Source: a virus
DNA length: 64,000 nt
Virus record (IMG/VR): IMGVR_UViG_3300042455_000638
Strand: one strand, 5' to 3'
Shown here: positions 1 to 64,000 of the stretch, one piece after another
Layout of the letters: each line of letters starts with the position of its first letter
How positions within the stretch are numbered: position 1 is the stretch's first letter
The notes under the pieces: generated by a model
Told to the model about the DNA's origin: nothing
The model's input: only the letters and a program-made list of their open reading frames with translations
The model's database searches: none
Position numbers and translations under genes: made by a program

Positions 1-219
1 GTCTTCAACAGACACGCTTTCACACTCAACCCAGGCACAGACAGTCTTGTCTTCCCCAGCGAATATCTTGTTGGCAGTTCCTCGCTGGTTCCGCAGTCGG
101 CAGTTGGTCATCCGAAGACTGACCCTGACAGGGTCAGCGTAGAAGACCTGCTCTGGCCCCCGGATCTGCCACATCCGGTAGTTCTCACCAAGGGCCAGGT
201 GAAACCTCACTCTGTACAT
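1..219 (-). CDS. Hypothetical protein, N-terminal part only (gene runs off the left edge)
   Basis: ATG at 217-219 with AGGAG RBS 7 nt upstream (minus sense). Open frame to position 1, translation MYRVRFHLALGENYRMWQIRGPEQ.... Absent from the ORF track only because it has no stop in the window. Confidence 0.4.
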   Translation of the reverse strand, partial: MYRVRFHLALGENYRMWQIRGPEQVFYADPVRVSLRMTNCRLRNQRGTANKIFAGEDKTVCAWVECESVSVED

Positions 220-231
220 GGCAGACTCCTG

Positions 232-648
232 TTATTCGAACTCAGGACCGACACAGTAAAGCTGAGCCAACTCCTCGGCTTGGTCCATCGGCACTGGGCG
301 TTTGGCCCCGTCGAACCAGTCCCGATAGAAGTACTCACACTCGATCAACTCACCTTCATTGTTGAACACGAAGTCAAACCCGTCTGATGGGCCCCCCCAT
401 GACAGCAGGACACGGTACGACTTGCGTACGTCGACAGACAGCACACCTTCCAATGCTCGGTCACGGTGCTTCTCTTGGATCTCCTGTTTAAGGTCATCCA
501 ATGACGAATGGTCCTCCGGGTCGATACCCAGGTCAGAGGCCCACTCAAGGGCTGTGAGCACCTCCATACCGTCCCACTCAGGCAGCAGGTCTTCAAGCCG
601 ACCAGCCAGACGGTCACCAACCAACTCTTCACATTTCTTGTCGGACAT
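232..648 (-). CDS. Hypothetical acidic protein (138 aa)
   Basis: Track ORF. GGAGGTG RBS before ATG at 646-648. Followed by the composite intergenic element at 649-745. Confidence 0.55.
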   Translation of the reverse strand: MSDKKCEELVGDRLAGRLEDLLPEWDGMEVLTALEWASDLGIDPEDHSSLDDLKQEIQEKHRDRALEGVLSVDVRKSYRVLLSWGGPSDGFDFVFNNEGELIECEYFYRDWFDGAKRPVPMDQAEELAQLYCVGPEFE

Positions 649-745
649 GTATCACCTCCAAAATGGTTTGAGAGAACACGATCGGGGGCCACCGCAGTGG
701 CCCCCTGTCACAGTCTCACACCGTCACCAACTGTACTTAGAAGCT
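649..745 (-). repeat. Composite intergenic element, copy 1 (box GAGAACACGATCG + hairpin GGGGCCACCGCAGTGGCCCC + 35-bp box ...CAACTGTACTTA)
   Basis: Same tripartite arrangement as at 3601-3690, 5802-5890 and 6419-6510. Located between the stop of one leftward gene and the RBS of the next. Confidence 0.6.
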
Positions 746-1168
746 ATACTTCCTCAGCGTGGTAATCAGCTCCTCAAGCTCAGCGATCTCAGAGCCAAGG
801 CTGTCGCACTCTTCGATGTTCTCCGCCTCGGACGGGTCCAAGTCTTCGAGCTGCCCTTCCAGGTCGTCGATCTCATCCTGAAGCTCGTCGATCAGAGCGT
901 CTTTGACCCGCTCAAGGTCCCGAAGGTAGAAGTTCCCGCTGCCGAACTCATACAGGTTCTCACTGTCGAGCCAGTCGGAAAACCCGCAGCGGTATGCGAC
1001 CGGATCGCATTCTTCGAGAACCTTGCTCGGCATCATGTGGCTGAAAGGCCCTCCGACTGATGACATGCTGTAACACTCATTGAGCATCTCGTCGTAGAGG
1101 GTATCAACGTCAACCTCAGTCAAGTCGTCCTGAACCTTGTCGTGCAATTCTTTGATGATGTCTCTCAT
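737..1168 (-). CDS. Hypothetical very acidic protein (D/E-rich C-terminal half)
   Basis: Track ORF 737..1249 trimmed to an internal ATG at 1166-1168, which has an AGGAG RBS. ATGA overlap with the upstream gene. Stop lies inside the conserved box ...CAACTGTACTTA. Confidence 0.55.
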   Translation of the reverse strand: MRDIIKELHDKVQDDLTEVDVDTLYDEMLNECYSMSSVGGPFSHMMPSKVLEECDPVAYRCGFSDWLDSENLYEFGSGNFYLRDLERVKDALIDELQDEIDDLEGQLEDLDPSEAENIEECDSLGSEIAELEELITTLRKYSF

Positions 1169-1416
1169 ATAGCGTCCATCTCCTTCTCGATGGTAACTTT
1201 TCGAACCCAAACCACCTCGTGCCACTCTGCGATTCTGTCCGTCATACACTCGCCATTGGAACCTTCCCAGCTAGCGTTGATAACGCCTGTCTCCAAGTTC
1301 AAAGCCGCAACAGCGGGGCATAGCTCTCGCCGCACAACCATGTGGGCTACGCCGTCCACAGTGAAGCAGTCCCCCGGAATCCAATCACTACAATCTTCAC
1401 ACGTAACTTTGTTCAA
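1165..1416 (-). CDS. Hypothetical small Cys-containing protein (83 aa)
   Basis: Track ORF. TGA/ATG overlap (ATGA) with the downstream gene. Confidence 0.5.
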   Translation of the reverse strand: MNKVTCEDCSDWIPGDCFTVDGVAHMVVRRELCPAVAALNLETGVINASWEGSNGECMTDRIAEWHEVVWVRKVTIEKEMDAI

Positions 1417-1787
1417 TTTATTCTCCCCATAAGTCTACGGACAATCTCGTCGTGAGACAGGTTAGACATCAACGCTTCGACTTCTTGCTGTTGTTCCAGC
1501 TCCAACTTCTCAGCGGCTTCCTGCCTGGCCCGCCAAGCGGTTCGCCATTCAGAGAGAGCCAGCTTGCCGATTGAGGTGTCTGACGGGTCCACATAGACGT
1601 AGACCGAGACCTCCCGACCCTGCTTGTCAACGAACACTGGCGAGCCACTGGCTTTCACGACAACAGTGAAGTTGTGCTTGGCCAACCGCTCGACGGTCTC
1701 TTGGTCGTACGTCCCACCGAAGGTCCCTCCGGTGGCCTTCCGGTCGTTCCCGGATAGCCGGGTGTGATAGCAAATGCTCTTGTGCAT
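1413..1787 (-). CDS. Hypothetical protein (about 124 aa)
   Basis: Track ORF 1413..1904 trimmed to ATG 1785-1787 (MHKSICY...). This start packs against the upstream gene's stop at 1789. Confidence 0.45.
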   Translation of the reverse strand: MHKSICYHTRLSGNDRKATGGTFGGTYDQETVERLAKHNFTVVVKASGSPVFVDKQGREVSVYVYVDPSDTSIGKLALSEWRTAWRARQEAAEKLELEQQQEVEALMSNLSHDEIVRRLMGRIN

Positions 1788-1788
1788 G

Positions 1789-2175
1789 TCAGGACGATCT
1801 CCCGTCTTGAGGTAAGTGTGAAAAGTCGCTGTACGTGTCCGGGGCATCGCACTCCGCGTCTGTGTCGTTGGCCCAAGTCCAAAGGTCGTCAGCCTCCACC
1901 TCAACAGCCTCGATACACTGACTCAGTAGATCCGCTGTCAGTTCTGGCCACCCGATGCGGTACGTTGCAGTACCGAAGTTGCAGCCCTCTACGATTGATC
2001 CGATGGATATACCTCCGTCATCAATCGAGATCCAAGCACCGCATGATGTGTGCTTATACATCCGTCTTGCGATTAAGTCGTAGTCTCGGTTGTCATGCTC
2101 AAGGCAGAAGAACTCGTTGAGCAGGACCATACCGTCCTCGTACTCTTGCGAGTATGGAGCGTCTTGTGGGTTCAA
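1789..2175 (-). CDS. Hypothetical acidic protein (128 aa)
   Basis: Track ORF. Tight packing with neighbours. Confidence 0.5.
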   Translation of the reverse strand: MNPQDAPYSQEYEDGMVLLNEFFCLEHDNRDYDLIARRMYKHTSCGAWISIDDGGISIGSIVEGCNFGTATYRIGWPELTADLLSQCIEAVEVEADDLWTWANDTDAECDAPDTYSDFSHLPQDGRSS

Positions 2176-2396
2176 GTGTTCTCCCTCTCGTCAAGTTGGT
2201 CTTTCAAGTCATACATCTCGGACCGTAAGTCCCTCATTTCATCACACTTGTTGTGGTACCACTGCAGATAGGTATCTGCCTCCACCCGAATCATCTTGCA
2301 TTCGGTCTCCAAACCCCGGGCGAAGTCGGCATCGACTACTTCCGAGGTCAAAAGGCCCTTCAGCACCTCCGCGTCTGTTCTGGGTGTACCAGACAT
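2172..2396 (-). CDS. Hypothetical small protein (74 aa)
   Basis: Track ORF. GGAGGG RBS. Located immediately downstream (minus sense) of an intrinsic terminator-like hairpin. Confidence 0.5.
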   Translation of the reverse strand: MSGTPRTDAEVLKGLLTSEVVDADFARGLETECKMIRVEADTYLQWYHNKCDEMRDLRSEMYDLKDQLDERENT

Positions 2397-2400
2397 TCTC

Positions 2401-2459
2401 AGCCCTCCAAAGAAAGACCGCTTGGCGACGGGGGCTAGTCTCCCCCATAAGTCGCCAAG
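2401..2459 (-). terminator. Intrinsic terminator-like nested hairpin for leftward transcription
   Basis: 11-bp stem CGCTTGGCGAC/GTCGCCAAGCG enclosing GGGGG...CCCCC. Followed on the minus strand by GTCTTTCTTTGG. Confidence 0.45.
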
Positions 2460-2562
2460 CGGTGCGTGTTGTAAAGTACTGCAGTAGAACCTCTGGACGC
2501 TGCAGCCCGTCCTCTCGTCTCGTTATGTGCGGCTCCCCCTGTCTGGCAAGACAGGGGCATAC

Positions 2563-2715
2563 CTAACGAAAACCTGCGGGGTAACGCCCACAGACGGTTG
2601 TCCGTTCAGCGACTTCAACAACCGGCTTTCCGCAGACAATCAGCCACAGGGTATTGCCGACCCATGTGACGTCGAGAGCTGCCGGTTGAAGAGTCACCGG
2701 ATCTATGAGTATCAT
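2563..2715 (-). CDS. Unannotated small ORF (50 aa, MILIDPVTLQPAALDVTWVGNTLWLIVCGKPVVEVAERTTVCGRYPAGFR)
   Basis: Below the 60-aa track cutoff. GAGGAGGGAG RBS directly upstream of ATG 2713-2715. Sits between the hairpin at 2748-2761 and the terminator at 2401-2459. Confidence 0.35.
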   Translation of the reverse strand: MILIDPVTLQPAALDVTWVGNTLWLIVCGKPVVEVAERTTVCGRYPAGFR

Positions 2716-2721
2716 ACTCCC

Positions 2722-2775
2722 TCCTCAGTAAAACCTACGAACGAGGACCACCGCAGTGGCCCTCTATCTTAGGAT
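2722..2775 (-). repeat. Partial copy of the intergenic element (hairpin GGACCACCGCAGTGGCCC only)
   Basis: Hairpin family member at 2748-2761, directly after a gene stop. Lacks the 35-bp box. Confidence 0.45.
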
Positions 2776-3180
2776 CTACGAGCAAAAGATCAAGTACAGT
2801 TTACCATCGGACATGAACAGGTTCCCAGAGACGCGACCACGATGAGACTCCTTCTCGTACTCATCCCAGTCGATGCACCAGTTGGTGTCGTCCCAAGCCA
2901 CGCTTTCCGCCTCACGGTAATCCCCGGCAGCGGACTGGATGATCAACGCCTTGGTCTCGTTGTCCGGCCTGCCGTCGATCTCTTCATCCTCCCAGGCTCC
3001 CCATGTCCTGATGTAATCCTTAGCCTCAAGTATCTCTTCAGGCGTCAGAGAAATCAAGTCACAAGCCCCAAGGGCGTTTGCCCATGTGATCTTACCAGCG
3101 TTTGGTCCCAACTCCATCTGTGACGCTGAGAACAGGCTGGCGTCCAACTCTAACAGGAAACTCACGTCAATGTCAACCAT
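2776..3180 (-). CDS. Hypothetical acidic W/D/E-rich protein
   Basis: Track ORF 2776..3216 trimmed to ATG 3178-3180, which has a GAGGAG RBS. Confidence 0.5.
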   Translation of the reverse strand: MVDIDVSFLLELDASLFSASQMELGPNAGKITWANALGACDLISLTPEEILEAKDYIRTWGAWEDEEIDGRPDNETKALIIQSAAGDYREAESVAWDDTNWCIDWDEYEKESHRGRVSGNLFMSDGKLYLIFCS

Positions 3181-3391
3181 CGGTTTTCTCCTCAAAGAAA
3201 TCCAGGACAACACCACGCTTCAAACACTCACGGCATTCACAATAGCTGAAGTCGTCCCAAGTCATATCCCCGATTGGGGTATCAGTACCTTCATCGGTGA
3301 CCAGCATGACAACGTCAACCGCAATGCCGAACGGACCGTAGCTGTCACAACATGGACAACGCATACCCTTCAGGCAATTCTCGTTGGTCAT
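3173..3391 (-). CDS. Small Cys-rich putative zinc-binding protein (CPCC...CECREC)
   Basis: Track ORF trimmed to ATG 3389-3391 with GGAGGAG RBS. ATGA overlap with the next gene. Confidence 0.5.
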   Translation of the reverse strand: MTNENCLKGMRCPCCDSYGPFGIAVDVVMLVTDEGTDTPIGDMTWDDFSYCECRECLKRGVVLDFFEEKTDG

Positions 3392-3600
3392 GGCTCCTCC
3401 CCCGTAACACAGATTGTGCATTCAGCAACTGCCAGGATCTTGTCGTACTGACTGTCCAACAGCAAAACACCTCTCGTCTGGGGCAGGTCAGCAGCGAACA
3501 TCAACCGCTTCAACAGGAAGTAGTCGTAGTTCCTATCCGGCCTCAGGTACCCACTACGTTGAACCAGACGCAGCTCTGTCTCATCTTCGCTACCGAACAT
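3388..3600 (-). CDS. Hypothetical small protein (70 aa)
   Basis: Track ORF. AAAGGAGAAACC RBS. Preceded (minus sense) by the composite intergenic element. Confidence 0.5.
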   Translation of the reverse strand: MFGSEDETELRLVQRSGYLRPDRNYDYFLLKRLMFAADLPQTRGVLLLDSQYDKILAVAECTICVTGEEP

Positions 3601-3690
3601 GGTTTCTCCTTTCTGCCAGAGAACACGAGTGACAAGCCCCGCAGGACTCGTCGGTCACACTCTCTGTCACCGGGGTCAACTGTACTTAGC
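3601..3690 (-). repeat. Composite intergenic element, copy 2
   Basis: GAGAACACGAGTG + stem-loop (ACGAGT...ACTCGT) + GGTCACACTCTCTGTCACCGGGGTCAACTGTACTTA. Its TTA is the stop of the upstream gene. Confidence 0.6.
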
Positions 3691-4273
3691 CTTCCATATC
3701 CTCTACACGGTCACGAATGTCCTCAATACTGTCTTCGAACCATGCGTACGGTACGACTGCAAACCAGCAGGCATCGGTACACTGGTACGTCTCGAACGTG
3801 TTGAACGTCTCAGGCCGGTAGATGCTGCCGATGCAGAAGTCACTACGTGGGTTTTCCCGCTCGGCCAGGACCAGCTCACGGATGTCCTCAACCTCGCAGT
3901 CAAGTTCCTCGGCCAGCATCTTGACCTCAACTTGGTTTTCGACTTCTTCGATGCTGGAGGACCACACTTGGCAACCGGCTTTTGCCTCGTCAACATCGGA
4001 GTTCCGGCGACCACTGAAGCGGTGGCCAGGCTCCATGTCAAACGACCATGCGTCAAACTCATCTACGACCATTCTGGTCTCGTCTGGCGTCCAGTCCGGG
4101 AAGTTGGTCTGGATGTACTCTTCCAAGACGGCCTTGACCCGGTGTGAGTCCTCCACGACGCAGTGCGTGTAGGCATCGCCAGCGTCACCGTGCTTCTCCT
4201 CGTACTCAAGGTGTGACTCGTCACACCGTTTCAGCAACTCACGAAAGCGTTGCTGCAGTTCTGGGTCGGTCAT
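3686..4273 (-). CDS. Hypothetical acidic protein (about 195 aa)
   Basis: Track ORF 3686..4372 trimmed to ATG 4271-4273 with GGAG RBS. ATGA overlap with the upstream gene. Stop is embedded in the conserved box. Confidence 0.5.
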   Translation of the reverse strand: MTDPELQQRFRELLKRCDESHLEYEEKHGDAGDAYTHCVVEDSHRVKAVLEEYIQTNFPDWTPDETRMVVDEFDAWSFDMEPGHRFSGRRNSDVDEAKAGCQVWSSSIEEVENQVEVKMLAEELDCEVEDIRELVLAERENPRSDFCIGSIYRPETFNTFETYQCTDACWFAVVPYAWFEDSIEDIRDRVEDMEG

Positions 4274-4581
4274 GGGTTCTCCAATGGTTTCCAGGAAAAA
4301 CTGCCGAAAGTGCTCAGGCACATGATGCAGTACCGGTACACGTCGTACGGACTGCCGTCTGTTAAGGCACACCGCAGCAGAACGGACATCGGTCCGCTGC
4401 TCCAGTCAGTATCGCTTTCTACAAGTACCCAACTTGGCTCACTCATACCCTGGTCAACAACGTGTAGGTCGTAACCGTACCCGCTTTGACTTCGGAACGA
4501 GCAAACGTACCCCGAGTCGATCCGGGGGTTGCTGTGGATCTTGTTGTCAACGATAGGGAACTTGCGTTCCAACGTACTCAC
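4270..4581 (-). CDS. Hypothetical protein (103 aa)
   Basis: Track ORF. GTG start with GAGGTG RBS. Confidence 0.45.
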   Translation of the reverse strand: MSTLERKFPIVDNKIHSNPRIDSGYVCSFRSQSGYGYDLHVVDQGMSEPSWVLVESDTDWSSGPMSVLLRCALTDGSPYDVYRYCIMCLSTFGSFSWKPLENP

Positions 4582-4649
4582 GTTTCACCTCACTTTCACA
4601 GGTCTGAATGAACACAATACCGGGCCACCGCAATGGCCCGGCGTTACGA
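4582..4649 (-). repeat. Partial copy (box GAACACAATACC + hairpin GGGCCACCGCAATGGCCC)
   Basis: Hairpin at 4621-4638 with the upstream box. The 35-bp box is absent. Confidence 0.45.
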
Positions 4650-5312
4650 TCACTCAGGACTGCCGTTCTCGTCAAACTCGTACTCGTTGGCGATGATATT
4701 CTCGGCAACAACTTCATCGCTGGTCAACCAGTCATGGTCTTTCTCAAGTCTGTTGTACAACCAGTCGGCCAACCATCGCAGGTTGTTCTCCACGACCGTT
4801 TCACGATCACGGTCCTCCATCTGTTCCCATTCGCCCTCCGAATTCTCGAAGTCGTTGAACTCGAACCGCATGGTGTGAGAGTGTGAGTACCGGCCAGTGG
4901 TTGTGATGTCCACTCGACACGTTGCGTTGTACGGTTCGACAAAGTCCACGAACAGACACGCAGCGATGTTGTGCAGGTCCGTATCCAGAGGAGCATACTC
5001 TTTGATCTTCTCGACCATGTCGAGCTTGCCCCGGAAGCAACCCTCGAAGCTGGCTCCATCACCCTGTGACCAGAAACCACTGAACTGGATGTTGGGCTTT
5101 TGACGAGTACCGCCACCCATAAGTTTCACAGGGCTGGTACTCAGCTCAACCCCGAGGATCTTGCAGACCTCTACGAAGTCATCGTAGACACTGTCCCACC
5201 ACTCGTAGTCAAGCCCACCATCCATGCCGAGATACCACTCACGGGCTTTCTGTTTTGCACTGTCCGACAGTTCTTCGTACTTGAAGACCTCTGTCACTTT
5301 GTTACGCGGCAT
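4650..5312 (-). CDS. Hypothetical highly acidic protein (220 aa)
   Basis: Track ORF. GAGGAGG RBS. Acidic, W/F-rich composition. No family recognised with certainty. Confidence 0.5.
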   Translation of the reverse strand: MPRNKVTEVFKYEELSDSAKQKAREWYLGMDGGLDYEWWDSVYDDFVEVCKILGVELSTSPVKLMGGGTRQKPNIQFSGFWSQGDGASFEGCFRGKLDMVEKIKEYAPLDTDLHNIAACLFVDFVEPYNATCRVDITTTGRYSHSHTMRFEFNDFENSEGEWEQMEDRDRETVVENNLRWLADWLYNRLEKDHDWLTSDEVVAENIIANEYEFDENGSPE

Positions 5313-5491
5313 TTTGTCCTCCTCGTAATAAACATCTTGGCGGCTCGTAGGGTCACCGCCGGTTTAACCAAGTACGTCTCAGGATCTTGGACCGTGACCA
5401 CCTCTCGGCTGGAGACTCCAGGTACTCGCTCATGATGAACGTGAATCCAGTAGCCCTTGTACCGAATGGTGTAGAAACATTCTTTGACCAT
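5294..5491 (-). CDS. Hypothetical small basic protein (about 66 aa)
   Basis: Trimmed to ATG 5489-5491, preceded by AGGAGGTTCACA. The identical 16-nt RBS/start context recurs at 5801. Confidence 0.4.
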   Translation of the reverse strand: MVKECFYTIRYKGYWIHVHHERVPGVSSREVVTVQDPETYLVKPAVTLRAAKMFITRRTKCRVTK

Positions 5492-5501
5492 TGTGAACCT
5501 C

Positions 5502-5801
5502 CTACGCTGAGTACCGGTGGCCTGAAGTTCGAACAGCACCTCCACGCATGATGTGCATCAAAGCTGGACCGTTCAAGCTGTGCTGGGAACAGGCCACGCC
5601 TGGACACTCAGGTCTGTCAATGAAGAACGGAATGTGCCCGGAGCCTGCCTCGAAGTACAGGGCAGGTGGCATAACCTTGTTGCCAATCATAACCCGGATC
5701 GCACGGTTCGGCTCTATGACGTTACACCGCACACCATCAACACAGATTGACGTTGTGGAGTACACTTCCACTTCAGGCTTGTTTGCCAAGCTCCAGACCA
5801 T
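5502..5801 (-). CDS. Hypothetical protein (99 aa)
   Basis: Track ORF. AGGAGG RBS. Preceded (minus sense) by the composite intergenic element. Confidence 0.5.
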   Translation of the reverse strand: MVWSLANKPEVEVYSTTSICVDGVRCNVIEPNRAIRVMIGNKVMPPALYFEAGSGHIPFFIDRPECPGVACSQHSLNGPALMHIMRGGAVRTSGHRYSA

Positions 5802-5890
5802 TGTGAACCTCCTTTCTGAGAGAACACGATCGACGAGCCTCGCAAGGCTCGTCTGTCACACACTCTCACCGGGGTCAACTGTACTTACTC
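5802..5890 (-). repeat. Composite intergenic element, copy 3
   Basis: GAGAACACGATCG + hairpin GACGAGCCTCGCAAGGCTCGTC + TGTCACACACTCTCACCGGGGTCAACTGTACTTA. Confidence 0.6.
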
Positions 5891-6418
5891 TTCTACGTCT
5901 TCAACCTTGTAGATTGGGTATGGTGCCTCACCGTCTTCAAACCAGTCTGGACCCAGACAATACGTCTTAGGCCCGGTTGGACAAGGATTGCCAAGATGAC
6001 CGGCTCCGGGAGCACACGGACTGCAGAACTGAGCGTGAGTGTAGAAGGGACTCTTCAACACCCACACATCACCATCCTGAGCCAGCTTGAGGAAGTACCC
6101 GTCGCCTTCAAACTCCCACGGGCCACCCTCCTGACAGTCGTGCCACTCCACGTTGCCGATGATCTCAGCAGCCAGCTCGTCAGGATCACCAACCTGACCG
6201 TACGGGTCAATGGCCGCTGCAATGGCTCGTGCCAGCTCGTCTTTGGCCTGGTCACGCATGTTCTCAAAGCCGACATCAGTACCTTGTGTAATGAGGTCAT
6301 CAAGTGCTTCGGGCATCACGTCGTGCTGACTGATGACCCCATAGCGTATTCCGGTCACATGATCTCGGTTCGTCTGGCCAAGACCGTAGTCAATGCCAGT
6401 GTAGCTGGTCTCTTCCAA
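5885..6418 (-). CDS. Hypothetical acidic Cys-rich protein
   Basis: Track ORF 5885..6481 begins at a GTG inside the upstream hairpin. The likely start is TTG 6416-6418, 6 nt after GGAGGAG. That gives the same hairpin-box-RBS-start order seen in the other intergenic units. Confidence 0.4.
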   Translation of the reverse strand: MEETSYTGIDYGLGQTNRDHVTGIRYGVISQHDVMPEALDDLITQGTDVGFENMRDQAKDELARAIAAAIDPYGQVGDPDELAAEIIGNVEWHDCQEGGPWEFEGDGYFLKLAQDGDVWVLKSPFYTHAQFCSPCAPGAGHLGNPCPTGPKTYCLGPDWFEDGEAPYPIYKVEDVEE

Positions 6419-6510
6419 TGTAATCTCCTCCAAAGGTTCGAAAGTACACGATTGGGAACCACCGCAATGGCTCCCTGTCACACACTCTCAACCGGGGTCA
6501 ACTGTGTTTT
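6419..6510 (-). repeat. Composite intergenic element, copy 4
   Basis: AAGTACACGATTG + hairpin GGAACCACCGCAATGGCTCC + TGTCACACACTCTCAACCGGGGTCAACTGTG. Confidence 0.6.
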
Positions 6511-6941
6511 CAATTACTCCCGTCAAGGTTATGTCCACAATGCTCACACTTAGTGGTGTTCCACTGCTGGCCTTCTTCCATAACGTGGAAGTGACCACAG
6601 TACCCACAGCGAACAGCGTTGAACTGCTCAAACACCCAACGCTCCTGCTCCTCGTACCAGTCACCCCACGTTGTGACGACCAGCTTGACCCCGTTGACGT
6701 AGTCATCGGTCAGCATCAGTGTCGTTGAGTACGTGTCACCGGTGTTCAGGTATGCGGCTGTCGGACCTTCACTGAACGAGCTACACAGGTCCGCGTAGTT
6801 GTCCAGTTCAATGTACTCGATACCGAAGTGGTCCGCCTTCATCAGCTTGGCGATACGGCGAAACGCATCGTCCTTACTGGTGTTGAGCGAGTTGGCCCAC
6901 TCGACCATTCGTTCGAGTTGGGCGTCAAAATGGTCACACAC
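6510..6941 (-). CDS. Hypothetical protein with C-terminal zinc ribbon (CGYCGH...CEHCGH)
   Basis: Track ORF. GTG start with GAGGTGA RBS. Confidence 0.5.
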   Translation of the reverse strand: MCDHFDAQLERMVEWANSLNTSKDDAFRRIAKLMKADHFGIEYIELDNYADLCSSFSEGPTAAYLNTGDTYSTTLMLTDDYVNGVKLVVTTWGDWYEEQERWVFEQFNAVRCGYCGHFHVMEEGQQWNTTKCEHCGHNLDGSN

Positions 6942-6949
6942 ATTTCACC

Positions 6950-7165
6950 TCACTTTGCAAGGCATTCAGGTAGTTCGTTCTTAATGGCATCAACGCAGAC
7001 TTGGGCCAACCTCCCAGCGTCCTCGCCAGACAGGACAAAACGATGATTGGTATCGTCCAGTTCACGGAACACTGCTGTCCATACGTTGGACAGCATGATC
7101 TCAGCTACTGTGTCGATCCCGGCCTTCAGCCTGTCATCACAGGCGTCGTAGTTGGGCCGCTTCAT
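6950..7165 (-). CDS. Hypothetical small protein
   Basis: Trimmed to ATG 7163-7165 with GGAGGT RBS. Confidence 0.45.
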   Translation of the reverse strand: MKRPNYDACDDRLKAGIDTVAEIMLSNVWTAVFRELDDTNHRFVLSGEDAGRLAQVCVDAIKNELPECLAK

Positions 7166-7167
7166 TG

Positions 7168-7470
7168 TTACAACCTCCAAACTTGAGCCATGAGACATTG
7201 CGAGGCATAAGCCACACTTTCCCGGTCCGTCATGAAGACGAATAGCCCCCGGTGAGTCCGGTACCCGTCGATCCACGAAAAGCAGGCCGCTTTCCGTGTC
7301 TCGCCTTCTTTGTTCGTCAGCAGGACGAATGACCTGCCAACCGGGGGAACCCAGTCGTCAGGGCACACTGGTATGTCATGCTGAAGAAAGGTGTCGGCAT
7401 CCCCATGTGCGTAGTGCCACGACGGGTTGTACGGACAGCCTTCCTTGTAATAGTGAAACAGCTCCTTCAT
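7168..7470 (-). CDS. Hypothetical protein (100 aa)
   Basis: Track ORF, packed against neighbours. Confidence 0.45.
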   Translation of the reverse strand: MKELFHYYKEGCPYNPSWHYAHGDADTFLQHDIPVCPDDWVPPVGRSFVLLTNKEGETRKAACFSWIDGYRTHRGLFVFMTDRESVAYASQCLMAQVWRL

Positions 7471-7534
7471 GGTTTAACTCCACAAGCGGAATTGCTTGAA
7501 CGAATGCCGGTGACCCCGGCACTCTATCGAACAA

Positions 7535-7822
7535 TCACTCCTCGCGTCTCCACTCAAGGTAACACGTACCCCTGTAGTTGTTATTCTTCATGGACCACAC
7601 CTCTTCCACGTATGACTCGTCACCGACAATCAGCAGCACTCTGCGTCCGCTGGCCATCGTAATAGCCGTACAAGGATAGAACTGGTCGAGCCACTGACGA
7701 GCTTCGAAGTACTCTTTGTTCTTCAAGGCGTAGTCGTCCTCACCTGCTTCAGGCTCAACGAACACCTGACTGTACGGCACCTTGTCAGCCGTAGTCTTCT
7801 TGGTTGACTTTCTCAGAGCCAC
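7535..7822 (-). CDS. Hypothetical protein (95 aa)
   Basis: Track ORF. GTG start after GGAGGTGAGCT. Confidence 0.45.
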   Translation of the reverse strand: MALRKSTKKTTADKVPYSQVFVEPEAGEDDYALKNKEYFEARQWLDQFYPCTAITMASGRRVLLIVGDESYVEEVWSMKNNNYRGTCYLEWRREE

Positions 7823-7839
7823 AGCTCACCTCCGCTTTC

Positions 7840-8070
7840 TTATTCCATGTAGAACGGGTCAGGCACCACAGGACGAACTCGTGTTGAAACGTCCAAGATG
7901 GTATCGGCCACCAGCTCAGGTGAGCTGTATGTCTTGATCTCACTGGTAGGACCATCGTCAAGCCAGCACGCAGTCTCTGCGTGAGGCATATCAGAAGTAC
8001 CCCATCGCACTGACACGGTCCACCCATTACTAAATGTAATGTGGAAGCCGTTGCTATTCAGTCTGAACAT
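7840..8070 (-). CDS. Hypothetical small protein
   Basis: Trimmed to ATG 8068-8070 after AGAAAGCGGAGGG. The AGAAAGCGGAGG context also recurs near 7835 and 8145. Confidence 0.4.
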   Translation of the reverse strand: MFRLNSNGFHITFSNGWTVSVRWGTSDMPHAETACWLDDGPTSEIKTYSSPELVADTILDVSTRVRPVVPDPFYME

Positions 8071-8099
8071 ACACCCTCCGCTTTCTGTCGGCATCGTCG

Positions 8100-8140
8100 C
8101 CGGACACAATCAATCACCGCTCCCAACTGTACTTACCCTT
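8100..8140 (-). repeat. Degenerate copy of the 35-bp box (..CACCGCTCCCAACTGTACTTACC)
   Basis: Box fragment at the head of the leftward gene array, not attached to a coding stop. Confidence 0.35.
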
Positions 8141-8222
8141 TCCGCTTTCTTAGTACTACGGTCAGGGGGAGAATTCATATCCTTACAATGTGTAATTTTC
8201 AATGGAAAGAACAGTTCAGAAT

Positions 8223-8238
8223 GGTGAGTGATTGTAGA
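8223..8238 (+). promoter_or_regulatory. 16-mer GGTGAGTGATTGTAGA, copy 1
   Basis: 15 of 16 identical with 9069-9084. Both lie about 75-100 bp upstream of rightward gene starts. Shared -35-like cAGTT(C/G) 18 nt upstream of gattgTAGA. Confidence 0.4.
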
Positions 8239-8325
8239 CACCGACAACCAAACGTCGATACACTGGACAGCCCCGACAGGCGTCTGTCGGGACTGACGAA
8301 CAACACTGGAACGAAAGACAGAACA

Positions 8326-9054
8326 ATGATTGGAACCGCAGTAGATGATAGAACATTCACGGAACGCCCCGCCCCGATCCATCTGGGACACTACCGAACC
8401 AGGCCGACAAATGCTGCAATACTGGTAGCAATCGCTGCTGCTCGAAAAATGCCAGGTGGGATCGGCAAGGCGATTGCGAACGTCTCAGGGACTCGCCAGT
8501 TGACTTGCCGAGTGTTTCCGGACGTTGAACCGGATCGAGACGAACAGCCCCGCCTGGAGGACGTGGAAACCCCTGGACAGCATGACGGACCGGCCCCGAC
8601 TGTAGACTACAGCGGACGCCCAACAACAAGGCAGGCCGATAGACCGTATCTCATCTGGTGGGCAATGTTGCAACAACCAGCAAAAGATATGATTGCAGAA
8701 CTACAACCGCACGACAGAGACGACATCAGACAAGACCTTGCGATAAAATACTGGAGGCAGGCAGTAAAACAGGAAGCTGCGGGGAACCGCATCACAAACC
8801 CAGTCCCATTCGTCGCAAAGGCAGTTTCGGCCTGGATAGGCCGGAATACTGGGATTGCCGAAGTAAACCCGCTAACGCAGCAGCAGAGAGAAGACGCCGT
8901 CGACGCACTTGACGCACAGAGGAAAGCGGCGGAAGAATCCCGACTGCAAGCACTTGACGCAGAATTGGCAATCGTACAAGCACGATTCCACGCAGCAACA
9001 ATTGCTAAACTGGACGCAAAGAAACCGGAATCAGTATTCTGCTTCAAATGGTAA
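8326..9054 (+). CDS. Hypothetical protein; C-terminal about 130 aa coiled-coil and HTH-like (start uncertain, alternative ATG at 8662)
   Basis: Long track ORF 8041..9054. The N-terminal third lies in an AT-rich promoter-like region. The C-terminal half (AIKYWRQAVKQEAAGNRITNPVPFVAKAVSAWIGRNTG...) is convincingly protein-like. Confidence 0.35.
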   Translation: MIGTAVDDRTFTERPAPIHLGHYRTRPTNAAILVAIAAARKMPGGIGKAIANVSGTRQLTCRVFPDVEPDRDEQPRLEDVETPGQHDGPAPTVDYSGRPTTRQADRPYLIWWAMLQQPAKDMIAELQPHDRDDIRQDLAIKYWRQAVKQEAAGNRITNPVPFVAKAVSAWIGRNTGIAEVNPLTQQQREDAVDALDAQRKAAEESRLQALDAELAIVQARFHAATIAKLDAKKPESVFCFKW

Positions 9055-9068
9055 GAACAGTTGCCGAC

Positions 9069-9084
9069 GGTGAATGATTGTAGA
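9069..9084 (+). promoter_or_regulatory. 16-mer GGTGAATGATTGTAGA, copy 2 (promoter-like, -10 TAGAGT)
   Basis: See copy 1. Immediately followed by a perfect inverted repeat. Confidence 0.4.
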
Positions 9085-9111
9085 GTCCCGGTCTCAATGT
9101 GAGACCGGGAC
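9085..9111 (+). promoter_or_regulatory. Perfect 12-bp inverted repeat GTCCCGGTCTCA-ATG-TGAGACCGGGAC (operator or transcript 5' hairpin)
   Basis: Perfect palindrome overlapping the TAGAGT -10-like hexamer. No U-tract follows, so it is unlikely to be a simple terminator. Confidence 0.45.
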
Positions 9112-9144
9112 CAACACGACAAACAAACAGTAAAGGTTAATACG

Positions 9145-9678
9145 ATGACATTCGAACAACTACGGGATTCTCTGATCGCAGACGGACTTTCCCCCGATAT
9201 GGCTTCCCAAATTGCTGCAAAGCAATTGGGACGACTCCAGGCCGAACTGGCGGCCGTCCAGGAACAAGCCCGTAAACAGGCAGAAGAAGCAGCAGGGATT
9301 GCGGACTGGTGCGGACTCCGGGTGACAAAACTTGGCTCAAATGGTAGGCCGACATCCTACACGATTGCGGCGGAAAACGGTGTCGCAGCAGAACCGCCTA
9401 AACTTGGAACCGATGAAAACGGAGCGGGTACGTTCTTTCCGGGATACCTTTGGATCGCTCGAAACAAGGAGAAACTACAGAACATCCCGCAATCGGTATG
9501 CAATACCATCCACAACCTGCTCCAAAGCGAGCAGGGAATTGAAGTGTTGAAACATGCTACCTCGTTTGCGTCCAATGCAGGACTGGCGGCCTACGCCACC
9601 AAACGGAAAGAACTAATTGCAGCCGGAACCGTAGCGGACTGGAACCGCAGCGGAAAGAAAGCCAAAGCAAAAGCCTAG
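9145..9678 (+). CDS. Hypothetical protein (177 aa)
   Basis: Track ORF. AAAGG RBS. Preceded by a perfect 12-bp inverted repeat and followed by another. Confidence 0.5.
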   Translation: MTFEQLRDSLIADGLSPDMASQIAAKQLGRLQAELAAVQEQARKQAEEAAGIADWCGLRVTKLGSNGRPTSYTIAAENGVAAEPPKLGTDENGAGTFFPGYLWIARNKEKLQNIPQSVCNTIHNLLQSEQGIEVLKHATSFASNAGLAAYATKRKELIAAGTVADWNRSGKKAKAKA

Positions 9679-9700
9679 ACAGACCCCACGCCACGCCTCG

Positions 9701-9734
9701 CAGGGTATCACCGGTGAAAACTGGTGATACCCTG
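9701..9734 (+). terminator. Inverted repeat CAGGGTATCACC...GGTGATACCCTG after gene stop (terminator or operator)
   Basis: 12-bp perfect arms, 12 nt after the TAG of the 9145-9678 gene. Weak T-tract. Confidence 0.35.
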
Positions 9735-9812
9735 TTCGCATTGGTAGACAGGGATTGCAAGCATTACCAGGCGGACCAGGTAAGCAAACAAATGGACCTG
9801 GACAAACATCGG

Positions 9813-9855
9813 GTAGGCCGCATACGTCGGCTGTGCTGTGCTGTGCTTTTTCTCT
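9813..9855 (+). terminator. Weak hairpin + (GCTGT)3 + T5
   Basis: GGCCGCATACGTCGGC followed by GCTGTGCTGTGCTGTGCTTTTTCTC. Confidence 0.25.
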
Positions 9856-10058
9856 TATATTACACGCCATTTCCAGTATATTGGAGGTGGCTGGACGGTA
9901 ACCCGCTACGTCAGTCCCGTTAAAACCTAGGATTGCCAGTGTTTTCCGCTCTTTCCTGCCATCCGGGGCAATGCCAGGGAAGTTAAGCCCAAATTCAGAC
10001 CGGGGCATCCTGGTCCTTACAGGGTCCTCTAGGCTATTTGGTAACCCAGCCACCTTTT

Positions 10059-10316
10059 TCACGTTTTTCCAAATCCTTACAAGTGACCCTTGGTAAAAGT
10101 TTTGCGTACCGGTACCCCCAGCACAGCCGTATATCCGCTTCACGTTTTTCCAAATCCTTACAAGTGACCCTTGGTAGAAGTTTTGTCCAACCTACGTCTC
10201 ACCCGGTAAAAGTTTTGCGTACCGGTACCTCCAGACTGGCTGCCTGCCGCCACGTCCTGTGACTGCCTGTTGAAGGTGAGACCTTGTTGGGGTTTTGCAT
10301 ACCGGCTCCACACGTC
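10059..10316 (+). repeat. Iteron-like direct repeats, candidate origin or regulatory locus
   Basis: 46-bp unit TTCACGTTTTTCCAAATCCTTACAAGTGACCCTTGGTA(A/G)AAGTTTTG at 10067 and 10139 (period 72 bp). Sub-repeat AAGTTTTGCGTACCGGTACC at 10098, 10208 and a degenerate copy at 10296. Contains palindrome GTACCGGTAC. Confidence 0.55.
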
Positions 10317-10388
10317 TGGCCGGGCCTTGACAGGCCCGACCGAGCTGGCGATGATGGCAGCGGCTTATCCCCTCAACGGAGACCAGAT

Positions 10389-10712
10389 ATGACCCCGAGA
10401 GCAAAGACCCTCTACTACCTTGGCTTTACCTCCTACAAAGCCTACCTACGGTCTGCATTGTGGAAATGGATCAGGGAGAAGGTTTTCAAGCAGAAGGGCC
10501 GTACGTGTGCCCTGTGCAGCCGTAGAGCCACTCAGATCCACCATCGGTCTTATGACCGTCTAACGCTCAGAGGGATCATCCTGGACTATCTGGAGCCCAT
10601 GTGCAGCGGTTGCCACCGTATGATCGAGGTGACACCATCAGGCCGCAAGAGGAAGCGGGCGGCTGTGGAGCGGATGTTCGTCAGGCTTAAACGAAAAAAG
10701 CTGGCCCGTTGA
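10389..10712 (+). CDS. HNH endonuclease
   Basis: CALCSRRATQIHHRSY...CSGCHRM matches the HNH C-x2-C...HH...C-x2-C-H pattern. GGAG RBS. Stop lies inside a bidirectional terminator. Confidence 0.6.
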   Translation: MTPRAKTLYYLGFTSYKAYLRSALWKWIREKVFKQKGRTCALCSRRATQIHHRSYDRLTLRGIILDYLEPMCSGCHRMIEVTPSGRKRKRAAVERMFVRLKRKKLAR

Positions 10713-10726
10713 GGCCAGCTTTACTT
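10692..10726. terminator. Bidirectional intrinsic terminator
   Basis: A6 - AGCTGGCC - loop - GGCCAGCT - TTTACTT. Sits where a rightward gene and the leftward operon converge. Confidence 0.6.
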
Positions 10727-11000
10727 AATGCAGATACTTGTAGAGAAGTGTTTACTTATCGTCACTCAACGCACACCTCCGCTTCGACAAACTCGCCCGG
10801 GCCACCGATGTCGCCCGAGCTGCGTACCACGTTAAACCACTGCATCGTCAACCTTTCGTATGTAAGCGTCATTGACCACGACACACTCAACAGTCTGTCT
10901 CACCGCGATCCAGACGTAGCAGCCGAGGTAGAATGGGACGAACCCGACGTTGAAAAGTCTCAACATCCAAATCGGTATCCATTGCATGTTGGGGTGGAGA

Positions 11001-11804
11001 CTACTTCTGCACAACTGGCACCTCGAATTCTTCGGTCTTGAGAACGATGCAGTACTTCCAGTTCTTTCGTATCTGCTCGACGTCGTTGGGGTTGATAGTG
11101 GTAGATGAGAAAGTGGGGGGTAATGAATCGCCGTACGCAAACGTCGTAAGAGACAACTTCATTGTCTTCTTCTGCTTCGGTCGGCGGAAGACGATAGTGT
11201 AGTACTTGTTCGCCCGGTACCAACCAACAGTGCGTCCGGGTTCGAACCACACACAACCAGAGGACTTCCGCCAGCCGGTGTTACAGTCCGTGTAGTTATG
11301 CTCGGAGTTAATGTCCGGTACATCGGATGCGTCCATCAACTCGTGGTCAGGACCAGTTGGGAGGGTTGGTATTGGTTCGGCAACAGTCTTGTGTCTAAGA
11401 ACCCTCGCAAGAGCCTGCTCCTCGGTGAGCTTCACCCGCTTACGGACAGCAGCAATACTGGGCATTGCCGCACTGCTGGATTCTACGCTCCCATCATGTT
11501 TGATGAAGCTCAAGAGCTTTGGACTGTCCACACGCACGTAAGCGTACACGTCTGGTACCGTCGTCTCGAAGTACTGTGGGTACACCACCGGTACCCAGTC
11601 CCAACCGTCGCAGTCCACAAGACGCTCTTTGTTCCGCAGCATGTAGTCAACCGGCAACCCATACACGCAGCCATCCATGCTCTCGCAGATAATCCGGCCA
11701 CCAACTGCCATGCCGTGAACCAGGATGCGGTGCCGCTTGTCCGTGTGGTTCTTCTCTGTCCACCACTGACCCTTTTCAATCTTAACTGACTCGACGTTTG
11801 ACAT
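11001..11804 (-). CDS. Hypothetical protein (267 aa)
   Basis: Track ORF. GGGAGAGGG RBS. First gene after the bidirectional terminator (minus-sense end of operon). Confidence 0.5.
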   Translation of the reverse strand: MSNVESVKIEKGQWWTEKNHTDKRHRILVHGMAVGGRIICESMDGCVYGLPVDYMLRNKERLVDCDGWDWVPVVYPQYFETTVPDVYAYVRVDSPKLLSFIKHDGSVESSSAAMPSIAAVRKRVKLTEEQALARVLRHKTVAEPIPTLPTGPDHELMDASDVPDINSEHNYTDCNTGWRKSSGCVWFEPGRTVGWYRANKYYTIVFRRPKQKKTMKLSLTTFAYGDSLPPTFSSTTINPNDVEQIRKNWKYCIVLKTEEFEVPVVQK

Positions 11805-12303
11805 AACCCTCTCCCGTAAGAAAAAAGTGAATAGCTCGTGAAGGCCCGATGAGATGCTTCAGCATCCTGAGCCAAGTTTGAATTCTGGTGTGGATCACCG
11901 ACTGATGAACTCCACACCGTTTAGCGATGGAACCTTGTGTCTCTCCGTGGAAGTACCTGAAGAGAACCTCGTACGCAGACGGTAGCTCTTTCCGGATAAC
12001 GTCCCATAGCTCCTCCAGGTTCTCCTCACAAACCTCGGGCCTGTTACGAAACAGCCCGGCCGGTCTAACCGGCCTGTGCTTAGCCAACATCCTCTTTAGA
12101 GTGTAGCTGGCCGTCCAGTAGCATCCGTTGCTCAGCAGGACGTCCTTCTTCGGTGGGTACCGCAGGAGGTTAACCATCGTCTCCTGGACTACATCATCCA
12201 GACCAAGGGACCGGGCCTGTCTGGCCCGGCCGAGGTTGCAAGTGAAGTAGTACCGAACAGACTTCTCGATCTCTTCAGCACTGTACCGTTTGAAGAAACT
12301 CAT
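11782..12303 (-). CDS. Sigma-70 family (ECF-like) sigma factor
   Basis: Region-2-like LDDVVQETMVNLLRY. Region-4 HTH LPSAYEVLFRYFHGETQGSIAKRCGVHQSVIHTRIQTWLRMLKH. ATGA overlap with the upstream gene. Confidence 0.55.
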   Translation of the reverse strand: MSFFKRYSAEEIEKSVRYYFTCNLGRARQARSLGLDDVVQETMVNLLRYPPKKDVLLSNGCYWTASYTLKRMLAKHRPVRPAGLFRNRPEVCEENLEELWDVIRKELPSAYEVLFRYFHGETQGSIAKRCGVHQSVIHTRIQTWLRMLKHLIGPSRAIHFFLTGEGYVKRRVS

Positions 12304-12701
12304 GGCTGGTTAGCGACCTTGATAAACTCATCAGCAACGGCAAAGGCTTCTCTGGCCACGATAGCCCACTGCTCTGCGGACTCACCGACATCGGCCTTGA
12401 CACTACCAATACGTACGTCCTTCAGGAAGTCCGAGATCAGGGCTGGAAACACCGACAGAGCGATTCCTTCGCGGTACTGCTTAGCTGCAATCACTTCCTG
12501 CAGGTTGACGGCTCCACCCTGAGCAGGACACTCCTCAACAAGGTCACAAGGGTCCTCCACATAGGTGTGGTACCGACCACCGTGGGTGTATGTATAGTCG
12601 CCACACACGAATGGATACTCACGGTCACTACCGTTGGCCGTAGTTGGTCCCACGATTTCTCCGTCTCTTCTCTTGTAATACTTACCGATTTCAATCTCCA
12701 C
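12300..12701 (-). CDS. Hypothetical protein (133 aa)
   Basis: Track ORF. GTG start with GGAGGTG RBS. Confidence 0.45.
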   Translation of the reverse strand: MEIEIGKYYKRRDGEIVGPTTANGSDREYPFVCGDYTYTHGGRYHTYVEDPCDLVEECPAQGGAVNLQEVIAAKQYREGIALSVFPALISDFLKDVRIGSVKADVGESAEQWAIVAREAFAVADEFIKVANQP

Positions 12702-12732
12702 AACGCACCTCCAGTTAAACAGTGAGCTGTAA

Positions 12733-13080
12733 TTAGTCTACTTTCATTTTCTCGTCGATGAGATCCAGCGTGTCTTTGAACACCCGGTCGATCATGTCTG
12801 CGGCTTGCATCTTGGAGAAGTAGGGATCGGCTTGGTCCCTGATCCAGAACTTCACGTCATACCTGCCGTCCCGAAGCTTCGCCCGGATGTCGCTGTACAA
12901 CTTGTGCAGAATCTCCTCCTTGAGACGCATCTCCATCCACTCAACGGACATGGCCCCTTCGTAGATGTCAGGGTCCCGCACAGTTCCCACCGCTCGGAGT
13001 AAGACATCGGCCTGCACCTCAGTGGCACGAGTCTCCTTTCGGTAATAGGACTTTATCTCAATGTCTTTTGCTGTGATCAT
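12733..13080 (-). CDS. Hypothetical protein (about 115 aa)
   Basis: Track ORF. GGAGGTGT RBS, with GTG/ATG start at 13078-13083. Confidence 0.45.
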   Translation of the reverse strand: MITAKDIEIKSYYRKETRATEVQADVLLRAVGTVRDPDIYEGAMSVEWMEMRLKEEILHKLYSDIRAKLRDGRYDVKFWIRDQADPYFSKMQAADMIDRVFKDTLDLIDEKMKVD

Positions 13081-13658
13081 CACACACCTCCAACTTTACA
13101 ATGTGGTTTCCAACAGTTATACCCAATATCGTCCACCTGATCAGCAACACTCACAGAACGATGGCTAATCGCATATCCCATTTCGTTCCACTTCTGAGGG
13201 AAGATCACTGAAGCCCCGCCGCTCAGGTCAAACGACCGGCACTGCTGGTCACTGTCATCCACCAGAATCCTGTCCCGCCCGGCAAGCAACCACTTGTAGT
13301 GCGTGAGCACGTAGTTCTTGCTGTGCTTGCTCAGGAAGCCGTGCCTGCGGAGCCAGTTCAACTTGCCCGTCGCGGCCTCATCGTGGTTCCCCGGCGATGA
13401 GCAGTACACGATGTCGCCCTTGGTCTTCAGGTAGTCAACAAGCTCGTGTGCCCAGGGATAGACTGGCAGGTCGTCCCAGAAGTACATCGTGTCGTTGATC
13501 CGCTTCGTGAACTCGTCATCGTCCATGTAATCCTCGAAGAAGTTCCAGTGCTCTACCTGATCGGCTGTGATCGGCAGTTCAGCCGCTGCGATGGCACCCG
13601 ACACGAAGTCGGCCAGTACGCCATCAAGGTCTAAGAAAATGGTTGTCACAGTGAGCAC
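13080..13658 (-). CDS. HAD-superfamily 5'(3')-deoxyribonucleotidase-like hydrolase
   Basis: N-terminal FLDLDGVLADF (DxDGV...ADF) is the HAD motif I signature of the NT5C deoxyribonucleotidase family. Length 192 aa is typical of the family. Confidence 0.5.
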   Translation of the reverse strand: MLTVTTIFLDLDGVLADFVSGAIAAAELPITADQVEHWNFFEDYMDDDEFTKRINDTMYFWDDLPVYPWAHELVDYLKTKGDIVYCSSPGNHDEAATGKLNWLRRHGFLSKHSKNYVLTHYKWLLAGRDRILVDDSDQQCRSFDLSGGASVIFPQKWNEMGYAISHRSVSVADQVDDIGYNCWKPHCKVGGV

Positions 13659-13819
13659 TCCTCCCCGATAGTGATTTCATCATAGCCGTACCGGTCAAAC
13701 TGGTACTGACCCTCTCTCAGACTACGGACCCTGCGATCTGCCTCAATCTCTGTCAGATACACGCCCAGAATGCGTGACCCCTCGCAGTCCCAATACCCCC
13801 GCACAATGTAGACTATCAT
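13646..13819 (-). CDS. Hypothetical small protein
   Basis: Trimmed to ATG 13817-13819 with AGGAGGTG RBS. Confidence 0.4.
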   Translation of the reverse strand: MIVYIVRGYWDCEGSRILGVYLTEIEADRRVRSLREGQYQFDRYGYDEITIGEECSL

Positions 13820-13897
13820 AAAGCACCTCCTGCCCAACAGTATTGCCGAAACGAAAATGCCCGGCAAGAGGTGCCGGGCAGATTCTCATGGGCGAGA

Positions 13898-14110
13898 TTA
13901 CTTGGGGTAGAAGATCATCCCTCCGTGCCCATCCCTTCCCTCTCCGGCACTACACACCGGGCAGACCTCCCAAGCCCATCTACCCTCCCTTTGACAGGTC
14001 TCGATCTTCTTCAGTTCTGCTTGGGTAGCCTCCGCTTCAGAACCACAGTTGCCGCAGCTACCGACCCACAGGTTATCGCTCGGCTTGGTTCCGACTTTAG
14101 TAATCTTCAC
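13898..14110 (-). CDS. Zinc-ribbon protein (CGNC...CPVC)
   Basis: Track ORF. GTG start after AGGAGGTGA. Confidence 0.45.
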   Translation of the reverse strand: MKITKVGTKPSDNLWVGSCGNCGSEAEATQAELKKIETCQREGRWAWEVCPVCSAGEGRDGHGGMIFYPK

Positions 14111-14274
14111 CAGTCACCTCCTTGGTAAAGTAGTGGGTCAGGAGACCTCATAACGATAGCTGGTTTAGCCGGGTCAAACTGCCAAGCCGGTGTAGGACCA
14201 AACGATCGTTGTACGTAACACTGCCAGTTCATGTTCAGCAACCAAGTATCTGCCCACATCCGAGTAAACACCAT
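14107..14274 (-). CDS. Hypothetical small protein
   Basis: Trimmed to ATG 14272-14274 with GGAGGAG RBS. Confidence 0.35.
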   Translation of the reverse strand: MVFTRMWADTWLLNMNWQCYVQRSFGPTPAWQFDPAKPAIVMRSPDPLLYQGGDW

Positions 14275-14310
14275 CTCACTTCTCCTCCAGGAACACGTTA
14301 ACGTCATTCA

Positions 14311-14844
14311 TCAGTCCACCAACCTTTCTGCCCTCGACAGAAACACTGGAACACATTGGCTGGCCATGATAGGCCGTACCGCCAGAACTTTAATACCCCG
14401 TTGATCAGCGGAGTCTGAGATACGAACCTTTATCGTATTGCAGATGCTCCACACACCTCGGGTTTTGATCTCGTCAGCCGTAAGCTGGCTGATGATCTTT
14501 ACTAACCCGGAGCCGCCGATGAGTTCAAGATGGTTCTGCCCACTGAACTGCATTGTCTCGTACTTGAGAATGTCACTGATCTCATACTCGATACCGATCC
14601 TCCACTGCCACGTCTTATCGTCTGAAGACGTGACAGCGATGATTGCCGTCTCGCATATCTGGCTGACAACAGTGTGGACCCTCCAGTACTGAATGAGCGG
14701 CCAGATGATGTACAGCCCCGGACCCTTGGCCCGGCCGTATCTACCGAACCAGTAACAGGCCGCTTCTTCGGTTGGTGCCACGATCGTCGGTCGGGGCATC
14801 AACTCCCAGAGGAACTGCACTATTTGGGTCAGTAGATCAAGCAC
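14311..14844 (-). CDS. SPFH/band-7 (stomatin/HflKC-like) domain protein
   Basis: IVAPTEEAACYWFGRYGRAKGPGLYIIWPLIQYWRVHTVVSQ...AIIAVTSSD resembles the SPFH core (V.e.eaAVv.RfGr....GPGLhf.iP.I..v..V..R). GTG start. Confidence 0.4.
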   Translation of the reverse strand: MLDLLTQIVQFLWELMPRPTIVAPTEEAACYWFGRYGRAKGPGLYIIWPLIQYWRVHTVVSQICETAIIAVTSSDDKTWQWRIGIEYEISDILKYETMQFSGQNHLELIGGSGLVKIISQLTADEIKTRGVWSICNTIKVRISDSADQRGIKVLAVRPIMASQCVPVFLSRAERLVD

Positions 14845-14894
14845 TTTTTCTCTCCATCCGCCTATGTGGGTATTGCTTCAGTTCAGCGGTCATG

Positions 14895-15779
14895 TCAAGC
14901 TCCTGACGTTGGTGTTAGCTCGATGTGGGTTACGACACGTCGCTGTTTCTTGACGGTGAACATGTCATACGTAAGTTTCAGCCACCAGGCTCCGAGTGGT
15001 TTCGGCGGCTTGCCGGTTCCAACGTGCCACCCACCTACCCCGGAACCGTATTCTTCTTTGTACGTCGACGTCTTGACGTACCATGAGCTACGCTGCTTGA
15101 CCTCACCGTAACTATCGAGGTACACCTTCATGTTCTCCTGTACCCACCGCTGGTGGACGTGACCACTCAGCATGATATCGGCCCCATCGACGTAGGCGTT
15201 CTGTCGTTGTGCCTGGATGGTGTCCTGTGTGACGGGACCGCCACCTCCGTACCCGTGCATGTGCCAGAGAACTCGTGAGGTCCTGTGGCCCGACCCATCA
15301 TCCAGCAGGAACTTGATCCAACCTGTGTAGCCCGTCACAGGAACTACAGCTCCAGTCTTCGTCCTGAGGGCCTGAGCGAGACGTTCGGTCAGGTTGGTCT
15401 CGTGTCGACCGAGGATGCTCGTCTCGTGGTTGCCGTACCCGAGAGCAACGATGTTCTTGGCGTACGGCTCATAGAAGTCGGCAGCGGTGTTTACCAGTGA
15501 GTCGAGGTACTCACCGTTCTGGTGTTCGGGTCGAATGTCAGACTTGTTTGACCGTTTGTCGTACTTGCCTTGCATTGCACAGAACAAGTCTCCTATGTCA
15601 ATGATCCCGGCCTCACGTTCGAGGGCCTCGTCCAGGTGTCTCTTCTCAAGTTCATGGTTACAGTGTGGGTTGTCGTGGTGCCGGTCTCCAGATAGCAGGA
15701 ACCAGTGCTCTTTCTTTTTGCTACAGTCGAGAGCTACTTTTACGACGTTAGGACTTACACCTTTTTCCAACGTGAACAT
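14895..15779 (-). CDS. Calcineurin-like metallophosphoesterase
   Basis: Motifs LSGDRHHD, GNHE and GHVH in the canonical order. Trimmed to ATG 15777-15779. Confidence 0.6.
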   Translation of the reverse strand: MFTLEKGVSPNVVKVALDCSKKKEHWFLLSGDRHHDNPHCNHELEKRHLDEALEREAGIIDIGDLFCAMQGKYDKRSNKSDIRPEHQNGEYLDSLVNTAADFYEPYAKNIVALGYGNHETSILGRHETNLTERLAQALRTKTGAVVPVTGYTGWIKFLLDDGSGHRTSRVLWHMHGYGGGGPVTQDTIQAQRQNAYVDGADIMLSGHVHQRWVQENMKVYLDSYGEVKQRSSWYVKTSTYKEEYGSGVGGWHVGTGKPPKPLGAWWLKLTYDMFTVKKQRRVVTHIELTPTSGA

Positions 15780-15853
15780 GCTGGGCTCCAGAAAACAAAG
15801 TTGGTGAACCGGAGTAATCCTACCGAAAGGAATACCCCGGCACAACCCGTTTC

Positions 15854-16165
15854 CTACTCCTGAGAAGATGTATCCGACGATTCATGGACACGAAGCACGA
15901 ACGTGCGGGCCTCACACGCCGTAACCTTACACCGCCTGAAACCTATTTCCATCAGGGGGCCGTTATCGACAGCCGCAAGAGCCATAACCCGCTTCCTGGC
16001 TGTCTCCATGTTCCCCCCGTATATCTCGACAACAGTCCTGGCGATCTCGTTAGCCGTACGGGGGTTCTCGTCTGTGCAGGCCACAACACGCTCGTTGACC
16101 TTCAGTACCTGCAGCTTTGACGCAGTCGACCCCCAATACTTCTCACGGGCAACCTCATTCTTCAC
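15854..16165 (-). CDS. Hypothetical protein, possible winged-helix
   Basis: Track ORF. GTG start after AGGAGG. Confidence 0.4.
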   Translation of the reverse strand: MKNEVAREKYWGSTASKLQVLKVNERVVACTDENPRTANEIARTVVEIYGGNMETARKRVMALAAVDNGPLMEIGFRRCKVTACEARTFVLRVHESSDTSSQE

Positions 16166-16961
16166 GGTTCGCCTCCTTCTTCAGCGTTTCGTGCATCATC
16201 CCCTGGACGTTGAACAGCATTGCGTTGAGAGCCTCAACGATGTCAACCTGCTCGCCGCTGTCCGGAGAAATCGCCGTGCCGCCACGATGGATAGTCCATA
16301 CGTCCATGAAGTGGCGGAACATCGACTTCATGTAGACGTCAATCGGGATTCCCTTCTGCCAGTTGTCGCTATCCCGCGTCGTACCGTCCTTCTGCTTGCG
16401 GTGAGACGTCATGTAGTCCCCAAAGGCTTTGATCACGGTTGGTGACAAGAACCCCTCGTAATCGTTCTTTGAGCTGTCGAGGTTACGTGTCGCCCCAGTC
16501 TCGAAGGTTCGGATCTCTCCGATAGTCGGTTCGGGTGCGGCGGATTCCTCGACCAGATCAAACCAGAGGTTAGACATCTCCGGGGCAACACCTTGGACAC
16601 GTAGTATTTGTGTCGTGGTCGAATTACCGTATTCAAGGGCCACGTCGCGGACCTTGAATACGTCCCGGACAGTCTCTGTAGACCCCCAGTCCCGTCCTAA
16701 AGTTATTTCCGTGCCGTACGCAAGTTTACGAAGTCGGACCTTGTCTCCCGCCTTGAACTTCCTCCGGGGTTGTACTACGTTTGTAGTAGCAGCCGGTTCC
16801 TCTGGCGGCTTTTCGGGTATGACTTCGAACCAAATACCCGGCATAATGTCTCGACATTTCCGGTCGTCATACACCCCGAAGTATCCGGACGGGGTTACAT
16901 CAACCTCGTACACTTTGCCGGTCGTCATGTCCCGATGGGTATAGATGAATCTCGCTTTCAC
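16155..16961 (-). CDS. Protein with C-terminal phage dATP/dGTP pyrophosphohydrolase-like (DUF5664-type) domain
   Basis: C-terminal half carries YEGF...AFGDYMTSHRKQKDGTTRDSDNWQKG...YMKSMFRHFMDVWTIHRG...SGEQVDIVEALNAMLF. This matches the KYG.RNWEKG...ALMRHL..W..GE..D.ESGLPHLAH signature. Confidence 0.45.
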   Translation of the reverse strand: MKARFIYTHRDMTTGKVYEVDVTPSGYFGVYDDRKCRDIMPGIWFEVIPEKPPEEPAATTNVVQPRRKFKAGDKVRLRKLAYGTEITLGRDWGSTETVRDVFKVRDVALEYGNSTTTQILRVQGVAPEMSNLWFDLVEESAAPEPTIGEIRTFETGATRNLDSSKNDYEGFLSPTVIKAFGDYMTSHRKQKDGTTRDSDNWQKGIPIDVYMKSMFRHFMDVWTIHRGGTAISPDSGEQVDIVEALNAMLFNVQGMMHETLKKEANREE

Positions 16962-17512
16962 TACACTTCCTCCTTCACAAAGATGCCTTCTGCCGTCAGG
17001 TGCCCCTTCCGGTCCTTGATCTGATCATAAGCCTGCTTGACGCAGTCCACAAGAGTTGTACCAGCTTCTTCCGCAATCTGAGAAATGTAGGCCACCATAA
17101 GCAGCCAGGTCATCCAGTACGAGCCTTGACCTTTACAAGCGGCCCCAAGTGGGATCAGAGCCTTCTGCAGTCTGTCGACGGGGTTGGGCACCGATGAAGG
17201 TACTACTGATGACCTCTGAGACGTAGGTGTCACCAGATCGCAGTACTCCTCGTCGTAGAGTGTGCTACCGACGATCAACGTGACGTAGATGTCTCCGATA
17301 GCGTCCATGATCTGCTCGTGAGTCCGTTCGTGTTGGTAGTCCCAGTCCGAGACCTTGTAAGCCATTAGATATCGCATTAGATACAAGGCTTCCACCAGCT
17401 CCTTCACCTCCTCTGCTGTCTTAAACGCCTGAGCGTAAGCCGAGCTGTGTGCCAGAATCTTCCGATCGTCTGCCCACTTAACGATCGCCAAGTTCAGTTC
17501 GTGCAACGTCAT
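16961..17512 (-). CDS. mazG: MazG-like nucleoside triphosphate pyrophosphohydrolase
   Basis: Acidic helix motifs typical of MazG (EEVKELVEAL, DAIGDIYVTLI). Trimmed to ATG 17510-17512 with GGAGGT RBS. Confidence 0.45.
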   Translation of the reverse strand: MTLHELNLAIVKWADDRKILAHSSAYAQAFKTAEEVKELVEALYLMRYLMAYKVSDWDYQHERTHEQIMDAIGDIYVTLIVGSTLYDEEYCDLVTPTSQRSSVVPSSVPNPVDRLQKALIPLGAACKGQGSYWMTWLLMVAYISQIAEEAGTTLVDCVKQAYDQIKDRKGHLTAEGIFVKEEV

Positions 17513-17548
17513 ATCAACCTCCGAATAAAATGTGAATGTCACCGGGCG

Positions 17549-17577
17549 TATCATCGCCCCGGTAAGACTTTTGTCAA
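17549..17577 (-). promoter_or_regulatory. Candidate leftward sigma70-like promoter (TTGACA-17-ATGATA) for the MazG operon
   Basis: Minus-sense TTGACAaaagtcttaccggggcgATGATA, about 35 nt upstream of the MazG-like start. The -10 is embedded in hairpin CACCGGGCG...CGCCCCGGTG. Confidence 0.35.
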
Positions 17578-17644
17578 ACCATCGTTGGTAAGATTCTTTA
17601 CCATAGGAACTGGTGTACAAACGTCTGGTGCAGCTACTGCATCT

Positions 17645-17660
17645 TGGTGCCCGGGCACCA
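17645..17660. promoter_or_regulatory. Perfect 16-bp palindrome TGGTGCCCGGGCACCA
   Basis: Seen directly in the divergent control region. Confidence 0.4.
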
Positions 17661-17827
17661 GCTTTCCGGATGCAGTTGACGATTGTACACTGTAGACTGG
17701 TAAAGATTTTTACTGTCCGGTACTGGTCTAACCTGGTATTACCGTCTACGGTTTAACCGGGCTTTGGCCCGGTAAACGTGGATGGGAGTTATTTAGAACC
17801 TTTCTCTGACAAATTTTTAGTATGGAT

Positions 17828-17856
17828 TTGACAGGCCAGCCTGGTAGACCTACTAT
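17828..17856 (+). promoter_or_regulatory. Consensus sigma70-type promoter TTGACA-17 nt-TACTAT, driving primase and the rightward operon
   Basis: -35 at 17828-17833 and -10 at 17851-17856 with a 17-nt spacer. Confidence 0.55.
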
Positions 17857-17886
17857 GCCCGCATCGCGGGCTAGTGGTCTACCAGG
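17840..17886. promoter_or_regulatory. Nested inverted repeats over the promoter -10 (CCTGGTAGACC ... GCCCGCATCGCGGGC ... GGTCTACCAGG)
   Basis: 11-bp outer arms at 17840-17850 and 17876-17886. 6-bp inner palindrome at 17857-17871. Operator-like. Confidence 0.45.
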
Positions 17887-18037
17887 TCTCGCTGGTTAAA
17901 CCGGCTTAAAGTTTTACCAGTGATTAGGTTTCTAACGAAACCCTTCAGGCTAGCCTGGCCTAACCTCGGGTATAACGTATAAGGTCTAACTGGTTTAACC
18001 TGTCTACCCGGTATGCAAAAAACCAAGGGTCCCCGCG

Positions 18038-18102
18038 ATACCGATCGGTATTGAAACCAAGGTTCCGGCGACTGAGGAACCCTCTGTGTCCCGATCGGTA
18101 AC
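18038..18102. promoter_or_regulatory. Two CCGATCGGTA sites (12-bp palindrome TACCGATCGGTA at 18039-18050; second site at 18091-18100) flanking IR GGTTCC...GGAACC
   Basis: Identical 10-mers 50 bp apart, about 35-85 bp upstream of TTGACA at 18136. Confidence 0.4.
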
Positions 18103-18198
18103 ATTCTCAAGTCTTGGCATCGCTGAAACCGAGACTTGACAACCCCGCCATCTGAATAGACACTATCTCCGTCCGACTTCCCCCGGAGATAGATAAAG

Positions 18199-20466
18199 AT
18201 GAATGAATTGCAAGAGCACCGCCAGGCGGCGTTGCGAACGGCTGGGCACCTCTGTCGCCACGGCATCCGTGTATTCCCACTCAGGTATGGCTACAAAGAT
18301 AAGTACCTTCACGAAGGCGACTGGGACGCCTACGCGACGAACAACATCAACACGTTCGTAACGCTCGTACCATCTGGACAGTTCAACCTCGCCATCTCAT
18401 TCGGACCGGAGTCTAATCTCTGTGACGTTGAGCCGGACGATGCAAACGCTGTTAAGATCCTTGACGAGATGATCAAGGAGTCCGGCGTCAAGACGATCAT
18501 GTACGCCACGTCTCGACGTGGTACGCATCATCTCTTCAAGTACGAACCTCGGCTGGCCGTATTCAACAAGGCCAACCTGAAGGTCAGCAACATCGAGTGC
18601 CGTCTCGGTCTCTACAACGAGAAGAACAAGCGACGACAGTATTCGGTAACGCCACCGTCGTTGCACCCGGATACTGGAGAGTTTTACAACTGGATAGAGG
18701 GGCACGCACCCTGGGACGTTGACCCAGCACCGATGCCAGAGAACATCATCCAGTTCTTCCTTACCAACTACACGGACAAGGACTACTCAAAGGCCGATGT
18801 CGTGTCAACCGGTGAAGGGTTTATTCCCGGCGAAGGCTACCGTCACGACTGGTTGCTGAAGTTCTCCAAGGAGCTTTACACCAAGTGGATGCTACCCCGC
18901 AACCATGTCGAAGACTTGTGCCGGTACATGTCACAAGCCATCGGTTCATACGAGATGGAGGGCCGAGGCGAGCATGAGATTAAGAACCTCTTCAACAACC
19001 TCCAGCGGCCGGTAGATCCGCTGAAAGAGTTAACCGCCGAGATCAGCATGGAGGACGTCAACGACGTTCTGGAAACCATGAGGTCCATGCAGGCAGCAAC
19101 CAATGCTGGCCAGTCACCAGAGATCCCGTCACACATCTTCCCAGCCGTCATTGAGGAAGCCAGTCAGAACGCAAAGCTAGCGGGCTACCCGAGGAATCTA
19201 TTTCTACATGCGGTCCTGTGCGTCACGTCGCACGCACTGGGGCAGGCCGTACGAGTCAGAGTTAGTCCAGACCACAGTACAATGGGTCTGCAGATGTTTT
19301 CATTCGGAGTGGGAGGTTCCGGGACGGGGAAGAGTAAGACCTTATCGGCCTTGCTAGGACCGGTCTCCCACTCCGAAAGTGTTACAACAGAGGGGAGCCC
19401 CGAAGGGCTTGTCTCCCTCATGAGTCGGTTCCAGCGGGGGATCATGCTGGAGTTCACCGAGGGTAAAGAGTTCTTCAAGATGCTCGGCAAGTATGGACCC
19501 AACGCTGGGCAGGGATCAGACAACAGTCTGTTCCACAAATGTTGGTCCGGTGACAAGATCAAGAGGACTCTGCAGAAGGGCACCTTCGGGGTACAGAGCC
19601 CGTTCCTCACAGTCTGTGCAGCCATCCAGAAGATTAACCTGAACCAGATGCCGATCAACGATTGTATGGACGGGCTCCTACCGAGAATGTTCGTCTATCC
19701 AATCGGTGACGTGCCAGCCAAAGAAGATCCCGCAGCCATAGCCAAGGTTCAGGAGTTCTTACAGCAGTGGTACGAGATCGTAGGGAGACTGGAGTCGGTG
19801 AAGCCGTCCATCGGCCTGCCATCAATCTCAGGTCTCCTCGCCGGTGCGGGCGTGGCTGTCAAGCCACTCACGATGACACTGGACCCTCAAGCCCGAGAAT
19901 TGTGGCGAGAGTATGCTGCCCATAAGAAGTCTCCGCAGACGCTCAGCCAGTGGCCAGAGGATCATCCGTACCGAGCAGACGTGGTTAGACATGCTGAGAT
20001 CGCGTTACGTACGTCAGCGGACCTTGTGATACTGGACTGCGGGTGTGATAAGCGGTTCTGGGAGTTGAACCAGGTTGGCAACCAGGATCACGGTAACATC
20101 AACAAGGATTGGATGCAGAAGTCCATCGACTTCATGGAGCACAACTGGTACCAGAAGCAGAAGCTGGTCGACGGCATCGTTGAGTCAGCTTTCGCGGTAG
20201 CCAGCGGTAACTACATGCTGGGTCGAGAAGAATCGGTACCAGCTCGGTTCGCCGTACAAGCGGCCGACCGGCGTCGACGTGTCGAGAAGTCATTCGGGGA
20301 GGTGTGGACCCTGAGAGAGTACTACAGTGTTCTCAAGTTGAAGAAAGATGAAGCCAGGAAGGAACTGGACATGTTTCTTCGAGAGGGCACTGTCGTAGAA
20401 TTGCCAATGCAGGACGGACAGAAAGCCGCCCGATTCAAATTTTTAGGAGAGATAGATGACAAGTGA
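18199..20466 (+). CDS. Bifunctional primase-polymerase (PrimPol N-terminal domain) fused to a P-loop NTPase (helicase-like) domain
   Basis: N-terminus (IRVFPL...CDVEPDD...TSRRGTHHLF) resembles the PrimPol D-x-D and T-x-G-G-x-H motifs. Walker A GGSGTGKSKT in the C-terminal half. First gene downstream of the TTGACA-17-TACTAT promoter. Confidence 0.55.
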   Translation: MNELQEHRQAALRTAGHLCRHGIRVFPLRYGYKDKYLHEGDWDAYATNNINTFVTLVPSGQFNLAISFGPESNLCDVEPDDANAVKILDEMIKESGVKTIMYATSRRGTHHLFKYEPRLAVFNKANLKVSNIECRLGLYNEKNKRRQYSVTPPSLHPDTGEFYNWIEGHAPWDVDPAPMPENIIQFFLTNYTDKDYSKADVVSTGEGFIPGEGYRHDWLLKFSKELYTKWMLPRNHVEDLCRYMSQAIGSYEMEGRGEHEIKNLFNNLQRPVDPLKELTAEISMEDVNDVLETMRSMQAATNAGQSPEIPSHIFPAVIEEASQNAKLAGYPRNLFLHAVLCVTSHALGQAVRVRVSPDHSTMGLQMFSFGVGGSGTGKSKTLSALLGPVSHSESVTTEGSPEGLVSLMSRFQRGIMLEFTEGKEFFKMLGKYGPNAGQGSDNSLFHKCWSGDKIKRTLQKGTFGVQSPFLTVCAAIQKINLNQMPINDCMDGLLPRMFVYPIGDVPAKEDPAAIAKVQEFLQQWYEIVGRLESVKPSIGLPSISGLLAGAGVAVKPLTMTLDPQARELWREYAAHKKSPQTLSQWPEDHPYRADVVRHAEIALRTSADLVILDCGCDKRFWELNQVGNQDHGNINKDWMQKSIDFMEHNWYQKQKLVDGIVESAFAVASGNYMLGREESVPARFAVQAADRRRRVEKSFGEVWTLREYYSVLKLKKDEARKELDMFLREGTVVELPMQDGQKAARFKFLGEIDDK

Positions 20467-20719
20467 CGGTACGCATACGTTGCACCGGATTGACGTGAAG
20501 GACCATTTGCCGAGAGAAGGATCTTACGTGCTGTGTTGGGGGCACAACAAGAACCTTGGCTGGCGATGGGTTGACGTGCTCTACTTCGACGGTGAGATTT
20601 TTGTCGATGAGGGTGCTGAGGAACCTGGAGAGTTCCACTACATGGTCACCCACTGGGCACAACTTGAGCCGTTGAACTGGAACGACGGGGTACCACTGTT
20701 TCGGGGGTATATCCAATGA
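20456..20719 (+). CDS. Hypothetical protein (87 aa)
   Basis: Track ORF. AGGAGAG RBS. Confidence 0.5.
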   Translation: MTSDGTHTLHRIDVKDHLPREGSYVLCWGHNKNLGWRWVDVLYFDGEIFVDEGAEEPGEFHYMVTHWAQLEPLNWNDGVPLFRGYIQ

Positions 20720-20910
20720 CACTGATCGACGATATCGCACGGATGGAGGCTGCGGCCAAGTCTCACTTCGTCAAACCCGAGGTGGCTGAAGAACCGACGA
20801 GGGAGTTGTCAACGGACAAGATCGTGCTTAACCCCAAGCTGGACCCTGACCCGTACAACCTCCACGGTATGTCTTTGTCGTACCGTCTCAAGTGTATGGG
20901 TTGGCCATGA
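20716..20910 (+). CDS. Hypothetical small protein
   Basis: Track ORF. ATGA coupling. Confidence 0.4.
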   Translation: MTLIDDIARMEAAAKSHFVKPEVAEEPTRELSTDKIVLNPKLDPDPYNLHGMSLSYRLKCMGWP

Positions 20911-21095
20911 CCAAGGTCACGTTCTGTTTGATCGGTAGAGCCGGGTGCAACATCCACTTCGTGTGGGACGATGTTGGACCCGGCCTTTACGTTCAATGGT
21001 CTGACAGTGAAGAACTGACCGGCCGGATCGTGCGGGAAGGCGATGGTACTTTCCCGGACAAGTACTTTGCACATTTGACGGAGGTGTTAGCGTGA
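20907..21095 (+). CDS. Hypothetical small protein
   Basis: ATG at 20907 overlaps the upstream stop (ATGA). Confidence 0.35.
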   Translation: MTKVTFCLIGRAGCNIHFVWDDVGPGLYVQWSDSEELTGRIVREGDGTFPDKYFAHLTEVLA

Positions 21096-21664
21096 ACGTG
21101 CTTGTTGCGTGTGAGTACAGCGGACGGGTGCGAGATGCCTTCCGCAAACTTGGCCATGATGCTTGGTCCTGCGATATCATCGACTCGGAGACACCGAGCG
21201 AGTACCACATCAAGGCCGATGTTCTCAGCGTTCTCAACTGCGGCTGGGATCTGATCATCGCTCACCCACCTTGTACGTACCTCTGCAACAGCGGAGTCCG
21301 TTGGTTGTACACAGAAGAGGGGCGTCTCAAGAAGATGACCGCTGCTGCCGGTTTCTTCAAAAGATTTCTCGAAGTTGACTGCCCGAGAGTCTGTATTGAG
21401 AATCCGATCATGCACAAGCACGCCAAGGTTATCATCGGTGTAGACTACACCCAGATCGTTCAACCGTGGCAGTATGGCCACGGGGAGACAAAGGCTACTT
21501 GCCTCTGGTTAAAGGGTTTGCCAAAGCTGGAACCGACAAACATCGTTGAAGGGCGTGAGGCCCGGATACATATGATGTCACCGGGGAAGGACCGGGGTAA
21601 GAAGCGGTCTGAGACGTATCAAGGTATTGCCGACGCGATGGCGGCACAGTGGGGCAGTTTATGA
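21092..21664 (+). CDS. Minimal DNA C5-cytosine methyltransferase-like protein
   Basis: IAHPPCTYLCNSG resembles C5-MTase motif IV (PC). VCIENP resembles motif VI (ENV). No convincing FxGxG motif I, so function is uncertain. Confidence 0.35.
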   Translation: MNVLVACEYSGRVRDAFRKLGHDAWSCDIIDSETPSEYHIKADVLSVLNCGWDLIIAHPPCTYLCNSGVRWLYTEEGRLKKMTAAAGFFKRFLEVDCPRVCIENPIMHKHAKVIIGVDYTQIVQPWQYGHGETKATCLWLKGLPKLEPTNIVEGREARIHMMSPGKDRGKKRSETYQGIADAMAAQWGSL

Positions 21665-23199
21665 GCACATGGGTCTACGCACGAGTATCAACCCTCGACC
21701 AGTACGTCAACGGGTACTCCATCGACCAACAGGTTCGGGTGTGCCTTGAGTACGCCAAGAACAACGACTACCTGCTTGGTCTTGAGACCAACTGCGACCT
21801 GCCCGGTGTCTTCATTGACGGCGGTAAGTCAGCCTTCAAGAAGAAGCTATGCCAACGGCCGGGTGGGCTCATGCTGCTCGGCAACGCTAAGCCCGGCGAC
21901 GTCATCATCGCGTTGGCCACCCACCGTCTGTTCCGCCAGTTCAACGACATGGTTGCTGTGATGGACCAGTGGGTACAGAACGGCGTGACGGTGAAGTTCG
22001 TCGACTACCCGACGCTCAACACCGACACAGCCAATGGCAAGGCGATGCTTTACATGATGGCGGTCATGGCTCAGCTAAGATCCGAGTTGATCTCAGCCCG
22101 AGTCAAAGAGTCACGAGTCATCGCAAGGACGAAGGCCCCCGAGAGGCCAAAGCCCAAACCCGTCGAGACCATCTGCTCATCAAAAGATGTCGGTGCTATC
22201 CTACAGCAGATGCAGCGTGACCGTGAAGCGGACAAGTACAAGTTCACGGGAAGGGTCCACGCATACGTCCGTGTATCCACGAACGACCAGACTGTTGAGC
22301 ATCAAGTCAACCTGCTCACAAAGATGTTGCCCGACGATCTGCGTGGAGCTGAGATTGTCTGGTACAAGGACGAAGGGGTGTCAGCCTTCAAGACCAAGTT
22401 CGAGAAGAGAAAGGCTGGGGGCGAGATGCTCAAGGCACTGAAGCCCGGCGACATGGTTGTGGCGTGGCGACCAGACCGTCTCTTCAGGTCAATGGTCGAC
22501 GCTAACCGAGTGGTCGATTCGATCCACAAGACCGGGGCGTCCCTGATGACCGTTGAGGGCGATCTGCGGACAGACAAACCACAGGGCAAGATGCTCATGC
22601 AGATGCTGGCCATGTTTGCCGAGATCGAGTCACAGGACATCTCACGCCTGACAAGACTCGGTAACTTCGGGGCCATTGGTATCAACCCGAAGATGCAGGC
22701 GATGCGTGTACCGAAGCTCCTGCGTGAGATGAAGAAACACTTCAACCAGAAGCACTACCACTTCGAGAACATTTTCACAGCCGACGAACGGTTCTACATG
22801 CACATCGAGCTTCACCTGACCGCGAAGAACTATCGTAGTCGGAAGGAGGCTTGCCGGGTCATCAGTAACAAGTGGCTGGCGAAGAAAGGTCTACCACCGG
22901 TACAGGGTGAGTACGGCGAACCTTGTAAGAACTACGCAAGAAGAATCCACAACATGCAGAAGGTGGAGTTCACCGAACGACGTCATCGGTTGTGTGAGCG
23001 GTTGAAGAAGCACCCGGACGAAGTGAGGTATCCGTTGAGTACAGAGACGGCTTGTCAGCTCGTGAGGAACCAGACAGAGTTCCTTCGTGTTGCGAAGATG
23101 TTTCCGGGGCGGCTGAAGGATAAGCAGTCACTGACGATGCTGGCGTCATCGTGTACGTCACCAGAGGCTGCAGTAGATTTCATGGGGAGACTGGGATGA
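21661..23199 (+). CDS. Serine recombinase with two tandem resolvase-type catalytic domains
   Basis: Two complete catalytic cores, at about aa 5-150 and 205-340. Each has YARVST.DQ / YVRVSTNDQ (Ser nucleophile), D.G.SAFK, R.DRLFR (R-x2-R) and a ...AE.ES..IS.R helix E. A unique C-terminal domain of about 170 aa follows. Confidence 0.65.
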   Translation: MSTWVYARVSTLDQYVNGYSIDQQVRVCLEYAKNNDYLLGLETNCDLPGVFIDGGKSAFKKKLCQRPGGLMLLGNAKPGDVIIALATHRLFRQFNDMVAVMDQWVQNGVTVKFVDYPTLNTDTANGKAMLYMMAVMAQLRSELISARVKESRVIARTKAPERPKPKPVETICSSKDVGAILQQMQRDREADKYKFTGRVHAYVRVSTNDQTVEHQVNLLTKMLPDDLRGAEIVWYKDEGVSAFKTKFEKRKAGGEMLKALKPGDMVVAWRPDRLFRSMVDANRVVDSIHKTGASLMTVEGDLRTDKPQGKMLMQMLAMFAEIESQDISRLTRLGNFGAIGINPKMQAMRVPKLLREMKKHFNQKHYHFENIFTADERFYMHIELHLTAKNYRSRKEACRVISNKWLAKKGLPPVQGEYGEPCKNYARRIHNMQKVEFTERRHRLCERLKKHPDEVRYPLSTETACQLVRNQTEFLRVAKMFPGRLKDKQSLTMLASSCTSPEAAVDFMGRLG

Positions 23200-23477
23200 C
23201 GCTGAAAGAAAAGATTCTTGAACTAAGCGGCGAGTATCTGTTGGTCCACAAGTCACACATCAGAACCATGCAGGTGTATGACATCGCTAAGAGCGGGTAT
23301 CTGACCCGGGCTGACATCATGGCGATGGGCAGCGATATATGTCCTGACGTCGAGATCGTGTACTCCAAGCTCAGCATGGAGGACCTTCTGAAGCAGCACG
23401 AGGATTGGACTGTAGACGAACTGATCAGGTATCTTGAGGCACCAAAGCCTGAGCCCACACAATCAGATCCGTCCTGA
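23196..23477 (+). CDS. Hypothetical protein (93 aa)
   Basis: ATG overlaps the recombinase stop (ATGA). Followed by a strong intrinsic terminator. Confidence 0.5.
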   Translation: MTLKEKILELSGEYLLVHKSHIRTMQVYDIAKSGYLTRADIMAMGSDICPDVEIVYSKLSMEDLLKQHEDWTVDELIRYLEAPKPEPTQSDPS

Positions 23478-23667
23478 ATATCTGAAGACGACCACCCAAC
23501 CAGAATGACCCGAGGTAGCAACGCACCTCGGGTCTTTTTTTGTTCTGTACCCCTTTGAGGCACCAGTTGCGAACGGTATCCGTTGTCACCTCAATGCCAC
23601 GTTGGCTGAGCCAAGCGACAACCTCTTTCGGGGATAGGTGCGGCGGTTCATTCTCTACATTCAACAC
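23425..23667 (-). CDS. Small HTH DNA-binding protein (MerR/AlpA/excisionase-like)
   Basis: LSPKEVVAWLSQRGIEVTTDTVRNWCLKG is a typical HTH. GTG start after GGAG. Divergent from the capsid cassette. C-terminal 30 aa read through the plus-strand terminator hairpin, so the true length is uncertain. Confidence 0.4.
   Translation of the reverse strand: MLNVENEPPHLSPKEVVAWLSQRGIEVTTDTVRNWCLKGVQNKKRPEVRCYLGSFWLGGRLQIFRTDLIVWAQALVPQDT
23507..23541 (+). terminator. Intrinsic terminator
   Basis: GACCCGAGGT - 8-nt loop - ACCTCGGGTC followed by T7. Confidence 0.7.
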
Positions 23668-23807
23668 CTGTAACTCCGTCTGGGGGTAAAACCGAAGAAA
23701 CCGAAAAAGCCGAATCTAGGTAGTTTGTAAACATCTTGCTATTGCAATGCAAGTCTAAAAAGATTCTCATGCTTGGGAATGTTTCACCCCAGACATAAGG
23801 ATCAGGC

Positions 23808-24854
23808 ATGACTACCCCAGCGTTACCGTCGTTTCAGATGCTGCAGCAACAGGCTGCCACACCACAACCGAACATACCGAGTGCTCCGTCTGGGGGAGCG
23901 AACAACCCTCCCGTCCCGGTTCCACAACCGGGCGGGATGGGTTTACCAACTCCCCAGCCACAAGCTCCTCAGTTCATACCACCTGTGGCTCCCGCACGGG
24001 ACCCGTTTCTGATCCAACTTGAACAGTCGAACCGATTGCCACCTGGCCGGTTCAACACGGTGCAGGAAGCGTTCGACGCGATCTACACTCTGGCTGAACA
24101 ACAGGAGTCAGAACTTGACCGATTCAAAGCCCAGCCCGTTGTAGCCCCGGCACCACCGGTAACACCTGCAGCTCCGGCTGAAGACCTCAACAAGATGGCA
24201 ATGGCTTTCCAGCAGAACGGCTGGATGGCTCTTGAGAACGGGCAGTGGGTCGCCAAGCAACCTGCTGCTGGACAACTGGCCCAGCAACTCAACCACCAAA
24301 TCCTCGAAGCACAGGCTCGTCAGGCTGAACTGTCTGACCCTTCTGCGTTCATCGCTAAGTACGGCAAGACGGCAATCGAGCAATACCTGACTCCACTCCA
24401 GAAAGAGATGGAAGCCCTGAGGCAGCAGAACCTGCAGCTCCAGATGGATATTGCGAAGAGTACTCCGAAACCACACGAAGCGTGGGTCAAGCAGAACGAG
24501 GCTGTGTTATGGACGACCGATCAGAGTGGGACACGTACACCATCCGCAGTGGGAAAAGTGTACGCCGATGCTTGGGACATGGCTGCGAGCTACAACCTGA
24601 GTGCCGAGGATGTTCACAAGTTCGCCATGACGGCGGCCACCCCATACATAACAACTGTGACGCAGCAGGCTCCTCAGCCACAGCCGCCACAACCTTGGAT
24701 GCAACAGGTTCTTCAGAACCCGCCAGCACAGAACCCGGCGTTTAATGCTCCGGGAACTTTCCTTAACAACAGCGTTTCACCCCAACAACGAGACGTAACC
24801 TTGGATAACGATGGGCTTCCATCGTTCGCCAGATTACAAGCCCTTCCGCAATAA
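23808..24854 (+). CDS. Scaffolding-like protein (Pro/Gln-rich ends, central coiled coil)
   Basis: Composition and its position directly upstream of the capsid-like gene. AAGGA RBS. Confidence 0.4.
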   Translation: MTTPALPSFQMLQQQAATPQPNIPSAPSGGANNPPVPVPQPGGMGLPTPQPQAPQFIPPVAPARDPFLIQLEQSNRLPPGRFNTVQEAFDAIYTLAEQQESELDRFKAQPVVAPAPPVTPAAPAEDLNKMAMAFQQNGWMALENGQWVAKQPAAGQLAQQLNHQILEAQARQAELSDPSAFIAKYGKTAIEQYLTPLQKEMEALRQQNLQLQMDIAKSTPKPHEAWVKQNEAVLWTTDQSGTRTPSAVGKVYADAWDMAASYNLSAEDVHKFAMTAATPYITTVTQQAPQPQPPQPWMQQVLQNPPAQNPAFNAPGTFLNNSVSPQQRDVTLDNDGLPSFARLQALPQ

Positions 24855-24867
24855 CACGGAGTAGCAC

Positions 24868-26010
24868 ATGCCTGGTCATACACTTAATGCAGCAACCGTC
24901 AACGGACATATCAATCAAGTCCGTGACTTGGCTCCGAAGTACTGGAAGGGCGTTTCTGACTTGACAGTCCGAAACTACCTGACGTTCTTCAATCTGATGA
25001 AGTGGGGGAGCATCACATACAATGCTCGATCACACACTCAGATGTGGAATGCCCGAGTCCGACAGCCACAGGTTGTTCCGGCGATCGACGGTCAACCAAT
25101 CGAGTTCGTCAACACCGACACCGATATTCAGTTCTACATCGGCATGAAGGGGTACCGAGGTACCGACTACTTGCCGGAACTGGAGTACCTGCAGGCTCAG
25201 GGAGCACCTGAGCAGATCAGTGACCGGTACACCCGCAAGTCCAAAGAACTTGCTCAGGCGATGATGGAACGACTCAGCCATTCTTATTACAAGGATGGTA
25301 ACCTGGCTGCCAACGTGTATGACTTCGTGGGCATGAAAACCCCACTGTCTTACGCGGCCGGTACGGTGACTTCGGCCGACAAGGTTGCCCGACCAAACGG
25401 CAGCTACGCTGGCCAGTCTTGTGCTCTTGGCAACCTTGGTGGAACTTGGTCTGGCGACTTGGCTGTAAGCCCGAACGCTAACTTGGACAAGGACTGGCCT
25501 TTCGGTCAGGGTTCAAGCGAGTATGACGGCACGAGCCCACTGATCGTCAACTACGCTTCAACCGCCTGGGGAACTGCTCAGACCGACTGGGCCTCAAACG
25601 CAATCGCTGCGACGAGCTACGCTCAGACGGCGATGCTGCACAGAGGTGGTCAGTCAATGGTCGGAGCCATGCCGAACGTGGTCATGGCATCTGAAATGTT
25701 CACGGACTTCAAAAACAGTTTCCGTGAGAACAACCGACAGATGATGCCGTTCCGCGACGGTGACCTCGGCTACCCGGGCGAGACCCTGATGGTCGACGGA
25801 ATGGTCTACAGCATGGACTACGCTGTCCCAACCGGCGAGGCTTACATGTACTTGCCGCAGTACGTGGAAGCGTTCTTCGTCCACAACCAGATTTACGGTG
25901 CTCAGGGTCCTGACTACTCAGTCAAGGACGTTGGATACCTGTACTACGTAAGTTGCTACGGCAACTACAAGTTCCTGCCGAAGTACATGGCTCGCTTCAT
26001 CGCAGTGTGA
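24868..26010 (+). CDS. Putative major capsid protein
   Basis: 380 aa. Sits in a two-gene cassette with a scaffold-like gene, bracketed by strong terminators, consistent with high late expression. Assignment is by context only. Confidence 0.4.
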   Translation: MPGHTLNAATVNGHINQVRDLAPKYWKGVSDLTVRNYLTFFNLMKWGSITYNARSHTQMWNARVRQPQVVPAIDGQPIEFVNTDTDIQFYIGMKGYRGTDYLPELEYLQAQGAPEQISDRYTRKSKELAQAMMERLSHSYYKDGNLAANVYDFVGMKTPLSYAAGTVTSADKVARPNGSYAGQSCALGNLGGTWSGDLAVSPNANLDKDWPFGQGSSEYDGTSPLIVNYASTAWGTAQTDWASNAIAATSYAQTAMLHRGGQSMVGAMPNVVMASEMFTDFKNSFRENNRQMMPFRDGDLGYPGETLMVDGMVYSMDYAVPTGEAYMYLPQYVEAFFVHNQIYGAQGPDYSVKDVGYLYYVSCYGNYKFLPKYMARFIAV

Positions 26011-26027
26011 TAGCTGGCTGAATTGAT

Positions 26028-26058
26028 AGCCCGGCCTTAACCGGCCGGGCTCTTTCTC
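26028..26058 (+). terminator. Intrinsic terminator after capsid-like gene
   Basis: AGCCCGGCC-TTAACC-GGCCGGGCT then CTTTCTCCC. Stem sequence identical to the terminator at 53507. Confidence 0.6.
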
Positions 26059-26093
26059 CCTGATACCCTTCTCCACATTTCGGAGTGATTGAT

Positions 26094-26624
26094 ATGACCT
26101 GTAACATCCAGCAACAACTCGGTGAACTTGATATCGTCAAGGACGACAACGCCCTCGGTACGGTCAAGCATTTCCGCGACCTGAACATGACGTTCCCAAA
26201 TTTCTGGACGCTCAACTCGCAGACGTCCGTGAAAGCCATCTTCGTTCGAAACGATTCGGGCGGAACCTTGGGGAGTGGCCTTGGTGTCACTTACAAAAGT
26301 GGCGGGATTGGGAAGACCATTGGTTCTCTTAGCGGTGCCAACCTTCGCTGTGACGGCGTGGTTGACCCCTTCCTCGGTGTCGGTGTAACCGTCCCGGACC
26401 AGTCATACTTCTGGCTGATCATTGAAGGACCAATCGACGTTGAGATCGGCGTGGGAGATATCACTGCTAACGCTGTCGTGCAGACCATCGCGTCCGGCAA
26501 GTTCGCTACAGGTACTGCCGGTACCAACCCACTCGGTCACAGCGGGATCTGTCAGACGGCTGCGGTGTCCGGTGCTCGTGCCCGAGTTTACTTTCAGAAT
26601 CCATTCTCCGTCGTCAAAGGTTGA
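26094..26624 (+). CDS. Hypothetical virion protein (possible head decoration or minor capsid protein)
   Basis: GGAG RBS. Flanked by terminators at 26028-26058 and 26646-26710. Confidence 0.4.
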   Translation: MTCNIQQQLGELDIVKDDNALGTVKHFRDLNMTFPNFWTLNSQTSVKAIFVRNDSGGTLGSGLGVTYKSGGIGKTIGSLSGANLRCDGVVDPFLGVGVTVPDQSYFWLIIEGPIDVEIGVGDITANAVVQTIASGKFATGTAGTNPLGHSGICQTAAVSGARARVYFQNPFSVVKG

Positions 26625-26645
26625 TAACACACCCGCCGCACCTCT

Positions 26646-26710
26646 CGCACGTCAACGTCAACGTACGTCCGTGCTGACGTGCATCTGGGCGGGTTCTCTC
26701 TTTCTCTTCG
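26646..26710 (+). terminator. Weak terminator-like hairpin + pyrimidine tract
   Basis: GCACGTCA...TGACGTGC 8-bp stem with long loop, then TCTCTCTTTCTCTTC. Confidence 0.3.
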
Positions 26711-26878
26711 CCCTCACCGGCTATGCAAGGTGGTGATCCTACTATGCTACCGCTCAGTCCTCCACCCGCAATTCATGGTACGTCTACAGCTCAGCCTGTG
26801 AGTGCAGGGAACCCTATCCAGGTTCCCCTGACACCTGCGACTCAGAAGTGACATGACCACTAACCAAGACCAAGCAGA

Positions 26879-26917
26879 GGGGCAGGCAGGTTCGACCTGT
26901 CTGCCCCTTTCTGTTTT
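26879..26917 (+). terminator. Intrinsic terminator between capsid cassette and terminase genes
   Basis: GGGGCAGGCAGG-TTCGA-CCTGTCTGCCCC followed by TTTCTGTTTT. Confidence 0.55.
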
Positions 26918-26927
26918 CCCAGGCCGC

Positions 26928-27530
26928 ATGATATGCAAAGGCATGTGCGGTATGCCGGTCAAGCAACTCTCCCCCAGAGGTTTCTGTATGTCCTGCGAAG
27001 ATGAGGTAAAGACGGCAAGCACCATTGCTGTGCTGGCCACGAGTACCCCGGCCAAACCCGGGCGAGGATTCAGGGAGGCATTAGCTGAGGTACGCCGCTC
27101 AGGCAGGCCACTCACGCTCGACATGGCTGAGGCCGCAGAAGAAGCTCTCGGCGGTGCGGGCAACCTCGCCAAAATGATCGTAGATGACCTCAAGCGGGTG
27201 AAGGGCGAACACCTTGACCCGGAGCTGCAGGTCTTCCACGAGACCGACTGGAAGGTAGCCAAAGGTTTGACCGAGATGCTGGTCAACATCTTTCAGGCAC
27301 GAGATAAGCTGGCCGGTGATACAGGGGACCCGCTGGCCGACGTCAGCGAAGCAGACCTCATGGCTATCGCAAGCCAAGCTGCGTTGCTTCAGATCGAGAC
27401 CGACGCTGAGTTCAGGATAAAGATCCTCGACGCGATTATCGAAGCAGACCCAGACGCTGTTGTGGCTGCGGCTGGTCGAGCCCTCGATAAGATTGAAGCC
27501 GGTCCGAGAGTGGAGGTCATCGACGTATGA
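26928..27530 (+). CDS. Putative terminase small subunit with N-terminal zinc ribbon
   Basis: Immediately upstream of and ATGA-coupled to the large terminase. About 200 aa with C-x3-C...C-x2-C at the N-terminus. Start at ATG 26928 is chosen because a terminator hairpin (26879-26917) occupies the longer N-terminal extension. No SD. Confidence 0.4.
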   Translation: MICKGMCGMPVKQLSPRGFCMSCEDEVKTASTIAVLATSTPAKPGRGFREALAEVRRSGRPLTLDMAEAAEEALGGAGNLAKMIVDDLKRVKGEHLDPELQVFHETDWKVAKGLTEMLVNIFQARDKLAGDTGDPLADVSEADLMAIASQAALLQIETDAEFRIKILDAIIEADPDAVVAAAGRALDKIEAGPRVEVIDV

Positions 27531-29296
27531 GCGACCTCATCTCACGAATCAAAGCATCATTGAAAGACAGGCAGGACCTTCAACAAGGCGTTGCTGCAGC
27601 CGCCAAGCTGGTACGTCAGAAGGTCAACGCCCTTGAGATGTTCCGGCCAACGAAGTACCAGGAGGAAGTTGTTCTTAGCGGGGCATCTGAGATCCTGGTC
27701 CAGGGGGCACCACGATCTGGTAAGTCTACTATCGTGGCGGCAATGGCAGCATCGTACCTCACCGGTATGCCTATCACGTTCTCAGACGGGTCTAAGCACT
27801 ACGTGCGGGAGCCCGGCTGGATGGACCGACCGGTCAACATGTGGCTCATCGGTCTGCAGTTGAACCACATCGGACAGACGATCTACCGACTGCTTTGCAA
27901 ACCGGGAGCGTTTGACATCGTCCGAGATAAGACAACAGGTATGTGGAGGTGTTGGCAGCCGGGCGTTGTACCGGGGGACGATGTCATTCCTGTCAACGAA
28001 AGGAAACCATCGCCACCTTTCATCCCGCCGTCCATGATCGAGAAAGAGTCATGGGCCAACAAGGCCGCATTCCAGTTCGAGTCTTTGACGATGAAGGACG
28101 GATCGACCGTCTATGCGTTTGCGTCCTCCGGTGCCGTGAAGCGTGGCGACCCGGTCAACATGATATGGATCGACGAAGAAATCGAGAACAGCGGTCACTA
28201 CGCGGAGTGGCAGTCACGACTGTCTGACCGTAAGGGTCGTATCTTCTGGACGTCATGGCCGGACGCTTCAACAGCGGCACTGCTTGACCTGTATCGACGA
28301 TGCGAGAATCAACGTGAAGAGTTCAACGCCGGTATCCGAAAGAAGCTCGACGTAACTAACTTCAAGTTCACGTCGTTCAAGAACCCGTTCATCGACGAGG
28401 ACGAAAAGCGTAAGCGTATCGAGGGTTGGTCTGAAGATCAGATCACCGCCCGAGCGATGGGTGACTTCGTAGTCGGTAATATCCTTGCGTACCCGGAGTT
28501 CAACAAGCGTATCCACACAGTCGACTATGGCGACGGGCACCCACTGAACGACAAGGTCACGGAGGCTATGCGGCGGCTTAACTGGAACGCTCCAGCCGAC
28601 TGGTGCGTCGACATAATCCTCGACCCGGGTACCGCTCGGCCAGCACTGTTGTGGGTGGCGATACCTCCTGAGTCTTTCTGGGACGACGGGGAGCCGTACC
28701 ACATAGTATTCAGGGAGATGGCGGTCCCACGCATACACGCTGGGGAAATGGCTAGAAGGGCCAAAGCAGCCGACCCTTTCCGATGGTACGCCAGATTTAT
28801 CGGGGACGCCAAGGCGGGCGACCAGACGCCGATGGGGCACGCCCACACGGTATTCCAGAATTACGAGATGGAGTTCCGGAAGGCGGGCTTGCGTTGTCAA
28901 CTGACGGGTGATATGTTTCTCAGGGGAGAGACTGTCTGGGTCAACCGTTCATTGAAGTTGCGTACACTCATGCAGGTACGAACGTCATGCGGCCGACCCC
29001 GGTTTCGGGTTGTAACCCACATGTGCCCCGTGCTTGTCAAACAGTTAGAGACAACGGTGAAAGCCGTTACGAAGGAGGATGTGCAGGACAAGTTAGCTCA
29101 GGGTCAGATTCACGACGTACTCGATACGGCTGAATACTACGCCGGGTTCAACCCGAAGTTCCTCGCACCGCCCCCGAACCAGATCCCAAAGGACCCCGGT
29201 CTCCTCATGTGGGAGGCAGACCAGAAGTTTGTTCAGGACCGTTTCCGCCGAGATAAAGACGACCGCAAGGACAAGATTGTTCTCGGTGCCCCATAG
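27527..29296 (+). CDS. terL: Terminase large subunit
   Basis: Walker A VQGAPRSGKST and Walker B MIWIDEEI. 589 aa, followed by the portal-sized gene. Confidence 0.85.
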   Translation: MSDLISRIKASLKDRQDLQQGVAAAAKLVRQKVNALEMFRPTKYQEEVVLSGASEILVQGAPRSGKSTIVAAMAASYLTGMPITFSDGSKHYVREPGWMDRPVNMWLIGLQLNHIGQTIYRLLCKPGAFDIVRDKTTGMWRCWQPGVVPGDDVIPVNERKPSPPFIPPSMIEKESWANKAAFQFESLTMKDGSTVYAFASSGAVKRGDPVNMIWIDEEIENSGHYAEWQSRLSDRKGRIFWTSWPDASTAALLDLYRRCENQREEFNAGIRKKLDVTNFKFTSFKNPFIDEDEKRKRIEGWSEDQITARAMGDFVVGNILAYPEFNKRIHTVDYGDGHPLNDKVTEAMRRLNWNAPADWCVDIILDPGTARPALLWVAIPPESFWDDGEPYHIVFREMAVPRIHAGEMARRAKAADPFRWYARFIGDAKAGDQTPMGHAHTVFQNYEMEFRKAGLRCQLTGDMFLRGETVWVNRSLKLRTLMQVRTSCGRPRFRVVTHMCPVLVKQLETTVKAVTKEDVQDKLAQGQIHDVLDTAEYYAGFNPKFLAPPPNQIPKDPGLLMWEADQKFVQDRFRRDKDDRKDKIVLGAP

Positions 29297-29313
29297 CCCC
29301 CCCAGGACGTAGT

Positions 29314-29628
29314 ATGAAATCATCAGAACTTGTACGGCAGTATGACATCGGTGAGAACTCACCGCCACACACGGTATGGCTCGGAGACACTGTCTGGTGG
29401 TTCGCCCAGAACGAAACCAGTGGTGTCCCCGCACCGGCCACGGTCTTAGCGTTCTGCGAAGACAACATGGTTAACCTGTCGTACCTGTCTGTCGTTGGTA
29501 CGGGCAAGCAGGTTGTGATCACAGGCGTATGTCTCGTCGGAGATGAACGTCTGGGGAACAACAACTACCGCAAGAACGGGTCGTGGCTTCCACGAACAGC
29601 ATTCGGCGTGTTACCGATTAAGGATTGA
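29314..29628 (+). CDS. Hypothetical protein (104 aa)
   Basis: Track ORF between terminase and portal. Confidence 0.45.
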   Translation: MKSSELVRQYDIGENSPPHTVWLGDTVWWFAQNETSGVPAPATVLAFCEDNMVNLSYLSVVGTGKQVVITGVCLVGDERLGNNNYRKNGSWLPRTAFGVLPIKD

Positions 29629-31811
29629 AGATGCAACCGCTCGACATGGAACAACTGCAGCGATGGGTTCTGGGTCCACTGGTCAACCAGTGGTTCGCCC
29701 GGTTCGGTGCTGCAGAGAAGACGAAGGAGCGGTTCAACGTAATGGCCAAGCTCTGCCGACAGTTCCTCGGCAGCTCGGCTAAGACCATGTGGGAGGACTC
29801 CTTTAGGAAGGAGTTCTACCCATCGGTGTCTCAACCGCAGTTCATGGTCAGCTTGAACAAAGCCTTCGAGCTGGTGGCCATCATTGGACCGAGCTTGTAC
29901 TGGCAGAACCCGACCCGTGAAGTAAAGACTGCAGACACACCGGACCAAGTACAGATCGCTCAGATCCTTGGCCTGACGGACGAGATGCTACTTGAGCAAG
30001 TTAAGCAGCAGCAGGACCAGACTGAAGCTCAACGCACGATGCGTAACAGTCTTGCCACGGTCGTGCTGGAGTACATCGGTCGCCAACACCCGGGCTCGGT
30101 GAAGTCTGACTATGAGATGATAGTTCAGGACGCTCTTGTGACTGGCCGAGGGTGCGGCTGGACCGAGACATACGAAGACAAGGCGACGGGTGCCGCCTGC
30201 GTTGGTACGTTCTACGACCCCGTTGATAACCTGTTGATCGACCCGGATGCAAAAGATCCAATCCTACGAGACGTAAAGTGGATTGCCCGGCGACATCAGG
30301 AACCAGCGTGGGTCGTTGAACGTCGCTTTGGATACCCACCGGGATACCTCTACGGACGGGGAACTCACACCAGCTTTGAGTTCGCCACAAAGGGTTCCGT
30401 ACAGGCCGACACCCAGACCCTGTATCAAGACCAAGTCGAGTGGTACGAGGTCTGGTCAACAGGGGGTATCGGAGCCCGAGTTGCTGGAGTACACGGGGAC
30501 TACGGTCAAGCCATCGACAGGTTGACCGGGGACAACTGCTACCTATGTCTATGTCGGACGGTGCCGCACCCGCTTAACATGCCTCCAGCCTTGATGGCAC
30601 AGGGTACACCTGAGCAAATCCTTGAAGCCTTGAAGTGGAGAACAGCTCGGTACGGTTCGGTCTGTGAGTTGTGGAAGGACCGCAAGTGGCCTGTCGAGGT
30701 CATGGACTTCTACCCAGTCATCAACACTACGTGGCCTATGGCTGTACTCGGCCCAGGCATCGGTTCGTTGCTGGCCATGAATATCCTGCTTGTCACCCAT
30801 CTCGAAATGAGCTGGGATCGACGGCGAGATATCATCGCCATCTACAACGGGTATGAGCAGGAGGTTGAGCAGGCAATCAAGGGCGAGAACAACCCCGCCA
30901 TTATCAAGATCAACCCCGTCTCGAACGTGCGAGTTCAGGACGTTGTGTCCTTCCTGCAGCGGCCTGACATCCAAGGCAACCTGTTGGATTGGCTGCAGTA
31001 CCTCGACAATCAGTTCCAGATGGCAACGGGGCTCGACGACATTCACTACGGGGTTAGCCAGAAGCAGGCCCGCGTTAGTGCCGACGTAAACGCCAAGCAG
31101 AACGCAGCCAACGTCCGGCCAGAGAAGATGGCAACCGATGTCCACAAGTTCGTAGTCAACGTCTCCACGAAGGAGCTGTGGCTTGCGGCTATGTACATGA
31201 AGGGCGAACAGCTCAGGGGCCTACTCGGCCCTTGGGGGTCTATGGCGTGGGACACGATGCTGGGGGCCATGCCCTTCGAAGAGTTGTGCCGTGAGGTAGA
31301 GGTGTGGGTCGAGGCGACCGACATGAGACGACCTAACCGTGACAAGGACATGTCAGACCTGCAGCAGATCAGTCAGTTCCTCATCCCGGCAGCACAGCAG
31401 TATGCAACGGACACGGGCGATAGCAAGCCGATGAATGCTATCATCGCTCGGTTCGGTGAGGCTGCCCAGATACGTGACATTCAGGACTTCTTCTTCGGAG
31501 ACTGGAGACCCCAGCAAGATCCGGCTATGCTTCAGGCTCAGCAACAGGCTGCTGCCCTTGAGTCTCAGAAAACTGCGGCTCAAACTGAAGAGATTAAAGC
31601 GAAGACAGTTGCAAGACTGGTTGATGCTCAGTACAAACAAGGAGGAGCGGCGGCTCCCGCACAGCAGAAGATGCAGTGGAATGACCTGTTCAACCGCCAG
31701 AAAGTTCGTATGCAGGAGGAGGCTCACCTGCAGAAAATGGTTCACCTGCAAGAGCAGCAGGATATCCAGGCAGCGGCTGCAGAGCAGGCTGCGAAGAATA
31801 GAGGTAAGTGA
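29625..31811 (+). CDS. Portal protein candidate
   Basis: 728 aa, immediately downstream of the terminase. C-terminal Q/A-rich coiled coil as in P22-type portals. Confidence 0.55.
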   Translation: MKMQPLDMEQLQRWVLGPLVNQWFARFGAAEKTKERFNVMAKLCRQFLGSSAKTMWEDSFRKEFYPSVSQPQFMVSLNKAFELVAIIGPSLYWQNPTREVKTADTPDQVQIAQILGLTDEMLLEQVKQQQDQTEAQRTMRNSLATVVLEYIGRQHPGSVKSDYEMIVQDALVTGRGCGWTETYEDKATGAACVGTFYDPVDNLLIDPDAKDPILRDVKWIARRHQEPAWVVERRFGYPPGYLYGRGTHTSFEFATKGSVQADTQTLYQDQVEWYEVWSTGGIGARVAGVHGDYGQAIDRLTGDNCYLCLCRTVPHPLNMPPALMAQGTPEQILEALKWRTARYGSVCELWKDRKWPVEVMDFYPVINTTWPMAVLGPGIGSLLAMNILLVTHLEMSWDRRRDIIAIYNGYEQEVEQAIKGENNPAIIKINPVSNVRVQDVVSFLQRPDIQGNLLDWLQYLDNQFQMATGLDDIHYGVSQKQARVSADVNAKQNAANVRPEKMATDVHKFVVNVSTKELWLAAMYMKGEQLRGLLGPWGSMAWDTMLGAMPFEELCREVEVWVEATDMRRPNRDKDMSDLQQISQFLIPAAQQYATDTGDSKPMNAIIARFGEAAQIRDIQDFFFGDWRPQQDPAMLQAQQQAAALESQKTAAQTEEIKAKTVARLVDAQYKQGGAAAPAQQKMQWNDLFNRQKVRMQEEAHLQKMVHLQEQQDIQAAAAEQAAKNRGK

Positions 31812-32077
31812 TGCTTACGTTAACTGTTGTTTCCGATGGTTCCCCGGCAGATACCCAGACTGCGATCTCGCTGGCGTACAACTCGGGCCTGGCTGTCAAG
31901 GTTCTTGGGCTTGACGGTAAGGAGCTGGGCACTGTCTCAGCATCCCTTGCTATCCCCGAACCGGTCGAGGTGGACGAACCGCACCCGGTGCTTGAGCGAG
32001 AGGTCGCCCCCGAAGTCGCCCCCGAACCAACCGGGGAAGTCACCGGGGAAGTTGTAGTATCGGAATCGAGCCCATGA
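31808..32077 (+). CDS. Hypothetical acidic protein (89 aa)
   Basis: Track ORF. ATGA coupling. Confidence 0.45.
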   Translation: MMLTLTVVSDGSPADTQTAISLAYNSGLAVKVLGLDGKELGTVSASLAIPEPVEVDEPHPVLEREVAPEVAPEPTGEVTGEVVVSESSP

Positions 32078-32709
32078 GTCGCTTCGCAACCCTGAGAGAT
32101 AACCTCGCGTATGACGCTGTCGTAGCTGCAGGACCTCATGCGGTCGAGGCGTTCGAACGTATGCTGGTTAATGGTGAGTCCGTATCTATGGCGACAACGC
32201 TTGCGACCCGGACTCCACCGAGAACTGGCGTGGATGACCGAGTCCTCCAGGCCAACACGAAGTCCGTCTCTGATCAGTTCAAAGGTTGCGAGCCCATGCT
32301 CGACCTGTACCGTAAGAACTACAAGATGAAGACGGGTGAGAACCTTCCGGAAGACGCCGTGGTTTACAGAGGCTTAGCCAAGTACCCCGGGGACCCGGAC
32401 TGTATCGTGACCCACAAGAATACTTTGTCGGACGTTAAGCGTGCGATGAAGAATCGTAACGAGTGGGTCGAAGGTGACTGGGAGAACCATCCAGAGCAGC
32501 AGTGCCCTGAAGGTCAGAAGGTCGCCATGAACGACGTGGCAATGGCCCGGTATAAGTCAGAGTACCGGGCACTGCCCGCGTACGAAGGTGTTGACGATCG
32601 GGACCTTGAAGCTGAGATTCTTCACAACCACTCTCGACCAATGTCGGGCGAGGATTTGATGAACGCAGCGACGAGCCTTGACCAAGTTCACAAGGAGACG
32701 TTCGGGTGA
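32074..32709 (+). CDS. Hypothetical head-morphogenesis protein (211 aa)
   Basis: Track ORF. ATGA coupling. Confidence 0.45.
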   Translation: MSRFATLRDNLAYDAVVAAGPHAVEAFERMLVNGESVSMATTLATRTPPRTGVDDRVLQANTKSVSDQFKGCEPMLDLYRKNYKMKTGENLPEDAVVYRGLAKYPGDPDCIVTHKNTLSDVKRAMKNRNEWVEGDWENHPEQQCPEGQKVAMNDVAMARYKSEYRALPAYEGVDDRDLEAEILHNHSRPMSGEDLMNAATSLDQVHKETFG

Positions 32710-33869
32710 TCACAGTTGACGACATGATGTCCCATATGTCAGTAGCGATTAACCAACCACTCTCTGGCTGGCTGGAGGGAAAGGTTCGTAATGCGGTACT
32801 GTCAGCGTGGGCACGCCTGATGACCCTGCACGAGTGGGCGTACTTCCATCGGATGGGTACTCTCCTGACTTACGCAGGACAAACCACGGGCACCGTCGAC
32901 TTCAGTGTTTCAACTCGGCAAGTAACCCTGACCGGTGGGACGTGGCCGACAAACGCCACGTCTCGCCACATCAGGTTGAACGATAACTGGTACCCGATCT
33001 ACAAGAGAACGAGCAGCACAGTCATCGAGCTATACGCTGGCAAACACCCAGTCGAGAATCTCGATGACGAGTCCTACCTGATCCAACAGGTGGTGTACCC
33101 ACTCCCGCAGGACGTGGGAGATGTGCTGCAAGTTATCGAGGGTATCCAGAACATACAGATGCTGCGGCTAAACCTCGTCGAAGCGTTCCAGCTTCAGGAA
33201 GGTTTAGCCTGGTCACCAATGCTGCCAACCAGCTACGCCTTGGTTGCAGACTCGAATAACCCCCAGTGTTGGAACATGTGGATTCCAACGGAGCAAACGC
33301 AGGACGTTGTTCTGCAGTACATGTACAAGGCACGGAGACCCAACGATGTCCTTACACGAGAGAGTCGTGGAACAGTTACGGTGGCTTCTGGAGTGGCGAC
33401 GTTTTCTGAAGAAGTGGTTACGGCCCTATGGGCCGGTGCCAACGTACTGCTGAGAATCGCCAACAACGATACGCAGACGCCGACAGGTAACTGGGGCGAT
33501 ACACAGGCCGGTGACATCCGGTACAACAGAGATTGTACTGAGGTCCGAGTTGTTGAGCGGTTAACGTCTACCACCTGCCGGGTGTCCAATGCGACGTTAG
33601 CGGTTACTGGAGTGTCATACACGGCGTCAAGTCTCATCGACACAGCCGATGCGACGATGGAGATTCTTGTTGCACGATTAGCGGAGGACGAGTACGGTGC
33701 GAAACCTGTTGGCAATCATTCTGAAATGCTTACGTCCAAAACGCGGCTTGCAGCAGCCTACCTCGAAGCTAAATCCGCTGACGCTAGACGTGTCAGACCA
33801 AAGTCGTCGATCTCTCAATGGTATGGACTTCGCCTACAAGACCTTGGACATGCCTCAGCAAGTTCCTGA
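32706..33869 (+). CDS. Hypothetical virion structural protein (387 aa)
   Basis: Track ORF. Its 3' end overlaps a second frame (33697-34065) that is open up to the next gene. Possible frameshift-extended product. Confidence 0.45.
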   Translation: MITVDDMMSHMSVAINQPLSGWLEGKVRNAVLSAWARLMTLHEWAYFHRMGTLLTYAGQTTGTVDFSVSTRQVTLTGGTWPTNATSRHIRLNDNWYPIYKRTSSTVIELYAGKHPVENLDDESYLIQQVVYPLPQDVGDVLQVIEGIQNIQMLRLNLVEAFQLQEGLAWSPMLPTSYALVADSNNPQCWNMWIPTEQTQDVVLQYMYKARRPNDVLTRESRGTVTVASGVATFSEEVVTALWAGANVLLRIANNDTQTPTGNWGDTQAGDIRYNRDCTEVRVVERLTSTTCRVSNATLAVTGVSYTASSLIDTADATMEILVARLAEDEYGAKPVGNHSEMLTSKTRLAAAYLEAKSADARRVRPKSSISQWYGLRLQDLGHASASS

Positions 33870-34064
33870 CCTTGAGTGGGTAACGACCGCTGATCTTGCC
33901 GTCGAGATTCTCAGACGGTGTGAGATCGGGGTGATTACGATCGGGAAGCAGAAGACAGATCATAAGCACTCGATAGAAGTGTTTACCAAGGGTGCTTTCG
34001 CAAAGAAGATGGTAGTGCTTGAGCAGACCAGAGACTTACTTACAGACGTAGGGGCCGACGAGTA

Positions 34065-34586
34065 ATGGCAGCTCCAGAGTGGAACATCCTGAACCGTACA
34101 AAGCTCGTCCTGAAAGGTATGGCTGCCAACCGGCAGTTCGTGGCCAGTCAGGGTGAGGTTGTACGGACTATCAATCCGGGAACCATCCAGGTCTGGAAAG
34201 CGGTTGAACAAGGTAGAGGGGAGAACGGTCTCCAGAACATTGCCCTCCCAGCCATACGCATAACATCGCTCCCGGTAGAGTCTACCATAGGTGCCGGACT
34301 GAACTGTGCGGACGATGAGGTCGTACGTATCGCCATTCAGATTCTTGACATGTCAAACTACGAAACGTCGGGTCCACTTCGAACGTACATGGACTGGATG
34401 GACGCCATCCGAACCCAGCTTCTCGCAATACCCAATCCGTTCTTGCAGGACGCTGACGTAGAAGTGTACGATCCCTACGTCGTACACATCATCAAACGGT
34501 TGTCTGCGGAAGCCCAGAGTCTTATCAGACACGACCAACAGGTTGCGTTGTTTACATTCCAAGTTATGGTGAGGCACCACAGATGA
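34065..34586 (+). CDS. Hypothetical structural protein (173 aa)
   Basis: Track ORF. TAATG overlap. Confidence 0.45.
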   Translation: MAAPEWNILNRTKLVLKGMAANRQFVASQGEVVRTINPGTIQVWKAVEQGRGENGLQNIALPAIRITSLPVESTIGAGLNCADDEVVRIAIQILDMSNYETSGPLRTYMDWMDAIRTQLLAIPNPFLQDADVEVYDPYVVHIIKRLSAEAQSLIRHDQQVALFTFQVMVRHHR

Positions 34587-35449
34587 CAATCTCAGTTCCT
34601 GTTAACGCCCGTATGATGGTCAACGGGAAGAAGTTCTGCTTCGCCAAGTTCCTGAATCAGTCTTCAGTTGAACGTGTGCAGAACCCTGACGCCAACTGCG
34701 GTAACCGAGACCCGCTCCTGCAGCGGACAGCTTCCGGTCGACGCAAGTTCGCGTTCACGACGTACCACGATATCACGTACCCGATCTTGGTGGAGTTACT
34801 GCCGTTGGCGGGACTGACCAACGTATCGGGTACGTACACTGCGAACCAAGCCGACCCAACGACGATTAACATCGACGTCGACGCGGTCGGGGCGATCCAC
34901 AGCTTCACCGGATGCCGGGTCAATCGGTTCATCCTGCGGGGTCAGACGGGTACCCTTCCGATCTCTCTGGAGATCCAATGGGTCGCCACAAACGAAACCC
35001 AAGGCACCCCAACGTGGGTAGACGGTACCGTCGACAACATCTTTGCGTTCCCGGGTGCAACGTACACCATCAACGCAACGGCAGTTGACTTCGACAGGTT
35101 TGCTTTTGTCATTGACAACAAGCTCATCCCATCGTGGAACTCGTCTGTCACAGTGACAGACGTTGGCAACGGTCCTCGCCAGACTTTGCTCGCCACAAGC
35201 ATCCCATACACGTCAGCTACCAAAGCCCTGTACTGGACTAACCGAGACGCAGTCAACTCTGGAGACGACCACGTACTGGTTCTCAACAACGGTACCGATA
35301 CGGTGACGATCACGTTCCCTAATGCGGTGTTCATTCCGGAAGGTGTATCCATCGAAGGCTCGCTTGAAGAGATTCGACTGCCCATGACTTGGGAAGCCCA
35401 CCGCACATCCGCTGTCGCAGCCTTCAATGTTGTACTGACTAACGCATGA
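34583..35449 (+). CDS. Hypothetical T/N-rich beta-type structural protein (288 aa)
   Basis: Track ORF. ATGA coupling. Confidence 0.45.
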   Translation: MTISVPVNARMMVNGKKFCFAKFLNQSSVERVQNPDANCGNRDPLLQRTASGRRKFAFTTYHDITYPILVELLPLAGLTNVSGTYTANQADPTTINIDVDAVGAIHSFTGCRVNRFILRGQTGTLPISLEIQWVATNETQGTPTWVDGTVDNIFAFPGATYTINATAVDFDRFAFVIDNKLIPSWNSSVTVTDVGNGPRQTLLATSIPYTSATKALYWTNRDAVNSGDDHVLVLNNGTDTVTITFPNAVFIPEGVSIEGSLEEIRLPMTWEAHRTSAVAAFNVVLTNA

Positions 35450-36135
35450 TACCAGCATACCTTGATGACGGGTTCACACAGGAAGCAGCACCGGGCGTCT
35501 TCTGCCGCCCGATGTTGTGGCCCGAGAAACGTGACTGGAAACAGTACGCCACAGAGAATCCCGGTAAGGCGTGGGACAGGCTTGCCCAGAGCCATGTCTA
35601 TGGCGACCTGTCCGAAGCGGAGAACCACAAAAATGAAGTGGTCAATGTTATTCTTGGGTACACGTCGAAAGACGAGTCCCGGGACTTTCAGGACCTCAGC
35701 GATAGCATCCAGCTCCACACTACCAACCCCGGTCTCAGTGTGATGTCCTGTTCAACGTGCCGGAAGTACTGCGTGAACCATGACGACGGTTCCCTGTACA
35801 TCGGACCGAGCGGGGAGCCTACTCTACTCCCGTTCGGCATGAAGGTGCCGTGTGAGACTCAGAGCGGGTGCCTCAAGGGCCACTGGTCAGAACCTAACGG
35901 ACTGTCGAACGGACGTTGGTCGAAGACGTGGCGGCACTACTGGAGGTACAGGTACGACTGCCCAATGCAGGACGAGCTGTGGAACCGCAACAGAATGCTG
36001 ATTGAATGGGTGGTGCTGTATGGACGAGATAAGCGATTTGATCCGTTTGTTGGCCGAGGCTCCGATGGAGGAGCCGCCGATGTCCCGGCCGAAGGATCTG
36101 TTGGAAAGGATATCCCTGGAGCGAGTTGTATCTGA
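35446..36135 (+). CDS. Hypothetical structural protein (229 aa; 3' end overlaps the next gene)
   Basis: Track ORF. The last about 40 codons are G/D/A-rich and overlap a better-looking frame. Confidence 0.4.
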   Translation: MIPAYLDDGFTQEAAPGVFCRPMLWPEKRDWKQYATENPGKAWDRLAQSHVYGDLSEAENHKNEVVNVILGYTSKDESRDFQDLSDSIQLHTTNPGLSVMSCSTCRKYCVNHDDGSLYIGPSGEPTLLPFGMKVPCETQSGCLKGHWSEPNGLSNGRWSKTWRHYWRYRYDCPMQDELWNRNRMLIEWVVLYGRDKRFDPFVGRGSDGGAADVPAEGSVGKDIPGASCI

Positions 36136-36724
36136 GGGGGTACAGCACGTCGGCCAAGTAGCTCCGGACGCCGTACCCGCCCAACAGCAGACACAGGTCG
36201 GTGGGTTGGCAAACCCTAAGACGGGCGTGCCCGACATACCACTTCAGGTAGACGTAGCTCAACTGGAAGAGATACCGGGAAGACCGGCAACCCCGAACAA
36301 GTCCGAGGTCGTAGCCGGACGATCGGTAACACCAAAGCCCCAGCAACCGATGAAGGTCGGGGAGGCAAGGGTGTTTTCACCAGAGACTATGGCCGGTCGG
36401 GTTGCTACCCCGAAGATACTCGATACAATCGCTGGCCTACCTGCGGCACTGCGGGAGAAACAGACGTCGACCGGGCAGGCACAGGTAACGCCGAGAGCAC
36501 AGGTAACTGTAACTGTTCCACCGAACTTCCCACTGAACCCCAAAGACATCTTCACAGTCGTAGACGACCTGATACAATTACCCCCCAGACAGGACGTATC
36601 TGGTGCCCGAGACTTGCGGGTATCCAAAGCAAGTAGTGACCTTGAGTCGACAGAAGCATACGTCGCCAGGTCTTTCATGGACAATGAAGGCAACACGTCA
36701 GACTTCGAGCGGTGGCACTTATGA
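36020..36724 (+). CDS. Hypothetical Pro-rich structural protein
   Basis: Track ORF 36002..36724, with the second ATG at 36020 after GGGTGGTG. Confidence 0.4.
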   Translation: MDEISDLIRLLAEAPMEEPPMSRPKDLLERISLERVVSEGVQHVGQVAPDAVPAQQQTQVGGLANPKTGVPDIPLQVDVAQLEEIPGRPATPNKSEVVAGRSVTPKPQQPMKVGEARVFSPETMAGRVATPKILDTIAGLPAALREKQTSTGQAQVTPRAQVTVTVPPNFPLNPKDIFTVVDDLIQLPPRQDVSGARDLRVSKASSDLESTEAYVARSFMDNEGNTSDFERWHL

Positions 36725-37488
36725 TCTTCACGTACGGCAGCTACTCACATGACCCAGACGAGGTGATGGTACGCACCTCGATACAGTGGATTGTCGACAA
36801 GTTCAACAGACGCATGGGCGAGATCATTGAGTACACAATCGTCGGGGTCAAGAAGGTCGCTGATGACCCGGACCCGGAGATCACCAAGCAGAACCTGACC
36901 GATGCCCTGTTCGACCTGACCGAGGCGTACAACGTCGACTACCAGGACTTCGGCATGTACCACGACGATGGTGTTACACCAACGCGACACATCGTCTTCA
37001 ACGAAGAAACATTCGGCGGCACGAAGGTCGTCGTCCCACCGTCGTTCATCAACGGACCGTGGGGTGGTCGGGTAGAGTACACCAACACCCGAACTTTCTT
37101 TCTCGTGCTGCGAGCCGAGATACGGGTCGGTGACGGGCTATATGCACTGAAGCAGAAGCTGACGGTAAAGGGTACTGGCGGACCGAAGTGGAGATACTCT
37201 CCCAAGATGGTTGGCTCACCAGACGCTCAGATCCTGCAGACCGCCACATCGTTCTGGTACATTCAGGAGGGCGAGGCTATCGGCCGGTCAACATTCCCAG
37301 TACCTGCGGATGTCCTGTACCCGTCGATCGAGCACGGAGAGATGCGTACCGTCGAGTACACAGACGCCCAGGACATTGTTGTCGGCGGAGCTGAGATGTA
37401 CGGTACCGCCTGGTCGTACGCTATGGAGGCAACAGTAGCTCAAGGGTTCAGTGCGTTCGTTGTGCCTACCGTGGAGGCACTGGCATGA
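36721..37488 (+). CDS. Hypothetical structural protein (255 aa)
   Basis: ATGA coupling. Confidence 0.45.
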   Translation: MIFTYGSYSHDPDEVMVRTSIQWIVDKFNRRMGEIIEYTIVGVKKVADDPDPEITKQNLTDALFDLTEAYNVDYQDFGMYHDDGVTPTRHIVFNEETFGGTKVVVPPSFINGPWGGRVEYTNTRTFFLVLRAEIRVGDGLYALKQKLTVKGTGGPKWRYSPKMVGSPDAQILQTATSFWYIQEGEAIGRSTFPVPADVLYPSIEHGEMRTVEYTDAQDIVVGGAEMYGTAWSYAMEATVAQGFSAFVVPTVEALA

Positions 37489-39125
37489 CGTGGTCATTCA
37501 CTGGAGTGGTTGATCCGGTTCAAGCTGAGTACAACCAGGGCTTAGGCTTCAGCCCAGACGTGGCTGTACTCCGGTTCAACCCGCAAGTCACTGCGTTGCC
37601 AACATCAGGCACCTTGACACTTACATGGGACGTGACAACGATTACGTTACCGAACTGTGTTGTCGATCTCGGATCAATGCGGTACACTGACGATGGGTTC
37701 TACATGATGCTCAAGGTCCTCGACCGACGTGAGCGGTGGACCCGAGCAGCACCGATATCAGGCGAGTACAACACGATACGAGTGGGTACAAAGGCCCGGG
37801 CAAGGACATTACGCCAACTTGCCACGCTTCTGTTCACCGCTCTCGGGGAGGCTACGGCTAACGTATCAGCCCTACCAACAGATATCTATCCTCCCGTTTC
37901 GTGGCGATGCGACGACGTGGTTGAGGTATTGGAAGCACTCTTGACTGAGTATGGATACTCGGTCGCCCTTGGGTTTGGCTCTGAGTCTGTCACTGTGGTG
38001 AAGCTCGGCACCGGGGCGACCCTTTCTACGACGGACATGTTCGTAGGGTCGGCTACGATTGATCCGAAACTTGCTCCCCGCTACATGCGTAACTGCTTCG
38101 GGGACTCGGTAGCTCAGGTACGGTTGAAGATGGAAGCCGTTGGGCTGGACACCGATGGGTCCTGGAAACTGATTGACAGTCTGTCATTCAAACCAGCGGC
38201 TGGCTGGGAACGAGTAGCCCCCTACAGCCTGAATGAGGCCACGGTCGCCCTCACTGCAGACCAGAAGGTCGAGGCGGCAGCATACGTCCGGTCGGCTTAC
38301 CGAGTGAAAGGTTTTGCCGACGGTACTTGGGACGTACCCGACGGGTCTGAGACGCTGACATCCCTCGATCAGATCCTACCGATCGAAGGCAGGCTCCTCA
38401 GCACAGAAGACTTCCGACCAGACGAGACGTACGAGAATCTCCGGGTGTACGGTAAGTACTTCCAGATGCCGGACGAGAAGGCCCAGCCGTTCGTTGGGGG
38501 GAACACTGTCATCGGAGACAAAGTTACCGGTCGACGGTACAGGTTCGACGGTGAGAACGGGATGCTGTTCTTCGAGGAACCGATCTACTACATGGACGGA
38601 TCGGACATCAAGCCAGCAGACTTGTGGATCGAAGTAACCATCCGCATCCGGAACTCAACCAACGGATCGTGGCGGCACTACGAATACGACGTCGACGCGG
38701 AGCCTACAGGCACTGGGTACTACACGATTCGACACGAAGACCGAGCCGAGACAATCGTGTCGTACGATACAAGCCACGGCATAACGGCGTTCAGCACGAA
38801 CGCTGCGTCACTCATCGCGTTAGGCGTGGCCGCAGCTTCCGCAGCAGCGGGCATGTTCGCCACGTCGGCAAGTCAGTACATCGCGTACAACCAGCCAAAG
38901 CTGATGTTACGGTGTGACGGAGCGATCCAGCAGGTTAAACACATCATGACTTGCGGCGAGCACGAGCACGCTGTAAACCGTACGACAGCTTCGAGGAACT
39001 TCGAGTTCGACAAGAAGGTACCGTCGAGAGCACAGAGGGTGGCTCATCTTCGGGCCATGAAATCAGCGGTGCATATCCAGCGGAGTAAGGTGTACGAGAC
39101 GAAACTGAGGGACGGTAATGATTGA
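37485..39125 (+). CDS. Hypothetical large structural protein (546 aa)
   Basis: Track ORF. ATGA coupling. Confidence 0.5.
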   Translation: MTWSFTGVVDPVQAEYNQGLGFSPDVAVLRFNPQVTALPTSGTLTLTWDVTTITLPNCVVDLGSMRYTDDGFYMMLKVLDRRERWTRAAPISGEYNTIRVGTKARARTLRQLATLLFTALGEATANVSALPTDIYPPVSWRCDDVVEVLEALLTEYGYSVALGFGSESVTVVKLGTGATLSTTDMFVGSATIDPKLAPRYMRNCFGDSVAQVRLKMEAVGLDTDGSWKLIDSLSFKPAAGWERVAPYSLNEATVALTADQKVEAAAYVRSAYRVKGFADGTWDVPDGSETLTSLDQILPIEGRLLSTEDFRPDETYENLRVYGKYFQMPDEKAQPFVGGNTVIGDKVTGRRYRFDGENGMLFFEEPIYYMDGSDIKPADLWIEVTIRIRNSTNGSWRHYEYDVDAEPTGTGYYTIRHEDRAETIVSYDTSHGITAFSTNAASLIALGVAAASAAAGMFATSASQYIAYNQPKLMLRCDGAIQQVKHIMTCGEHEHAVNRTTASRNFEFDKKVPSRAQRVAHLRAMKSAVHIQRSKVYETKLRDGND

Positions 39126-39810
39126 CAGAAGCCAAGTTAACAACAGGTCCCAAGTTGACCTGTCGGCAGTCATTCCGTGGATAAACGACGCAGGAGCTGA
39201 GATACCCGCGTACGGAGTTATCCAACTTCGGACGAACTACGACACTACCAGTCACGCCCTAAAGCCAGACGGCACTACGGGGCTGTTCTTCGTCAACGGC
39301 CCGGTACCCGTTGCCAGCACAAAGCGTGGCGAGTCCCTCGTGTGGAATCGCCCGAGAACTGTTCTGCTCGATGGGTCTTCCGTCGGCCGGGAAGTGGGAC
39401 CTGTAGAAGCCTCTTGGCAGATGACGTCAGAAGGCACCGGGTTCCGCGTACTGAAACAGGCGGTTGCGGGAGTCGGCGTTGTCGTCCAAGTTGGGGGTGG
39501 AGGGACTGGCGGGGGCGGTCACCGGATCTGGTTTGACATCACCTCCGTAACATGCAATGAGGACCTCACGAAAACCCTTACTGTTAATGTTACCCACTTC
39601 ACTGGCGGCTGCGACGAACCGATTCCCGGAGAAGATGAGTACGGGAACATAATTGTTGAAGACATTTGTGGAATCCTGAACTACTATACCGAGATTTGGC
39701 TTGAATCCGGAGGGATCAAGGGGAGTGCCACGTACGTCTATCCGAGGAGCGGGTACTGTGAGCCTAAGTGGATTGTCGATAATGTCTGTGGTCAGCCGGA
39801 GTGTGCGTAA
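39118..39810 (+). CDS. Hypothetical Gly-rich structural protein (230 aa)
   Basis: Track ORF. Confidence 0.45.
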   Translation: MIDRSQVNNRSQVDLSAVIPWINDAGAEIPAYGVIQLRTNYDTTSHALKPDGTTGLFFVNGPVPVASTKRGESLVWNRPRTVLLDGSSVGREVGPVEASWQMTSEGTGFRVLKQAVAGVGVVVQVGGGGTGGGGHRIWFDITSVTCNEDLTKTLTVNVTHFTGGCDEPIPGEDEYGNIIVEDICGILNYYTEIWLESGGIKGSATYVYPRSGYCEPKWIVDNVCGQPECA

Positions 39811-41738
39811 TGGGACCTGAGTACTGGAAACCCGGCGTACCAACAGCGTTGAAGAAGTGCAGCGAGCGGGTATCAAACTCCTGCACCGATGAGACGGACG
39901 GGTGCTGTGCAGTCATCGCGTGTAGCTACTGTCTTGAGTGGAACCCCGATTACGGTCAGACCAAGAAAGGTTTTGCCACGTTCTTTGGCACGTACTGGTC
40001 CGGGTCCGTGGCAGGTGCAACGTGGATAGGTAGATGGGAGCGAGAGATCCTCCCGGATGTAACTCCCCCGCTCAGTGCTAACTCAGCAGGCATGTCGTTC
40101 GCCCCAATCGCTGGCGGTACGTACATGATGGGGAGTCCCGGGTCCGAGACAGGTAGACTGTCCAACGAGGATCAAGTCTCCAAGACGGTTGAGGCTTTTA
40201 ATATCGGAACGACAGAGGTCACGCAGGCCCAGTACTTGGCAGTACGCGGGCTAAGCCCGAGTCATTTCGCCGGGTCAGGTCGTCCGGTGGAGATGGTATC
40301 CTACTCCGACGCATTGGCGTTTTGCTCGACCCTGTCGGCCCGCCCATCGGAAATAGCGATGGGTAGAACGTACCGGCTACCAACCGAAGCTGAGTGGGAG
40401 TGGGCGTGCCGGGCAGGTACAACCACAGCGTACTCCTTCGGGGCAAACCCTGTGGACCTGCCGACGTACGGATGGTTCGAGGATAACAGTGGGGCAGAGA
40501 CCCATGACGTTTCGTTGAAGTCCCCCAACACCTCCAACCTATACGACATGCACGGTAACGTATGGGAGTGGGCACAGAACGACCAGTTGGACGCGGTCGA
40601 GGGGGAGCAGGTTATACGTGGAGGGGGTTGGGACTCTACCGCAGCCCAGTGCCGGTCAGCAAGTCGACAGACGGTGGCGGAGACAACGAAAGCAAACAAC
40701 ATAGGCTTTCGCGTTGTCATGATGCAGGCACCAATCCCCCAGTTAGGTGACTGCGAGTTCGTTGTCACGTTTGACGAAGACGAGGTCTACCGCAAGTCAT
40801 GCGAGTACGGCCAATCGTGCCGAGACTCCAGTGACTCTGCGGTAGCCACGATCGGGTACTACGATACCGGCGTGATCAGTTGGACGAAGTACGAGCCCAG
40901 ACCGCTGCACTACCGAGACGACGACTACAGCTACTGCAAGGTACACTACTGCGATGACTGTGAATGCACATGCGAGGAGCTATGCGTCGACGTACGGGAA
41001 GTGTTGACGTATGGGTACAGCGACTTCATCGACACGTATGAAGGTACGTTGGCAAACACCGCGTACCCTTGTGACCCTCCAGTGTGGGAAGGGACTGTTG
41101 GTAGCTTTGATTTGTCTCTTGCTCTGGGACATGACGAGTACGGGGCCTGTGTAATCACCCCAACAGTTAATGGGTATGATCAACCCGCCATTCCCGCTCC
41201 TGGGTGTGCGGACATGGAGGCTACCCTTGTCCTGGAAGACGGCAGTGAGATAACGGTCCGCTGCAAGAAGTGTGACTGCCCAGATGGAATTGGCGACTGT
41301 ATCTGTGGTCGACCGATGGGGCCTATCCTACGTGTCGTTTGGTCGTCGGGCAACGGAACTCATGGCAGTGCGTCAAGGACGTTTGACTTGACGTATGGCA
41401 TGGTCGACGAGCCAACGATATCATGTTCCCCTTGGTCACCTAACCCGTTCCCCGGCTACCGAGGCAGCGTGTCCGGGACGTTCCCAATCCCAATGGGTGG
41501 CACACGAGCAGACACGCTGGAGGTAATTTTGGTTTGCGAATGTACTGGTTGCCAGTATTGTATATATTACCGATGGGTAAACGATGATGCTTATCCTACC
41601 TGGCAAGTGGTTCCTTACACCATTCTCACTTGTGACTGCCCCGCCGTCTTAGACGTGATCGGCGGTTTCACTGAAGGTAACGTATGGGGGTATCAGGTCA
41701 GTGATGTCATGATCTATGAGTTGGAGGACAACTGCTGA
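39801..41738 (+). CDS. FGE-sulfatase (SUMF1/EgtB-like) domain protein with Cys-rich C-terminal half
   Basis: GNVWEW, VIRGGGWDS...CRSASR, MGSPGSE and TEAEWEWACRAG match conserved FGE-sulfatase blocks at about aa 100-310. The C-terminal 300 aa carry many Cys pairs. Confidence 0.5.
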   Translation: MCVMGPEYWKPGVPTALKKCSERVSNSCTDETDGCCAVIACSYCLEWNPDYGQTKKGFATFFGTYWSGSVAGATWIGRWEREILPDVTPPLSANSAGMSFAPIAGGTYMMGSPGSETGRLSNEDQVSKTVEAFNIGTTEVTQAQYLAVRGLSPSHFAGSGRPVEMVSYSDALAFCSTLSARPSEIAMGRTYRLPTEAEWEWACRAGTTTAYSFGANPVDLPTYGWFEDNSGAETHDVSLKSPNTSNLYDMHGNVWEWAQNDQLDAVEGEQVIRGGGWDSTAAQCRSASRQTVAETTKANNIGFRVVMMQAPIPQLGDCEFVVTFDEDEVYRKSCEYGQSCRDSSDSAVATIGYYDTGVISWTKYEPRPLHYRDDDYSYCKVHYCDDCECTCEELCVDVREVLTYGYSDFIDTYEGTLANTAYPCDPPVWEGTVGSFDLSLALGHDEYGACVITPTVNGYDQPAIPAPGCADMEATLVLEDGSEITVRCKKCDCPDGIGDCICGRPMGPILRVVWSSGNGTHGSASRTFDLTYGMVDEPTISCSPWSPNPFPGYRGSVSGTFPIPMGGTRADTLEVILVCECTGCQYCIYYRWVNDDAYPTWQVVPYTILTCDCPAVLDVIGGFTEGNVWGYQVSDVMIYELEDNC

Positions 41739-41893
41739 TGAGAAGGTTACTGATTGTTTTGCTGCTACCGGTCGTAGCACAGTTCGGTATTCATTACTTC
41801 CGGGTTTTCGCTGAGGCTGTGGGCGAAGCATCGGTGGACCACTGGGAGGAAGACCTCAACGCCCAGGTAGAGAAGGAATTCCCCCGTGGATAA
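41738..41893 (+). CDS. Unannotated 51-aa ORF with N-terminal signal-peptide/TM-like segment
   Basis: ATG overlaps the upstream stop (TGATG). Translation MRRLLIVLLLPVVAQFGIHYFRVFAEAVGEASVDHWEEDLNAQVEKEFPRG. Below the track cutoff. Confidence 0.3.
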   Translation: MRRLLIVLLLPVVAQFGIHYFRVFAEAVGEASVDHWEEDLNAQVEKEFPRG

Positions 41894-43076
41894 GTGTCAA
41901 TGCGAGGCATCCGGGTTTTGCACAGTACGAAACCTCGCGATGAAGCCAACGCTTCAGATGATCTGTAAGGTCAACAAGAACCGCGTCGACCGGTTGCTTG
42001 ACCCTACGGTCGAGAAGACTCCCCCCGACAAACCAACTCGCCAAGCAAGACCTGCAGTCCTCCCGAAGGAACCGGTGGGGGACTGCCTGGAAGCACGCAT
42101 CGAAGGTTTGATCAAAGTCAAGTCCTCAAAGGGGTGCGGCTGCAGTACTCTGAAGTCAAAAATGAATAGCTGGGGGGTCAGAGGTTGTGAACGGAACCGA
42201 CCCGAGATCGTATCGGCTCTTGTGGCCAACAGAGACGTTCTCATGTCTGCAGTGGCTGACGGGTCGTTTATCTTCAAGACGGTACTCAAGAATACCCCTG
42301 ACGACGTGCTGGCTGTGGGGGCCAACTGGTTGTTGGATGGTGCTATCGACGACGCCAAGGCTCAGAAGAACCCAGGATCTCGCAGTCCGCAGAAGCTCTC
42401 AGGGTATTGTTCGGCAGTTACGTCGATGAACCCGAACCCAGCACGAGCCGAACGTCAACTCCTGTGTCTACGATCCTGGCTACAGATCGGTCTCAACGTG
42501 GTCGTCGTGAACACTACGGAAGAACTCGACGGCATGGATCTCCCAGCAGGAGTTACTACGGCACCATGCGATGACATGACGACGATATACGACCGCAAGA
42601 CGCAGTTCGTGTCGTCACTGATACAAGCCGGGATAGACACCGGCCACCAGTTCATGCTGATCAACTCGGACATCGAGATTGATGGAAACGCCAGCCTGAT
42701 AGACAGGGCGATGGATCACTCGGACTCCCTGACGATCGGTATCCGGCACAACTATTACGCAGGCCGAAGAGTCCAGGCTGTTCGAGAACCATCCGGGTTG
42801 GACGTCTTCCTGATGACTCCTGAACTGGCAAGGACTGTCCCCGACGCACCATTCGGGATCGGAAAGCCAGCTTGGGATTACTGGCTCCCGCTACATTTCA
42901 AGTTGGCCAACACCCCGTTCCACTGGATAAAGTCCCCACTATTCTACCACGAGAAGCACCCGTTGGGGTGGAGCCGCAGCGAGTGGGAACTGGGCCGGGA
43001 CTTCCTGATCGAATACTACGGAGTTGAGTTGGGATACGGGTCCGGCGAATTCCGTGCCAGTCTTGATACACACTGA
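41886..43076 (+). CDS. Glycosyltransferase-like protein with Cys-rich N-terminus
   Basis: Central segment QLLCLRSWLQIGLNVVVVN...LINSDIEIDGN is reminiscent of the GT-A fold (cL.S. start, acidic DxD-like motif). Weak, by eye only. Confidence 0.3.
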   Translation: MDKCQCEASGFCTVRNLAMKPTLQMICKVNKNRVDRLLDPTVEKTPPDKPTRQARPAVLPKEPVGDCLEARIEGLIKVKSSKGCGCSTLKSKMNSWGVRGCERNRPEIVSALVANRDVLMSAVADGSFIFKTVLKNTPDDVLAVGANWLLDGAIDDAKAQKNPGSRSPQKLSGYCSAVTSMNPNPARAERQLLCLRSWLQIGLNVVVVNTTEELDGMDLPAGVTTAPCDDMTTIYDRKTQFVSSLIQAGIDTGHQFMLINSDIEIDGNASLIDRAMDHSDSLTIGIRHNYYAGRRVQAVREPSGLDVFLMTPELARTVPDAPFGIGKPAWDYWLPLHFKLANTPFHWIKSPLFYHEKHPLGWSRSEWELGRDFLIEYYGVELGYGSGEFRASLDTH

Positions 43077-43239
43077 AAGCATAGTTACGGTCGGGTGTCC
43101 GGTGGATAAATAGCTGGACCCCACAACGTGGCCTGGGAAGGCCCTGCCCCGATCGGGGCAGGGTCGCCATGTTTCCACTAGACAGCCCTTGTCAAGCCCG
43201 ATACAATCCCGGCTCAACATTTTCCTGACGGAGAGAATC

Positions 43240-45432
43240 ATGGCAGACATATTTCGGAAGCGACGTACCTTGACCCCCCGGTCAACAGCACCAACGGCAC
43301 CGGCCCGGCCAGCCATGCACAAGGCTATGAGGTACTACCCGGGGCACCCTGACTACGTGCCACCTCCACCACCCACCTTCCAGCAGCAGTGGCGGATAGA
43401 TCACGGCCAGGACCCCAACACCTTAGACTTCATCAAGGGCGTGGACGACCTTGATGAAAACGGTAACCCGTACCCCGAAGGGTACAACGGGATGCAGTAC
43501 GCCGCCAACCAGCCACAGGCACAGTCGTTTAACCCTCAGAACCAGGATGTACTAGACCGGGCAGCAGCCGCGTTGGACGCTATCAGGCAGGACCGTACCA
43601 ACCCGATGTACGGTGGTCAGCAGAGTTACGCGGCTCCCGGGGCTAACGGTCAACCTATCGGCGGAACGTCTCCAATACCTGGCCTCATCGGTCGAGGTTT
43701 GGGGGCGATGAGTGACGGGCTTAACTTCGCTCAGGACAACATCGAGCAGTACCACCGAGACCGTCCGGGTGTTCCGCAGGTGCCTCCTGCTCAACGGGCG
43801 GGGTTCGCAGCTCCCGGCCAGAATGCAGCAATCCAGGGGTCCCCCGGTCTACGCGGGTTCATCAACAGCGTCGGACAGGGGTTGAACGGGTTGGTTACCA
43901 GCATCGGCGGTAGCCTGTCTCAGATGCTGCAACCGAGCGGGGGTCCTAGACGTCAGCCGATGTACGGTGGAGCCCAGGGGTACGCGGCCCCGGGTGCCAA
44001 CAACCCACTGTACACGTACGACGGGCCGAACACGCCCAGCACTGGCAACCCGATGCGACCGATACCCGGCGGCGACCCCCATATCGCTGCTCTGCAAGCC
44101 GAGATTGATCGGGGCAACCGGCAGGAGGACATCATGCTTGAGCCGGGAGCTACTTCGTCTGGTGGGGCTACGAAGAACTTCCGGAAGATCCAGCCGGAGG
44201 ACCTTAACGGGGTAACTGCCCCAACAGTGGCTGGGTACAACGGCAACGTAGGGTATGTTGCTGATCCGAACCGAGCCTCTGCTGAGAGAAACATCGCCTC
44301 TTCTCAGGCGAACGCCCAGCGACTCGCTGAAGGGGGTGCTGCAGCCGATCCGACTAACGGTCGTGGCAGGTTCGGAGGGGCGTATGGAGCCGGGCTGGAC
44401 GCGGATGCTACCGCCCTCGCAGAAGGCCGGGCTGTACGTACAGCCGACGGTAAGGTCGTGTACTTCACTGGTACGCAGGAGTCTGCTCGCCAAGCACAGA
44501 CAGCAGGCAAGGCCGAACGTGAAGCGTTGCGAGACCGTAACAACCTGAACGTACCTGAGGCTGAGCTGAAACGCCGTGCTGCTGCCGACGCACAAGCCGC
44601 AGCACGGGCCGCCAAGCACCAAGCCTTTAAGGACGCCAACGGTGGTATGAGCTACAAGCAATACGACCGGATGACAGGTAGCAGCAATGGCAATAACGCT
44701 TTGACGATGAAGGCCGTCCGAGAGGGCAGGCTGAGCCCAATGGAAGCTAACTACCGGATGCAGCTACGGGCTGAAAAAGCTCTACGCCGATCGGGTAACC
44801 CGATAACGGGCGGCACCTCTATGGCCGGAAGTTTGTACCCGAACATGATGCCCCCGCAGAGTAGCAAAGCCCCGGCCCCAGAGAACCCGATGTCTGCAGC
44901 GACTGATAGGTTTCGGCCGGGTGGGGTCGTGACACCGCAAAGTAGTCAAGCCGCACGAGACACGTTGAAGGTGATGGCCGAAGGCGGAAAGACACCGGAC
45001 GGTGCCGCCATACCACCGGACCCAATGTTTGCTGCGGGTCTTGCCGAATCCCCGGACAACATCCAAGGCGTCCACTTTGGAATCCAGCAGATGGTTCAGG
45101 ACGGGAAGGACCTTGGCGATAACGAACTCCAGAGCCTTCACGCTGCTGCCGTAGCTATGCAGGCTGGCCACGGTACGTCAAGCTACGACCCGTTCGACAT
45201 GACGTACGGGTTTGAAGGGCTATCCGGGGCGGACGCGGCACACACTGAAACATTCGGTCCGATGTACAAAGAACTTGCAGGTATGGCAACACCGACCCCA
45301 CAGCAGTTGAGGAGTTGGTGGGCGAAGTTCAAAGGACACATTCGACCGGACACCAGCATGTGGTCGAGCGTTGGTGAGGACGCCCCATCAATCGGGGGAA
45401 CTGAGTTTCCTAGAAACCCAATGAAGCCATAA
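43240..45432 (+). CDS. Gly/Pro/Gln-rich low-complexity virion protein (internal or ejection protein candidate)
   Basis: Track ORF trimmed to ATG 43240 (GGAGAG RBS). Repeated YGG.QGYAAPGAN blocks. Confidence 0.45.
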   Translation: MADIFRKRRTLTPRSTAPTAPARPAMHKAMRYYPGHPDYVPPPPPTFQQQWRIDHGQDPNTLDFIKGVDDLDENGNPYPEGYNGMQYAANQPQAQSFNPQNQDVLDRAAAALDAIRQDRTNPMYGGQQSYAAPGANGQPIGGTSPIPGLIGRGLGAMSDGLNFAQDNIEQYHRDRPGVPQVPPAQRAGFAAPGQNAAIQGSPGLRGFINSVGQGLNGLVTSIGGSLSQMLQPSGGPRRQPMYGGAQGYAAPGANNPLYTYDGPNTPSTGNPMRPIPGGDPHIAALQAEIDRGNRQEDIMLEPGATSSGGATKNFRKIQPEDLNGVTAPTVAGYNGNVGYVADPNRASAERNIASSQANAQRLAEGGAAADPTNGRGRFGGAYGAGLDADATALAEGRAVRTADGKVVYFTGTQESARQAQTAGKAEREALRDRNNLNVPEAELKRRAAADAQAAARAAKHQAFKDANGGMSYKQYDRMTGSSNGNNALTMKAVREGRLSPMEANYRMQLRAEKALRRSGNPITGGTSMAGSLYPNMMPPQSSKAPAPENPMSAATDRFRPGGVVTPQSSQAARDTLKVMAEGGKTPDGAAIPPDPMFAAGLAESPDNIQGVHFGIQQMVQDGKDLGDNELQSLHAAAVAMQAGHGTSSYDPFDMTYGFEGLSGADAAHTETFGPMYKELAGMATPTPQQLRSWWAKFKGHIRPDTSMWSSVGEDAPSIGGTEFPRNPMKP

Positions 45433-45433
45433 T

Positions 45434-48400
45434 ATGCCTACCATCTCCCAGCTCCTCAACGCTGTACCGCAGAACCAGCTCCAGCCTCAGCAAACTCAGC
45501 AGCCACAGTCCGAAGACATAGGACTGATGGATACGTTGAGTGCGGTGGGTGGGGCTAGTCTCGGGGCCGTCGCGTCCGTAGGTAACTTCCTCGACCTACC
45601 GGGCTCGTCGATCCGAGACATCCTCGCCGGGCAGAACCCGTTCGACCAGTGGATGTCCCCTCTTACGGACAAGAACCGCACATCGGGCAGACAACTGCTT
45701 GAGAAGTACGGCATGAGAGCCAACCGTGAGACTGGCATGTCCGGTTGGTTGTCAGACCCCGGTGAAGGTCTACGCGACCTCGCTGGTTTCGCCACTGAGG
45801 TACTGCTTGACCCATTCGGCCCGTTGACCAAGGGCACGAAGATGGCTACCGGTGCGGCCAGCCTGGTTGACCGGGCTCACCCCCTTGTGAAAGGTTTGGC
45901 CAACGGAGCTGTCAACGTCTTCGACAAGCTGCCGGGTAAGATCGGGCAGGTCACGAAGGACCGGGTTACTGGTTGGGCTAAGAACGCCAACCGTGGTGTC
46001 AAGGCATTGTTCAACGCACCGAGCGGTGGCGTCACCGATGTGTACGCTCAAGGTATCAAAGAACGGGCTACCGTCACAGCAGACGCGGCCCGGGAATTGG
46101 CCAACACGATGAGCATTGACATCGTTGAGACCGCCAACCGGAGCGGGTTCAACCTGAACCGGAACAACGATCTTGACATGACCGATCCGGCTAACTGGTT
46201 GGCCGATGATTCACCCCTCGTGACACGGGCTCGGGAAGATCAACTCACCCGGTTCTGGGAAGGCACGTACGACCCGGCCAATGCTGGTATGAAGCAGGGA
46301 GACCTCGTCACCCCGGCGGGTTCAGACGGGTTTAAGGAGGTTGAGTGGATCGACCGGTCGTCCACTGGCACGAAGGTCAAGCTGGTCAACGACGATACCA
46401 TCTACAACGACTTCGACTTTGATCCAAAGAAGCAGTGGCTGAGTCAGGGTGTGGAGATCCCACAAGAAGTCCAGGACGTCATGCTGCAGATGAAGGGGTT
46501 CCGCGATACGCTGAAGGATGAGGTACATGAACTCGGTGGTAACATCGGGGACCTGATGGACCCGTACATCGACTTCACTCACCGTCGTAAAGGTGTTGAC
46601 CTCGCCCGAGCTGAACAGATCGGCGGACTGGCCCATCACTCCTGGGTGAGAAACAAGTACGCCAGTCTTGCGTCGACGTTGCAGGCAACTGGTGGTCGTG
46701 AGATGCTGTACAAGGCATTTAAGGATGGTACGACTGGAGTCACGGACTTGTACCGTGACAACAAGTGGCAGAACCTCGTACGTAGCATCAACGATCTGGC
46801 TACTGGAGTTGGTGCCGACGATGGCCCCAACTACATACCGAACTACGTTGGTATGCGGCACATCCAGGAGTTCGCTGAGGCCCTTGGTAAGACTCCGGAG
46901 GACGTCTTCAAAGAGATGCAGCAGATGCGTCCAGTCAACGCGACAGACACCCGAGCGTACAGCACACAGCCGGGGGTATACACGGTTGCTAGAGATGGAG
47001 CTGTTGTCGGAGAAATACGGGCTAACGTACTGGACGGCGTAGCCGACATCGACGCCAGTAGACTGTCGGACACGAGCCTACTTCCAGACGCCCTACACGA
47101 CGTGGCTCAGCATCTTGCCAAGACTGGTGCGGCCGGTAGGGTCCGGGTCAGTGCAGCTCAGGACATTGCCGACGCTCTCAAACCACACCGATATGTTCCG
47201 GACGGGTTGAACCCTGACGGCACCGAACGGTTGGTGCGAGACATCTTCAAGGCCGAGGATACGTACACGTCGTTCGACAAGTTCATGCCCAAGGACGAGT
47301 TCATTGCTCGGTTCAATGCGTACGTCGACCACCTTGCGTCTCAGGTCAAGCAGGGCGACATGCCGGGGGTACAACCCGGTCGCGGGTGGTGGAAGTCTTA
47401 CACGAGCTACACCCCGAACGCTGACGGTACGGAGCGGGTACTTAACCTCGACCCAGCGAACCTGACGTTCGTTGACAGCAACAACATCCTCGACCCAAAC
47501 ATCCGCAAGATGTTTACCTTCCGCAACGAGTACGATCAGGCTATCGCCCACGTTCAGGATGGCAAAGAACTCTACATCGGTATCAAGCAGGACAAGGGTA
47601 AGAAGGCCGAGCTGTTAATGCTCAAGCCGACTCAACGGCACCAGATCGAAATGCGGCACAAACAACTGCTTAGCAAACTCGATGATATGCTGGTCAAGAG
47701 CCCGCTACTCCAGGCTGAGGCTATCACTGACGCTGTGCATGGTGCCATCACTCGGAACTACTCGGACAAGGTAGACCGATGGATGCCAAAGATCGACAAG
47801 GTCGACGGTACAGATGTGGGTGAGATTACGGCGATGAATGCTGCCGGGGACTTCTCCCGCAAGGCAGGACTGAAGCAGTGGCACAAGACGTTCGAGGAAC
47901 TCAGCGAAGGGGTAGACTTTGTTAAACCCCAGTCCGCACAGGAAGCCCTGCTGCGGTTGGATGAGGACAGCCTGCAGGCGTTGATGTTTACACCAGCTCA
48001 GCGAACCCGACTCAACCAGATCCGGGGAGAGATCGCGGACAAGGCGGATGTGATCCAAGACGACGCGGCCCGTGAAGCTGCCAAGATTAACCAGGACATG
48101 TCAATCGAACTGGTAGACCGGCACCGAGGGCTGGCTGAGGATATCTCTCAGAACATCGAACGTCGGTTCAACAACATGTACGAGGGTTCGTCTGTATCCA
48201 GCAACTTGGAGTACTTACGGAAGAACACAGCGTTCAAGAGTTTGCTACAGTCACAGCGGGACTTCATCGGTAAGGCCGTAGTCGACGCACGTACGAACCC
48301 AGACGCTTTCGGCACACGTAGCCCCCGAGGTAATGTTGACGTCGAGTACGACCTCGCCAACAAACGTGGTATGACGTTTGAGCAGGCGATTGAGGACAAG

Positions 48401-50305
48401 TTCTTCGGGGACGGGATCAGCGACACACGGTTCATCGAGTCGGTACGACAGTACCTGATCAGAAACAAGTCGATGAAGTCCACCAACACGGCGGACGCCT
48501 TGATCGCTAAGCTGGAGGCTGGCGGACTCACTGATGCTGAGGTGGCTAACCTGAAGGCCGCTGCTAAGTCCGCCAAGATGGTTGACGCTGATGAGCTGGC
48601 CAAGCAGATCAACGAAATCAAATCGCTACGCCTTATGTCTGACACTTGGGGACAGATGAAGACCCTCAACGAAGGGGCGGGCATGTCGATGATGCCGGAG
48701 CTGGAAGGTCCTTTCCGGTGGGCACAGAACCTGATGGCTGCAACGAAGGCCGGTCAGCTTAGCACGTCGTTCGCTACCGGCGTACGAGACGGCATGTCAT
48801 CGTTCTTCAACGGTGTCATCATGGGTGACATGAACCCGATGGCTTTGACCCGACACTGGAAGGCCGCAACGTCATTCACCAAGGGCATGGCGATAGACCC
48901 CGGCGAAGGTATCGCAGACATCGAGCGGTACCTTGCGGCGAAAGGAATTGCGTCTACCGCTGAGACAAGAGGCCAGGTATTCCAGAACATGTGGAACGCA
49001 CACCACATGCACGGTTCACCGAACCCGGACATCATCACAGCCGATGCGTTCCGGCTGGCTGAAGCCGACTCGTCAATGGCACTACTGCGTAACCGAGCAG
49101 GCAGCCAGCCGGGCGAGGCTCTTGCCGGTCTTAAACGAACAGTGCAGAAGCCTTGGCAAGCCTTGGACCCACGAGTACAAGGTACGTGGACCACGGATGA
49201 ACTCGGTCGGCAAGTTCAGCGGTCTGAAGGTAAGAACCCCCTCGTCAACATGATGAATGGGTTCCGGGGGATGATCGACACAACGGTACGTACAACTTTT
49301 GTTCTCGACCGGTTGAAGAAGACCGGGTCGGTGGCTCAGGCATTGGCCGACGCGGACAGGATCTTGTTGAACGCGGACCCGAAGAACTTCACACGCTTCG
49401 AACACAAGTTCATGAAGTCGGCGGTACCGTACTACTCCTTCATCCGGCAGAGTCTTCCCCTCTTCATCACAGAGATGATGGCTAACCCCGGTGGTAAACT
49501 TGGGATGACCATCCGAGCAACAAGACTCGGTCAGGGTGGTGAGGATGACTACGTTCCGTACCAGTACCTCGACTCAGCGGCTATCCCTCTTGGCGAGACA
49601 GACGAAGGTCAGCTCAAATATCTGACGTCTCTCGGGCTCATGCACGAAGACGCGATCAAGTACGCAGGCAATGCTTTGCAGGGTGACCTGCGAGGTTTGA
49701 TGCAGCACGCCCTCAGCTCGTCCAACCCGGCAATGAAGTGGCTGATCGAGTACAGCACCAACACGTCTCTGTTCAGCCAAGGGCCGATGGGTGGTAGAAG
49801 ACTTGACGACCTCGACCCAACGATGGGACGTATCGCAGCTAACCTTGGACTACAGAGCGGTGATGCTTCAGGTCGGCCGATCCCGGTTGGTGGTCCGATT
49901 GCCGAGTCAGTAGCAGCGATGAGTCCTATCTCCCGCTTGCTATCAAGTACAAAGATTGCCACGGACAAACGGCTGAGTCCCGGTGAGAAGGTAGCCCGGC
50001 TTGTGTCGGGGTTCCGCATGGAGACCATCGAGAAAGAGCAGATCACCCGAGACCTGCGTGACCGGCTGAACGCCCTGCAGATCAAGCTGGGTGCCCGCCC
50101 ACTTACGATCGTTAGTGGAGCCGACAAGTTGAGAGAGTTCGCGTTGGCTCAGGGCGACGAGGAGACCGCAGTACAGCTCGCCCAGATCGAGAAGGCACTG
50201 GCTATCCAGAAAAAGTTGGACCGGGACTCCGAGAAAACCACCAAAGGAACACCGAAAAAAGATTCTCGTAAAGCCCTGATTGACAAGCTCATGGGGTTAC
50301 GTTAA
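45434..50305 (+). CDS. Giant virion protein (1623 aa): tape-measure or internal core/ejection protein candidate
   Basis: Longest ORF in the window, in the structural region between virion genes and the lysis cassette. No specific family recognised. Confidence 0.5.
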   Translation: MPTISQLLNAVPQNQLQPQQTQQPQSEDIGLMDTLSAVGGASLGAVASVGNFLDLPGSSIRDILAGQNPFDQWMSPLTDKNRTSGRQLLEKYGMRANRETGMSGWLSDPGEGLRDLAGFATEVLLDPFGPLTKGTKMATGAASLVDRAHPLVKGLANGAVNVFDKLPGKIGQVTKDRVTGWAKNANRGVKALFNAPSGGVTDVYAQGIKERATVTADAARELANTMSIDIVETANRSGFNLNRNNDLDMTDPANWLADDSPLVTRAREDQLTRFWEGTYDPANAGMKQGDLVTPAGSDGFKEVEWIDRSSTGTKVKLVNDDTIYNDFDFDPKKQWLSQGVEIPQEVQDVMLQMKGFRDTLKDEVHELGGNIGDLMDPYIDFTHRRKGVDLARAEQIGGLAHHSWVRNKYASLASTLQATGGREMLYKAFKDGTTGVTDLYRDNKWQNLVRSINDLATGVGADDGPNYIPNYVGMRHIQEFAEALGKTPEDVFKEMQQMRPVNATDTRAYSTQPGVYTVARDGAVVGEIRANVLDGVADIDASRLSDTSLLPDALHDVAQHLAKTGAAGRVRVSAAQDIADALKPHRYVPDGLNPDGTERLVRDIFKAEDTYTSFDKFMPKDEFIARFNAYVDHLASQVKQGDMPGVQPGRGWWKSYTSYTPNADGTERVLNLDPANLTFVDSNNILDPNIRKMFTFRNEYDQAIAHVQDGKELYIGIKQDKGKKAELLMLKPTQRHQIEMRHKQLLSKLDDMLVKSPLLQAEAITDAVHGAITRNYSDKVDRWMPKIDKVDGTDVGEITAMNAAGDFSRKAGLKQWHKTFEELSEGVDFVKPQSAQEALLRLDEDSLQALMFTPAQRTRLNQIRGEIADKADVIQDDAAREAAKINQDMSIELVDRHRGLAEDISQNIERRFNNMYEGSSVSSNLEYLRKNTAFKSLLQSQRDFIGKAVVDARTNPDAFGTRSPRGNVDVEYDLANKRGMTFEQAIEDKFFGDGISDTRFIESVRQYLIRNKSMKSTNTADALIAKLEAGGLTDAEVANLKAAAKSAKMVDADELAKQINEIKSLRLMSDTWGQMKTLNEGAGMSMMPELEGPFRWAQNLMAATKAGQLSTSFATGVRDGMSSFFNGVIMGDMNPMALTRHWKAATSFTKGMAIDPGEGIADIERYLAAKGIASTAETRGQVFQNMWNAHHMHGSPNPDIITADAFRLAEADSSMALLRNRAGSQPGEALAGLKRTVQKPWQALDPRVQGTWTTDELGRQVQRSEGKNPLVNMMNGFRGMIDTTVRTTFVLDRLKKTGSVAQALADADRILLNADPKNFTRFEHKFMKSAVPYYSFIRQSLPLFITEMMANPGGKLGMTIRATRLGQGGEDDYVPYQYLDSAAIPLGETDEGQLKYLTSLGLMHEDAIKYAGNALQGDLRGLMQHALSSSNPAMKWLIEYSTNTSLFSQGPMGGRRLDDLDPTMGRIAANLGLQSGDASGRPIPVGGPIAESVAAMSPISRLLSSTKIATDKRLSPGEKVARLVSGFRMETIEKEQITRDLRDRLNALQIKLGARPLTIVSGADKLREFALAQGDEETAVQLAQIEKALAIQKKLDRDSEKTTKGTPKKDSRKALIDKLMGLR

Positions 50306-50363
50306 TCTTTTCCTGAAGTTGAGAATTTTCCGGTATAGGAAAACACCGCGTAGGAGGAAAATC

Positions 50364-50705
50364 ATGTTGACAGGTGCTGTTGTACGAGACGTCACGAAGA
50401 AGCTGAACGACGCAACGGACATCCCGTTCGTTAGCGAGGCTATCGAGGGTTTGGTTATTGAGAAGTTGGTTGTCCTGATCGACAGCCACCTCCCGCCCTG
50501 GGTCGCTCAGTTCATGGCCAGTGCCGCTGACGGATTGACCGTTGAGGAGCTGAAGGTCCACGAAGACGTAATCGTGGTTGACCTCTGCAAGCGAATCAAC
50601 ATGAGCAAACTCCTGCCCGACTTCGTTGAGGCAAAGCTCATCCGCTACGTTGTCAACGCGGTGCTGGAATACGCCCGAGTTGGTTTCATGGCACCGGGGG
50701 TGTGA
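50364..50705 (+). CDS. Hypothetical protein (113 aa)
   Basis: ATG 50364 after AGGAGGAAAATC. Confidence 0.45.
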   Translation: MLTGAVVRDVTKKLNDATDIPFVSEAIEGLVIEKLVVLIDSHLPPWVAQFMASAADGLTVEELKVHEDVIVVDLCKRINMSKLLPDFVEAKLIRYVVNAVLEYARVGFMAPGV

Positions 50706-50706
50706 A

Positions 50707-50994
50707 TTGAGCACGATTCAAATTGCAGGGGCCTTCCTCCTTCTGTTCGGCGGTTTGACCGGAGCTGGTACGTTTCTGTACGGTAAGCTCCGCAAGCCCG
50801 CGACCCCACCCGGTCTCCAAGTAGACTCTGACGCACCGGCTCCACTTCGTATCTCTGAGTACCTGGCATTGATCGAGGCTGCCAGCCCGACTGCTTCTGC
50901 CGGTACTCGGTGGGAGTATGCAGCCTGCGGATGCACCGAGGCTGACGTGCTTCGACGTGAGGTGATCAGACTTGGTGGAGAGAAGAAGTCATGA
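50707..50994 (+). CDS. Small membrane protein (holin candidate), TTG start
   Basis: N-terminal TM segment IAGAFLLLFGGLTGAGTFLY. Follows GGGGGTG. Lies upstream of the peptidase. Start codon is uncertain. Confidence 0.3.
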   Translation: MSTIQIAGAFLLLFGGLTGAGTFLYGKLRKPATPPGLQVDSDAPAPLRISEYLALIEAASPTASAGTRWEYAACGCTEADVLRREVIRLGGEKKS

Positions 50995-51296
50995 AGTACC
51001 TACCAACAATCCTGATGATTATCGGTGGGTCACTTCTACTGGTTCCGGGGGGCGACACGGACGTTGCCTTTTCAGATACGCTTGCCACCGCGTACAAAGC
51101 GGACCGGCAGTTCAAGGTCGAGAACCTTCTGCGATTGTCCCAGATGACGGGGTCGACCGTTGAAGCCCGAGCTACGGCTTGGGAAGAACTCGACCGGGCG
51201 TCATTCGGCAAAGCCTTTGACGCAGTCGGCAACGATGTGTCAGTGGCCATCGAGAAGAACACAGAGGCTGACCTGGCCAAAGCGTGGAGTAAGTGA
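50991..51296 (+). CDS. Small membrane protein (holin/antiholin candidate)
   Basis: N-terminal TM segment LPTILMIIGGSLLLVP. ATGA coupling to the peptidase gene. Confidence 0.4.
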   Translation: MKYLPTILMIIGGSLLLVPGGDTDVAFSDTLATAYKADRQFKVENLLRLSQMTGSTVEARATAWEELDRASFGKAFDAVGNDVSVAIEKNTEADLAKAWSK

Positions 51297-52132
51297 TGCC
51301 TAAGCTAAACGGCTGGCGTATCGACCTTGAGAACTTCGACTCCTTGTTCGCGATGGGAGGGGAAGATGAGGTCATGGCCCTGTGCGGGACATACAAGGAA
51401 GTGTCTTTTGACCCAAGAGAACTCCTGGTTGTCGAGAACCAAGGGAGCATGGGGTCCTGCCAGGGCAACAGCATCTCGTCTGGGTGCGAGTGGTTGTACA
51501 TCCTTGCCACGGGCAAGACCGATGTCCAGCTCAGCCGGGCATACGGCTACTACCGGTCTCAGATGAAGGACGGACTGCTCGGCCGGGACGCCGGGTCAAC
51601 GATCGAATCAGGGATCTGGGTTGCCACACAGTGCGGCATTCCACTTGAGTCTGAGTGGAAGTACAGCGACCGGTACAACCCAAAACCACCAAAGCCTTGG
51701 GATGTAATGGATACCCTTGGGGGCAACTTCAAGATCGGTAAGTCGATTCGGCTCACGACATACGAAGCGATTCGTACGTTCCTCGGTGCCGGTATCGGCA
51801 TGGTTCACATCGGCATTCCCTGGAACTCAAGCACAGACCGAGCGGTAGTAGACAGCTTCAACCCGAATGGTGGGGGAGGTCACTCGGTCGGACTGTACTC
51901 TTTGTCGACACGCATGGATAGCCAAGGCCGACCGTATATCTGGATGATGAACTCCTGGGGTAAGACTTGGGGTACCGAAGGTTGGGCCGAGTGGTCGCCA
52001 CGAGCGGTCGAGCAGATGCTTCAAGCGAGGTTCTCGGTGTTCATTGCCATCTCGGAGATGGCAAATGTGAAGCCGAGGGAGTGGAAGTTGGACGACATCA
52101 AGAAGAAGGTTAAATGGTGGCTGCAAGCATGA
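51293..52132 (+). CDS. Papain-like (C1 family) cysteine peptidase, endolysin candidate
   Basis: Catalytic motifs in canonical order: NQGSMGSCQG (Gln/Cys), GGGGHSVGLYS (His) and NSWGKTWGTEGW (Asn-Ser-Trp). Confidence 0.55.
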   Translation: MMPKLNGWRIDLENFDSLFAMGGEDEVMALCGTYKEVSFDPRELLVVENQGSMGSCQGNSISSGCEWLYILATGKTDVQLSRAYGYYRSQMKDGLLGRDAGSTIESGIWVATQCGIPLESEWKYSDRYNPKPPKPWDVMDTLGGNFKIGKSIRLTTYEAIRTFLGAGIGMVHIGIPWNSSTDRAVVDSFNPNGGGGHSVGLYSLSTRMDSQGRPYIWMMNSWGKTWGTEGWAEWSPRAVEQMLQARFSVFIAISEMANVKPREWKLDDIKKKVKWWLQA

Positions 52133-52665
52133 AAAACATTATGCACCTGTTTCTATTGGTCATGGTTCTGACTGGGTGCGGTCAGGAAGCCAAACCAACA
52201 ATCGAAGTAACACCAGCCTACGTGAACTTAATCACCACGGCGGCTACGGACACCACCAAACAGGTTGGCGAGGTAAAAGCTGTATTGCAGGAGAACACCC
52301 GGCTCCTGATACAGATCAAAGACCTTGTCCAGAACCCTCCCACCGATGGGGTTGAAGCTCAGGAGACGCCCTCCTCTCCTACGTTGCTCACCCCATCGGT
52401 GAATAAACTCTACGTGTCCAGCATCCCGGGCTGCGGCCCCTGCGTACAGCTAAAGCTGGACGACGAGGCTGGGAAGTTTGCTGAGGCAGGGTTCGAGGTC
52501 GTGTACGCGGACGATCCTACCTGGGATGGTGGCTACCCGATCATCCGGTGGCTCGACAGCGAGGGTCAGTGGAAAGCCATGATGTACAAAGATCGAAGGG
52601 GTAAGTACCGGTCGTCCGGGTACGGACCCAACACAATCTCTGAACTGGTCGGGCTGGTGAAATGA
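52129..52665 (+). CDS. Lipoprotein (spanin-like outer-membrane component candidate)
   Basis: Signal peptide with lipobox MKNIMHLFLLVMVLTGC. CGPC motif. Immediately follows the peptidase. Confidence 0.4.
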   Translation: MKNIMHLFLLVMVLTGCGQEAKPTIEVTPAYVNLITTAATDTTKQVGEVKAVLQENTRLLIQIKDLVQNPPTDGVEAQETPSSPTLLTPSVNKLYVSSIPGCGPCVQLKLDDEAGKFAEAGFEVVYADDPTWDGGYPIIRWLDSEGQWKAMMYKDRRGKYRSSGYGPNTISELVGLVK

Positions 52666-52970
52666 ACGACTACCTACGCACCCAGCTATACAAGCACCTC
52701 CACTGCGACACCGCGTCGGCGGTGGCATCCGGAGTTTCCCGGGGTATCGGGTACGAACGAGCCTTTGGCCTGCAAGCCAAGGCCGACCGTGTCGTTGGCT
52801 ACTACGAGAAACACAGGGTCTTCTGTACCAGCCAGAAGGAACTGATCGGTCGGATAAAGAACGAATGGACGGCAGGGCTTGGCCCGATTGCGTCTTGGTT
52901 AATGTGGATGGCCATAAAAACTTTGGTAACACAGGTTGTACGGTGGTTGTGGAACCGGTACACTCCTTGA
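52662..52970 (+). CDS. Membrane protein with C-terminal TM helix (spanin or holin-like candidate)
   Basis: C-terminal LGPIASWLMWMAIKTLVTQVVRWLW. ATGA coupling. Confidence 0.35.
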   Translation: MNDYLRTQLYKHLHCDTASAVASGVSRGIGYERAFGLQAKADRVVGYYEKHRVFCTSQKELIGRIKNEWTAGLGPIASWLMWMAIKTLVTQVVRWLWNRYTP

Positions 52971-53029
52971 TCTAAACCCCCAGACGAGTAGCGTTTCGCC
53001 TTTTGTCCTCCTGTGAAGGAAACGTACTC

Positions 53030-53497
53030 ATGACTCGTGCAACACTGATCTCCGGTAATAACCAACTCGTATCGTCCCCTACTCGGCTGAGAAACCTGTT
53101 CCTGTCATGTGACGCGAACTTCTTGGAGCTGTACAACACGGTCCTCGTGAACATCAACATTCCGGCTCATGCCAGTAAGTTGATCTACAACGTCTTCACC
53201 GCCGACCAGACCTACGTGGTCCGGTCACTCCGAGTTGTACCTGACGTGGCCCAAGGTGCTGCCTTGACAGCCACGCTCAACAAGGCCACCGGCACCGCCA
53301 CTCCGGCGACAGGTACCACTCCTCTCCACACAGGTACGATGAACCTCAACGCCACTGCCCACACGGTGCAGACCCTGACGTTGACCAGTACCACAGCCGA
53401 CCTCTCGTTGGCTGCAGGTGACCGTATCGCACTGGTGCTGTCTGGTGCTCTCAGCACCGGCAGTGCAAACGTGTCGATCCGTCTCGGCAAGGCTTGA
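53030..53497 (+). CDS. Hypothetical T/A-rich beta-type virion protein
   Basis: ATG 53030 after AAGGAAAC. Followed by a terminator. Confidence 0.4.
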   Translation: MTRATLISGNNQLVSSPTRLRNLFLSCDANFLELYNTVLVNINIPAHASKLIYNVFTADQTYVVRSLRVVPDVAQGAALTATLNKATGTATPATGTTPLHTGTMNLNATAHTVQTLTLTSTTADLSLAAGDRIALVLSGALSTGSANVSIRLGKA

Positions 53498-53506
53498 TAT
53501 TCATGT

Positions 53507-53541
53507 GTAGCCCGGCCTGCTTCGGCCGGGCTACCTCTTTG
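53507..53541 (+). terminator. Intrinsic terminator
   Basis: GTAGCCCGGCC-TGCTTC-GGCCGGGCTAC then CTCTTTG. Confidence 0.6.
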
Positions 53542-53554
53542 AGGGAGAGTAATC

Positions 53555-53851
53555 GTGCCAGACACCGACAGGGAGCCTTGGTGGGGCCGGGTCATTGAGA
53601 GCTTGACCAAGTATATCACCGCTCAGACGTTCAACAACGCACTGCTGCTGACAATCATATTCGGCGGGGCGTACGTTTGTATCAAGCTCGTCCCGATCCA
53701 TCTCACCCAGATCCAGAGCGGGTATGAGAGAGAAGGTGCCGCCAACCGAGCATTGATTGAACGACTTGATGAGTACCACCGTGAAGAACGAATGCAAACC
53801 TTCGAGTATTTGCGGGAGATGTGGGGTAATAAGAAAGTAGCGAGTCACTAA
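53555..53851 (+). CDS. Small membrane protein
   Basis: GTG start after GAGGGAGAG. TM segment ALLLTIIFGGAYVCIKLV. Confidence 0.4.
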   Translation: MPDTDREPWWGRVIESLTKYITAQTFNNALLLTIIFGGAYVCIKLVPIHLTQIQSGYEREGAANRALIERLDEYHREERMQTFEYLREMWGNKKVASH

Positions 53852-53884
53852 CGCTCCTGTCGTAGGGGCGAGGGAGCACGTCGT

Positions 53885-56479
53885 GTGTCTATCGCAGCAA
53901 CTGTTGTAGATCTGATTCTCGATGCAACCGCAGCAGGCAAGGCGATGCTGCTTGCGGCAAATGCTTCCGCACAGAAGGCACTGCTGTCTTTGGTGAAGGC
54001 GGACGTTGGCCTTGACAACGTAGACAACACCAGCGATGCCGCCAAGCCCGTCAGCACCGCTCAGCAGACAGCCCTTGATGCGAAGGTCACAGCCAACACC
54101 ACTATCGTTGGTGCGACTAAGACCAAGATCACCTACGACTCCAAAGGTCTGGTGACTGTAGGGGCGGATGCTACAACTGCGGATATCGCTGACTCAGCAA
54201 ACCGTCGATACGTGACCGATGCACAACAGACTGTGATCGGTAACACCAGTGGGACAAACTCCGGCGACAACGCGGTCAACACTTTGTACTCTGGCCTTGT
54301 CACCAACGCTACCCACACTGGCGATGCCACGGGTGCAACCGCGTTGACCTTGGCGACAGTCAACTCCAACGTCGGTTCCTTCGGGTCAGCAACCCAGTCA
54401 GCGGCCGTTACCGTCAACGCCAAAGGTTTGGTTACCGCAGCCAGTGCCACGACGATCACTCCCGCTATCGGATCGGTGACTGGACTTGGAACCGGGGTAG
54501 GTGCTGCCCTCGTAACAGCGGTAGGGTCAGCAGGTGCTCCCGTCGTTAACGGTGGATCCCTCGGCACGCCTGCTTCAGGCACTCTCACCAACTGCACAGG
54601 ATACCCAACGACCGGGCTCGGGCTGACATCAGGCAACCTGTCACAGTTCGCAGCCACAACATCGTTGCAGTTGGCAGGGGTGATCAGCGATGAGACGGGC
54701 AGTGGCTCCCTCGTGTTTGCCAACACCCCGACGTTGGTCACTCCTGTGTTGGGTGTGGCCACTGCCACCAGCGTAAACAAAGTTGCCATCACGGCACCAA
54801 CCACGTCGGCTACGCTCACGATCGCCAACGGTGCGACACTCACTGCATCCGCGACAGCGACTGTCAGCGGGACCAACACCGGGGACAATGCGGTTAACGC
54901 CCTGTACTCAGGGCTGGTCACCAACGCGACACATACCGGAGACGCAACAGGTGCGACCGCCCTGACCTTGGCAACAGTAAACGCCAACGTCGGTTCCTTC
55001 GGGTCAGCAACACAATCGGTTGCTTTCACGGTGAACGCCAAAGGGCTGGTGACAGCAGCCAGTGCAACCACGATCACACCCGCTATCGGGTCTGTGACTG
55101 GCTTGGGCACAGGGGTTGGTGCTGCTCTCGTAACAGCGATAGGGTCCGCAGGATCGCCCGTGCTAAACGGTGGTGCCCTTGGCACGCCAGCAAGTGGGGT
55201 TGCGACTAACCTTACCGGCACCGCGTCGGGCTTGACGGCAGGTACGGTGACGACCAACGCGAACCTGACCGGCGATGTCACGTCTGTTGGTAACGCCACG
55301 ACCCTGGCTAACTCAGGTGTGACCGCTGGCGTATACTCGATGGCGAACATAGTGGTAGATGCCAAGGGTCGCATCACTATGGCGGGTAACAGTTCGTTGG
55401 GGAACTCCTTGGTCGCCATTCAGAACATCCCGTCGATGGCTGCGGACGAGAGTATATACTACACCAGCAGTACAGTAGCAGCAGCCTACTCCCTCACTGC
55501 AGCCGCTCGTACCGTGCTTGATGATGCGACCGTTGGTGACATGGTCAACACGTTGGGTGGGGCCACTAGCACGGGCACTGGCGGACTTGTTCGCCTGAAC
55601 GCACCAACGCTTCAGGGCGGGATGCTTGTCGAAGCTGGAGGGAACTTTACTACGAACTACGGAGCCCCGGCACAACTTCGTGTACGGCGAGCCCAAGGTA
55701 CGCAAGGTGCCCCAGCACAGGCAACGTCCGGCATTCAACTCGGGATCATCGGGGCACAGGGCATGAACGATGCTCTGGCCTTTGCCGGGTACACGAGCTA
55801 CATCAGCTTTAACGCAGCACAGAACATCACGACGACTGGATGCGGTGGCTACTTCAACTTCTACACCACCCCGATCGGTTCTTTGACTGAAGTCATGCGG
55901 ACATGGGTCGGAGCGGCAGGCAACTTCGGTATCGGAGTGTTCGCAGCGGAACCATCGGCCCGACTCCACGTCATCCACACTACAGAGCAGTTACGGCTTG
56001 CGTATGACGCTTCGAACTACCTCTCGGCCACGGTGGGCTCAACGGGTGCGGTCACGTTCGACGCGGTCGGTGCAGGGGCTGCGTTCAATTTCTCGGATTC
56101 AGTCACAGTGGCAGGTTCGTTAGTCTCTGCCTCTGGTGGGGTTGGGTATGCGACGGGAGCAGGTGGCACGGTCACGCAAGCCACATCGAAAACAACCGGA
56201 GTCACCTTGAACAAGACCACCGGCACGATTACGATGAACGCTGCGGCAATGACGTACAACACCAAAGTCGCGTTTACCTTGACCAATAGTACGATTGCGG
56301 CAACTGACTTTGTACTGGTACAACATGAGTCCGGAGGTACAGTGGGATACTACTTCTGCACGGCAACTCCGGCAGCAGGGTCAGCAACGATCAACGTCTA
56401 CCTTGAAGGATTCACAGCAGGTACACTATCAGAGGCGATAGTACTAAGGTTCGTGGTTATCAAAAGTGTCAATGCTTAA
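53885..56479 (+). CDS. Tail fibre protein
   Basis: N-terminal phage tail-fibre repeat (KADVGLDNVDNTSDAAKPVSTAQQTALDAKV). Recurring D.KGLVT / DAKGRIT motifs. Internal about 200-aa tandem duplication. 864 aa. Confidence 0.8.
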   Translation: MSIAATVVDLILDATAAGKAMLLAANASAQKALLSLVKADVGLDNVDNTSDAAKPVSTAQQTALDAKVTANTTIVGATKTKITYDSKGLVTVGADATTADIADSANRRYVTDAQQTVIGNTSGTNSGDNAVNTLYSGLVTNATHTGDATGATALTLATVNSNVGSFGSATQSAAVTVNAKGLVTAASATTITPAIGSVTGLGTGVGAALVTAVGSAGAPVVNGGSLGTPASGTLTNCTGYPTTGLGLTSGNLSQFAATTSLQLAGVISDETGSGSLVFANTPTLVTPVLGVATATSVNKVAITAPTTSATLTIANGATLTASATATVSGTNTGDNAVNALYSGLVTNATHTGDATGATALTLATVNANVGSFGSATQSVAFTVNAKGLVTAASATTITPAIGSVTGLGTGVGAALVTAIGSAGSPVLNGGALGTPASGVATNLTGTASGLTAGTVTTNANLTGDVTSVGNATTLANSGVTAGVYSMANIVVDAKGRITMAGNSSLGNSLVAIQNIPSMAADESIYYTSSTVAAAYSLTAAARTVLDDATVGDMVNTLGGATSTGTGGLVRLNAPTLQGGMLVEAGGNFTTNYGAPAQLRVRRAQGTQGAPAQATSGIQLGIIGAQGMNDALAFAGYTSYISFNAAQNITTTGCGGYFNFYTTPIGSLTEVMRTWVGAAGNFGIGVFAAEPSARLHVIHTTEQLRLAYDASNYLSATVGSTGAVTFDAVGAGAAFNFSDSVTVAGSLVSASGGVGYATGAGGTVTQATSKTTGVTLNKTTGTITMNAAAMTYNTKVAFTLTNSTIAATDFVLVQHESGGTVGYYFCTATPAAGSATINVYLEGFTAGTLSEAIVLRFVVIKSVNA

Positions 56480-56502
56480 CACCCCCTTTAGGAGATTGAT
56501 CA

Positions 56503-56721
56503 GTGATCTTTACCCCAGCCGAGTTGGCCGACTTCACCACCCTGTGCGAGATCGGAGCGAAGACTATCTCACAGGACAAACCTTTGGCAGAGTCAGCCAA
56601 CGTCCAGAATACAGCGTTGAGGCTGATCCGTAAGTTGAAGGAGGCTAACGCGAAGCCACCCGCAGAAGTTCCAGAGATTCCCGAGGTAGAAAAACATGGG
56701 TCTGCAGACGATTCAGTTTGA
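56503..56721 (+). CDS. Hypothetical small protein (tail-fibre-associated)
   Basis: GTG start after AGGAG. Confidence 0.35.
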   Translation: MIFTPAELADFTTLCEIGAKTISQDKPLAESANVQNTALRLIRKLKEANAKPPAEVPEIPEVEKHGSADDSV

Positions 56722-57457
56722 GACGATTTCCCTTGCTGAGGTAGGCAGCGGCACGGTCACTGCCTTCCTTTACTCGGGTACTACTCTCGTAGCTACACTC
56801 TCCAGCATCACCGAGAATGGGACGCTGCGGGGCAGGTATACCGGCACGACTTTGGATGTGCCCGCCGCCACGTACCGTGTGGTCATCAAGTTCAACGGCA
56901 TCACCATCAGCGAGCCCACTCAGCAGGTCGTGTTGCTGTTGGCAACAGGCACCTACGTCGTGTCGAGTGGAGTGGCGGGCGATGCTACCGCTGCCAACCA
57001 AGACACTATCATCGGCCTCATCAACAACTACGCATCTTCGGCCTTGGCCGGAATTGAATTCACGCCAGGAGTAATCATGAACTTTCCAACCACGTTGAAC
57101 ATCGGGGATAGTTACACCGACGCGACCAACTCATCCATCCACGTTTTCATCCGGGATGCAAACGATGTTCCTATCACATCGGTTGGAGACTTCGACTTTC
57201 TGGACGCCGAGTTCGAGCCCGAGGTGGTGATAACTCAGTCAGGAACAGTCGGCCGGGTGAAGGCAACCGTGTCTTACGTGGACCCCGGAGCGACCGAGTC
57301 GTACCTGAACGTGGAAATTCCGTCCAGCCAGTCTCGGCGGGCGTCACCTGGTGCCGCGACCGTTCAGTGTATCCTGCGATGGGTAGACACTGATGGTAAA
57401 GTTCTTGCTCAGAAGACGCTGTCCATGCAGGCTGTTACCTGGAATGAGATGGTCTGA
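56696..57457 (+). CDS. Hypothetical beta-type virion protein (253 aa)
   Basis: ATG 56696 after GAGGTAGA. Confidence 0.45.
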   Translation: MGLQTIQFETISLAEVGSGTVTAFLYSGTTLVATLSSITENGTLRGRYTGTTLDVPAATYRVVIKFNGITISEPTQQVVLLLATGTYVVSSGVAGDATAANQDTIIGLINNYASSALAGIEFTPGVIMNFPTTLNIGDSYTDATNSSIHVFIRDANDVPITSVGDFDFLDAEFEPEVVITQSGTVGRVKATVSYVDPGATESYLNVEIPSSQSRRASPGAATVQCILRWVDTDGKVLAQKTLSMQAVTWNEMV

Positions 57458-57475
57458 GAAAGTTTACAAAATCTG

Positions 57476-57504
57476 TTGACAGGTTTTGTGGACTCAGCTA
57501 GAGT
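57476..57504 (+). promoter_or_regulatory. Sigma70-type promoter TTGACA-17-TAGAGT for the replication/recombination operon
   Basis: -35 at 57476-57481 and -10 at 57499-57504. About 30 nt upstream of the GGAGGTG RBS of the gene at 57536. Confidence 0.5.
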
Positions 57505-57535
57505 ACCTCCGTCCCGATTTCACTGGAGGTGCTTT

Positions 57536-58210
57536 ATGCAAGTGACTATCACGTTGGGACTGGAGGAGTTGAAACTCCTGCCGGAAGAACTCCGGCAGAA
57601 GATCCAATCGTCATTGGGTCTACCAGTCGTTACCCCGCAGCAAGTTACGCAGGCGTACGTTCAACAAGCCGTACCGGAGATCCTGCAACCCGCTGTCACA
57701 GTTGTGCCGGGCCAGTACCCAGCTCCGGCTTTCACGCCACCGGCTCAGCAGGCGATGCCTACCTTCGCACCACCAGTGCAGCAGGTAGCCCCGCCTCAGT
57801 CCATGCCAGCCCCGCCTATCAAACAAGCGGTGGTACAGAATGGCATTCCGACATTCACTGCTAGCAGAGGTGGTCTCGACCAGCAATCTGTTGCCATTGA
57901 TGTCCTGAGCAACCAACCGGTTTCTCCGGCGACACCATCATCGGCCCCGGTCATGCCTCAGTTCAACCAGGCTCCACTCACTGTGGCTCCTGTGACAACT
58001 GGTGTAGCGGCTATGGCGTCAATGCCTAGTGTTACCATCGACCCCGGTACGGTACGAGCTGCCGCCATCCGTACGCATAACAACGTACCGAACGGTAAAC
58101 AGATCGTGGCCGCAGCTCAGACGGCGAGTGGTGTGTCAATCGCTGGGCTTGATGCCAGCAATGCTCACCTGTTGGCGAACGCTCTCCGTCAGCAGGGAGT
58201 TGAGGTATGA
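57536..58210 (+). CDS. Pro/Gln-rich hypothetical protein, first gene of replication/recombination operon
   Basis: ATG 57536 after GGAGGTG. Directly downstream of the TTGACA-17-TAGAGT promoter. Confidence 0.45.
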   Translation: MQVTITLGLEELKLLPEELRQKIQSSLGLPVVTPQQVTQAYVQQAVPEILQPAVTVVPGQYPAPAFTPPAQQAMPTFAPPVQQVAPPQSMPAPPIKQAVVQNGIPTFTASRGGLDQQSVAIDVLSNQPVSPATPSSAPVMPQFNQAPLTVAPVTTGVAAMASMPSVTIDPGTVRAAAIRTHNNVPNGKQIVAAAQTASGVSIAGLDASNAHLLANALRQQGVEV

Positions 58211-59427
58211 GTGGCAAGCACTACCTGCTGGGACCGTCAAGTCTCCCTCGCATTCTGAACTGCATGGGTTCGCTGTACGGTCCGTATGTTCCAGACAAGC
58301 CGTCTTCTGCGGCCGAGGAGGGAACAACCTGCCACTCGTTGCTGGAGTTCTGCCTGACGTGGGGAGCTAACCCTCGTGATATGTTGGGCAGCAAAGACTT
58401 CGATGAGCGGTACCCTATCACAATCGAAATGATTGAAGGGGTTGAGCTGTTCATTGACACCGCACGGGCGGTCTGTACCGAGTTCGGTATTGACCCCACA
58501 GCCATCGTGTCCGAGCAGAAGCTGGTCCACCAGTCTATCCCGAATGAAATGTTCGGTGGTACGTCTGACTGCATCATCCCCGGCGACGACACGTTGGTCA
58601 TCATGGACCTGAAGTACGGACACAAGCCAGTGTTCGCAGACTCAGTCCAGTTGACGGCGTACTCACTGCTTGCGTTGGCGTCACTCGGCCGTACGTTCGG
58701 GAGGGTGGTACAGATCATCGTTCAGCCACGGTGTAACCCACCAGTGAGCCGGTACGAACCGGGTGCTGACGAGTTGACGAAGGTCTGGGGTCAGATCACA
58801 ACGGCAGCCCAGTTCGTTCTTGACAACCCGGACATGACTGTACCTAAGCCCGACATGTTGAAGGCGGGTGACTGGTGTAAGTACTGCCGACGTAAGGACG
58901 GCTGCAAAGCCCGAGAAGAACTTGTCACTGACTTCGTGGAGATTTCAACCTTCACGAATCCGAATGACATGACGTTGCTGGCCACGCCGACCACCGATCT
59001 GGCTACTGACCAACTGGTCAAGTACATGCAGATGTTCGACGTGGTCAAGGACTTCATGAAAGGTGTCGTGGTCGACCTGGTTAACCGTGCGTCGAAAGGC
59101 GAAGCGATACCCGGCCACAAGCTGATCCTGAAGTACAGTAACCGAGAGTACGTTGAAGACGAAGAGGCTATCCGTAAGAAGGTACCACGAGTCTTCAAGG
59201 GAATCGCAGCCAAAGATATTACGGAGCAGTCCGTGGTATCGGTGGCGAAGTTGGAGAAACTCCTCAAAGAGAAAGGTCTCTGGGCGGAGTACAAGGACAA
59301 GTTCAACAAACTTGTCAGGTCAAAACCCGTGGGCGTCAAATTGGTTGATGCCCGTGCTCGTGGTGAAGAAGTTCGTCCCGAGACAGCTACAGAGTTGATT
59401 CAAGCAATGGAGTCGTCAGATGAGTAA
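58207..59427 (+). CDS. Cas4-like PD-(D/E)xK nuclease with 4-Cys cluster (DUF2800-like)
   Basis: GTTCHSLLE (first Cys), DCIIPGDD...IMDLKYG (D...D-x-K) and C-terminal CKYCRRKDGC. Adjacent to the DUF2815-like and PolA genes as in known phage modules. Confidence 0.55.
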   Translation: MSGKHYLLGPSSLPRILNCMGSLYGPYVPDKPSSAAEEGTTCHSLLEFCLTWGANPRDMLGSKDFDERYPITIEMIEGVELFIDTARAVCTEFGIDPTAIVSEQKLVHQSIPNEMFGGTSDCIIPGDDTLVIMDLKYGHKPVFADSVQLTAYSLLALASLGRTFGRVVQIIVQPRCNPPVSRYEPGADELTKVWGQITTAAQFVLDNPDMTVPKPDMLKAGDWCKYCRRKDGCKAREELVTDFVEISTFTNPNDMTLLATPTTDLATDQLVKYMQMFDVVKDFMKGVVVDLVNRASKGEAIPGHKLILKYSNREYVEDEEAIRKKVPRVFKGIAAKDITEQSVVSVAKLEKLLKEKGLWAEYKDKFNKLVRSKPVGVKLVDARARGEEVRPETATELIQAMESSDE

Positions 59428-60235
59428 CACGTTCGGTCCCCCACCTGGAGTTAACCCAGCTATGCCAGCAGCCAGCAGTGCCCCACAACAGCCTGCTACT
59501 ATGGCCGTAGATCCGACCCGGGTAACGGTTGGTCCCTTGGTTATCAGTTACCCCAACCTGTTCATCCCTCGCCGGAAGGACGCGAAGGACCCCAACAGTC
59601 CGTTGATGTACTCTGCTGAGTTCATCTGCTTCGCTGAGAACCCAGCGTACCCGGTGATCGCACAGAAACTGATGGCTGCTGCCGAGGCTGTCTGTCAGGA
59701 GAAGTTCAAGAAGTCCATCAACACGATGGAGAAGCAACCACTTCGGTCTATCAAGATCCGACCGGGTCACGAGAACCGGGATGGTTTCTTCTTCGGAGCC
59801 AACAGCAACGCCCAGTACGGAAAGCCGAACGTGTTCGTCGGCAACCCCGCTGTACCTGTTGTTGACCCGGACCTGATCTACCCGGGTGCCATCGTATACG
59901 TCAGCGTCAAAGCTGGTGCGTACGAGTCCAACGGCAACAAGGGTGTCAAGTTCTACTTGAACTCGGTTCTGAAGTGTGCCGATGGTACGCCTCTGGTCGC
60001 CCCACGAGACGCTACGAAGGACTTTGCTGACGTCATGGGCGAGATCCCAGCGTCCGCATTCGCCCCTCCAGCGGCACCGCAGGGGTACGCCATGCCACCG
60101 GCCGCACCGCCGATGCCGGGCTACCCACCGGCCGCTGCGGGTTTCCCGCAGGGGTACGCAGCTCCTCCGGTTCACCCGGGGTATCCGCCAGCGGCACCGC
60201 CGATGCCGGGCTACGCTTACCCACCTCAGCACTAA
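59420..60235 (+). CDS. DUF2815-like single-strand DNA-binding protein with Pro-rich C-terminal tail
   Basis: N-terminal RVTVGPLVISYPNLFIPRRKD matches the DUF2815 signature (..LS.P.LF.P). Followed by a terminator. Confidence 0.45.
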   Translation: MSNTFGPPPGVNPAMPAASSAPQQPATMAVDPTRVTVGPLVISYPNLFIPRRKDAKDPNSPLMYSAEFICFAENPAYPVIAQKLMAAAEAVCQEKFKKSINTMEKQPLRSIKIRPGHENRDGFFFGANSNAQYGKPNVFVGNPAVPVVDPDLIYPGAIVYVSVKAGAYESNGNKGVKFYLNSVLKCADGTPLVAPRDATKDFADVMGEIPASAFAPPAAPQGYAMPPAAPPMPGYPPAAAGFPQGYAAPPVHPGYPPAAPPMPGYAYPPQH

Positions 60236-60246
60236 TGACTCAGGGT

Positions 60247-60276
60247 GTGGCCGGGTTCGCCCGGCCACGCCTTCTT
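60247..60276 (+). terminator. Intrinsic terminator (UUCG tetraloop)
   Basis: GTGGCCGGG-TTCG-CCCGGCCAC followed by GCCTTCTT. Confidence 0.55.
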
Positions 60277-60287
60277 AGGAGGTCGAG

Positions 60288-60524
60288 ATGGAGCTGATAC
60301 GAACCGAGGTAACCATCACGGTTATTGACCACGAAGAGACCGGCAAACTTATCCGCACCTGCAGGCGGGCTTACGAGCTGAACGCAGACGTGGTATCGAA
60401 AGCAGCCGGTATCTCCAAGTCATACCTGATGATGCTGGAGTGCGGCGATAGACCTTGGACAGACCCTCTGTTCAAGAAAGTGTTCAAGGCTTTACAGAAG
60501 TTGACAGGAAAAAAGAATCCATGA
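60288..60524 (+). CDS. Small HTH (XRE-like) protein
   Basis: VSKAAGISKSYLMMLECGDR is HTH-like. Located upstream of polA. Confidence 0.4.
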   Translation: MELIRTEVTITVIDHEETGKLIRTCRRAYELNADVVSKAAGISKSYLMMLECGDRPWTDPLFKKVFKALQKLTGKKNP

Positions 60525-62596
60525 GTTGGTCCCCCAGATATCTGATCATGGACTTCGAGACCCGGTCTCCGATTGATCTCAAGGCATACTCCACTGTCAG
60601 GTATGCGAGTCACCCGGAGACCGGTATTCTTTGCGTGGGTCTGAAGTGGAACGACCGCCCAGCTACAGCACTGGCCCCGAACAAGGGCAAGTGGGTACTC
60701 GACGGGACCGAAAGACCAATCGAGTTGATGCACGCAATCGAACACAACATACCGATCGTAGTTCACAACCTGTCGTTTGAGAAGCGGATGTACCACCACG
60801 TCTGCGTCAAGCGATGGGGGTGGCCAGCGATACCTGATAGGCTGTGGCATGACACCGCAGCTATCTGCAGGTACTACGCCGTACCAGCGAGACTGGTCGA
60901 GGCTGCCAAGGCACTTGGCCTTGACGCACAGAAAGACATGGAGGGTAACCGGATCATGCTTCAACTGAGCAAGCCGCGTAAGCCCCGCAAGAAAGAAATA
61001 TCCGATTGGTTGAAGCACAACCCGTCGATCGACAACATGCCAACCCTGTGGTGGGAAGACCAGGCCAAGCTGGACCGGGTCGTTGAGTACTGCCAGCAGG
61101 ACTTGGTTACGCAGGAGGAACTGTACCTTCGGCTGGGACCACTACCTCCCCAACGTGAGGCTGAGTGGCGGTTCGACGACATGGTCAATGAGCGTGGTGT
61201 ACCCGTCGACTGGGGCGGCCTTGTCACTGCGATGGATCTCATCGACAGATCAATGGCTGAGTACAACAACGAGTTGCGAACCATCACAGCCACACCCGCG
61301 TACCCTGACGGCGTAGTCCAGGCCGTTACCCAGCGTAAGAAGATCCTTGACTTCTGCGACCTGATGGGGTGGGCGATGGTGTCAACAAACAAAGAATCGG
61401 TGGAGGACGCATTAGCCTCCCCGAGTCTGCCTGTCAAGGTGCGTCAGGTCTTGCAGATTGTACAAGCCGCAGGCAAGTCCTCGCTCGGTAAGGTCGAGAC
61501 GATGATTGACTTGACCGATGACGACTCACGTATCAGAGACAGCCTGGCGTGGCATGGTGCCGCGACCGGACGTAAGGCTGGCCGAGGTATGCAACCTCAG
61601 AACTTTCCGAGGGATGTGCTCGATGAAAAAGAAGCAGACATCTTCCATGAATCATTACGAGAGGTGGACCCTTACTCCCACGTTTCTGCGTTGGCTGCGT
61701 TCGCGGACACGTCCGTACCCGACATGGTGTCGTCAGCTCTACGCTCATTCATTTGTGCTGAACCCGGCAAGAAACTTTTCGTCTCCGACTTCAGTAACAT
61801 CGAAACCAGAAACCTTGCCTGGGTAGCCAACTGCAAACTGCTGAACGAGGCTTTCTCCACAGGCAAGTGTCCCTATAGGCAGTTCGCCAGTCGTGTGTAC
61901 AACATCCGGCCTGACGACATCGCCAAGGGGTCACAGGAAAGACAACTGGGCAAGGTGGCAGTGCTTGGTCTGGGGTATGGTATGGGCCACCAGAAGTTCA
62001 GAGACACAGCAGGGGCTCCACCATACAACATCGAGCTGCCAGAAGACCGAGCTAAAGAGATCGTCAAGCTGTACCGTGAGACGTACCCGGAGGTACCTAC
62101 TTTCTGGCGGCTCTGCGAAGACGCATTCACCAAGGCTATCAACGAGAAGTCTTCAGTACCTGTCGGCCGCGTAACCTTCGGGGCCACAGCCGAATGGGGT
62201 TGGATCGTTCTGCCTTCTAGCCGAGCTATCTGGATGAGGGAGCCACGAGTTGGTCGTGTACCTGATCGTTGGCGAGAGGGTAAGACCAGGCTTGAGATAT
62301 CCTACATGGGTATCGACAGCAAGACGAAGCAGTGGGTCCGCAGGTCTACGTACGGAGGATCACTGGTCGAGTCCATCTGTCAAGCCATCGCTGCTGACCT
62401 GTTGCAGGAGGCGATGCACCGGATGGAAGCCAATGGGTTCCCGATGATCTTGTCAGTGCATGACGAGTTGGTCGGTGAAGCACCAGAGCATGAGAGCGTG
62501 GACCGGTTCCACGAGTTGATGAGGGTACGACCGGGTTGGGCACATGACCTGCCGGTCGAGTGTGAGAGCCATGCGAGCAGGAGGTACGGAAAGTAA
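60521..62596 (+). CDS. polA: Family A DNA polymerase with 3'-5' exonuclease domain
   Basis: Exo I motif LIMDFETRS. Pol motif C LSVHDELVGEAP. YGGSLVESICQAIAADLL (motif B region). ATG 60521 after AGGAAA. Confidence 0.75.
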   Translation: MSWSPRYLIMDFETRSPIDLKAYSTVRYASHPETGILCVGLKWNDRPATALAPNKGKWVLDGTERPIELMHAIEHNIPIVVHNLSFEKRMYHHVCVKRWGWPAIPDRLWHDTAAICRYYAVPARLVEAAKALGLDAQKDMEGNRIMLQLSKPRKPRKKEISDWLKHNPSIDNMPTLWWEDQAKLDRVVEYCQQDLVTQEELYLRLGPLPPQREAEWRFDDMVNERGVPVDWGGLVTAMDLIDRSMAEYNNELRTITATPAYPDGVVQAVTQRKKILDFCDLMGWAMVSTNKESVEDALASPSLPVKVRQVLQIVQAAGKSSLGKVETMIDLTDDDSRIRDSLAWHGAATGRKAGRGMQPQNFPRDVLDEKEADIFHESLREVDPYSHVSALAAFADTSVPDMVSSALRSFICAEPGKKLFVSDFSNIETRNLAWVANCKLLNEAFSTGKCPYRQFASRVYNIRPDDIAKGSQERQLGKVAVLGLGYGMGHQKFRDTAGAPPYNIELPEDRAKEIVKLYRETYPEVPTFWRLCEDAFTKAINEKSSVPVGRVTFGATAEWGWIVLPSSRAIWMREPRVGRVPDRWREGKTRLEISYMGIDSKTKQWVRRSTYGGSLVESICQAIAADLLQEAMHRMEANGFPMILSVHDELVGEAPEHESVDRFHELMRVRPGWAHDLPVECESHASRRYGK

Positions 62597-62985
62597 TGGC
62601 CGGACCCGAGAAACGAATTGAAGCTGCCTTCGCCAAGTGGGGACGAGACCAAGGACTGTTCGTCCTGAAGCTGGCAGCCCAAGGTGTCACCGGCTTTCCA
62701 GACAGGACGGTCATTCTGCCGGGCGGCAGGCTGATCTGCATTGAGTTCAAGTCCCCGACAGGTAAGACCAGCAAAGTTCAAGACCAACGTATCGCAGCAC
62801 TGCGTGCGTTAGGCGTGCCAGTTCTGGTTACGAGTGAGTTGACCGTAGCTAAAGATTTTGTAAAAGGGTATGTCGATGAAGTTAGGAGCGGACAAGGAAG
62901 CCCCAAAGCTGTGGGTTCCACACAAGTACCAGCAAACCGCAGTGCAGTTCCTCCACGAAAGGACAAGCCTCAACCCAGACGGTGA
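62596..62985 (+). CDS. VRR-NUC domain nuclease
   Basis: GFPDRTVILPGGRLICIEFKSPTGK carries the D...E-x-K PD-(D/E)xK core of VRR-NUC. The 3' third overlaps the SNF2 start, so the true C-terminus is uncertain. Confidence 0.5.
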   Translation: MAGPEKRIEAAFAKWGRDQGLFVLKLAAQGVTGFPDRTVILPGGRLICIEFKSPTGKTSKVQDQRIAALRALGVPVLVTSELTVAKDFVKGYVDEVRSGQGSPKAVGSTQVPANRSAVPPRKDKPQPRR

Positions 62986-64000
62986 AGGTGGAGCCGCGTT
63001 GTTCCTCGACCCGGGTCTTGGTAAGACATCGTCCACGCTGGAGTGGATGATGCAGATGAAAGAGTTCGGCCTTGCCAATCGCTTTCTCATCGTGGCCCCG
63101 CTGCGTGTATGTTGGCAGGTGTGGCCGCAGGAGATCACAGGCTGGACTAACTTCAGGTCACTATCCTACTCGGTGGTACATGGCAGTGCCTCGGTACGCA
63201 GGAAGCGGCTGGCCACACAGGTCAACGTCCACATCATCAACCGAGACGGTATCGGCTGGCTGGCTAACCAGCTCAAGGGTAGAGACAGGTTACCTTGGCA
63301 GGCTATCATCGTCGACGAGTCCACGTCCTTCAAGAACTGGTCCGCGAAGAGATCACAGGCTGTACGTGACCTCGCCAAGCGTATCCCGTACCGTGTGATC
63401 CTGACAGGTACACCAGCACCGAGAAACCTGGCAGACCTGTACCCACAGTGCTGGGTTCTGGACCAAGGTAAAGCCCTCGGCAAGAACGTCACCGCTTTCC
63501 GGTCGGAGTACTGCTTTCAGGCCGGGTCTCGGGAGATGAACAACTTCCAGGTACGTGATGACAAGCACACCGCGATTCATGACGCAGTGAAGCACCTGGT
63601 CCTGCGGCTTGACGCGGCGGACCACCTATCCATGCCACCCATCACATACCATGACGTGCCGGTAGAACTACCACCAGACGCACGGGCTGCATACGACGAC
63701 ATGGAGCGGCAGATGTTTATCGAGCTGCAGGATGGCTCACAACGCGGTGCTGTGAACGCCGGGGCAAAGTACAATGCGTGCCGACAGATCGCGGCAGGCG
63801 GCATCTACGGGCACGACAGGACGGTTCACCACCTACACAGTGCGATGACCGATGCGTATGCTGACTTGGTTGACGAGCTTGGAGGCAAGCCAGTCTTCGC
63901 AGCTTACCAGTTTGACCACGACGTACAGCGGATGGAGAAGGCAGTCAAGGGCCTTCACATCATCCGGGGAGGGGTCAAGGAAGCTCATGTCTCCGACCTG
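62876..64000 (+). CDS. SNF2-family helicase (N-terminal part; gene truncated by window end)
   Basis: Motif I LFLDPGLGKTSST. Motif II IIVDESTSF. Motif III LTGTPAPRNLADLY. Open frame to 64000 without stop. AAGGG RBS. Confidence 0.65.
   Translation, partial: MKLGADKEAPKLWVPHKYQQTAVQFLHERTSLNPDGEGGAALFLDPGLGKTSSTLEWMMQMKEFGLANRFLIVAPLRVCWQVWPQEITGWTNFRSLSYSVVHGSASVRRKRLATQVNVHIINRDGIGWLANQLKGRDRLPWQAIIVDESTSFKNWSAKRSQAVRDLAKRIPYRVILTGTPAPRNLADLYPQCWVLDQGKALGKNVTAFRSEYCFQAGSREMNNFQVRDDKHTAIHDAVKHLVLRLDAADHLSMPPITYHDVPVELPPDARAAYDDMERQMFIELQDGSQRGAVNAGAKYNACRQIAAGGIYGHDRTVHHLHSAMTDAYADLVDELGGKPVFAAYQFDHDVQRMEKAVKGLHIIRGGVKEAHVSDL

What the first reader, a model, noticed from the sequence alone, without database searches (positions are those of the whole stretch)
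39801..43076. FGE-sulfatase-domain protein, 51-aa signal-peptide ORF and glycosyltransferase-like gene embedded in the virion structural operon
The 645-aa protein has conserved FGE/SUMF1-type blocks (MGSPGSE, TEAEWEWACRAG, GNVWEW, RGGGWDS) and a Cys-pair-rich C-terminal half. It is ATGA-coupled to an unannotated 51-aa ORF with a hydrophobic N-terminus. That ORF overlaps the start of a 396-aa protein with a Cys-rich N-terminus and a GT-A-like core.

FGE-sulfatase folds are the usual scaffold of DGR variable proteins and of some receptor-binding proteins. I found no reverse transcriptase and no TR/VR repeat in the window, so a DGR is unsupported here. The trio may instead be a host-surface-modifying or receptor-binding module.
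Basis: partly seen in the sequence, partly recalled or inferred. Interest (0 to 1): 0.6.

Follow-up and report, generated by a model that had tools for sequence, protein, structure and literature searches.

The report
Modular phage tail adhesin cassette
A cysteine-rich protein at the far end of an uncultured phage's tail genes has picked up a non-enzymatic, lectin-like "FGE" binding domain and travels with a tiny membrane protein and a sugar-transferase-like enzyme, which makes it a swappable host-recognition cassette rather than a hypermutation (DGR) system.

Summary

What is new: the FGE domain is an optional insert in a conserved ~405-aa Cys-rich scaffold. That scaffold family has 184 clusters, all metagenomic, with no Pfam, PHROG, PDB or BFVD match. 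Only 21 of 68 related loci carry the insert, always at the same inter-domain site. Other members carry a VWA adhesion domain at a second site.

A DGR is excluded for the whole ~66.9-kb genome: no RT and no TR, with a positive control detected 50/50.

The cassette sits at the distal end of three different tail-module types. A small hydrophobic ORF follows the scaffold gene in 38 of 55 loci, against 4 of 500 controls.

Best reading: a modular tail adhesin plus accessory maturation or modification factors. This is a new variant of a known kind, of moderate interest.

The parts
39499..39810 (+). C-terminal ~100 aa (aa 128-229, 6 Cys) of the upstream 230-aa protein (gene 39118-39810). This is the conserved partner domain lying immediately upstream of the scaffold gene.
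   Evidence: tblastn finds this C-terminal part directly upstream of the scaffold gene in 68 of 68 related loci, while its N-terminal part is conserved only in close relatives. Its stop overlaps the next start as TAATG.
39810..40064 (+). Scaffold N domain (aa 1-85 of the 642-aa protein) with the CC-x4-C-x2-C motif.
   Evidence: Invariant Cys and Trp columns in alignments A1, A8 and A10. Present in all 68 loci. Duplicated together with C1 in P0218, P0225 and P0241.
40071..40745 (+). Inserted FGE-sulfatase / C-type-lectin-fold domain (aa ~88-312). It is non-catalytic and TvpA-like.
40746..41279 (+). Scaffold C1 domain (aa 313-490), all-beta and Cys-rich (C-x4-C-x2-C-x-C-x-C-x3-C and other motifs).
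   Evidence: Present in all 68 loci. AF2 model mean pLDDT 80.7, all-beta. No PDB or BFVD fold match above noise. VWA domains are inserted inside this domain in P0399, P0408, P0429, P0433 and P0441.
41280..41738 (+). Scaffold C2 domain (aa 491-642, ending in an invariant C-terminal Cys). This is the divergent, exchanged distal part.
   Evidence: Mean pairwise identity is 27% here, against 57-66% for the rest of the protein, among 30 FGE+ sequences. It is replaced by unrelated sequence in P0012, P0014, P0034, P0074 and many loci.
41738..41893 (+). 51-aa ORF with a hydrophobic N-terminal segment (residues ~3-21) and an acidic C-terminal tail (net charge -5 over the last 25 aa).
   Evidence: 50% identical to the 51-aa ORF at the same position in L001. 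The same family occurs in 9 non-redundant loci, and 8 further unrelated families of small hydrophobic ORFs occupy the same position. Rate is 38 of 55 loci against 4 of 500 control gene ends. Kyte-Doolittle 17-residue window maximum 2.07.
41886..42215 (+). N-terminal Cys module of the 396-aa protein (aa 1-~110), with two 4-Cys groups: C4, C6, C12, C27 and C67, C84, C86, C101.
   Evidence: tblastn shows only this part is conserved downstream of the scaffold in L001, L005, L007, L008, L020, L025-L037 and others, where it is fused to other enzymes. The GTG start gives an 8-nt overlap with the 51-aa ORF, as in L001 and L005. Not related to Erv1/ALR (hhalign probability 1.4%).
42396..43076 (+). GT-A-fold (nucleotide-diphospho-sugar-transferase-like) domain (aa ~171-396) with the conserved motifs NSDIE, GLD.F, GKP.WDYWLP and FHE.H.
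34583..35446 (+). Context: tail tube gene, which marks the tail module upstream of the cassette.
   Evidence: PF18906 Phage_tube_2, E 9.1e-11, 42.3 bits against a cut-off of 27.
37485..39125 (+). Context: 546-aa tail-module protein whose stop overlaps the start of the 230-aa gene. It is syntenic in L003 and L004.
   Evidence: tblastn gives 36% identity over the full length in L003 and L004, directly before the 230-aa homologue. No family or PDB match.
43189..45432 (+). Context: Gly/Pro/Gln/Ala-rich 747-aa protein following the cassette. It is a candidate substrate for the modification enzymes (inference only).
   Evidence: Translation. Internal 45-nt repeat at 43603/43957. A homologue follows the methyltransferase and 2OG oxygenase genes in L003.

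Best explanation
Gene 39810-41738 encodes a modular adhesin mounted at the distal end of the phage tail, and it is a probable host-recognition protein. It is built on a conserved, all-beta, cysteine-rich scaffold with three parts: N, C1 and C2.

The scaffold is coupled to different tail types through the conserved C-terminal domain of the protein encoded just upstream. Its C-terminal C2 domain is the fast-changing, exchangeable part.

In this phage an FGE-sulfatase (C-type-lectin-fold) domain has been spliced into the linker between N and C1. The domain is of the non-enzymatic TvpA, SUMF2 or PorK kind and lacks the catalytic cysteine pair. It therefore most likely acts as an additional, conserved ligand-binding (lectin-like) module and not as an enzyme. 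It is not diversified by a retroelement.

The translationally coupled 51-aa protein is a small membrane-inserted or exported partner. The 396-aa protein joins a Cys-containing docking or metal module to a GT-A transferase. Both are accessory factors co-expressed with the adhesin. They most likely mature or modify a virion component, for example by glycosylation, rather than being structural.

What is shown and what is inferred:
- Shown: the domain architecture, the insertion, the loss of the catalytic residues, the absence of a DGR, the synteny and the fold assignments.
- Inferred: tail location in the particle, ligand binding, and the target of the transferase.
For: - Insertion: ~400-aa homologues align with both flanks and are gapped exactly over the FGE block. 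Only 21 of 68 loci are FGE+, always at the same site. That site is a domain boundary, as the N+C1 tandem duplications show.
- A second adhesion fold: a VWA domain is inserted in the same scaffold family.
- Non-catalytic: a single Cys where FGE has Cys336 and Cys341. All enzyme-subfamily models fall far below their cut-offs.
- Tail-distal position: three genes after TMP_3 in L005. After the tail tube and TAC genes in L002. After the tail tube gene in the window and L003.
- RBP-like variability: the N-side is conserved and C2 diverges, at 27% identity against 57-66%.
- Mosaicism: the window's scaffold is closest to the FGE-less L022, while its FGE is closest to loci with distant scaffolds.
- Downstream neighbours are enriched in methyltransferases, P4H-type 2OG oxygenases, PRTase, GT2 and hexapeptide acyltransferase.
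- The operon is embedded, with no promoter or terminator enrichment.
Against: - No virion proteomics or microscopy exists, so particle location is inferred from gene order only.
- The scaffold has no structural or sequence relative of known function.
- The window's tail module is unusual: the 747-aa and 1623-aa proteins follow the cassette, and no tape measure is recognised.
- The FGE domain is the most conserved part of the protein (66%). That is atypical for a specificity determinant and would also fit a structural or catalytic role not yet recognised.
- The host is unknown: there are no prophage copies in 185,579 genomes.
- Disulfide versus metal coordination of the 31 scaffold cysteines is unresolved.
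Confidence: 0.6

Rival explanations
1. The FGE-domain protein is the variable protein of a diversity-generating retroelement (DGR), as in TvpA or Mtd. Its ligand-binding face would be hypermutated by a reverse transcriptase copying a template repeat.
For: The best sequence and structure relative is the DGR variable protein TvpA. FGE-sulfatase is the commonest DGR target scaffold, at 19% of DGRs (PMC5758913). Phage tail proteins are classic DGR targets.
Against: - No repeat of the gene occurs anywhere in the window or in the 2,936 bp of genome outside it.
- None occurs in 20 further FGE+ loci with up to 10-kb flanks. The method found a synthetic 79%-identical TR in 50 of 50 trials.
- No RVT family is found among the ORFs of at least 150 aa. 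No DGR-RT motif occurs in any frame, and no YxDD motif in the unseen segment.
- The domain is internal, whereas DGR FGE targets carry the VR at the C-terminus of the protein.
- The VR-equivalent segment is no more variable than the rest of the domain: 65% against 67%.
Confidence: 0.02
2. The FGE domain is an active enzyme, either formylglycine-generating or a related Cu/Fe oxidase of the EgtB, OvoA or PvdO type. It would modify cysteines of the adjacent Cys-rich scaffold or of a host protein.
Against: - The segment that carries Cys336 and Cys341 in human FGE (sequence verified against 2AII and 1Y1E) holds a single Cys here, with Ser at the Cys336 position.
- NCBIfam equivalogs score far below their cut-offs: GldK 67/350, PvdO 53/500, EgtB 38/360.
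- The DinB-like domain that EgtB and OvoA need is absent.
- The closest relatives (TvpA, SUMF2, PorK) are all non-enzymatic.
- I saw no CxPxR motif when reading the scaffold sequence.
- FGE-less scaffolds keep the same cysteines.
Confidence: 0.05
3. The 51-aa membrane protein and the GT-A enzyme form a host-envelope-modifying module that happens to lie next to the tail adhesin gene. It would act in seroconversion, superinfection exclusion or receptor masking, and would not act on the virion.
For: Phage GTs are known to modify host serotypes (PMC12619734). The small protein has a membrane-type hydrophobic segment. From my own knowledge, receptor-blocking or exclusion genes often sit beside RBP or tail genes (T5 llp, T1/phi80 cor, HK97 gp15). 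The window encodes a serine recombinase, so the phage may be temperate.
Against: - The genes overlap their neighbours on both sides and have no promoter or terminator of their own. They are therefore expressed with late structural genes and not from a prophage.
- The enzyme has no membrane segment.
- Its N-terminal Cys module co-varies with the Cys-rich scaffold across unrelated phage backbones.
- The neighbouring enzymes include P4H-type oxygenases and methyltransferases.
- No prophage copies were found.
Confidence: 0.15
4. The Cys-rich protein is not a receptor-binding adhesin. It would be a structural tail-tip or baseplate component whose cysteines bind metal (Zn or Fe-S, as in lambda gpL), and the inserted FGE or VWA domains would be decorative or stabilising.
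For: The dense CxC, CC and CxxC motifs resemble metal sites. The scaffold core is highly conserved, with an invariant C-terminal Cys. The FGE insert is conserved rather than variable. From my own knowledge, lambda gpL-type tail tip proteins bind an Fe-S cluster.
Against: - Both inserted domain types (CLec/FGE and VWA) are canonical ligand-binding modules.
- C2 shows RBP-like replacement.
- The gene is the last structural-type gene of the tail module in L001, L002 and L005.
Confidence: 0.18

Closest known systems
TvpA, the Treponema denticola DGR variable protein (PDB 2Y3C)
   Different: TvpA is a stand-alone lipoprotein with the VR at its C-terminus, diversified by an adjacent RT and TR. Here the domain is internal to a phage tail protein. 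It has no TR or RT anywhere in the genome, and its VR-equivalent segment is not hypervariable.
Mtd of Bordetella phage BPP-1 and TaqVP (C-type-lectin-fold DGR adhesins)
   Different: Mtd carries the CLec domain at its C-terminal tip and relies on DGR mutagenesis. Here the CLec/FGE domain is an optional, conserved internal insert, and variability lies in a different C-terminal domain (C2) that changes by replacement.
Non-catalytic FGE-sulfatase-domain proteins: SUMF2/pFGE, PorK/GldK, and kinase-linked sensor domains of Planctomycetota and Verrucomicrobiota
   Different: None of those is part of a virion module. Scores against the GldK and GldJ equivalog models are far below cut-off.
Virion glycosylation by phage-encoded glycosyltransferases in actinobacteriophages (Freeman et al. 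2023, cited in PMC12619734 and PMC13313380)
   Same: A GT, often with a methyltransferase, is encoded with the structural genes and presumed to decorate virion proteins. Here a GT-A-fold enzyme, with methyltransferases and oxygenases in relatives, is translationally coupled to a tail protein.
   Different: There is no sequence relation and no evidence yet that any virion protein here is glycosylated. The enzyme carries a unique Cys-rich N-terminal module and is paired with a small membrane protein. The glycans known in mycobacteriophages sit on capsid and tail-tube C-termini.
Small membrane proteins encoded in or beside tail genes (HK97 gp15 exclusion protein; T5 Llp and T1 Cor receptor blockers), cited from my own knowledge
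   Same: A very small membrane-targeted protein genetically linked to the tail or receptor-binding genes.
   Different: Those are morons or separately transcribed genes, and Llp and Cor are lipoproteins. The 51-aa ORF has no Cys and so no lipobox. It overlaps both neighbours and has no promoter or terminator of its own.

Membership tests
Catalytic formylglycine-generating enzyme (FGE/SUMF1) | PF03781 FGE-sulfatase fold | tested here: met
Catalytic formylglycine-generating enzyme (FGE/SUMF1) | Pair of catalytic, copper-binding cysteines (human Cys336 and Cys341) | tested here: not met
   The human segment was verified against 2AII and 1Y1E. The window segment VIRGGGWDSTAAQCRSASR has a single Cys, with Ser at the Cys336 position. 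A true FGE is only the 9th PDB hit, at E 4.7e-4.
Functionally defined FGE-fold subfamilies (GldK/PorK, GldJ, PvdO, EgtB, OvoA, SenA) | Score above the curated NCBIfam equivalog cut-off | tested here: not met
   GldK 67.5 against 350, PvdO 53.5 against 500, EgtB 37.6 against 360, SenA 32.8 against 420, OvoA 26.8 against 400.
DGR variable protein (TvpA or Mtd type) | C-type-lectin / FGE fold able to display a variable face | tested here: met
DGR variable protein (TvpA or Mtd type) | A template repeat (TR) ~100-150 bp long, imperfectly matching the variable region | tested here: not met
   No repeat at E<=1e-3 in the window, in the remaining 2.9 kb of the genome or in 20 other FGE+ loci. A synthetic TR was detected in 50 of 50 trials.
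DGR variable protein (TvpA or Mtd type) | A reverse transcriptase encoded nearby | tested here: not met
   No RVT family among 56 ORFs of at least 150 aa. No DGR-RT motif in six frames of the window or of 71 loci. No YxDD motif in the unseen segment, whose called genes are only the SNF2 helicase end and small ORFs of at most 125 aa.
DGR variable protein (TvpA or Mtd type) | VR at the C-terminus of the target protein and hypervariable between relatives | tested here: not met
   The domain is internal, with 330 aa following it. The VR-equivalent segment shows 65% mean identity against 67% for the rest of the domain. The C-terminal rule comes from PMC5758913.
Phage receptor-binding / distal tail protein | Gene at the distal end of the tail morphogenesis module | tested here: met
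   Third gene after the TMP_3 tape measure in L005. After the tail tube, TAC and following genes in L002. Downstream of the tail tube gene in the window and L003.
Phage receptor-binding / distal tail protein | Conserved tail-attachment side and variable or exchangeable distal side | tested here: met
   N and C1 at 57-59% identity against C2 at 27%. Alternative C-termini occur in many loci, along with optional FGE or VWA adhesion domains.
Phage receptor-binding / distal tail protein | Presence in the virion and binding to a host receptor | not testable with these tools
   Needs virion proteomics, cryo-EM and adsorption assays. The host is unknown.
GT-A glycosyltransferase (GT2-like) | GT-A (Rossmann-like nucleotide-sugar-binding) fold | tested here: met
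GT-A glycosyltransferase (GT2-like) | Match to a GT family sequence model (for example PF00535) | tested here: not met
   No Pfam, PHROG or NCBIfam hit. The PF00535 hits in relatives lie in separate fused domains: P0135 aa 8-104 against the homologous region aa 130-351.
GT-A glycosyltransferase (GT2-like) | DxD-type metal and nucleotide-sugar binding motif | tested here: inconclusive
Erv1/ALR sulfhydryl oxidase (considered for the N-terminal module of the 396-aa protein) | Erv-type helical bundle with a HN.VN..LGK signature | tested here: not met
   hhalign probability 1.4% between the window-type module and the Erv domains of P0167, P0178 and P0185. Those relatives do match viral Erv oxidase 3GWL at 1.2e-9.
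Moron-type superinfection-exclusion gene (considered for the 51-aa ORF) | Own promoter and terminator, allowing expression independent of late genes | tested here: not met
   Start and stop overlap both neighbours. Promoter- and terminator-like sites are not enriched over shuffles (5 against 7.0 and 14 against 13.6), and none is placed so as to give the ORF a transcription unit of its own.

The most novel reading that the evidence does not exclude
The cassette could be a dedicated phage system for making an extracellular-type, disulfide-rich and possibly glycosylated adhesin inside a bacterial cytoplasm.

In this reading the Cys-rich tail protein (31 conserved scaffold cysteines) is matured by factors co-translated with it:
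- a small membrane protein;
- enzymes addressed to it by a shared Cys-bearing N-terminal module. The enzymes seen are a GT-A transferase, PRTase, methyltransferases and P4H-type oxygenases.

In distant relatives the same GT-A domain is fused to an Erv-family sulfhydryl oxidase and lies directly after other Cys-rich proteins. That would be a bacteriophage counterpart of the cytoplasmic disulfide and glycosylation pathways so far known only from giant viruses and baculoviruses.
Probability: 0.15. Interest if true: 0.75.

Novelty: new variant of a known kind. Interest (0 to 1): 0.45.

Why it matters
- It shows how uncultured freshwater-type phages build host-recognition proteins. A conserved Cys-rich platform takes up unrelated adhesion domains (lectin-like FGE, VWA) at defined sites and swaps its distal domain. 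None of this needs the DGR machinery usually linked to FGE/CLec tail proteins.
- It separates 'FGE-sulfatase hit in a phage' from both 'sulfatase maturation enzyme' and 'DGR target'. That distinction is useful for annotation, since current calls name this protein a formylglycine-generating enzyme.
- The scaffold, its partner domain, the small membrane ORF and the Cys-tagged enzymes are all unannotated families. Their tight linkage gives concrete hypotheses about tail-protein maturation and modification.

Tried and rejected
- **DGR.** Rejected after a repeat search in the window, in 20 other FGE+ loci and in the 2.9-kb remainder of the genome. It was also rejected by RT searches and a positive control.
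- **Catalytic FGE.** Rejected on the missing Cys pair and the sub-threshold equivalog scores.
- **N-terminal module of the 396-aa protein as a divergent Erv1/ALR oxidase.** Rejected (hhalign probability 1.4%).
- **Direct GT2 membership.** The PF00535 hits in relatives turned out to be separate fused domains.
- **Related isolated phages or a host.** No megablast or tblastn match in 50,697 deposited phage genomes, for the DNA, the scaffold or the GT protein. No prophage in 185,579 species genomes. NCBI-sourced cluster members carry no organism names.
- **Flanking proteins.** PHROG, Pfam, NCBIfam and PDB sequence searches of the 230-, 258-, 546-, 747- and 1623-aa proteins gave nothing.
- **Moron-like promoter or terminator around the trio.** None above background.
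- **Model coordinates.** I could not retrieve them, so Cys-Cys geometry (disulfide versus metal site) was not examined.

Full report
**1. What is in the sequence**

The first ORF carries a strong FGE-sulfatase domain: PF03781, aa 102-306, E 1.2e-33. It also matches phrog_18508 at 3.4e-48. All quoted motifs are present. Homologues and public gene calls start at ATG 39810, which overlaps the stop of the upstream 230-aa gene as TAATG. The protein is therefore 642 aa, not 645. It has 34 cysteines: 6 in aa 1-85, 3 in the FGE block and 25 in aa 313-642.

The 51-aa ORF starts on the last base of the stop codon (TGATG). Its last 8 nt overlap the GTG start of the 396-aa gene.

The window is a tailed-phage genome. 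It encodes prim-pol/DUF3987, a serine recombinase, a large terminase, a portal at 29625-31811, a tail tube at 34583-35446 (PF18906, 9e-11) and PolA. The genes from 37485 to 43076 all have overlapping junctions. Promoter- and terminator-like sites are not enriched. So the trio really is embedded in the late structural operon.

**2. The FGE domain is an optional insert in a conserved Cys-rich scaffold**

A homologue search found full-length relatives and also ~400-aa proteins with no Pfam domain. In the alignment these shorter proteins match aa 1-85 and aa ~313-642 of the window protein. They are gapped exactly over the FGE block.

Across 68 related loci the pattern is consistent:
- All 68 have the scaffold N and C1 domains.
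- Only 21 have the FGE block, and it always begins ~264 nt into the gene.

The site is a true domain boundary, because three members carry a tandem duplication of the N+C1 unit. Five other members have a von Willebrand A domain (PF00092, up to 6.8e-14) inserted at a second site inside C1, with the scaffold resuming afterwards.

The scaffold family is small and uncharacterised:
- 219 clusters at 90% identity, all 'hypothetical'.
- 184 representatives among 1.84 billion proteins.
- No hit in 50,697 deposited phage genomes or in 185,579 bacterial and archaeal genomes.
- No fold match for the non-FGE part in the PDB or BFVD.

The AlphaFold model has mean pLDDT 80.7, and the scaffold part of it is all-beta.

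**3. What kind of FGE domain it is**

I recalled the human FGE active-site segment and verified it exactly against 2AII and 1Y1E. Aligned to it, the window segment VIRGGGWDSTAAQCRSASR has only one Cys, and Ser stands at the Cys336 position. The catalytic pair is therefore absent.

All NCBIfam enzyme and lipoprotein equivalogs score far below their cut-offs. The domain thus belongs to the non-enzymatic, ligand-binding branch of the fold.

**4. DGR test**

- No repeat of the gene exists in the window.
- No RVT family is found among 56 ORFs of at least 150 aa.
- No DGR-RT motif and no TR-like repeat occur in the window or in 20 other FGE+ loci.
- The repeat test recovered a synthetic 79%-identical template repeat in 50 of 50 trials.

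The source contig (71,981 bp, IMG 3300044732) matches both window ends at 100% identity. The gap between the ends is 2,936 bp, so the genome is about 66.9 kb and circularly permuted or terminally redundant. The unseen piece holds the end of an SNF2 helicase gene and small ORFs. It has no TR-like repeat (best E 0.46) and no YxDD motif.

Two further points argue against a DGR:
- The domain is internal, whereas FGE-type DGR targets have the VR at the C-terminus (PMC5758913).
- The VR-equivalent segment is no more variable than the rest of the domain, at 65% against 67% mean identity.

A DGR is excluded as far as sequence can show.

**5. Where the protein works**

The cassette lies at the distal end of at least three different tail-module types:
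- In L005 (Mu-gpT-type capsid) it is the third gene after a TMP_3 tape measure.
- In L002 (HK97-type capsid) it follows the tail tube, TAC and four more genes.
- In the window and in L003 it follows the tail tube gene and three to five further tail genes.

The C-terminal ~100 aa of the upstream protein (6 Cys) is conserved next to the scaffold in 68 of 68 loci, while its N-terminal part changes with the tail type. This pattern suggests an adaptor.

Among 30 FGE+ proteins the mean pairwise identities are:

| Region | Identity |
|---|---|
| N | 59% |
| FGE | 66% |
| C1 | 57% |
| C2 | 27% |

Many loci replace C2 altogether. This is the usual receptor-binding-protein pattern: a conserved attachment side and an exchangeable distal side.

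The family is mosaic. The FGE-less L022 is closest to the window in N (73%), C1 (68%), the upstream domain (80%) and the GT-A domain (69%). The window's FGE block, however, is 70-72% identical to those in loci whose scaffolds are only 41-51% identical.

**6. The 51-aa ORF**

It is 50% identical to a 51-aa ORF at the same position in the FGE-less L001.

A systematic scan found a 48-67-aa ORF with a hydrophobic N-terminus starting within -25 to +45 nt of the scaffold stop in 38 of 55 loci. The rate at other gene ends was 4 of 500. These ORFs fall into 9 sequence families. The loci are not all independent, but nine unrelated families at one position is strong evidence for a functional partner.

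The window protein has a basic N-terminus (MRR), a hydrophobic stretch over residues ~3-21 and an acidic tail with net charge -5. Whether it is a cleaved signal peptide or a membrane anchor cannot be decided here. It has no Cys, so it is not a lipoprotein.

**7. The 396-aa protein**

No HMM library recognises it. The AlphaFold model (pLDDT 87.5) shows an N-terminal Cys-bearing module, a helical region and a C-terminal alpha/beta domain.

Only the N-terminal ~95 aa (two 4-Cys groups) is conserved next to the scaffold. In L001 and L005 that module is fused to a PRTase domain, and elsewhere to other domains. In P0124 and in L009 and L023 the GT-A domain lies in front of the N-terminal module. PF00535 hits in relatives belong to separate fused GT2 domains.

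A census of 77 non-redundant ORFs downstream of the scaffold gene gave:
- SAM methyltransferases (about 16)
- P4H-type 2OG-Fe(II) oxygenases (5)
- PRTase (3)
- GT2 (2)
- DUF6171 (2)
- hexapeptide acyltransferase (1)

This repertoire is typical of glycan or protein-modification islands. It is reminiscent of phage virion glycosylation loci (Freeman et al. 2023, as cited in PMC12619734 and PMC13313380).

**8. A lead, not a result**

Three relatives of the GT-A domain (P0167, P0178, P0185) are fused to a genuine Erv-family sulfhydryl oxidase domain. The best PDB match is the FAD-linked sulfhydryl oxidase 3GWL at 1.2e-9, and CGC or CSC replaces CxxC.

Two of the three, the ones whose loci I fetched (L071 for P0167, L069 for P0185), lie directly after other Cys-rich proteins: 13 Cys in 255 aa and 23 Cys in 358 aa. 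The window's own N-terminal module is not Erv-like.

This recurring linkage of a Cys-rich protein with a redox or Cys module and a GT-A domain is the basis of the 'maturation cassette' reading. I rate it at about 15%.

**9. Verdict**

The gene is best read as a modular tail adhesin on a new Cys-rich scaffold that has acquired a non-catalytic, TvpA-like lectin domain without a DGR. It is accompanied by a small membrane protein and a Cys-tagged GT-A enzyme of uncertain target.

This is a new variant of a known kind, namely CLec-fold phage adhesins. It is moderately interesting and offers several testable leads.

Noticed in passing
L071:2079-3278, L069:8001-9029 (proteins P0167, P0185; also P0178): Phage-like contigs encode an Erv1/ALR-type sulfhydryl oxidase domain fused to the same GT-A-like domain as the window protein. 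The best PDB match is the FAD-linked sulfhydryl oxidase 3GWL (1.2e-9), and CGC or CSC stands in place of CxxC. The two genes whose loci were fetched (L071, L069) lie directly after unrelated Cys-rich proteins (13 Cys in 255 aa; 23 Cys in 358 aa). My literature search found Erv oxidases only in giant viruses and baculoviruses, not in bacteriophages.
   Followed up: partly
proteins P0399, P0408, P0429, P0433, P0441 (scaffold family; no window coordinates): Some members of the Cys-rich scaffold family carry a von Willebrand A domain with a MIDAS-like D-x-T/S-x-S motif. It is inserted inside C1, at a different site from the FGE insert.
   Followed up: yes
proteins P0218, P0225, P0241: These scaffold variants of ~670 aa carry a tandem duplication of the N+C1 unit. 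This shows the scaffold is built from repeatable sub-domains.
   Followed up: yes
window 665-739, 2737-2768, 3618-3706, 4601-4656, 5813-5905, 6435-6509, 8105-8153: A family of ~50-70-nt intergenic repeats occurs in the left, minus-strand arm. Each has a GC-rich perfect hairpin (for example GGGGGCCAC-CGCA-GTGGCCCCC) followed by a conserved TCACCGGGGTCAACTGTACTTA box. They are probably repeated early promoter, operator or terminator units.
   Followed up: no
window 10058-10234: Two nearly perfect short direct repeats lie in a non-coding stretch between divergent gene blocks: 47 nt at 98% identity spaced 81 nt apart, and 30 nt at 97% spaced 113 nt apart. This may be an origin or a regulatory region.
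   Followed up: no
window 54247-55164 (inside ORF 53885-56479, 864 aa): An internal 300-nt direct repeat at 80% identity, spaced 618 nt apart, indicates a duplicated domain in a large protein. That protein's C-terminus matches phrog_18251, of unknown function.
   Followed up: no
window 35446-36135 and 36002-36724: Two ORFs just after the tail tube gene overlap by ~130 nt in different frames. The arrangement resembles the frameshifted tail-assembly-chaperone pair of long-tailed phages. I did not look for a slippery site.
   Followed up: no
window 43189-45432 and 45434-50305: A Gly/Pro/Gln/Ala-rich 747-aa protein, with an internal PMYGG.QGYAAPGAN repeat at 43603 and 43957, and a 1623-aa protein follow the cassette. 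Neither has any family or PDB match, and no tape-measure gene is recognisable in the window. In L003 the homologue of the 747-aa protein follows a methyltransferase and a P4H-type 2OG oxygenase.
   Followed up: partly
window ends; L079:5269-8204: The window is 64,000 bp of a genome of about 66,936 bp. The 71,981-bp source contig (IMG 3300044732 Ga0453697_0000144) therefore carries ~5 kb of terminal redundancy, or the genome is circularly permuted. The exact 642-aa protein occurs on at least 16 contigs from several metagenomes.
   Followed up: yes
window 41886 versus 41940: Public gene callers disagree on the start of the GT-like gene: 396 aa from GTG, or 378 aa from ATG. Conservation of the N-terminal C-x-C-x5-C motif in homologues supports the longer GTG form.
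   Followed up: yes

Follow-up and report, generated by a model that had tools for sequence, protein, structure and literature searches.

Can a papain-family protease serve as the lytic enzyme of a bacteriophage? This question is raised by a block of five genes in the IMG/VR phage IMGVR_UViG_3300042455_000638, which was analysed as a window of 64,000 nucleotides (the whole stretch of DNA considered here). The initial annotation had described the block as a lysis-like cassette built around a papain-family (C1) cysteine peptidase. We know of no papain-family C1 protease whose job is host lysis. All five ORFs were confirmed on the + strand, at or near the positions first assigned to them. The features discussed below are as follows, with positions in the window.

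50364..50705, + strand: gpA, 113 aa, soluble, 3' of the gene for a giant protein of 1623 aa; upstream boundary marker
50707..50994, + strand: gpB, 95 aa, holin or antiholin candidate with one N-terminal TM helix (residues 6-24)
50991..51296, + strand: gpC, 101 aa, signal-anchored, predicted N-in/C-out, hydrophobic helix at residues 3-21
51296..52132, + strand: papain-family (C1) cysteine peptidase, 278 aa, assigned from Pfam, a PDB relative, an AlphaFold model and catalytic residues
51440-51442, 51458-51460, 51881-51883 and 51950-51952, + strand: catalytic codons of the peptidase (Gln50, Cys56, His197 and Asn220, respectively), verified
52114..52665, + strand: gpE, 183-aa lipoprotein with a predicted thioredoxin-like domain (lipobox, CGPC, AlphaFold model)
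52662..52970, + strand: gpF, 102 aa, putative membrane-anchored partner; conserved helix at the C-terminus, hydrophobic or amphipathic (...GLGPIASWLMWMAIKTLVTQVVRWLW)
53555..53851, + strand: gpH, 98 aa, second holin or i-spanin-like candidate with a strong TM helix; cassette membership uncertain

The peptidase and its active site

The peptidase ORF spans 51293-52132. Translation from the GTG at 51293 gives 279 aa, and translation from the ATG at 51296, which overlaps the gpC stop and is the start picked by other gene callers, gives 278 aa. Inspection of the codons and of an alignment with 32 homologues confirmed the papain signature (Gln, Cys, His and Asn in canonical order) by which the protein had first been recognised. 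The match to the Pfam family Peptidase_C1 (PF00112) was above the gathering score, although marginally (21.5 bits vs 20.7, E 2.7e-4, profile positions 5-202 of 220); homologues reach 50.9 bits on the same profile, and most have a precomputed PF00112 assignment. The PHROG scan gave a single match, phrog_16701 'peptidase', and in a phmmer search against the PDB the protein matched 3ois (xylellain) with an E value of 1.7e-8. The AlphaFold model (mean pLDDT 90.4, pTM 0.89) was in agreement. The best 50 Foldseek matches in the PDB were all C1 proteases (such as cathepsins, Der p 1 and xylellain), and the top one was again 3ois (E 1.5e-15, TM 0.70, 21% identity). By profile, residue order and fold, the protein belongs to the C1 papain family.

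It was found that Q50, C56, H197 and N220-S221-W222 are invariant across the 32 homologues, at identities down to 39%, and that Cys56 is the sole invariant cysteine. Judged from sequence, the peptidase appears to be catalytically intact, with its active site under selection. The protein has no signal peptide, no hydrophobic segment and none of the disulfide cysteines of papain, and no cell-wall-binding domain was found in it. Lacking both an export signal and papain-type disulfide cysteines, it should be able to fold and accumulate in the cytoplasm.

In several relatives, the catalytic Cys is the precise insertion point of an intein with a homing endonuclease. As a rule, inteins are found at conserved positions of genes without which a phage cannot do, and their presence in this gene argues for an indispensable function. 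A literature search on C1 endolysins and on inteins in endolysins found nothing directly relevant.

Membrane proteins and lipoprotein around the peptidase

The cassette lies inside the late structural region, with the gene for the 1623-aa protein on one side and a tail-fibre gene on the other. At each of the junctions gpB/gpC, gpC/C1, C1/gpE and gpE/gpF, the start codon overlaps the preceding stop (as ATGA in the last case), and a scan of the + strand found no promoter-like or terminator-like sites inside the cassette. gpA always adjoins the giant protein and is missing in the related locus L005, where the cassette lies elsewhere; it is therefore probably outside the cassette.

Both of the small N-terminal-TM proteins described 5' of the peptidase were present. 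gpB starts with TTG immediately past the upstream stop, and its helix (Kyte-Doolittle 19-residue mean of 1.78) precedes a basic segment, after which the rest of the protein is soluble. It had no Pfam, PHROG or PADLOC match, and homologues occupy the equivalent position in L001, L003, L004, L008 and L010. gpC, whose start overlaps the gpB stop and whose helix has a Kyte-Doolittle mean of 1.63, is the conserved partner immediately 5' of the peptidase. It is homologous to proteins of L004, L005 and L008, and equivalents with a lipobox were observed in L001, L004, L010, L011 and L013.

On the 3' side, gpE was confirmed as a lipoprotein carrying both of the motifs reported for it: the lipobox LTGC, with Cys22 (codon 52177-52179) and a mature protein of about 160 aa, and CGPC at residues 107-110 (52432-52443). 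A long helix (residues 34-73, motif LQENT..L..IK) is followed by a Pro-rich linker and a C-terminal domain (residues 97-183). In the model, the domain has a strand at 97-102, the CGPC motif and a helix at 108-118, with pLDDT of 86-94. Pro142 (52537-52539), in the cis-Pro position, was invariant among 12 sequences, and C107 and C110 were at least 90% conserved. The arrangement is that of the thioredoxin fold, with CxxC at helix 1 after strand 1 and a conserved cis-Pro loop. Almost all Foldseek matches of gpE were thioredoxin-fold proteins (DsbE, ResA and thioredoxins), with weak E values of 0.008-0.09; gpE had no Pfam match, and a profile search of the domain against PDB sequences was negative. 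Genes in the position of gpE in Planctomycetaceae match the thioredoxin profile PF00085 (27.9, 40.1 and 26.7 bits vs a gathering score of 23.5), and an hhalign comparison of these thioredoxins with the gpE domain aligned only 21 columns around CxPC, with a probability of 11%. From the model, the CGPC motif and Pro142, we regard the C-terminal domain as thioredoxin-like.

The C-terminal-TM protein that closes the cassette, gpF, was also recovered with its helix; this helix is moderately hydrophobic (1.27), so that a TM assignment is plausible yet not firm. The homologue in L008 has a higher value (1.72), further homologues occur in L004 and L005, and ORFs of ~100 aa with a C-terminal TM segment were found in many IMG/VR loci. 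gpH has its TM helix at residues 30-48 (Kyte-Doolittle 2.13), followed by a highly charged, helical C-terminus; equivalents are present in L004 (85 aa), L008 (87 aa) and L001 (104 aa).

The order of the genes had been likened to holin-endolysin-spanin. Membrane proteins, C1 gene and lipoprotein gene do follow in that order, but gpE would be an atypical o-spanin and gpF has the wrong topology for an i-spanin. As expected of holins, gpB, gpC and gpH are small TM proteins beside the candidate lytic enzyme, gpH also having the charged C-terminus. The hydrophobic helix of gpF is C-terminal; those of gpH and gpC are N-proximal as in an i-spanin, yet neither gene adjoins gpE. None of the cassette membrane proteins matched a holin or spanin family in Pfam or PHROG (E up to 1 or 0.1), and residues 5-54 of gpE gave weak matches to the PHROG annotation 'Rz-like spanin' (E 0.013 and 0.069).

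Recurrence of the block and the search for muralytic enzymes

The block of membrane protein(s), C1 peptidase and lipoprotein or exported protein was found again in 30 non-redundant phage or prophage loci, and the arrangement is therefore more than chance. The ORF directly 5' of the C1 gene had a TM helix or lipobox in 24 of the 30 loci; for the first ORF on the 3' side, a lipobox was present in 18 loci, and the number rises to 22 when N-terminal helices are counted as well. A CxPC partner was absent from more than half of them. The block follows helicase, primase and methylase genes in L005 and HK97-type portal, ClpP and capsid genes in L009. In Planctopirus hydrillae it is flanked by host leuS and a TerL gene, and in other loci its neighbours are head genes of lambda or Mu type or DnaB/RecT. 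On this comparison of gene order, the peptidase and its membrane-protein and lipoprotein neighbours appear to be mobile as a unit between unrelated neighbourhoods, like lysis cassettes. The upstream neighbour in L005 is a protein of 79 aa with two TM helices by eye and one by hydropathy scan; two TM helices are an architecture typical of holins.

The C1 family comprised 308 clusters at 50% identity (E below 1e-30). In six cluster representatives at this identity (P0150, P0151, P0153, P0163, P0165 and P0168), the C1 domain is fused to a signal anchor at the N-terminus, a Pro-rich linker and a region that resembles gpC; these fused forms match the stand-alone gpC gene weakly. Such a signal anchor would place the C1 domain outside the cytoplasm. 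Among proteins of uncultured phages, a C1-fold domain was also found together with the annotation 'Peptidoglycan binding-like' or 'N-acetylmuramidase', and the earlier remark that C1 peptidases are unusual as phage lysins needs softening to that extent.

Distant C1 relatives (35-44% identity) were present in Planctomycetaceae genomes, where the C1 gene is followed by a signal-bearing, Pfam-confirmed thioredoxin; of nine matches to GTDB genomes, eight were from Planctomycetaceae, including the isolate Planctopirus hydrillae JC280. On these chromosomes, the C1, thioredoxin and TM-protein genes form short islands without most phage genes.

The genome of the window phage closes at ~66.9 kb (circular or permuted), with just 2,936 bp beyond the window. 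Pfam searches of the 79 window ORFs found no lysozyme, amidase, CHAP, NlpC/P60 or transglycosylase, and PHROG scans found no endolysin family in the window, which bears out the initial annotation as to lysozyme, amidase and CHAP. For the ORFs in the 2,936 bp, no endolysin family was among the best 25 of 38 PHROG families. No canonical endolysin was thus found in the essentially complete ~67-kb genome. Of the 46 Pfam families matched by 138 ORFs neighbouring C1 in 11 other phages, the top 25 include no muralytic family. The majority of ORFs in the ~67-kb genome had no detectable family in the Pfam and PHROG scans, which leaves room for an endolysin of a new type. The C1 peptidase itself carries no recognised muralytic domain, its sole Pfam match being Peptidase_C1; its membrane-protein and lipoprotein neighbours, and the fact that the genome offers no second candidate for a lytic enzyme, are the circumstantial marks of an endolysin.

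The cassette comes from an uncultured tailed phage of ~67 kb that is probably temperate and whose host is probably diderm. A large serine recombinase is encoded in the window, and in a search for an integrated prophage with host flanks, each of its 62 homologues was on a contig of at most 69 kb. No close relative among cultured phages was found by megablast with 12 kb, and none by tblastn with TerL; PolA has only ~35% identity to proteins of proteobacterial siphophages. With relatives among isolates absent or distant, no host could be inferred from them, and no tRNA genes were found that could give a hint. Beyond the peptidase, the Pfam scan of the window ORFs returned only DUF7336, NT5C, Band_7, FGE-sulfatase, Phage_tube_2, Terminase_6N and VRR_NUC.

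Proposed lysis role and competing explanations

We lean, at slightly better than an even chance, towards a lysis module whose lytic enzyme is the C1 peptidase. The fusion to a signal anchor in some relatives, the mobility as a unit and the lack of another detectable lytic enzyme support this putative function. Points against it are that C1 does not figure among the papain-like families with known activity on peptidoglycan (PMC10318531), that the protein has no cell-wall-binding domain, that the membrane proteins match no known holin or spanin family, and that gpE and gpF together depart from spanin architecture. Late in infection, gpB and/or gpH might serve as the holin that lets the peptidase into the periplasm, where, together with periplasmic, membrane-anchored gpC, it would cut load-bearing peptide bonds of the envelope. 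These could belong to peptidoglycan stem peptides or cross-links, or to structural wall proteins. gpE might maintain or establish the reduced state of the nucleophilic Cys under the oxidising conditions of the periplasm, or reduce disulfides of the target, and with gpF it might contribute, as spanins do, to breaching the outer membrane.

Mycobacteriophage LysB is a serine esterase, a non-muralytic lysis enzyme for an unusual envelope layer that acts beside LysA. By this parallel, the true peptidoglycan hydrolase could be an unrecognised ORF, with the C1 peptidase and gpE as accessory lysis factors that strip an additional layer (a proteinaceous wall or outer-membrane proteins). The number of ORFs without a family and the pairing with an exported thioredoxin-like protein, which suggests a protein or disulfide target, are in its favour. 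C1 peptidases normally cut ordinary protein peptide bonds (PMC10318531), which also fits. However, LysB works with a recognisable LysA, whereas no equivalent was detected in the window phage, nor was any muralytic family found in its ~67-kb genome or among the strongest families of the other 11 phages; moreover, there are phage proteins in which the C1 fold is combined with peptidoglycan-binding or muramidase modules. We consider such an accessory role unlikely.

A virion-associated or morphogenetic protease seems improbable. The C1 peptidase, injected or carried on the tail, would then process structural proteins (e.g. the 1623-aa giant) or cut envelope proteins at entry, and the small membrane proteins beside it would be products of moron or exclusion genes with no link to the peptidase. 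The position between giant protein and tail-fibre gene, in the window and the closest relatives, fits a virion or entry function too, as does the lack of a signal peptide, and the stretch from the portal gene to the putative capsid gene contains no recognisable prohead protease family. Nevertheless, the C1 gene parts from giant-protein and head genes in L005, L013 and L035 and never from its membrane-protein and lipoprotein neighbours. The Planctomycetaceae loci keep C1, thioredoxin and TM genes, with TerL (in L013) as the only packaging or structural gene recognised nearby, and the signal-anchored fusions would put the C1 domain in the periplasm of the producing cell. A prohead protease in particular was rejected, since L009 has its own ClpP-type enzyme beside portal and capsid in addition to C1, and C1 travels with membrane-protein genes, not head genes.

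It is equally improbable that the module changes the surface of the infected cell or lysogen without lysis, by receptor destruction, superinfection exclusion or as a host-targeting effector (the latter raised in the initial annotation). Exclusion systems typically employ lipoproteins and small membrane proteins, the serine recombinase makes lysogenic-conversion functions conceivable, and C1, thioredoxin and TM genes persist in the chromosomal islands of Planctomycetaceae. But the genes are translationally coupled within a late operon and have no promoter of their own; they are core rather than accessory, being present in very different phage types, and the inteins speak for an indispensable function. 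The phage would also still be without any lysis enzyme. No cassette protein matched a defence system in PADLOC, and a defence role was rejected, the ATPase beside the cassette in L013 having generic P-loop matches only.

If the cassette is a lysis module, it resembles the S-R-Rz/Rz1 cassettes of lambda in being a compact, coupled late block of small membrane proteins, a signal-less cytoplasmic hydrolase and an envelope lipoprotein, and in being mobile, lying just 5' of terminase in one prophage-like locus. It differs in that the enzyme is outside the known muralytic families, no holin or spanin family is matched, the mature gpE of ~160 aa has a thioredoxin-like domain, and the gpF helix is C-terminal instead of N-terminal. 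CHAP (C51), NlpC/P60 (C40) and the PeiW/PeiP enzymes of methanogen phages (C71) share Cys-His chemistry and a papain-like fold and cut wall peptides (PMC10318531), but they form a separate superfamily branch, and Peptidase_C1 is the one Pfam family that the window peptidase hits. Xylellain of Xylella fastidiosa (3ois), the closest solved relative, is likewise a bacterial-type C1 enzyme without the eukaryotic I29 propeptide; it is a cellular enzyme of low identity with no phage membrane-protein/lipoprotein cassette. Viral cathepsins were among the structural matches of the peptidase (ranks 32 and 41). Baculovirus V-cath, also a C1 protease, acts with chitinase to break host barriers at the end of infection and frees progeny. 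Unlike the window protein, it belongs to a eukaryotic virus, liquefies tissue, has a propeptide processed in the secretory pathway, and is not part of an envelope lysis cassette. Periplasmic redox governs other lysis proteins, namely the P1 SAR endolysin Lyz, by disulfide isomerisation, and the disulfide-linked Rz/Rz1 of lambda. These rely on their own cysteines and the host Dsb system, whereas the window phage would supply a dedicated thioredoxin-fold lipoprotein beside its Cys-nucleophile enzyme.

A bolder version, which we rate as rather unlikely, is that the C1 peptidase and gpE achieve lysis without a peptidoglycan hydrolase, for Planctomycetia-like hosts whose envelopes would owe their strength to disulfide-rich wall proteins and not to peptidoglycan. 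gpE would reduce cystine cross-links and keep the protease thiol reduced, and C1 would then digest the proteinaceous wall. The bias of relatives towards Planctomycetaceae, the adjoining thioredoxins and the protein-rich envelopes are hints for it; the absence of a CxPC partner from more than half of the loci weakens it. Planctopirus limnophila can dispense with most peptidoglycan-synthesis genes but not with a Cys-rich YTV wall protein (PMC10632474), and protein dominates the envelopes of planctomycetes (PMC12673574). Literature searches on planctomycete phage lysis turned up no system described for these bacteria.

Should the lysis module prove real, papain-family C1 peptidases would be an added class of phage lytic enzymes, perhaps with a dedicated redox partner, and the 308 clusters would define a large family. 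It would give a handle on phage lysis of atypical envelopes that are protein-rich or in which peptidoglycan is dispensable, e.g. in Planctomycetota, as well as candidate enzybiotics and tools to open cells with such envelopes. The intein at the protease nucleophile would be a natural conditional switch that could serve protein engineering.

The closest genome match, L010, is labelled 'Rheinheimera', which is likely a binning artefact: no host gene was recognised on its 9.7-kb contig, and every examined ORF there follows the phage gene order (giant-protein fragment, cassette, downstream genes). A related cassette was also observed on a contig of 109.8 kb.

Papain-family peptidase and its active site

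The five ORFs that the initial annotation had assembled into a lysis-like cassette around a papain-family (C1) peptidase were all present in the window, as follows.

50707–50994, + strand: gpB, TTG start right after the preceding stop, hydrophobic helix at residues 6–24
50991–51296, + strand: gpC, hydrophobic helix at residues 3–21
51296–52132, + strand: C1 peptidase
52114–52665, + strand: gpE, lipoprotein with lipobox LTGC
52662–52970, + strand: gpF, conserved C-terminal helix of only moderate hydrophobicity

For the peptidase, the most likely start codon is the ATG at 51296, in overlap with the stop of gpC. Its match to Pfam Peptidase_C1 was just above threshold (21.5 versus 20.7 bits) and covered profile positions 5–202 of 220. 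The C1 assignment, for which a profile search had been proposed, was supported by the agreement of other evidence with this marginal match: phmmer matched xylellain (PDB 3ois) with an E of 1.7e-8, the AlphaFold model was confident (mean pLDDT 90.4), and all of the best 50 PDB structural neighbours were C1 proteases, with 3ois on top (E 1.5e-15, TM 0.70).

It was found that the 67 close homologues, all metagenomic, were ∼275 aa long. In an alignment of 32 homologues, down to 39% identity, Gln50, Cys56, His197 and Asn220-Ser-Trp were unchanged, so that the Cys/His/Asn triad proved invariant, and Cys56 was the sole invariant cysteine. Both a signal peptide and the papain disulfide cysteines were absent from the peptidase, which fits an enzyme folding in the cytoplasm. 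Most homologues carried a CEWC motif in the catalytic helix, 9–12 residues past the nucleophile, which may be a redox switch; residues 65–68 of the window protein (51485–51496) read CEWL, with the first Cys of the motif only.

At least seven homologues (P0139, P0140, P0141, P0143, P0177, P0182 and P0193) contained an intein of 145–389 aa, several with a LAGLIDADG homing endonuclease. The insertion fell exactly at the junction of Gly-Ala/Ser with the catalytic Cys (...ENQxxxGA / CFPAG...VHN / CQGH...), corresponding to 51455/51458 in the window, before the codon of Cys56. The protease nucleophile is therefore also the intein +1 residue.

Membrane and lipoprotein partners in a conserved, mobile block

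Stop/start codon overlaps ran through the whole block, and no promoter-like or terminator-like site interrupted it on the + strand. Past its lipobox, gpE ran from a long helix through a Pro-rich linker into a C-terminal domain. The model of this domain (pLDDT 86–94) showed a strand, the CGPC motif, a helix and further elements, with the invariant Pro142 in the cis-Pro position. Its Foldseek matches were weak (E 0.008–0.09), and nearly all of them were thioredoxin-fold proteins (DsbE, ResA, thioredoxins).

The homologues P0150, P0151, P0153, P0163, P0165 and P0168 (466–524 aa) joined an N-terminal TM helix and a Pro-rich linker to the C1 domain, and a ∼170-aa region in them was weakly similar to the separate gene preceding C1 elsewhere. 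These fusions provide a Rosetta-stone-type link of gpC-like proteins with the peptidase. Being signal-anchored, they are exported forms, in which the TM anchor predicts a periplasmic C1 domain.

Close relatives, for example loci L001, L003, L004, L010 and L008, shared the block at 62–82% identity on contigs of 52–68 kb, where it always followed the giant protein. Relatives of the window phage presumably come from freshwater, as read from the sample identifiers of the metagenomes. A related cassette was also present on a 109.8-kb contig (3300042294 Ga0453157_0000055). In distant relatives the inner order of the block was retained in a different neighbourhood. At locus L005 it was preceded by helicase, primase and methylase genes, and before it came a 149-aa gpC homologue and a holin-like 79-aa protein, with two TM helices as read from its sequence and one by the hydropathy scan. 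At locus L009 the block came after genes for an HK97-type portal, a ClpP and a capsid, and the neighbours at eleven further IMG/VR loci included DnaB, RecT, a Mu gpT capsid, or a lambda-type portal alongside a gpA terminase.

Searching 1.84 billion representatives with a profile gave 308 clusters at E 1e-30 or better. Across 30 loci, non-redundant at 90% C1 identity, the ORF directly upstream of C1 had a TM helix or a lipobox at 24, and the first ORF downstream had a lipobox at 18 (22 if N-terminal helices are counted as well). A CxPC or CPxC motif was found in this downstream ORF at 10 of the 30 loci; at three more it was one ORF further downstream or in an ORF that had been mis-parsed.

Possible role in lysis and the host clue

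The initial annotation saw no lysozyme, amidase or CHAP domain in the window. In agreement with this, a Pfam scan of 79 ORFs on both window strands detected no lysozyme, transglycosylase, amidase, CHAP, NlpC/P60 or metallopeptidase family, and Pfam was likewise negative for muralytic families in the eight ORFs of the cassette region. PHROG scans of all large proteins contained no endolysin family, and none was among the best 25 of 38 PHROG families for 65 further ORFs, including those of the 2.9 kb missing from the window. At the eleven IMG/VR loci, a muralytic family was absent from the best 25 of 46 Pfam families. As far as profile methods can detect, no hydrolase other than the C1 peptidase is a candidate for lysis.

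Lysis cassettes as such are a known kind; in the literature searched, no description was found of one centred on a C1 peptidase and partnered by a thioredoxin-like lipoprotein. The best-supported explanation, which we consider somewhat probable, is a lysis cassette with the C1 peptidase in place of the usual muralytic enzyme; to the same degree the lysis interpretation of the initial annotation is upheld, corrections aside. In such a cassette, gpB and/or gpH (53555–53851, a doubtful member) would serve as holin and release the peptidase, which would act on the envelope in cooperation with gpC, and gpE might contribute redox support or disulfide reduction. The likening of the gene order to holin-endolysin-spanin had to be corrected in its last part: gpE and gpF differ from spanins in lipoprotein size, lipoprotein domain content and gpF topology, which contradicts spanin architecture. 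A spanin-like role of gpE and gpF is conceivable from a PHROG match with an E of 0.013, the remaining basis for the analogy.

C1 does not belong to the papain-like families with known activity on peptidoglycan (PMC10318531). A structure search of viral proteins gave uncultured-phage proteins as top matches (E ∼1e-22), and C1-fold proteins labelled 'Peptidoglycan binding-like' (484 aa) and 'N-acetylmuramidase (fragment)' were found in the same search. These contexts, known by annotation only, are endolysin-like and modular, and C1-fold domains joined to peptidoglycan-binding modules exist in phages. The earlier view that C1 peptidases are unusual as phage lysins was softened, since phage proteins of this fold with peptidoglycan-binding or muramidase annotation occur.

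It is unlikely that the peptidase is an accessory (LysB-like) lysis factor beside an unrecognised endolysin. A virion or morphogenetic protease is quite improbable, and an envelope-remodelling or exclusion module is just as improbable.

When one genome was scanned for each prokaryotic species, the C1 family was found at nine loci, eight of them in Planctomycetaceae (35–44% identity), including the isolate Planctopirus hydrillae JC280. The ninth match (62% identity) came from a 9.7-kb contig with phage genes only, whose assignment to Rheinheimera by binning is regarded as unreliable. Among the Planctomycetaceae loci the upstream TM and lipoprotein genes were conserved, and the gene after C1 had a signal sequence and matched Pfam Thioredoxin above threshold. 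In JC280 the cassette had host leuS on one side and a TerL gene on the other, and the ∼12-kb island containing it (L013 7300–19400, NZ_LYDR01000151) extended to the S-adenosylhomocysteine hydrolase gene. Besides TerL and the C1 peptidase, the island encoded TM proteins, a secreted thioredoxin and an ABC/STAND-like ATPase, with no recognisable head or tail genes; it may represent either the remnant of a prophage or a small mobile element that retains the cassette.

For Planctomycetia-like hosts, published work reports that peptidoglycan-synthesis genes are mostly dispensable, in contrast to an essential Cys-rich YTV wall protein (Planctopirus limnophila, PMC10632474), and that the envelopes are protein-dominated (PMC12673574). 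In such hosts a protease plus a disulfide reductase could suffice for lysis. The Planctomycetaceae loci fit this non-muralytic mode well; the hypothesis that the two form a complete lysis system of the window phage in a Planctomycetia-like host is tentative and rather doubtful.

Phage genome and gene content

The window is a phage genome with a G+C of 55–56%, and the following genes were recognised.

18199–20466: primase/helicase
21649–23199: large serine recombinase, 516 aa
27527–29296: terminase large subunit (TerL), weak match
29625–31811: portal
45434–50305: 1623-aa protein without Pfam or PHROG match
53885–56479: tail-fibre-like protein with repeats

A tail-tube family protein, an FGE-sulfatase-domain protein and a replication block of exonuclease, gp2.5-type SSB and PolA were also present. 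An identical metagenome contig linked position 64000 to position 1 via 2,936 extra bases; because it bridges both window ends, the genome is circular or circularly permuted, at ∼66.9 kb. All that fell outside the window was the end of a gene for an SNF2 helicase, together with nine small ORFs on the minus strand. Among 50,697 deposited phage genomes there was no DNA-level relative by megablast of 12 kb and no tblastn match to TerL, and the best identity of PolA was only ∼35%.

The 1623-aa protein, a possible ejection, internal-virion or tape-measure-like protein, measured 1546–1623 aa in every close relative and was always followed by a 113-aa soluble protein (50364–50705). The tail-fibre-like gene contained two internal 327-bp repeats (54247–54573 and 54865–55191, 80% identical), and the last 150 aa of its product matched phrog_18251; at L023 and L004 it was swapped for other genes. 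In the structural region, 39801–41738 encoded a 645-aa protein matching phrog_18508 'kinase' (E 3.4e-48). The FGE-sulfatase (formylglycine-generating enzyme-like) domain (Pfam E 1.2e-33), unusual for a virion module, probably belongs to this ORF. All 62 homologues found for the serine recombinase were on contigs of ≤69 kb, none of them visibly integrated between host sequences.

The mostly minus-strand early region was interrupted at 8041–11041 by a + strand island of ORFs (337, 177, 142 and 110 aa), where the AT-skew shifted sharply (0.23 at 8001–10000). PHROG and Pfam matches in the early region and the missing 2.9 kb (L026 11406–14341), known per set rather than per ORF, were a MazG-like pyrophosphatase, a 5'-deoxyribonucleotidase (NT5C), a DNA methyltransferase, a sigma-factor-like protein, an SPFH/Band_7 protein and the SNF2 helicase. 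From these matches, the set looks like a nucleotide-pool and host-takeover toolkit.
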